Shown here: piece after piece, positions 1 to 27,280 of the stretch
Position numbering within the stretch: position 1 is the stretch's first letter
How the letters are laid out: every line of letters starts with the position of its first letter
Source: Craspedostauros australis
Taxonomy: Eukaryota
Length of the DNA stretch: 27,280 nt
NCBI GenBank assembly: GCA_030167865.1
Contig: JALAGF010001916.1
Coordinates: forward strand, 62,001-89,280
Direction of reading: 5' to 3'
Translations under genes and position numbers: made by a program
The notes under the pieces: model-generated
Databases searched by the model: none
What the model saw: the letters and a program-made list of their open reading frames with translations, nothing else
What the model was told of the DNA's origin: nothing

Positions 1-2
1 AT

Positions 3-254
3 GCTGCGGACGTTCAGGTCTGTATGAATGCGGCAAGCGACAACATCAAGATCAGCAACAGGAGCAGGAACAGAAACAGCGAAAGCAGTGAAGGCGCTGG
101 CAAGGAATCATCCCAAGCGTCTCTGTTCGATGGCATTGACGACATGGACCAACTGATTATGGAGCGCAGCGGCAAAGGCAACTTCAGAGCTGAGAAGCCA
201 TCCATGGGCAGCAAAACTACAAATCCGATCAGCCCGTCCTCTTTGAGGATGTAA
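3..254 (+). CDS. Possible 3' end of a gene entering from the left (low-complexity S/N/R-rich C-terminus)
   Basis: Frame is open from position 3 to TAA at 252-254 (...SQASLFDGIDDMDQLIMERSGKG...SLRM*). No recognisable domain. Confidence 0.35.
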   Translation, partial: AADVQVCMNAASDNIKISNRSRNRNSESSEGAGKESSQASLFDGIDDMDQLIMERSGKGNFRAEKPSMGSKTTNPISPSSLRM

Positions 255-649
255 TGAGCAAGATCCCACCACAGCACTGCAACGACGCCGTCGCAAATGG
301 AACGAGCGTAATGCACCGTGCTCTCGTGTTGCAGTTGCGACGTATTGCAACAGCATCATCATGAACGAGCTGTCCACTCCCCATGCACGCATCCTGCAAA
401 CACCCACACCAATTGTACCAAATACAAGTATCATCTTCATTGTCCTCGTTTATTATCACCGTCCATCCAACGCATCCGTTTTAACTGCATCGCATCCAAC
501 AAGTAAACGCTATACACCCATTGATATCCTCTCTCTGGAGAAACGATCTCGCCTTCTTTGGAGTATGGTGTGCGTGTGTAGGAATGTCGATTCTTCATGT
601 GGATGAAGTACGAGCACGAGGCATGGTGCCATACCATTCTTTTTCTCGG

Positions 650-715
650 AAGAAACGTAGTGGAAGGTTTGTTTTATGATGTTAACGAGTTTGTTTCCTT
701 CGCGGCTGCCTTCTG
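650..715. repeat. Direct repeat A, copy 1 (copy 2 at 1856-1921)
   Basis: Ungapped manual alignment gives 54/66 identical (aagaaacgtagtggaag...gcggctgccttctg vs aagaaaagtagtggaag...gcggctgctttctg). Confidence 0.9.
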
Positions 716-1500
716 AGGCCGCCTGTGCGGCCAGTGAAGTTGGGCGACTGCCGAGCGTGTTGGTTGTTGGCGTGTGCAATGGTTTGGCACAGAAGATAGT
801 ACGCCACCGGTCCAGTTCGGCCGTCCTTGCCAAGCCCTTCCATTCGATTTGTGATGGATTCGGCAAGCCCAACATCGCAGGAGTTCATGATGAGGTCGTA
901 GGACCAGTACAAGTTCTGGCGAGTCACTTCGGATGAGCAGTAGTTGGCATAGACATGGGATGAGCCGAGGACGGCTTCGAGAGTGACGAATGGGCCTTGC
1001 TCCAGAAGATCGGAAAACACAGGATCACTGGCATTGAATTTGTAGACTCCCTTGCTCACCACCGTTGTATCGACCATCTCAAAGACATCATCCATGGAGT
1101 ACGCCTTGAGGCGCCGTCGGAGACGCGTCGCCAGGTTGCGGAAGGCATAGTTTTTGTCATGGAAGGTCTGGCCTTGAATGTTGGTGGACATGTTGGTGGC
1201 CTTGAACTTGGGCTTCAGGGCTTCCACAGCCATGGCCCGAAAGAATAGTTTGTCCCCTATGGGGAGCTTTGCTCGCTCATCTGCGGTGATAATGATCTGT
1301 GCTCTTTGTAGGTCGGCGTCAGAGATCGGTGTGGCTTGGAAACGCGGCACTGGCTTGGCCGTCATTTTGACGTCGCCTCCGGAGGATGCTGGGTCTGCGA
1401 CGATGCCAGTTTTGGTGTTGCCGTTGTTGGCTGGGCTGCTGAGGCCGGCTGTGTGGTCGGCGAAGTTGCCTGACTGCCGAGTATGTTGGTTGGTCACCAT
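682..1500 (-). pseudogene. Gag N-terminal/capsid-like fragment of a diatom copia (CoDi-type) element, truncated at ~767
   Basis: The stretch RRRLKAYSMDDVF...QNLYWSYDLIMNSCDVGLAESITNRMEGLGKDGRTGPVAYYLLCQTI matches the NLxWS..L.NSC...L...I......GP pattern I recall from diatom copia Gag. There is no Zn knuckle, protease, integrase or RT downstream. Confidence 0.65.
715..766. repeat. Direct repeat B, copy 1 (copy 2 at 1441-1492)
   Basis: Ungapped manual alignment gives 42/52 identical. At protein level, NQHARQSPNFTGRTGGL vs NQHTRQSGNFADHTAGL. Confidence 0.9.
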
Positions 1501-2154
1501 TGCAGCAGTGAAGGCTGGGACAAGGGTGTTGTGAGGGATGGTGTGAGCGGAACGAAGAAACCAAATAACTGTTGGAGCTGGTGTATGGCTGCAGAGTTGT
1601 TGGTGGACAGTGTCTGGTTCAAGCTGTTGTCAAGGGATGAGTCAGGCGAGGGCAGGATCTGTGCACCAGAAAATACCGATCTGGAAGCTGTGTCAATGAG
1701 GGGTTCGAGTGGGAGATCTTCGTCCATGGAGGGTCACTCAGGGAGGACCTTGCGGCTCATGGGAAGTGTGTGATGGCTGTGGCTGCAGGCTACACGGGCA
1801 GAAGAAAGTCGCAAGGTGTTATGATGCGGCTTGTGTGGTTTCCAGGCTCCTTACCAAGAAAAGTAGTGGAAGCAACGTTTCATTATGTTCACGAGTTCGT
1901 TTCCATTGCGGCTGCTTTCTGTCCACGGCTTTCTGCGATGTCGTCGTGGTGATAGCAGGCATGGACGTGGGTTGGATGCAGGCATCACCATGAGTTGAAT
2001 GCAGGCTGTCTTCACGATGCTCCGTGGTCTTGCACTCCGCGATCCATCCGCATTTCGTCCATCCATCTGTTCTTGTTGTGACTGTTGATCGTGTCTCGGA
2101 ATCGTGGGAGCGATTCTTCGCTGTCGGAGAAACACGCTTGGCGAGCTCAAATAT

Positions 2155-2439
2155 CGTTAAGACTGATAGCAATGATCTGAATAAACGCAAAACGTCTTTC
2201 TGTGGTCGCGACAGAATCCGACACGCTTGATAGTCCGTGTTTAGGTTATGTTTCCTTGGTCGTCAGGGGCACATGTTGGCATCGTCACAAAACCCAGCAC
2301 GTTCTGGGGACACGTGACAAACGTCACACATGGTCGTACTTTCGAGGGTTGGTCTGGCTCATTTCCTGGTCTGAGTGGTATCAGCGGTGTAATGACCATA
2401 ATATTAAAATAGGACGACATATTCAATATCTCAGTAACA
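2155..2439 (-). repeat. Putative 5' LTR (~285 bp)
   Basis: The minus strand starts TGTTACTGA (2439) and ends TCAGTCTTAACG (2155), an imperfect TGTTA...TAAC(A/G) inverted terminus upstream of gag. No second copy or target-site duplication was found. Confidence 0.35.
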
Positions 2440-2675
2440 ATTGAATTTTATGTTGTTATATGTTGAATTGCCGCATACAACAATCTTCCCTCTCCCATCA
2501 CCAACAACAACGCCAGCGCCCAAACACAACACCAACACGCCCATCAACAAACCACGACGGATACACGTACAAATACATTCATCACAAAATAATAGAATCT
2601 GACTCCCAATCCTCATCCATCACAAAGCCCACCAACTCCACTCCCTCCCTCATTGATAACGAAAGAGAGGCAACG

Positions 2676-5600
2676 ATGAGGAAGCAAAAGGCCAAGAAGA
2701 AGGGCACGAAGAGCAAGCCACGCAATCGGGCACCATCGGCTTGTCCGGACTCTCCCTCCGACGGCTCCGACAGGAAGCCAGCATGGCCAGGCTGCGGGCT
2801 GCCCACGTGGATGGAACGCGACCTGCGCTGGCTGCCTGCCGACTGCGAAGACTTTGATTGGGATGCGAACGACGCTGAGATATCGCATGCTTCCAAAGAC
2901 CCATCGCGCACGGACGTCTCCATCATCACGTGGAACGTCCTGGCCGATTCGTACTGCACGCGTCGATCCCATCCTGGTCTACCGATGCGTTCTCAGAATC
3001 TCGTCTTCGATCGGCACAGACGACCCGACATGGTGCGAAGGACGCTCAAGTTCCTCCACGAACGGTTGGAGCCGGATATGTTCGCGCTGCAGGAGGTGGA
3101 TGAACCGCTGGAGATTGGGAGTCGCTTGCGATCGCTGGGATATGAAGGCATCGAGTCGCCAACGAATCCGGCGGGCAGAGATGGTCGGGTAGATGCCTGC
3201 TGTCTGTATTACAAGACCGACACCTGGAATCGTGTCGAACATGAGATCATTCGTCTTGATGATCTGGCCTCCATGGAAGCTCGCGCGGAAGGCAGCGATG
3301 GCGACGATGACAACAAAGGCTCCTCTCGACGTGGTTCCGTGGATGGAAACCTGCAAGGTTTGCAGACTTCGTTCCTAAGGCGGAACGTGGCGGTCATGGC
3401 CAGGATGGAGCATAAACAAACAAAAAAGCGGGTCGTTGTGTTGGTGGCACATCTGTTTTGGAACCCGATGTACGAATACGTCAAGGTAAGTTAACGCCGC
3501 TGCCGACCCAACAACTTTGAAGACCGTGCGCTTGCTGGTGTCGTTGTCAATGCCACCGGCCGTCGACAACATTCAATCATCATGCTCGGCTCAAATCGAC
3601 TCCGCCATGTTTCTGTTTACTTATGTTCTTTTCTATCATTTGACGTCATGCTACAACGTTCAACCCACCGCAATGTCCCGAACCATTCAGCTCTGCCAAG
3701 CCCACTACATCTTGACGCGAGCCCAAGCGTTCTGTGGAGACCAAACACCATTGATCGTATGTGGCGACTTCAACTCGAACCCAGGCAGCAACGTGCACAG
3801 GTACATGGTCGAAGGATCGGTCAATGCCAAGATGCTGGCCCCCTGGCACAACGTCGCGGTGCCCAAAGAGGATATCACGACTGTCGACCCGACGGCAACG
3901 CAAGCAGACACGAATGGGTCAGAGGCCGCGTCACTTTCGATGGAAGAAACTATGAACGGATTAAGTATGGCGACCGATTCAAGCGACACAAATGCACACG
4001 GCAACGGCTCTGCCTCTCATTCGAATACCGATAAGGACGTCACAGATGAGATCGTCAAACACGGCTCAAACATCCGATACTTGTTGGACTTCACGCTCAA
4101 TCGACTCTGTCGGTGGTTGCGAATACTTGGGATCGATGCTGCCTTGGAGACGGAGGCCGAAGAAAAGCTCAGGACCAAGCAGCAAAAGATGTACGTACCG
4201 CAGAGCAGCATTGGGTTCGAGTGTTGGTGTGATGGTAGGATACATGGCGTTGGATACATCTGCACCTCCGGCCTTGCACCGTGGCTGGAATGTGACGCAC
4301 CGGGTTTGAAGGATGCAATGCGTTTGCTCACCACGATCTTGTTTCATCGTGTCATTTCTTGTACTCTACCAATACATTATATTGCCAACATTCCCATTCA
4401 TATGTCAATGTCTCTGCCACGTCCTCGTTATTGCAATGGCAATCACAGCGAGATCTTCCGCCGGTGCCACGCTGAGAAACGCACGCTCATAACAACGTCA
4501 TCCCGATTGCTGGCTCGCAAAGATTGCCCACCTGGCACGTACCTGCTAACGACCAAGAGCCTATCGCATTTGGAATTGGCATTCCCGCATATCCTGTCAT
4601 CCCACGGTGTCAAGCTGTTTCCAAGGCAGTTCCTATCTCGCTGCGTGGTATGCAATGGACACATCCGAGGCGTGAGTGATGATCAAGTGCAGGAGATATT
4701 CTCGCAGCACCATGCGCCGATCGATCAAACGTTGGAAAAGCTGGACGTCTTCCAGTGTAGCGGATGCGGCCAAGGTTACTGGTGGTGCGATCAACCGACG
4801 AGTTCGGCATCACGAGTGAAGAACCAGGCGACGAAATTGCTGGAGTATTGCATCCAAGGCAACGTCGAAATCGATGAGGACATGGGGATGTTCGATTACG
4901 TCGATGTTGAAGCACTTCAGAACAGCAACCAAACGGACGATGGCGATGGGCCGTCCAGAATCGCCGGTCCTCCATTGGAAGTCGTGCGTTGGCTGAGACA
5001 GGATGCGCTGGCCAATCCGTTGGGACAGCTGAAAAGCGTGTACATCAAGTCGGACGACCCCACCAAGGAGGTGCTGCAGTTCACCAACCTGACGTCTCGC
5101 TTCGCCGGAGTGCTGGACTACGTGATGTACTTGCCTGGTCAACTGGAACTGCAGGAGCGGCTGTACGTACCCCTCGAGAAGGAGGACTTGAATTGCCAGG
5201 GAATTCACAACGGGCATTTGCTGCCGAGCTTTGTCTGGCCAAGCGATCATCTTGCCTTGGGTGCTCGCTTTTCGTTCGTGAATGACAACGATGGAGAACA
5301 GGGCGACAGCGAAGCGCAAGATGAGAAGAATGATTCGAAGGAGAGCAGCGCCGTCACTATCGAGCCGCAGCTGGACACAGAGAGCAGCGCGATGGTGCAG
5401 ATCTTGAAACAAGCAGTCAAGACCGACGACTTCCTATTTTGTGCCCCTGTTGGTGGTGAAATTACAGTCCCACCACCTGTAACTACGATCCCCAAACTGT
5501 TCAAACAGCCATTGGCGTCTTCTGGGCAGAACAAGGACGACCACGACGACCATCCGGAGACTGAAGATCATGGGGACAAATGTGCCTGCGGCTGCGTCCC

Positions 5601-5694
5601 GGACGTCCTTTCCTTGTTCGAAATGGCAAAACTCCGCAAGGAAGCAAGGGAGCGACGCAAGGCAAGGGCAGAGGGAGCGGCTGGAATTGCGTGA
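2676..5694 (+). CDS. CCR4/nocturnin-family EEP nuclease (deadenylase-like) with an internally inserted Mut7-C RNase (PIN-like + Zn ribbon) domain; exons 2676-3485, 3691-4190, 4449-5694; ~851 aa
   Basis: EEP motifs ITWNVLAD, ALQEVD, AHLFWNP..YVKLCQ (restored by splicing GTAAGT 3486..CAG 3690), CGDFNS, FTN..FAGVLDYVMY and PSDHLAL. Mut7-C motifs YLLDFTLNRLCRWLRILGIDA, EKRTLIT, FLSRCVVCNG and FQCSGCGQGYWW. Intron 2 is GTACGT 4191..CAG 4448. Confidence 0.88.
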
Positions 5695-6409
5695 GGAGGT
5701 GGAAGAGCACCATACTCGTATGGTTAAAGGCATGGAATAGTACTTCGGGGAGTGGCGGTAGCCGATCACAACCACATAACAATAACCGTAGAAGTTACCG
5801 ATGTTTTACTCGTATGTGCCTAGGCAGAACTTGCGGACAGAACTTGTGGACAACGATAGAGTACTTTCTCCCAGAGAGACAGAGGGTGCGTGTATGGGCG
5901 CTGCGCTGCGGGTACGCACGAACTACGCTCTGGATTCTTCTGTCTTGGGGGTAGCCTCTGTCATGTGCGTAGTCGTAGCGAGGAATGACGAACACCAAGA
6001 TCGAAAAAAGACGGATGTCTCCGATCCAAATGACCGCGACCAGACACAAAACCAAACGAAAACCGTGGACAAGACCAACCCACCACGGAAGCCGTCGCCT
6101 TCGTGCCGCGCGCCGTTCAGTCCCTGACACTCCTGTTCCTGGTGTCGCTGTCGACGCCCCACAAAGCCCCCACACATACACAACATCAACTCAACTCGAC
6201 ATCATCGACTCTCCGCCGACCTCCTCGTCTTGGTTGTAATCATCACGTTTACACATTATATAATACTATCGCAATCAGCCGACAACGGCAAACACAATTT
6301 GCGGACCAGGAGATTAAAATTGAGTGATTTTCGCTGGATCTCACAGCTCAACTGTGCAACTGTGCAACACAGCAACACGGGCAACACGGGCAACAAAGCA
6401 AACGGAACG

Positions 6410-7390
6410 ATGCCGCGATTAGGCGGAGCGAATGATGGACTCAACAACGTCAACGGGGACAACAGCGGCAGGGCCATGACTTCAGGATCCGGATCATCAG
6501 GATCCAGATCGACAACGCCGCGACGCAGGACGAGATCAAGGACGAAACGATCGGCCGCATCGCCTTCGCTGTCCTGGTCGTCCTTCTCCGCCTCGTCGCG
6601 CAAGTTGTTCCTCCTCCTGCTCAATCACATGCGCAATTTGATGACGTCCATCACGACGTTTGCAAGACGGCGCATGAAAGGAGGTTCATCCACGCCCAAC
6701 GCGCTGCCCAAATGCAACTCTCGCAACGTCATGTTGGCATTGATGATGCTGTTTGTGTTGCGCAACATCCTCGTGCAGGACTATAGCCAAACGACGCCCG
6801 AGACGATAACCACGCACACCGCCGACGATCTGAGGAAGCGCGGGTACAGCGAAGAGCAGATCGCGCGTCTGCAGGAAGATCCACGACACAAGACGCAACG
6901 GCGAGATCTCGGACCTTCGATGAAGCGCGATGAGATCACGGCGTTGAAACGCGATGTCAATTTTTTGTTGCGGGAAGTCAGCGATCTGCGCCGGCGCACG
7001 GTGAATGGGGAGGAGGGTGGCAACGATCCTCCCAGCACCGATGATATTCAACGCGAGCTGGATATTTTGCATATGCAGAAGCGTCGCAAGCGAGAAGAGA
7101 AGATGGGGTTGCATACCGACTACGCAGATGGTCTGGATTGGCCGGTGTCGGATGGTGATGCGCATGCGCGGGATGCTGGATTCCGGGAAGGTTCCGGAGA
7201 GAGGCATGGTCGGAACCATGAAAGGCTGAAAGCAGCCAGGCATGGACATTTTGAGAAGATTGGTGAGAAGGTGGATGCGAATACAGGCGGGCTTGGAGGT
7301 GTCGACACAAAGCAACAAGGAGGGGAAGCAAGCGCTGGCGGTGGCGGCGAGAGCGTCGAAGAAGATGAAGCAGAAGAAAGGAGGATCTGA
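6410..7390 (+). CDS. Hypothetical single-pass membrane protein with coiled-coil-like segments (326 aa)
   Basis: Long ORF with first ATG at 6410. S/R-rich N-terminus, hydrophobic stretch VMLALMMLFVLRNILV, and heptad-like EITALKRDVNFLLREVSDL. Confidence 0.75.
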   Translation: MPRLGGANDGLNNVNGDNSGRAMTSGSGSSGSRSTTPRRRTRSRTKRSAASPSLSWSSFSASSRKLFLLLLNHMRNLMTSITTFARRRMKGGSSTPNALPKCNSRNVMLALMMLFVLRNILVQDYSQTTPETITTHTADDLRKRGYSEEQIARLQEDPRHKTQRRDLGPSMKRDEITALKRDVNFLLREVSDLRRRTVNGEEGGNDPPSTDDIQRELDILHMQKRRKREEKMGLHTDYADGLDWPVSDGDAHARDAGFREGSGERHGRNHERLKAARHGHFEKIGEKVDANTGGLGGVDTKQQGGEASAGGGGESVEEDEAEERRI

Positions 7391-7937
7391 GAGCAATGAT
7401 TTGGTCAGGCATTGCTCTGCGTGCATGTTAAGTTGAGACTGATGCTAGAGAATACTTGCAGCAAGCAACTCAATGGCTTCGACCAGTTGTCGAATACTCG
7501 TAACGTATGGTAGTCTATGAATGTGCATGGAGAAGAACTGACATGGCAATACGAATGTGGTCAGCTGACATCTGAGCAATGTGGATGGAGCAGTTGCGCA
7601 AGGATGGCGAACTTACCTGGAGGAGGTAAGGGGAGGCATGGGTAGGTACGACAATGTGTGGTATTAGGCATTACTGGGAACTGAAGATCTCCGACCGGCT
7701 TCGTTCGTGTCTCGCCATGGAGCCAAGTCACGAGTGACCGTTTCGTGATGATGGATGGCACTTGGCACTCTTCTCATCGCTCAAAAACCGCCGCGTCACC
7801 ACGATCAGGGACACAATCAACACAACCATCATCGTGATCGACCATGGCCAAGAACGCTGATGTCCCCGTTCAATCGACGTGACACAACACCAAAGGCACA
7901 TTCAAGCAACAAGCAACAAGTACAATAGCAAGCAATC

Positions 7938-8927
7938 ATGGTCAAACGCAACAATCCCAACGCCAGCATCATCAGCAGCAGCATAGTTGGAAGCAGCATG
8001 GACAGTCCGAAGCTCAGCAATCCTCAAACTGCGACTGCGAGCGAGAGCGCTTTGTTCCAGACGATCAGTGACAAGAATGCCGCAGTCAACGCCGCAGTCA
8101 ATGCCAGCATCAGCCCCAACATCAGTCACCACGGCAGCCACCACGGCAGCCACCACAGCAGCAACAATGGAAAGCAAAAGACAACCCAACAGCGACGGCG
8201 CGCCAACATCTTGCAACCCCTCGATGACTTCCTCGCCAAGCTCGTGCGCTTCTTCGCCACGTCGTCCGGCAAGGAACGCACCATGAAACTGGTGCAGTAC
8301 ATGCTGTGGTTCCTCTCGCACTACTACTGCTCAGGCCAGACGCGAACCTCGTTGGAGAATCTCAGCGGTGAGGTGTTGTGGGCGCGGTACGTCCTGCGCT
8401 TCTTCGGGTGGCCGTCCGCCATCCAAGCCGCGCGCACGAATTGCTGGGCGCCCGGCAGGATCGGCAGGCTCCTGGCGTGGTCCATGGTGGCGTACTTCCC
8501 ATTGGAGCATGCGGCCTACCTGCATTGGAAGGCGCCGCAGTTGATGCGGTCGTCGCGGCCGTCGCAGGTGGCCAACACGCTGTCGGCATGGTCGTGCCGA
8601 TTCTGGATGGTGTACATCATGGTGGATACGTATCGCGCGCTGCGATCCTTGCAAGACTTGCAACGAGTGCAGCAGCAACAGCAATTCAATGATGCCTCGT
8701 CTCCTCTCGATTCAAGTCATGACTACGACGACCATGGCACCGCCATTCAGATTCAGAACGAGCGCATCGGCTTGCTGCGCAACTTCCTGTCCTGTGTCCC
8801 AGCCTATCATTGGTCTTTTGATACGGGAGAGTCGGGCGTTTCGAATGTGACCGTCAAAGGAATGATGCTGACGGACGCTGTCGTGGGATTCTATCAAGAG
8901 GTGCGCAACTTCATGAGGAAGCAGTAG
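7938..8927 (+). CDS. PEX11: Peroxisomal membrane protein, PEX11 family
   Basis: LVRFFATSSGKERTMKLVQY (PEX11 N-terminal GR/KD/EK..R/K..QY motif), ARYVLRFFG, AYFPLEHAAYL, LSAWSCRFW, and a C-terminal hydrophobic helix. Confidence 0.85.
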   Translation: MVKRNNPNASIISSSIVGSSMDSPKLSNPQTATASESALFQTISDKNAAVNAAVNASISPNISHHGSHHGSHHSSNNGKQKTTQQRRRANILQPLDDFLAKLVRFFATSSGKERTMKLVQYMLWFLSHYYCSGQTRTSLENLSGEVLWARYVLRFFGWPSAIQAARTNCWAPGRIGRLLAWSMVAYFPLEHAAYLHWKAPQLMRSSRPSQVANTLSAWSCRFWMVYIMVDTYRALRSLQDLQRVQQQQQFNDASSPLDSSHDYDDHGTAIQIQNERIGLLRNFLSCVPAYHWSFDTGESGVSNVTVKGMMLTDAVVGFYQEVRNFMRKQ

Positions 8928-9710
8928 TATCAGTCCAATCGAATCCAATCCAGTGCCATGCAATGTAATGGGAAATCAAGGGTGGTTAGAAGTGGGGAGT
9001 CTGCAAAATCGATGATGGTGGGAGGATCAATCAGCACAAAATAGGACTGCAATCATTGTGCATGTATTATAAAATATTATATCATTTCGCACTGTGTGGC
9101 CTCGGGCGTTCGCAGTAAATGAGCAATCTATAGATCGAATAGAGGATGGTACTTTGGTTTTGACCCAGACAAGTCCTTTGCAGAGAACGTTGCCTTCTAC
9201 TTGTCTCATCGATTTGTTGGAAGTTGACACAGAGTCGCAGAATCCGCATTCTCCAGCACACCTTCGAGTATCGTCGTAATCGCGACAACAGGAAACAGGT
9301 CCATGATTCTGTTCCTCTGACCCAAGGGTGCACGTATTCACACGAAAGATGCACTAGAACTGTAGTTTTATGCGATTGCGCCGCAGCGACTTTCCAACTG
9401 GGAAGATTCCTGGAACCACCACGATGCAGTGAAGATGAATGAATGAATGTCGCCTCCCCTGACTCGCTGGAGTTCCAACTTGTTTTCATTGGCACGGGTG
9501 AAGGCTGTGCCAATTGCGCACATGTACGCTATCATGCGATTAAATTGCATTCTTCGCCCAACACCCTTCTCCTACTCCATGCTTTGATCTGTTCCGTCAT
9601 TGTCGGAAAGCCGTATGCGCGGTGGCAACCTCGGACCGCACGCTGCGATGAATGTGCGTATGGTGGCATTGCAAAGTCTCTCCCTCTCCCCAACTCGCCG
9701 GCCTTGTCCA

Positions 9711-10340
9711 CTAGCCCTTGCGTTCCTTGTACCCCTTCTTTTCCTCTTCCGTCAGCGCTCGCCACATCTCACCGAGCTTCTTGCCGACGCCTCCGAACGT
9801 GATGTCGGGATTTTCATCTTTCACCTTCTGGCGGTGCTCCTTCGAGAACAGCATGAAGCCAGACAGCTTCTTCTTCGAACCTCCCTTCTTGGTTCTCTGT
9901 GTTGTCGTTCAATGGAATATGGGAGAGTAGAGTAGAATAGAGTGGTTGCCATTGTTGTCGTTGTTTCGGCAGCGGTTGGGCAAAAAGGAGAAGGCCGATG
10001 GAAGAATGGAATCAAGCATCAGGTCAGAGGGTCCGGGAGGTGTGGCTTGGCATTGAATGCCAGTAGTACCATCGCTTGACATGGCAGGGTTGGTGGATCG
10101 AAGGGAATTGCCGTGTGGAGCCGCAATGCTGTTCCATCGCCCGTTCTTGTCATCATCGCCGCTGTCATCAGAGGACTGTGCGGATACACTCCACCGATGT
10201 CCAACTTCCCAACGCATGGATTCTTGTCGCCTGTCGCAGCAAGATGGAGCAAGAAGGCAATTGCCCAACACGACGAACCGCCAAGCAATTGATCATGAAC
10301 GAACCTTCTTTGGTGAGTATGCTCCGTCCGCTTTCGCCAT
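9711..10340 (-). CDS. NHP6: Small single HMG-box protein, NHP6/HMGB-like; exons 10340-10305 and 9896-9711; 73 aa
   Basis: Spliced product MAKADGAYSPKK|RTKKGGSKKKLSGFMLFSKEHRQKVKDENPDITFGGVGKKLGEMWRALTEEEKKGYKERKG*. ENPDITFG.VGKKLGE.W.AL is near-identical to yeast Nhp6. Donor GTTCGT at 10304, acceptor CAG at 9897, phase 0. Not in the supplied ORF track. Confidence 0.88.
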
Positions 10341-11484
10341 CTTTGATCGCTGCTTGTTGCTTGCTTGCTACTCGCTGCAGGTTGATTGGATTGTGATGGT
10401 ATCTATTACAGAATATAATAATAGAATATGATACTGTATGCTTCCCTTGTTTCTCTTGCTCGCTCTCGCACTCTCACTCCCACTCTCTAGCTCGAGTGAT
10501 TGACTGTAATACTGCCGCAATCTTCGCAGGTCGTCGTCCCCTCGTCGCTGCTTCTCGCCAACCCGTGGTTGCTCCTCCTCAGCACGACCGACCTATTGGC
10601 GACACACCCGAGAGCAAACACCCCAACGGCACAGACCACACCACAAGAGAAAGGGCGCGGGGACAGGACATCGCCGGATGAGACAGACAAATCGCTTCTT
10701 CTGCGACACGCGCTGGTTCCACCAGGACAACAGCGATGGGAGCAAATTGTCGCGCTCTCTGACAACGCCACCAGCAACGGGGATTCTCATTCTCCCCTTT
10801 GGCTTCTTTCGACATCGTGACACCCGTGTCTTTTGCGAGTGCGAAAGTGCCAAAATCAAAGATTCCACACAAAGAGCGCGCGCCCAATCGTGACGTATCT
10901 TTAGTCCCGTTCGTGCCTCAGTCGTGTCAATGAACAGATTGACCACTTCGATCGCCAATCTATGTGACAATACGATGCACATGGAAAGCGATGATTATTA
11001 TATACACTCATGCATATATATATACGTGGCACGCTCGACACCATAATTAGGCACATCGGAAACATGTCGCCAAGATGGTGATCGTGTTCACAAAATGGAG
11101 GTGTCAGGGAGGAGAGACGGAGACTTGTGCGCACCTGCGAAGAAACAAACAACACGACACACAACCACGTAAAATAACATCGACAATAGAAGGCAAAAGG
11201 AACATCACTGCGGTCACGCAAGGTAGCAACATTGACACCATCACCAGCGAGTGAACATCCGTACGACTGTACTCTTCAAAGTGCTCTAATCTGTTCAATT
11301 CTACCGTCTGCATACTCCCATTGCCACGAACAACCCAAGACAACGAGCAACCCATCGGTCGAAGTGAACTGCTTCCCATCCACAGCCTTGACGACTGAGG
11401 AGGAAGCACAAGCATTGAAGACATCGGCATCGGCGTTGGCGTAGACATTGTGAACATCGCGTTTGTGATTCCCATTCCCTGTCT

Positions 11485-11588
11485 CCACACATCAGTTGAT
11501 AGATCAAGTGCAACCACAAGTGCAAGTACAAGTACACCACACATCAGTTGATAGATCAAGTGCAACCACAAGTGCAAGTACAAGTGCA
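11485..11588. repeat. Tandem duplication, 2 x 52 bp, 1 mismatch
   Basis: ccacacatcagttgatagatcaagtgcaaccacaagtgcaagtacaagt(a/g)ca at 11485-11536 and 11537-11588. Confidence 0.95.
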
Positions 11589-11644
11589 CGCATCGCAATC
11601 GCCACCGCCACCACCACACCAGTGCCGGCGTAGTCGATACCACT

Positions 11645-14600
11645 ATGGTGCATCCACACAACGTCGACATCTGCGTGACGTGCGTGAGCGACAAGCCGCC
11701 CCAGCTCCCCCTTCGTGAAGAATTGCCGAGCTTGGGAATCGAGGTCGTGTACAATGCCCAAGGATTGGCAGCGCGCGCGAGCAAGCAGGAGAGCAAGAAG
11801 CTGGTGAAGCAGCTCCGATCCAGCGATGATGCCAAGAAGCAAAAGCACCCGCGATTCTTCTCGAGGCAGAACAAGAAGAAAGCCGAACAGAAGAAGGAAG
11901 CTCGTAAGCAGCTGGAGAACAAGCTGCGAGTTCCCAAGGCGCTGTCGTATCAGAAGTACGGAAGCAACCTGGCCAAGAACGGCAGCACGGATTCCAGCTC
12001 AGGCTCCAGCGCGGGCGGAACAAACGAGGACAGCAACATCGGTGGCAAGGCCGGTGTGGCAGGCAAGAACCGAAAGGACGGGCATCAATTCCATAGGCTG
12101 CAGCAGGATGGAATGAGCGGCAACCGCATCGATCCGGGCAAGTCCAAAAGGACCGGTTGGAGGAAGTACTTGCCGGGAAGTCCACGCAAGAATTCTTCCA
12201 AGAACAACTTCAAGAACGGCAACGCTGCGAACAACAACAACAACAACTACGGGAAGAACAAGGAATCGCGCATCACGCCACCGGCGTCCGTGGAATTCCC
12301 CACCTCCGCAATCCAACCGCAGCAATACATCAAACCTATCACCGTCCCAGCAACCAAAGAGGAAGCTGCAGTTGTCAGCGCGTTCGAAGCATTCGCGGAC
12401 ATCAACCCGAGCGCCGTCTACGAAAGTCGTCCCAATGATCCGAGCAACTTGCTGCCACCGTATGAGGCTGATTTGTCAACCATCTCATCCACCCCTGTGA
12501 TGGTACAATCATCAACGCCAGTTCCGGCACCAGCCCCAAGGAAGAACGGTGATGCCGTGTCGTCTGCTGTTCTTGCACTCGATCCTCCTCCCCCTGCGCC
12601 AAAGACCCAACGAAAGTCAGATGGAAAGAAGCACGCGAGCCGTCCAATCACCACGGCGCCAGGGCCAACGCCAACACCACCAATCCCACCCTTGCAAGGA
12701 GGCGATGCTGGACACAACGGCATGTACACCACAGCTCCTGGCAGACACACGTTGAACATGACATCATTGATGGACCTGAGTCAAGAAGAGAGCTTCACGA
12801 CGCAAGGCAACTCAGATGCCTCCTTATCTTCCAAAGATCGCCTGCCCGCGAGAAGGAAGCAAGCGAATGTGGTGGTGCCGTCTGAGAATAACTTCGCCAC
12901 TGGCAACCACAACCCAATGGTACCCGTCAGAAACAGTGCACCGAACACATCCTCCAGGCGCAACGAGGTCAGCAACAAGGCACATCGCAAGGGTGATGTC
13001 GACATCAGCGGTATCGCAGATGCGATGGATCGCATAGAAGCATCCAACGACAGCAGCAACACCAGAAGCAACAGCGCCAGCTTCAACTCATACACGAACA
13101 TGAATGTGGACCTGAATGCTCTCGCGGATGGTCGCAACCAGGTTGTAGCGGGACCTGCGAACAACACCATCATCATCAACAGCGGAAACAACAACAGTGT
13201 TATCGACACTTCCAAGACCGATGCCATTGGTAGACAAACTGGCGACAATGTACCATACACCTCCAGCTCGAATGACAAGTCACACAGCGGCCGTCAGGTG
13301 GCGTCACTCGCATCGTTGGGATCATCCTACGACGCATCAACGTGGACGACCAAACTGGAACCGGCCGGATCGAAGAGCTTCGTCCATGTGGACACCACCA
13401 AGGCAATCCAAGAACACCACCTTCCAGGACTTGCCCTGGAGGAGGAGCAGCGACCGCCATCACCTCCAAGTCTGCAACAGAAAACCTCCAGCAAGGATCC
13501 ACCTGGTTCATCCAGGGACGATGAGCCCCTCTCACCTGTGGGAAACCACGCGGATGCTATTCATGGAGTTGAGGAGAACAGATTCAGCGACGATGTCAAT
13601 CCGCGGGCCACTGGCAAGTTCCAGTCGAAAGTGTTGGCGAGTGATGCCAATTACTCCTCCTCCTCCGCAACTGGTGCATCTCGGGAAGAGGCGATCCTGT
13701 TGCATCTGAATGGTGGTGGTGGTGGCAGTGGCATCGAAAACAGCGAAGATGTCAAAGACAGCGCCGAACCAGATACCAGCAACAGCACCAATATCGGTAT
13801 CACTGCCGCTGGCAATGCCACTACCATGAAACAAGTCAGCACCAACGTGGATATACAAGAGCACACAGAGCACGACGGCAACAGCACCGTCAACAAAGGC
13901 ACTCCACAATCCCATGCAAGCAATGTCATATTCGATTTCAAGAATGCAGACGCGAGACTGCAGAAGCTTGGCGTTGCCCCTGAAGGTATTGCCACAGGTA
14001 ACGACAACGGCAACACCAATGTCAACATCAGCAACAATAACTCCACCCAAGTCACCACACAGATGTTCGAATACAACGTCAGCGTCCCGATGACGTCGGG
14101 CTACGAATACGAGACAACGAACATGACGATCGACATGCCCAAGTCCATGATGGAGACCACCAACACGAACACGAACACCGAGCATGATGGCAGCACCGCC
14201 GATGACACCAACGGCGATAACAGCAGCAACCAAAAGACAGATGTAGTGCAGCAGAGCCCCACCCAGCATACTCAGCAGGCTGTGAGGGAGTTCTACGACT
14301 TGACTGAGATCTCTGACGACGATGAGATTGTCATCGATGCCTTGTCCGCCAGCCAAGTCACGAGCGTCGTTTCGCTGGAAGACAATCCTTTCCCCATCCA
14401 ATCGCCGCGTAGCGACATGGGAGATGAGAGCCTCGGCGATTCCAACAGCGTCGGTGCTGGCAACGGTGACCATGACCATGGTGCAGGTACCCTGAACCAG
14501 CATATCGATGATGGCAACCAGCGGCAACGAGCGGCTGATGACATTGCAGGGCGCCCAATGATGCCTCCGCAGCCGCAGGAAGGTGCTGAGCAACGGTTGC

Positions 14601-17600
14601 CGCAACAACGAATACCTGCAGCAATGGAAATGGGAGCAACCAACTACTCAGAGCGGCGAGATGTCGCTGCAGTGGACCACAACCGGAACGGTGAACGCCC
14701 AAGCCGAGCGCAAAGCGCCAACCAGCGCCATTCAACCCCGCCAGCTGCCATCAACAGAATTGGCAGCGACCCGACCACATCTGCGAGTCCGAGTGCTCTG
14801 TCAGCCCGCCAAAACCAGAGGTACCAATCCCCCGGTCCCTTGCCATCTTCGATGTCAAATCCGACACACTACGGCAGCCATCACCAACAACCAAATCAGT
14901 TCCAGTCGCAAAAGCAGCACATGTACTCGCATCCGCATCCGCACCATCATCAACGCCCTTCGCCTCTCATCCCTGACAGAAACTTGATGGATGATGACGT
15001 GACGTCGCGTTCCGCTGACAGCAAGGAGTCCTCGGACCAACACGCCATGTCCTTCGATGAGCTGCGGGAGGCGCCGACGGAACCAACCAGTCATCATAGC
15101 CGTGACAAACGCCCAGTCGACGCAGACATCCTCGGTCTGATCCGCACCACCCAGGATCGAATCTTGCGCAACTACCAACAGCAGGAATTGGAGTATGAAC
15201 AACAACAGCAAGAGCAGCGACAGCAGCAGCAAAATCCACAACCAGCACGCATGGTGGATTCCGCTTCTCCATTGCGTCAGGCCATGGCTGACAATGTAGG
15301 TGCAGATCCATACTACCGTCCAGGCGTCGAAGAGAGCAAATCAGGCACATACTACGAAGATCCCAACCCGAGAGTGACATTTGATCAAAACGTGCACCAG
15401 ATGGTTCCAGCGACATCTGTGCCACCAATGCCAATGTCCACGCCACCCGCGTTGTACCAAGCCGACGGAAACCCCGGCGATTCTGGAAGTGCTGACACCA
15501 GCACCAACAACAGCGACATGCACGCCAACGCCAACTTGAACGACGCTGACGAATTCCGTGATGCCGACGAGCAGCTGCAAGGTCTCAATGCAGCTGACGT
15601 GGATGTTCCGCAGCAACAATACCAGCAGCAATATCAGCAGCAGCATCGTAGCAACGCGGCAGGCTACGACGCGATGCAAAGCATGGTCACCGCAGATGAC
15701 TTCCATCATAATGTGACAAGAGCAGACTCGCATGAAGTCATTCAAGTCTCAACGAACACGAGCAACGATCCAGGGGAAGACCGAATTGATGAAGAGGTTC
15801 TTGGAGACATCTTCATGCAGCAGCACGATCGCCTGCATGGCAACTTTGATACAATCGATCAATCCATCGACCAGAAGTTGCAGCATCGCGACAGCCAGCA
15901 GCATGATGTTCATCATCAAATGCGCAATAGTTCACCGGAACAGGACACATTGGAGTACAGCAGCAGCATCCATCCCAATCGTGACATAATCACCAGCATG
16001 AACTACGATTCGTACTCCCAAAGCGAAAACCGCGATCACGACAGGTACGAGGTTGGACAAGGCGGATACAGCCAGCCCAGGATTTCGAGTGATCATGATG
16101 ATCATCAATATCATGATGAGAGACAGGTTAATTTCCAACACCAACGAGGAAATCATGCGATGGAGCCGACATCATCATCACCGTCACCACGTCCAAACAC
16201 CGTCGATGTCAATGAGTCTTCGCAACGACCAGCGCAACAGCATCCCGATGCACCTGGAGTCATTCACATCGACAGCGGCATGAGTGGTGAACCTCGCATT
16301 TCGAGCATCGATGCGGCCGATCGCAGTGGCGAAGAAGAAACAACGCAACTTCAGTTGGATGGCAGTCCGCTGAACCCAGCCACTCCTCAAAATGAAGCAC
16401 GGCTGGACTTGGACACTCCAACAGTCAAAGCCAATAATGACGGCGAGCGCCATGACGATGATGATGAGACGCAGGCGCACATTGATAATCTCAACAACTT
16501 CAGCGCAAGCCCAATGAGAAGCATGCAACAGCAACCAATGAATGCAACAGCGGCGGCAAAGTCAGAGGCGGCGACGAGGCCGAATACGGATGACCAACCT
16601 GAGCACATGATGGGCCACCTCCCTGTGTTTGGTTTCAAGATGAATGCGCGTGATACATATGCGGACATTCCACAATTGCTGTGGGAGAAGCCGTCGTTAC
16701 CACATCGCAAGCTCGAAGGAGTTCACGATCAGTACCTCATCCACGCCCTGTGCAACAAGGAGCTGGACATTCCACCACCTGGACCCACCAAGACGCTGAC
16801 GGATGCTCTCATCTCCACCGTCGACACTCACCTCAGCAACATCAGGCTTGTCGCATCGCGAAACATCGAGGCATGCCTTCACGCGGATGCATACAACGAT
16901 CTCCCCGTTCACCTCCTGGCCAGGCGGCTGATGGAGTGGGAAGGAGAATGGTACCAGGGCGTCTACGAACGAGCGCAGGAGGAAGACGAGAGGAAGAACA
17001 GCAACGGTGGAACCGGCGGCACGATCAGCAGTGCGGAGGCGGTCACCCGCCTGTACCAAGGCATGTCGCAGTGCATCGACGCAGTGCTCAGCCCCATCGG
17101 GAGCAACTCGTACCTCTGCCGGCGGGACGGCAGCATCGGCGTCATGCTCCCATTGCATGTCGCATCCATCTTCACCGTCCCCTTCACGACGCTCAACGCC
17201 ATTTTGGATGGATATCCAGCAGCCGCGGGCATTCCTTGCAATCTCGAAGGCTTGAACACGTTCATTCCGGCCGAGTGCTTCCCCCTGGAATTGCACGACC
17301 GTCTCTCGACCGACTTTCCGAAATGGGAAATAGAGAATGCTGCAACAACCACCGCGAACGATAGTGGAAACGTCACCAGCAAGGACAAGTCCAAACTCCG
17401 ACGATCCGATCTGCTGTTTGCGTACCATCCTGGCATCTCGCCATACCAATTCGATGAGGACCGGATCCAGAGGCTGGAGGAGCACATCGTCGATGAGGTG
17501 CAACGTGTTGTCGACAAGAACGAGAACGGCGAATTCCACCTCTCGCGTGCCACGCAGAGAATGTGGGTCTGGTTCTGCACGGAGGGTGGCGATCTGCACG

Positions 17601-19897
17601 TGCCGAGCATGGAGAGGATCCTGAGAGAGCTGTCGTACCGCTGCGTCCTGGTGCTGGCTTCCGTCGTCGATGCTGCATCTGGCAAGCACGTGGTGGACGT
17701 AGCCTCCAGCACGTGCGCCGTGATCACGCGAGAGCATTTGGAACGGTTGTCGGCGTTGCACATTCCCGTTCCCATGGAAGTGGAACGCATCCACACGAGT
17801 AAGCGGTTGGAGACTTGGGAACGCGAGATCATCAGCCGTCGTCAGTTCCAGGGCCGCGGATTCGCCAGCTCCGTCTTCCGCACGGCCTTCAACGTCTCAG
17901 AGGACAAGTTCCCAACCTCCTTCGTTCTGCTGCCGTACAAGCTGGTGCGCGACCGTCAAGGACGGTTGGGATTGGAATCCGAGCACGCTGCCCAGATTGC
18001 GATGCGGTTTGCGGACTGCCTTATCGAACTGACATCGCCTGAGTTCATCTGCCAGCTCATGCACAAGAAGACTCAGCGATTCCACACAAACGGCGAAAGC
18101 TGCAACATGTACACCCTGCAAACCACGGAGACGAGGGCGTTCCAGATCGCGCTCGAGGACTTCCTCGATCTCTACCAGGGTGACGAGGCGTACCTCTACC
18201 TCATGGACGAATACAAGGGCGTTCCCATCGTGCCCAACGCCGGTGATGTGTACCCGCTTCCGGTCACCGACGCCGCAGACATCGTGCAGAAGGTCCTCCC
18301 GTTGATGGTGGGTGGGATGTTGCAGATGCGAGGCAACAAGTCGCTTTCCATCATCGCTGAGGTGATTGCCCGCGACACGCTGCCAGCCATCGGCGAGTGC
18401 TGGAGGGAGGCAGCCAAGGACATCACCGGCTTCATCTTCTCGCCGCAAACGCAGTGGACCCAATCGTTCCTGCAGGAACTCTTGCCGCAACGTGATGACA
18501 TCCTGGATGTCCTTGACGATGACGCTGATGCTGAAAACGGCAAGGACGAAGAAAACGACCACATCATCCTCAACCGTCGCAACCATCAGAGCGCCGAGTC
18601 TGGCGTCGACAAGCTCCAGCACATGGCGATGAGGCAGAAGAAGAGGAAATGCAAGTGCGATTGCACGGCCCGCACCTCCACCGGTGCTTGGGTCGTGGAA
18701 CTGTCCCTGCTGCGCATGCTGCTGGAGATGCATGATCCCAAGCACACCTTCGCCGGCCTCAAGCTGCGGCGCAAGGGTAATCAGGTGCTTTGGAGCGCAG
18801 ACTTGCGATTCCTTCACAAAACGTTGAGCGACCGCACGTACGTCCACTACGACTTCAAATCCGTCGAAGATCTGAGGATCCTGTCCTCGCTGGAGGCGGA
18901 GAATCAGAACAACGCGGCGCAGCAAGGATGGGATGACGACAACGAGGCCAGCGTCACCGATGATGACGATGATAATACCTTTGACAACAGGTCTCATCAC
19001 AGTCGCGAAAGCTACGTCGGGTCATCGTATGACATGCTCTTCGGCGAGCTCTCCCTCACGAAGGAAAGCAGCGACGTAGCCACTAGCACTGGCGCCAGCA
19101 ACGCAGTCTCCCGCAACGGCTTCCACATCCACAACCAGAACAACCTGAATCAAATGTCTGCAGTGTCGGAAGCTCGTGATGATTTGGAAGAGGCCAGTGA
19201 TCAGGACAGAGCTGTTCCCGCAACTGGAATCAACAACGCCGCGGCTGTCGATGAAGAAACCGACAATGAAGCAAGCGAACGATTGACCTTGATTGAACGA
19301 TTGAGAAGGTTGCGCCTTGAAGCAGCCAATCGCACTCGCAATGGCAACAGATCCACTGACGTTGAAGTTGCTGACAGTTCTGATGGTGCTGCTGCCGACG
19401 GTGCTGACAAGAAGGACGCCAAGACAAACGCCCTCGGCCACTCCACACAGCCCATCGTCATCCATTCCGTCCTGGAGCCCATGACTGAGACCTTTGCGTC
19501 GGAGGCGGAACCGATCTCCCTGCTGGACTTCGATGATGACTTCCGTCTCGATGGATTCCTGCAGATGCGCATCCAGCTGGACGAACAGGAAGCGAAGCTG
19601 GACTTCCTGGGCGAGAAGCTGTCTCGCATCCACATGGCGGAAAAGGATCTTTTGGATGACGAGGATAAGATCGCGAACATGCTGGAATCCGCACAGGCCA
19701 AGACTGGTGCGCTCGTCAAGGCATCATCTGGCACAGGATGCGGATTGACGGAAGCAAGGAAGCTGCTGATCCGTTTGTGCGATTTGGAGGATCGGTTGCT
19801 GTGCAAGGAAGTTGAGGTTCAGCATCTGAAGCTGGACATCTCCGTGTTCGAGATGGAGGCCCACACCAAGAAGATGTCGTCAACCATCACAGAGTGA
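11645..19897 (+). CDS. Giant intronless 2750-aa protein: ~1650-aa disordered N/S/Q/P/H-rich N-terminus, ankyrin-like repeats, Roco COR-B-like domain, C-terminal coiled coil
   Basis: Uninterrupted 8.25-kb ORF. Ankyrin-like DAYNDLPVHLL, GVMLPLHVA and LDGYPAAA. Motifs PTSFVLLPYKL, YLYLMDEYKGVP..YPLPV and LRMLLEMHDPKHTFAGLKLRRKGNQVLWS. Heptads in the last ~110 aa. Confidence 0.9.
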   Translation: MVHPHNVDICVTCVSDKPPQLPLREELPSLGIEVVYNAQGLAARASKQESKKLVKQLRSSDDAKKQKHPRFFSRQNKKKAEQKKEARKQLENKLRVPKALSYQKYGSNLAKNGSTDSSSGSSAGGTNEDSNIGGKAGVAGKNRKDGHQFHRLQQDGMSGNRIDPGKSKRTGWRKYLPGSPRKNSSKNNFKNGNAANNNNNNYGKNKESRITPPASVEFPTSAIQPQQYIKPITVPATKEEAAVVSAFEAFADINPSAVYESRPNDPSNLLPPYEADLSTISSTPVMVQSSTPVPAPAPRKNGDAVSSAVLALDPPPPAPKTQRKSDGKKHASRPITTAPGPTPTPPIPPLQGGDAGHNGMYTTAPGRHTLNMTSLMDLSQEESFTTQGNSDASLSSKDRLPARRKQANVVVPSENNFATGNHNPMVPVRNSAPNTSSRRNEVSNKAHRKGDVDISGIADAMDRIEASNDSSNTRSNSASFNSYTNMNVDLNALADGRNQVVAGPANNTIIINSGNNNSVIDTSKTDAIGRQTGDNVPYTSSSNDKSHSGRQVASLASLGSSYDASTWTTKLEPAGSKSFVHVDTTKAIQEHHLPGLALEEEQRPPSPPSLQQKTSSKDPPGSSRDDEPLSPVGNHADAIHGVEENRFSDDVNPRATGKFQSKVLASDANYSSSSATGASREEAILLHLNGGGGGSGIENSEDVKDSAEPDTSNSTNIGITAAGNATTMKQVSTNVDIQEHTEHDGNSTVNKGTPQSHASNVIFDFKNADARLQKLGVAPEGIATGNDNGNTNVNISNNNSTQVTTQMFEYNVSVPMTSGYEYETTNMTIDMPKSMMETTNTNTNTEHDGSTADDTNGDNSSNQKTDVVQQSPTQHTQQAVREFYDLTEISDDDEIVIDALSASQVTSVVSLEDNPFPIQSPRSDMGDESLGDSNSVGAGNGDHDHGAGTLNQHIDDGNQRQRAADDIAGRPMMPPQPQEGAEQRLPQQRIPAAMEMGATNYSERRDVAAVDHNRNGERPSRAQSANQRHSTPPAAINRIGSDPTTSASPSALSARQNQRYQSPGPLPSSMSNPTHYGSHHQQPNQFQSQKQHMYSHPHPHHHQRPSPLIPDRNLMDDDVTSRSADSKESSDQHAMSFDELREAPTEPTSHHSRDKRPVDADILGLIRTTQDRILRNYQQQELEYEQQQQEQRQQQQNPQPARMVDSASPLRQAMADNVGADPYYRPGVEESKSGTYYEDPNPRVTFDQNVHQMVPATSVPPMPMSTPPALYQADGNPGDSGSADTSTNNSDMHANANLNDADEFRDADEQLQGLNAADVDVPQQQYQQQYQQQHRSNAAGYDAMQSMVTADDFHHNVTRADSHEVIQVSTNTSNDPGEDRIDEEVLGDIFMQQHDRLHGNFDTIDQSIDQKLQHRDSQQHDVHHQMRNSSPEQDTLEYSSSIHPNRDIITSMNYDSYSQSENRDHDRYEVGQGGYSQPRISSDHDDHQYHDERQVNFQHQRGNHAMEPTSSSPSPRPNTVDVNESSQRPAQQHPDAPGVIHIDSGMSGEPRISSIDAADRSGEEETTQLQLDGSPLNPATPQNEARLDLDTPTVKANNDGERHDDDDETQAHIDNLNNFSASPMRSMQQQPMNATAAAKSEAATRPNTDDQPEHMMGHLPVFGFKMNARDTYADIPQLLWEKPSLPHRKLEGVHDQYLIHALCNKELDIPPPGPTKTLTDALISTVDTHLSNIRLVASRNIEACLHADAYNDLPVHLLARRLMEWEGEWYQGVYERAQEEDERKNSNGGTGGTISSAEAVTRLYQGMSQCIDAVLSPIGSNSYLCRRDGSIGVMLPLHVASIFTVPFTTLNAILDGYPAAAGIPCNLEGLNTFIPAECFPLELHDRLSTDFPKWEIENAATTTANDSGNVTSKDKSKLRRSDLLFAYHPGISPYQFDEDRIQRLEEHIVDEVQRVVDKNENGEFHLSRATQRMWVWFCTEGGDLHVPSMERILRELSYRCVLVLASVVDAASGKHVVDVASSTCAVITREHLERLSALHIPVPMEVERIHTSKRLETWEREIISRRQFQGRGFASSVFRTAFNVSEDKFPTSFVLLPYKLVRDRQGRLGLESEHAAQIAMRFADCLIELTSPEFICQLMHKKTQRFHTNGESCNMYTLQTTETRAFQIALEDFLDLYQGDEAYLYLMDEYKGVPIVPNAGDVYPLPVTDAADIVQKVLPLMVGGMLQMRGNKSLSIIAEVIARDTLPAIGECWREAAKDITGFIFSPQTQWTQSFLQELLPQRDDILDVLDDDADAENGKDEENDHIILNRRNHQSAESGVDKLQHMAMRQKKRKCKCDCTARTSTGAWVVELSLLRMLLEMHDPKHTFAGLKLRRKGNQVLWSADLRFLHKTLSDRTYVHYDFKSVEDLRILSSLEAENQNNAAQQGWDDDNEASVTDDDDDNTFDNRSHHSRESYVGSSYDMLFGELSLTKESSDVATSTGASNAVSRNGFHIHNQNNLNQMSAVSEARDDLEEASDQDRAVPATGINNAAAVDEETDNEASERLTLIERLRRLRLEAANRTRNGNRSTDVEVADSSDGAAADGADKKDAKTNALGHSTQPIVIHSVLEPMTETFASEAEPISLLDFDDDFRLDGFLQMRIQLDEQEAKLDFLGEKLSRIHMAEKDLLDDEDKIANMLESAQAKTGALVKASSGTGCGLTEARKLLIRLCDLEDRLLCKEVEVQHLKLDISVFEMEAHTKKMSSTITE

Positions 19898-19911
19898 AAG
19901 GTGTGAACAGC

Positions 19912-19926
19912 GAGAGAGAGAGAGAG
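19912..19926. repeat. (GA)n microsatellite in the 3' UTR
   Basis: gagagagagagagag just after the stop codon of the giant ORF. Confidence 0.8.
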
Positions 19927-20281
19927 CGATTGCTCAATACAACGATTCCTCGTACTTGTGCCATCCAGTAATGTGTGTGATACATACTAATACTGTACTA
20001 CCCGTTCTTGCATGCTATTCTATCTGAAGACCAGCAGAATGAATCAAGCATCAACCGCAACTACAGCTGTAACTATTATTCAACTACAACTGTAACATAT
20101 ACTACCATATGACGTCATGTCGTGTCAACATAACATCAACATCGTCGACCACAAACAACATCACAACGAAAATGAAACGAAAAGCAACGGAGATCGAGGT
20201 TGTAGGTTGGACGAGTTGATTGGTGCACCGATGCTGCGTCTGAATGCTCGTGGGGTGATCCTTCCACAAATTACCATGCTT

Positions 20282-22131
20282 CTACTTCTTTGGTTTGAAG
20301 AATCCCATGAGAGTTCCCTGCTTCATCCCCGTCGGTTTGCTCTTGCCGCTGGTCGACTTTGATTTCGATTTCTTGCTGGATGATGAAGAAGAAGATGATG
20401 CGATGGGCTTCTTCGTCCTCCTCTTGTTGTCCTCCGACCTCAGCTCGTCCTCTGGTATCTCTTCCCACACGGTCTCCATCTTCGTATGAAGGTATCCATT
20501 CTCCATGTAGGTCTTCTCCACGAGACGCTTGCGCCTTGCACGACCTTTCGTCGCTGATGATGCTTGCGAAGAGTTTTGTGACTTGCTGCGATCGACTTGG
20601 TCAGGTTTCTTCTTCGTTGCAAATGCGTCCATCGCACCGTAAACGGTCTCCGATGATGGATCGTCATATTCACAAGCATCATCGTCATCGTCATCGCCAT
20701 CGCCGTCGTCATCCCGTTTATCCTTGCCTTTGCTGTTGTTGTCATCGTCGTTCTGTTCACTGTTATCATCTTCGTCGGCATTGGTTTTCTTGCTCTGAGA
20801 TGCTTGCGAAGCATTGCGCACCATCTTGCGATGAGCAGCCTGTTGCTGACGCTTCTGCTTTTGCTTGGCGAGCAACTTCTCTTCCTCTTCCTCATCCTCA
20901 TCCTCGACGTCACCGATGAAATCATCCGCGTTCCCAATCTTGGCGTTGCTGCTGGTGGTGGTGATGCGTTTGCTGGAGTCCTGCTTGTCGATGTTGGTGG
21001 ATGCCTGTGACGATGTTGGCGGCTTGCGTTCTGCGAGTTTGGAGGGGCTCGAAGGAGTAGAATGCGCTCTCTTCATTTTGGAGACTGATGATGACGATGA
21101 CGACGAGGATGATGCTCCGAGTAATGTTGACTTTTTGGAGGATTGCGACGACTTCATGAAAGCGTCCATCGTGTTGGCTCGTGCCATTGGCTTCGTTCCC
21201 TTCGTGGGTTTGATGGTGGAAGACGTTGTTGTGGAAGTTGCGTTCGTCGGTGATCCATCCTTCCCCTTCCGCTTTCCATTTGGCTTTTCAGCATGCTTGG
21301 AGAAGAACGCTTGCGCAGTTGTCGTTGTCTGCTTTGATACTTTGTTTTTGAATGTTTGGTTGCTGATCCTGCTGTTGGCGGATAGCGAGGAGATGGTAGT
21401 TGGGTTGGCAGGCCGTTGCTTGTTCGGGGCATCCTTCATGCAGTGCTGGATCTGCGGAGATGGCCGAATGGATGCTGCGAAAGCCATGGCAGAACCATCA
21501 GTGTTGGTCTGATCCCGTCGCTTGATCAGATCACGTTCCAAGGCGGTCGATAGAGCTTCAGTTGTCTGCGTCGATGCCAATGCGAAGATGGTCGCCGTGT
21601 TGCTATCGAAATCCTCCAGTGAAGTTACCTCCTTCAACCGGAACACTGCAAACGCAGACGCACGAGGTGTTGCAGTTGGTGGTGAGATGGTGGGGTGGTG
21701 AAAATGGTTGGAGACGGACAGAGAGGTATCACAGAAAGTGATGTATAATATGTGAGAGGAATGTGAGCGTGCGAAACGTCCATCATACAATGTGTACGCG
21801 ATAATATACAACGTTTCGAGCAACGGGGACAGTGCAATGCCCGTCCACCACGCCAACGAATATTGTAATGCCACCCATCTTCGGACGTACCCGTTCCACC
21901 ACCACCACCATCCTTGGGAAGCCTCTGACAAAGCGTGATCTTGACTCCGTGATCACCATCGCCATTGCCATCCTGCTTCTGCATCATGGCCACAGCAACA
22001 TGGTGGAGGATGTCCGATGCCTGTTGGAGGGAAATTTGGAATTCCTGACATGCCCGATGCGATGTGATGCGTTGTTCTTGGCTGCTGGCTCCTGCCAACC
22101 AACTTGCCACCACTGCCTTCGCGGACGACAT
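20282..22131 (-). CDS. POLD3: DNA polymerase delta subunit 3 (POLD3/Cdc27/Pol32); exons 22131-21891 and 21645-20282; ~534 aa
   Basis: C-terminal PIP box KQGTLMGFF and the upstream RKRLVEKTYMENGYLHTKME motif typical of Cdc27/p66. N-terminal winged-helix-like RITSHRACQEFQISLQQASDIL. Intron GTACGT 21890..TGCAG 21646 joins the exons in frame (phase 1). Confidence 0.85.
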
Positions 22132-23062
22132 CGTGTTGGTATTGCTATTGCAGCTGCTACTCCTGTTTCCACTCTTTGTTCTGTTGATGAGACCAATCAA
22201 TGCGATTGCTTGTCTTTCTCAGCACCTGTCTGCTCTGCACTTGTCCAACTCCAAGTTCGCCGTTCCATTTCAATGACCTGCTTCTTGGTCGATGCTCTTG
22301 ATTTGTTTTTTGTTCGTGTGTTTGTGTGTTGTGGATGATGTTGGTGTTCTGTGTGCCGAGGTGCTTGCCACTCACACAAGCGTTTTGCCTGTGCTTTTGG
22401 CGCGCTGGTGTTGCCTTGTATCGTCATTGCCAAATTTGAAATTCAAACAGTCGACAAATTCGAGCTGTGAGCGGACGAAGGAGGGACATCAGCCCAGAGT
22501 TCGCGCCAAAAAGCGACGATCTGAGCGGTCGAAGCGGTCGATGCATGATTCTGGTTTTCGCTTTTTCAATCCGACGAATCGACCAGTGATAGTTTCGCCG
22601 ATTCCTTGCGATGACCTTGTTGTGACAAAATAGTGTGTCTCAACGACACAATATTATTATCGATACGACTCCCGATTGGGTGTCGATGAATGACCGGTGC
22701 AACATTCCCATGCCGTTCGCAACGCCAAAACACGCACAAAAGGCGAGAGGAACGCAAAAGGAGACGAATTTGATGGCGAGAACGGTTTGCGCAGTAGTAG
22801 TAGTCGTAACAGGAAAAACTCCAAACAATCACGGCAACTGTGCGCGAAACGCCGAAAAGGAACAAGAGCGGAGTCTTCTCTTTTTCTCTCTCCGTTGGTT
22901 GGCGGGAGACAACAAACAACCGAAACGAGCAGCAAGAACCAAGAACAACACCAACAGCGATAGCGGCAGTAACAGCAGCAGCCGAACAAGAGACAAGAGG
23001 TGCTCCCACAACAGCACGGCAGCAAGAACAGCATCAACAGCATCAGCAGCAGCGTTGTCAAG

Positions 23063-24892
23063 ATGTGCATCTACGATGTGTACGGACCATGGTACGTCCT
23101 GTTAGGTTGGATGCGAACAATTCCACATCGGCCGCATCGTTCGCGTTGGCGTTGGTGCACGGAGATGGCGGTCAGAGAGCTCGGACGCTGAACGGAATGG
23201 CCGTCACCAACATGGCGATGAGGTTCTGATGGAGAGACACAGCGGCCGAAGACGGTTGTCATCGTTGGGAACCGCAAAACGGGACCTGCGATGGCCAGCA
23301 AGGATTACTCGAGACGATCACAACGGACGCGCGCATACACGCACAAACACACACATCACCCTGCAGGGCATCCCTCGCCTATTTGCCTCAGTCATCACCA
23401 AATTGCCAGTCATTCTGCGTGATTCTGCACGAACTTCCATTCTTTCATCAAGGGTGCTGGTATCGAAGAATAGTCGCAACCGGAGCCGTCAGAGCATTAC
23501 CCCATTCCATCTCCGTCCGTCCATCTTTGTCCATGCACTCACCTCAACTGGTTACTATATTGGTACTCTACTGCTCTTGGGCGCTTCCATTCTATTCTCT
23601 GATGCGCTCACCGTCCCGTACCGCGTTCACTCTTGCCTTCCATCACTGTTGCGTTCCATTTCTCACGACATCGCATCCAACCCCACCACACCAACGGCAC
23701 AAATGATGCCGCCTATGGCAACTTTCGTATTGAATGATGCGCACATGCCAACGGCCAATACATACTCTACATACTAATACTCCGCAGCTCCTGTCCGCAC
23801 GGGCGGTGCTTCACATTGCTGGCGCAGTGTTTCACCATCAGCTCCTTCGTCACGTCCGTGATCTGCATCTCGTCATGCTACTACATGTACGTGCGCCCCA
23901 TCCCAGAGGAGGGAGAGCAGGAGGAAGCGAGGGAAGGTTTCGGGTACATGGCGCGTCAGGCCGGAACGCTGGAGCCCAGCGACTACCAAACCTGCGTCTT
24001 CTACAATGGCAATGAAAAGGAGCAGTACTTCGACTCCATGTGGCGTGCAGGAAAGGCAATGGCCTTCATCGCCACCATCGTGGGCTTCTTCGTCATGTGC
24101 ATCATCATGTGCACCTGCTGCGTTGCCTTCGAGCTCCCAACCTTCGACGGGCTCTTCTGGACCTGCATGTTCTGCTTCGTTTGCCAGTCGCTCACCTTCC
24201 TTGCTTGGGGCAGCGACCTTTGCGACGACTACGAATGCACCTGGTCCACGGGAACCGGCATGAACATCACGGCGGCCATGCTCTGGATCTGGGCTGCCAA
24301 CATGATCAAATCCTTCCCGGAAGCCCTGCCACCACGCGGCCGAGGCAACGACGCTCCGAAGCAACCAATGTACGAGGACGATCCAAGCATGTACGACGAT
24401 GCATCCTCCCCGTACATGCCACAGAGCCAGCGCGACATGTACGATGACGAGTACACCGACAGCGGCACATCGTACCGTGACGGTCAAAGCTACCCCGGCC
24501 AGAGCTTCCGCAGCGACGCCAGCGATTACACAGATGGCGATAACGGCACCTACTACTCGAACCAAGACCCGAACGCCCCGCAATCCTACAATAGCTCGCA
24601 GCAGGGCAGCGAGAACCCCTACAACAACTACGTCAACAACGACTACGACGATCCATCCGAACGCCAGGCGCATTACGAGGATGATGACTTTGACGCCAAC
24701 TCCCACTTCCGCCAATCATGGAACAGCAACTCGGTGGACAAGGAGCAGGACTTTGACGGTCAGAACAACTCCAATTACTTCGAGAACGACGGTCAGTCGC
24801 AGCAAGACCTGTCGCAGGAGGAGAGGGAGTTCATGGGATCCGCGCAGGACCCACAGCAGCAGAAGAGCCAGCAATACGACTTCAACAGCTGA
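23063..24892 (+). CDS. Claudin-like four-TM membrane protein with a long acidic Y/D/Q-rich tail; exons 23063-23091 and 23788-24892; ~377 aa
   Basis: Four hydrophobic segments with Cys-containing loops (GFG..., LCDDYECTWSTG). Donor GTACGT at 23092, branch TACTAAT at 23772-23778, acceptor CAG at 23787. Splicing gives MCIYDVYGPCSCPHGRCFTLLAQ in frame. Confidence 0.78.
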
Positions 24893-25669
24893 GCCGTCAA
24901 CGGACCGCAGTCATCGTTGTGATTGTGATTGTGATTGCAGTTGGCGACGTGGCAAGAGGAACAATGCCAGCAACGAGGACCCATGTGGCAATTCGCCGTT
25001 GCTGCGGACTCTTTATGGTACTCCACTCATACGAATCTTGCGTGTAGCAAGGCAAAGAAGATCGCAATCATTCCCATTTTCAATAACATTAAAAACAAAC
25101 TTGTGCATGCAATCCTCAGTGGCAGCTTCTGCGACTGGAGAGCACTGGTTTGCTTCGGCGTAGCCACGCGACGCTCGTGCAAGCGGTGGTGATCTTTACG
25201 AGTACTCCAGAATAGTGTGGTATGTGACCCTGCCTTCGATTATATTCATACTACTCCTGTGTATTGTAGTCGTACGTATGAAACGGATGCGATCTACCCA
25301 AGCCTGACAATGACACCCTCTCTACACACATCTCTTCAGCCTCACATCTTTCCACACGTAACGGTCGAATGAATCAAAGTCCTCCACTCATGTCTCGTTC
25401 GCGCGCCAACAAACACGTCAACACGATGACGAATCGACCAAAACAGCGAACCGAACGCAACGTCGGCTTCATTCTGTTCTTCCACTTCGCGAGAAACGAT
25501 CACTGCGCGATACACTCGACACTTTCTTCCAAACTCGTGTTCCCACGCTCGTCTTCTGACGCCCTCTCTTCTGCTCCCACAAAACAAGGGAGGAGACCAT
25601 TTCCGTCTCTGCTCATCACCCATCAAATAACACACGTCACGCATTCCCATCGCCCTCACACGATCGAAG

Positions 25670-27280
25670 ATGGCTCCGAAAAACGCGGAGGAAGCCGAAG
25701 CGTCCACAGAAACATCACGCCTCCTCTGGACAACAAGTCAAGATGACAGCACGTCATTCCGATCGGACGACATGGAGGGAGATGAATCGATATCCTGGGA
25801 TCGATTCTCCGTTGAAGTTCAGAAGCAGCTGGAGCTGGCAGTCCCGTCGATGCAGAGCGCTATCCTCAACAAGCTGCCCTGGCTCATCTCCATCCGATTC
25901 GCAGGTGGGTTGGGCGCCAATGAGCTGACAGCGGCCGCGCTGGCAACATCGCTCAGCAACATCATTGGGATGAGCTTTTCGAGCGGTTTGAATTCGGCAA
26001 CGACGACGCTCGCTGGTCAATCCACCGGAGAGATGACCGCCAGGCTCGAGGCGATGAAAGCTCGGGTTGGCTCCGGCACGGACGATTCGGCCGTCCCGGA
26101 TTCTGCGCAGTTCACAGTGGCGACAGTCCCAATGGATGATGCAGATGCAGGTGCAGGTGCTTTGAGAACAGGGGACGACGCGCCACTTCCACCAATGGTC
26201 GTCTTCTTCAGAGCGCTGATTATCCAGCACGTCATCTTGCTACCATTCGTAATCTGGTGGCTCTCTGGTACCAAGGACTTCCTCTTGGAGCTGGGACAAA
26301 CGGAGGTGATCGCTAGCATGTCATCCGACTATCTCAGGGTACTAGCAGCAGCCTTCTGGGGACTTTGTCTCGTCTTCACATTGACGACATGGCTTCAAAG
26401 CATCGGGATGGTCGACGTACCACTGTATGCATCATGCATCACCTTGGCTTTGCATGTACCGCTCAACTGGTTCTTCATCTACTTTCTGGGGCTGGGTTAC
26501 ATCGGTTGTGCGGTCGCAACAAGCTGCTTCCAAGTGTCGCAATCGGCCATCATGGCAGCGTACGTTTTCGGTACCGAGCACGGACGGCAACGTGTCCTCG
26601 AGAGCACCTCCGCAATCGCGATCAACAAGACGAAGCTGACGTTCTGGCCCGAATTCAAGGCTGCCATATCATCGCTCTATGGCATCATCCAATACCTCGT
26701 CCTGGCGGTGCCGGGCATCTTCGCTTTCGCGGAATTGTGGTCGTCCGAAACGATCGTCATCCTTGCAGGGCAACTTTCGCCCAGTCCGGAATCAGCGCTC
26801 GGTGGGATGAGCCTGTTCCAATCCATCAACGTGACCTGCTTCTCGTTGTCCATGGGAATTGGAATTGCAGGGGCCACCAGAGTCAGCAACCTCTTGGGAG
26901 AAGGCAAGGCACACGCCGCCAAATTTGCAGGCACTGTCTGCACTTTGTGCACAGTCGCGCTCACCCTCACCCTTGGCACGATCTTGATGGCAGTCCCCCA
27001 CACCTTCTTCCCATCACTCTTCGCACCCGGCGAAGATGGTGTCGTCGACGAGGCTGCGCAAACAATCCCATTGCTCGCCGTTTACATCTTCGCCGACGGC
27101 GTGCTGTACGCATTCAACAGCACCCTCAAGGGATGCGGCAAACAGTGGATCAGCGTGCCTGTCGTCTTCTTCTCGTACTGGTTCGTTGGCCTGCCCTTGG
27201 CCTACTACAACGCATTCGTGCGCAATGATGGGGACATGACATGCGAAGATGACTATTTCTGCGGCGTAGTTGGCCTTCTG
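25670..27280 (+). CDS. MATE (multidrug and toxic compound extrusion) transporter, 3'-partial
   Basis: Frame from ATG 25670 is absent from the track because it runs off the end. Motifs ELTAAALATSLSNIIG..GLNSATTTLAGQSTG, LLELGQ, LHVPLNWFFIYFLGLGYIGCAVAT, AELWSSE and ATRVSNLLGEG. Confidence 0.92.
   Translation, partial: MAPKNAEEAEASTETSRLLWTTSQDDSTSFRSDDMEGDESISWDRFSVEVQKQLELAVPSMQSAILNKLPWLISIRFAGGLGANELTAAALATSLSNIIGMSFSSGLNSATTTLAGQSTGEMTARLEAMKARVGSGTDDSAVPDSAQFTVATVPMDDADAGAGALRTGDDAPLPPMVVFFRALIIQHVILLPFVIWWLSGTKDFLLELGQTEVIASMSSDYLRVLAAAFWGLCLVFTLTTWLQSIGMVDVPLYASCITLALHVPLNWFFIYFLGLGYIGCAVATSCFQVSQSAIMAAYVFGTEHGRQRVLESTSAIAINKTKLTFWPEFKAAISSLYGIIQYLVLAVPGIFAFAELWSSETIVILAGQLSPSPESALGGMSLFQSINVTCFSLSMGIGIAGATRVSNLLGEGKAHAAKFAGTVCTLCTVALTLTLGTILMAVPHTFFPSLFAPGEDGVVDEAAQTIPLLAVYIFADGVLYAFNSTLKGCGKQWISVPVVFFSYWFVGLPLAYYNAFVRNDGDMTCEDDYFCGVVGLL

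Follow-up and report, generated by a model that had tools for sequence, protein, structure and literature searches.

A conserved, uncharacterised algal family of predicted CCR4-type EEP enzymes with a nested Mut7-C domain

CCR4, CNOT6 and CNOT6L carry an N-terminal LRR and an EEP catalytic domain that folds as an alpha/beta sandwich. PDE12, Nocturnin and ANGEL2 share this fold and the catalytic motifs, and differ in their substrates: 2'-5' oligoadenylate (2-5A) or mitochondrial poly(A) for PDE12, NADP(H) for Nocturnin (an NADP(H) 2'-phosphatase, as is Arabidopsis CCR4C), and 2',3'-cyclic phosphate for the cyclic phosphatase ANGEL2. The plant CCR4 proteins (AtCCR4a/b, OsCCR4a/b and HvCCR4) are LRR-less EEP enzymes with a zinc-binding accessory domain; according to the available part of PMC7105381, this is an N-terminal MYND-like finger that binds CAF1 and stands in the place of the LRR. 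The possibility of a Mut7-C domain at the N-terminus of plant CCR4, in which case the combination would already have been characterised, was rejected. The plant domain is zf-MYND-like in the same portion of that source (citing Chou et al. 2017), and the Atlas agrees, as its Streptophyta cluster has PF03372 and zf-C6H2 (PF15801) without PF01927.

Mut7-C (PF01927) is found in a different setting in MUT-7 and EXD3, where it is appended to the C-terminus of a 3'-5' exoribonuclease with a DEDD fold. In the accessible sections of PMC11347159, the MUT7-C domain of these proteins increased RNA affinity 6–8 fold and accelerated degradation. Prokaryotic Mut7-C proteins are free-standing, archaeal or bacterial, and about 150–265 aa long, and some have a ubiquitin-like N-terminus.

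The gene described here lies in a window of 27,280 nt (the whole stretch of DNA that was analysed) from Craspedostauros australis, contig JALAGF010001916.1. It has three exons with a spliced length of 2556 nt, which encode a protein of 851 aa (Table 1). Judged by its sequence, this protein is a CCR4-family EEP enzyme with the full set of catalytic motifs, and a complete Mut7-C domain is nested inside its single EEP domain, within an insert of about 300 residues after GDFNS.

Table 1. Features of the gene, in window coordinates
Feature	Position	Strand	Residues	Description
Exon 1	2676..3485	+	1-270	ATG at 2676; Lys/Arg-rich N-terminus (2676-2735), conserved W motif, first EEP part with WN, QE, HLFWNP
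EEP motifs, exon 1	2928-2948; 3087-3101		N87; E140; H259	WN; QE; HLFWNP (H259, no position)
Intron 1	3486..3690	+		205 nt, GTAAGT...AG; frame-shifting
Exon 2	3691..4190	+	271-437	GDFNS strand of EEP, conserved APW (3835-3849), linker 1, start of Mut7-C (4075-4149)
EEP motif, exon 2	3760-3783		D296/N298	GDFNS
Linker 1	3850-4074	+		Acidic/Ser-rich; within exon 2
Mut7-C domain	4075..4818	+	399-560	Pfam PF01927; intron 2 within
Mut7-C motifs, first half	4075-4149; 4480-4512			RYLLD..RWLRILGID; RTLITTS
Intron 2	4191..4448	+		258 nt, GTACGT...AG; in frame, stop-free
Exon 3	4449..5694	+	437-851	Ends with TGA; remaining Mut7-C, helical linker 2, C-terminal EEP part, low-complexity tail, C-terminal motif
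Mut7-C motifs, zinc ribbon	4642-4659; 4756-4785			CVVCNG; CSGCGQGYWW
Linker 2	4819..5028	+	561-630	Partly conserved; helical in homologue model; returns to EEP fold
C-terminal EEP part	5029..5277	+	631-713	LKSVY, FTN, LDY, WPSDH
EEP motifs, exon 3	5110-5124; 5236-5250		N650; D660; D703/H704	FTN (N650, no position); LDY; SDH
C-terminal motif	5569..5691	+		H..KCACGCVP..SLFEMAKLRK and basic helix; conserved (homologue alignment)

The gene model agrees with the homologues at its start and at both junctions. Homologues begin with M[KR]K.K.K in the alignment column that matches the proposed ATG. Exon 1 matches a profile of 50 family homologues over aa 42–270 (hhalign, E 1.6e-67), and the match stops exactly at ...YEYVK, while in the alignment the homologues are seamless across the 3485/3691 junction (...YEYVK/LCQAHY...). 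At the 4190/4449 junction, the end of exon 2 covers Mut7-C profile positions 2–34 and the start of exon 3 covers 33–135, resuming at 4450, so that the junction fits the profile. Exon 2 also matches positions 132–190 of the Exo_endo_phos profile. Twelve homologues align without gaps across both junctions.

As intron 2 is in frame and has no stop codon, ORF callers read through it, and the window's own read-through ORF is 695 aa long (P0001). No aligned homologue has residues that match this read-through. In the diatom protein P0018, a read-through of unrelated sequence, likewise in frame, begins at the corresponding codon, with the same MYV start from AT/GTACGT, and the position of intron 2 is therefore conserved. 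The junctions and the 851-aa product had been proposed in a first-pass annotation; they were reproduced from the sequence, in agreement with the homologue alignments, the Pfam coordinates and the conserved intron position. Proteins such as P0001 and P0018 illustrate how the annotation of eukaryotic contigs by ORF calling yields read-through products where a stop-free intron keeps the frame. An Rfam scan of the whole window gave no match.

All EEP motifs that the first-pass annotation had described as intact but split around Mut7-C were found, with the break after GDFNS. The corresponding columns (N, E, H, D/N, D and D-H) are invariant in 50/50 family sequences, and the window protein has every one of these residues. 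Following the CNOT6L literature, we take the residues of the WN, QE, HLxW, GDxN, LDY and SDH motifs to be catalytic or metal-binding. Against the PDB, the family profile scored 136.5 bits with CNOT6L, 131 with CNOT6, 122.7 with yeast Ccr4, 117.6 with PDE12, 98.8 with ANGEL2 and 93 with Nocturnin. Its match to human CNOT6L (E 9.7e-39) consists of two stretches, chain 28–272 and chain 303–382, which flank the insert; the second corresponds to profile positions 575–667, in the C-terminal EEP part.

Pfam searches were run on exon pieces, on the read-through frame 3691–5691 and on homologues. The first-pass annotation had expected Exo_endo_phos (PF03372) to appear split around Mut7-C. This was borne out for Mut7-C, which scored above its cut-off, and for the EEP domain of the homologues, but Exo_endo_phos in the window pieces (E 1.5e-4, 22.1 bits) fell under the 24.5 cut-off. 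Exon 1 alone matched no Pfam family at E up to 1, zf-MYND-like and zf-C6H2 included. The EEP family was passed by 14/14 and 24/25 homologues in two sets.

Mut7-C itself was matched in the read-through frame with E 2.4e-18 (67.1 bits, cut-off 23.3), over profile positions 2–135 of 146 and across two exon parts. This confirms the earlier placement of a complete domain at about 4075–4785, between GDFNS and FTN..LDY. Its layout comprises a PIN-like half (D403, RWLR), a zinc ribbon (C502/C505/C540/C543) and a family-specific YWW..P.SSASRV segment. The insert and the prokaryotic proteins have a common core (xxD..L..LARWLR.LG.D, RC..CN and C..C..YW), and the Cys4 ribbon, with its two CxxC pairs, is invariant in three alignments, one of which includes five prokaryotic proteins.

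The nested order is a property of the family. GDxN, zinc ribbon and SDH follow one another in 145/146 anchor-complete relatives, which are the relatives collected in this analysis and the basis of all counts out of 146. The best Pfam EEP stretch (profile to about 186) lies upstream of Mut7-C in 13/14 homologues, the end of the EEP profile (180–225) lies downstream of it in P0096 and P0163, and a single EEP envelope (1–225) encloses the insert in P0185 and P0247. Both families are present in 24/25 further matches, and also in MMETSP transcript-derived ORFs marked ‘complete’ (P0025, P0253), in keeping with transcription as a single unit. The corresponding surface loop after the GDFNS strand has about 30 residues in human CNOT6L (chain 273–302), and in an un-inserted oomycete protein (P0257) GDFNSLP..Y is joined to ..SAY..FTN within about 8 residues.

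Structure prediction was carried out on homologues. The AF2 model of P0005, which is 45% identical to the window protein, has a pLDDT of 79 and a pTM of 0.78. In Foldseek it matched CNOT6L (3ngq) with E 3.7e-17 and a target TM of 0.76–0.77 over 644 alignment columns spanning the insert; PDE12, ANGEL2 and Nocturnin were also strong fold matches. Reassembly of the EEP halves, which the first-pass annotation had put forward as a check on the architecture, is thus seen in this homologue's model (CNOT6L TM 0.76), and the two halves are predicted to form one fold. A model of the insert domain (P0153, pLDDT 86.6) had the MUT-7 CTD (8q66_A) as its top PDB fold match, a modest one (probability 1.00, E 4.3e-3, TM 0.40).

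Relatives with the nested architecture occur in pennate and centric diatoms, in pelagophytes (Chrysophaeum taylorii and Pelagophyceae sp. CCMP2097) and in several further eukaryotic clades. Divergent nested proteins form at least five clades, one of which (P0225) has 45 matches in a homology search. A second Atlas query gave the diatom cluster as its sole match. A quick tree search of 33 hand-picked rows, with many long branches, served solely to place the window protein: its neighbours are Nitzschia and Pseudo-nitzschia (support 98), and a diatom clade with support 99 contains them all. The architecture had been suggested to be lineage-specific; instead, it is widespread over diatoms, pelagophytes and other clades. 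Public databases already label such nested proteins automatically. A literature search, including Mut7-C together with CCR4, found no paper describing an EEP domain with a nested Mut7-C, in line with the earlier remark that no characterised protein with such an architecture was known. Together these proteins make up an algal family, conserved and so far uncharacterised, whose members are predicted CCR4-type EEP enzymes with a nested Mut7-C.

The window protein differs from CCR4, CNOT6 and CNOT6L, its best profile and fold matches, with which it has all catalytic motifs and the predicted sandwich in common, in having no N-terminal LRR, in the Mut7-C insert that replaces CNOT6L loop 273–302, and in the addition of a basic N-terminus and the conserved C-terminal Cys/helix motif. 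The latter is found in 66/146 relatives; it matched no known family in a Pfam scan, and its basic helix has a pLDDT of about 82–85 in the P0005 model. PDE12, Nocturnin and ANGEL2 score below CCR4 proper with the family profile, and none has a domain nested at this loop. Like MUT-7 and EXD3, the window protein pairs a PF01927 accessory domain with a 3'-5' exoribonuclease (here a predicted activity), but its exonuclease fold is EEP rather than DEDD, and its Mut7-C is nested rather than C-terminal. Pfam found no DEDD domain (PF01612, DNA_pol_A_exo1) in the window translations or the homologues. The accessory domain of plant CCR4, in the portion of PMC7105381 available, is neither Mut7-C nor nested.

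The reading favoured here, at a probability of roughly 60%, is that of an enzyme which degrades RNA in the 3'-5' direction, probably as a deadenylase, and has a Mut7-C arm of its own for binding RNA or a partner. The EEP core would be one Mg2+-dependent exoribonuclease domain, most likely trimming poly(A) or other 3' ends. The loop of about 30 residues after GDFNS would have been replaced by about 300 residues, consisting of a disordered linker, Mut7-C (a reduced PIN-like half and a Cys4 zinc ribbon) and a helical linker leading back to the core, with both EEP halves refolding around them as one catalytic domain. The arm may feed or hold the substrate in the way that MUT7-C assists the DEDD exonuclease of MUT-7 and EXD3. 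That the enzyme removes poly(A) and that the insert binds RNA is what we infer from these comparisons, as is any connection with CCR4-NOT.

This reading has to be weighed against others, beginning with the gene model itself. Neighbouring EEP and Mut7-C genes might have been fused, or a Mut7-C exon block might normally be spliced out, and the stop-free, in-frame intron 2 does make ORF-based models unreliable. However, the essential EEP motifs FTN, LDY and SDH are all encoded after Mut7-C and in frame with it, which means that a complete EEP domain requires translation through the insert. With the order shared by 145/146 relatives, transcript-derived ORFs among them, an artefact is highly improbable. 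A distinctly unlikely alternative is a bifunctional enzyme, in which RNA is first cleaved internally by the PIN-like half of Mut7-C, and the 3' end so created is then shortened by the EEP domain. It could draw on the first PIN-like active-site Asp (D403 in RYLLD), whose column is invariant or nearly so, on the acidic cluster ETEAEE that follows it, which might allow residual metal binding or catalysis, and on a Mut7-C part that is conserved at least as strongly as the EEP part. Archaeal Mut7-C proteins are also termed active RNases in the available portions of two comparative papers (PMC4075521, PMC1779556), and one bacterial Mut7-C (L001) carries TRS and so lacks the TRD Asp as the algal insert does. 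Other features of the insert are less compatible with catalysis. Where the canonical motif reads TRD, the window protein has TTS (S454), and RD is present at this position in 0/146 family members, 139 of which have Ser. A variable ETxEE..RT segment replaces the DDE region, whereas three of the five prokaryotic proteins fetched (L002, L004, L005) retain both DDE and TRD. Over 14 divergent members, the first Asp alone is invariant among the acidic residues (R310/R313/R347 are conserved), and the GxD Asp and the Glu cluster vary, for example in P0237 (GIN), P0229 and P0244. In the sections of PMC11347159 available, the CTDs of MUT-7 and EXD3 on their own served as negative controls for the RNase assays, and the domain aids RNA binding. 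Because of these losses and these assays, the insert is probably not a second nuclease, and the first-pass description of two RNA nucleases in one chain gives way to a probable helper role for Mut7-C.

The remaining alternatives concern the substrate and the partners of the enzyme. The EEP core could be a phosphatase or phosphodiesterase that Mut7-C tethers to its substrate, RNA or a nucleotide. Sequence and fold both give strong matches to PDE12, ANGEL2 and Nocturnin, the CNOT6L margin over PDE12 is small, PDE12 ranks first in the PDB when P0005 alone is the query, and a plant CCR4-family member has lately been reassigned as an NADP(H) phosphatase (PMC12557515, in the part available). This is nonetheless unlikely, given that the family profile scores highest with CNOT6L, CNOT6 and yeast Ccr4, and that an RNA-binding Mut7-C partner suits polymeric RNA better than a dinucleotide cofactor. 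Docking is a further question: the protein could act as CCR4 in a CCR4-NOT complex that lacks the LRR, and contact CAF1 or NOT1 through Mut7-C or through the Cys/helix motif at its C-terminus. This overlaps with the favoured reading, the role of the insert being the one point of difference. CCR4 proper provides the nearest solved relatives, CAF1 is present in diatoms (PMC7408324, as far as available), and plant CCR4 offers a CAF1-binding finger in the LRR's place. No LRR family was matched at E up to 1 in the window exon translations, nor any LRR in 39 homologues scanned with Pfam; a microsporidian CNOT6 (P0258) that bears one illustrates a positive. The absence of an LRR noted in the first-pass annotation therefore stands, but CAF1 binding is not thereby excluded, as the excerpt of PMC7105381 on plant CCR4 indicates. 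A parallel is found in C. elegans MUT-7, which binds MUT-8 through MUT7-C; however, the available text of PMC11347159 describes the MUT-8-binding surface as a nematode-specific insertion, and docking through the insert or the C-terminal motif is on balance doubtful.

An exoribonuclease with a Mut7-C arm also permits a broader, tentative proposal: Mut7-C may possibly be a portable 3'-end RNA clamp that has been coupled at least twice to unrelated exonucleases, DEDD in animals and EEP in ochrophytes. Lying in the loop next to the EEP active site, the algal insert could form one composite RNA channel with the core. In diatoms, such an enzyme might serve as the LRR-less CCR4 of CCR4-NOT, docking via Mut7-C or the C-terminal Cys/helix motif, or as a functional counterpart of MUT-7/Nibbler that trims the 3' ends of small RNAs or transposon RNAs. 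A small-RNA or transposon-RNA role is conceivable by analogy at most.

Diatoms and their relatives account for a large share of ocean photosynthesis, and their mRNA-decay machinery is almost unstudied. The nested family appears to be the closest relative of the CCR4 deadenylase in these algae; the LRR of the animal and fungal enzymes is absent from it, as is the MYND-like finger of the plant ones. With an entire folded domain sitting in a loop of the catalytic domain, and conserved there in centric diatoms and pelagophytes alike, the family offers a clear example of domain insertion in nature. That Mut7-C is coupled here to another exonuclease fold, unrelated to the first, lends support to the recent view of MUT7-C as a general RNA-binding helper of exonucleases, and provides a new system in which to test it.

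The gene occupies three exons on the forward strand, spanning 2676–5694, in DNA that is eukaryotic nuclear and about 50–57% G+C. Joining the exons by coordinates gives 2556 nt and a protein of 851 aa with one terminal stop only, which reproduces exactly the gene model of the first-pass annotation, including its junctions at 3485/3691 and 4190/4449. Homologues (n = 12) align without gaps over both junctions. Because intron 2 is in frame and free of stops, the protein database holds P0001, a 695-aa read-through ORF of the window. In the diatom homologue P0018 the protein likewise reads in frame through a segment of unrelated sequence, which starts at the same codon and also opens with MYV from AT|GTACGT; the position of intron 2 is thus conserved and the intervening residues are non-coding. 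In three homologous proteins (P0018, P0111 and P0146), the Mut7-C match is split at the same profile position (~33–37), a pattern that suggests a conserved intron read through by ORF callers.

Features of the gene and of neighbouring reading frames (window positions, except the EEP residues, which are numbered in the protein)
Feature	Position	Strand	Remarks
Start codon	2676	+	ATG
Lys/Arg-rich N-terminus	2676-2735
Exon 1	2676-3485	+	GTAAGT follows
Intron 1	3486-3690	+	205 nt, GTAAGT...AG, frame-shifting
Exon 2	3691-4190	+
Intron 2	4191-4448	+	258 nt, GTACGT...AG, in frame, stop-free
Exon 3	4449-5694	+	TGA at end
EEP motif residues	N87, E140, H259, D296/N298, N650, D660, D703/H704
Mut7-C RYLLD...RWLRILGID	4075-4149	+
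Mut7-C RTLITTS	4480-4512	+
Mut7-C CVVCNG	4642-4659	+
Mut7-C CSGCGQGYWW	4756-4785	+
C-terminal motif H..KCACGCVP..SLFEMAKLRK (also H..RC.CGCVP..SLFEMAELRK), then basic helix	5569-5691	+
Long ORF	682-1629	-	no Pfam match
Long ORF	6128-7390	+	no Pfam match
PEX11-matching ORF	7929-8927	+	E 1.1e-14
Low-complexity open frame	11555-19897	+	2780 aa, no Pfam family
DNA polymerase delta subunit Cdc27-like ORF	20282-21952	-	E 3.9e-8
Long ORF	23106-24892	+	no Pfam match
MatE transporter ORF	25631-27280	+	E 7.6e-39; runs past window end

The nesting of Mut7-C within a CCR4-family EEP domain, and every motif claimed for the two domains, are found where they had been placed. Pfam detects Mut7-C (PF01927) in the read-through frame 3691–5691 at E 2.4e-18 and 67.1 bits (cut-off 23.3 bits). 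Profile positions 2–34 lie at the end of exon 2 and positions 33–135 at the start of exon 3; the profile thus closes over junction 4190/4449. The pieces of the window reach only 22.1 bits for Exo_endo_phos (PF03372), and exon 1 alone has no family match; this low score reflects fragmentation, not weakness of the EEP domain. Against a profile of 50 homologues, exon 1 scores E 1.6e-67, with the alignment stopping exactly at ...YEYVK. The same profile matches human CNOT6L (E 9.7e-39) in two stretches that flank the insert, positions 54–295 on chain residues 28–272 and positions 575–667 on residues 303–382. The insert is the ~280 profile positions between them, whereas CNOT6L has a loop of ~30 residues at this site.

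That the two EEP halves reassemble into one fold was borne out on a model of P0005, a Nitzschia inconspicua homologue (786 aa, 45% identical to the window protein) folded with a 50-sequence alignment. In this model (mean pLDDT 79, pTM 0.78), both EEP parts and Mut7-C are confident and the linkers disordered. Its best Foldseek match in the PDB is CNOT6L (3ngq; E 3.7e-17, target TM 0.76), followed by ANGEL2, CNOT6, PDE12 and Nocturnin. The CNOT6L alignment extends over 644 columns and therefore crosses the insert. As modelled in this homologue, the two halves form one domain. The insert of another homologue, P0153 (pLDDT 86.6), has the C-terminal domain of C. elegans MUT-7 (8q66) as its best PDB match, with a probability of 1.00 but E 4.3e-3 and TM 0.40 only.

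The architecture had been proposed as lineage-specific, which does not agree with its distribution. A word-indexed search returned 219 relatives; PF01927 is present in all of the best 120, together with PF03372 in most of the long ones among these. Relatives with a named source come from, among others, Nitzschia, Cylindrotheca, Pseudo-nitzschia, Fistulifera, Mayamaea, Amphora, Cyclotella, Thalassiosira, Conticribra and Stephanocyclus. With an exhaustive HMMER search, the number of proteins recovered was 2136 at E ≤1e-3, 620 at 1e-10 and 160 at 1e-30. In two sets of chosen matches, Pfam scans found both families in 14/14 and 24/25, with the start of the EEP profile upstream of Mut7-C and its end downstream, the split that had been expected. 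Three anchors (GDxN, the second CxxC..YWW and WPSDH) are all present in 146 of the 298 gathered proteins, and their order is nested in 145 of these, diatoms and pelagophytes among them. Divergent members (30–40% identity) fall into several clades, one of them pelagophyte (Chrysophaeum taylorii, Pelagophyceae sp. CCMP2097). In a quick tree of 33 hand-picked rows, the window protein clusters with sequences from Nitzschia and Pseudo-nitzschia (support 98) within a diatom clade (support 99). Two transcript-derived ORFs marked complete, P0025 and P0253, contain both domains, so the insert is not spliced out in those species. In the divergent relative P0244 (766 aa), a DUF4291 domain (E 3.6e-20) lies N-terminal to the nested unit.

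The overall reading we favour, at a probability of about 0.6, is a 3' exoribonuclease of the CCR4 type whose nested Mut7-C arm is probably non-catalytic. The best PDB relatives of the family profile are CNOT6L (136.5 bits), CNOT6 (131), yeast Ccr4 (122.7), PDE12 (117.6), ANGEL2 (98.8) and Nocturnin (93); PDE12 ranks first when P0005 is the single query. The catalytic motifs are invariant in 50/50 sequences, and judged from sequence the core most likely uses Mg2+ to trim poly(A) or other RNA 3' ends in the 3'-5' direction. More than once a member of the EEP superfamily has proved to be a phosphatase, and the score margin of CNOT6L over PDE12 is small; for both reasons a phosphatase is kept as an unlikely alternative. 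Canonical CCR4 has an N-terminal LRR, whereas Pfam found none in the window exon translations or the scanned homologues, as the first-pass annotation had held; by this test, the protein falls outside canonical CCR4. By analogy, CAF1 binding through another element may be compatible with the missing LRR. Plant CCR4 binds CAF1 via a MYND-like finger (PMC7105381). The suggestion that plant CCR4 itself carries Mut7-C was checked and rejected, the plant domain being that finger.

The idea of two RNA nucleases in one chain is unlikely to hold for the insert. Compared with five prokaryotic Mut7-C proteins, the algal insert retains four features: the first Asp (LLD), the RWLR helix with its basic character, a conserved Arg ahead of the TxS motif, and 4/4 zinc-ribbon cysteines; the canonical DDE segment has become a variable ETxEE..RT segment. 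At the position of TRD, the canonical motif with its acidic Asp, RD occurs in 0/146 family members (Ser in 139, TA in four, DT in one, two unmatched by the pattern); the prokaryotic proteins have TRD in 3/5, TRS in 1/5 and a divergent sequence in 1/5. Across 14 divergent members, the first Asp is the insert's sole invariant acidic residue. Busetto et al. (PMC11347159) showed that MUT7-C gives MUT-7 and EXD3 a 6–8 fold higher affinity for RNA and makes degradation faster; their negative control was the domain on its own, and the C. elegans domain also binds MUT-8. Given these data, the insert is probably a non-catalytic RNA- or partner-binding arm rather than a second nuclease; it may have a residual catalytic role.

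Both termini carry further elements. The N-terminus is Lys/Arg-rich (MRKQKAKKKGTKSKPRNR), has no evident signal peptide and is conserved in pennate-diatom homologues as M[KR]K.K.K...KRR.K.KAK; judging by its appearance, it may serve in nuclear localisation or in binding nucleic acids. The C-terminal Cys/helix motif follows a long low-complexity tail and has no Pfam family match. It occurs in 66/146 relatives by pattern count, including centric and pennate diatoms and the relative P0150, and by alignment in P0163 and P0213; it could be a zinc knuckle with a docking helix. No functional link of the PEX11, Cdc27 and MatE neighbours to the gene is apparent. The 2780-aa frame, in which Ser, Asp, Asn, Gln and Thr abound, lies in a stretch of strong A-over-T skew (about 0.27–0.32) and probably encodes a large protein that is disordered for the most part.

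No description of an EEP/Mut7-C protein was found in the literature searched, which comprised papers open without subscription, in their main text, in line with the first-pass annotation, which knew of no characterised protein with this architecture. Mut7-C fusions in the literature examined involve only DEDD exonucleases, ubiquitin-like domains and tRNA-editing domains. The first-pass observation of nested domains is confirmed; its interpretation stands only in part. The design is catalogued automatically, yet uncharacterised; it is a variation on both CCR4-family EEP enzymes and exonuclease-plus-Mut7-C proteins, each of them already known. The window gene is one ordinary member of this nested family. 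A compact EEP protein of the oomycete Thraustotheca clavata (P0257, 305 aa) has no insert at the GDFNS loop, GDFNSLP..Y being joined to ..SAY..FTN within ~8 residues. Read from its sequence, this protein represents the un-inserted state and would make a natural 'minus-insert' control for the family.
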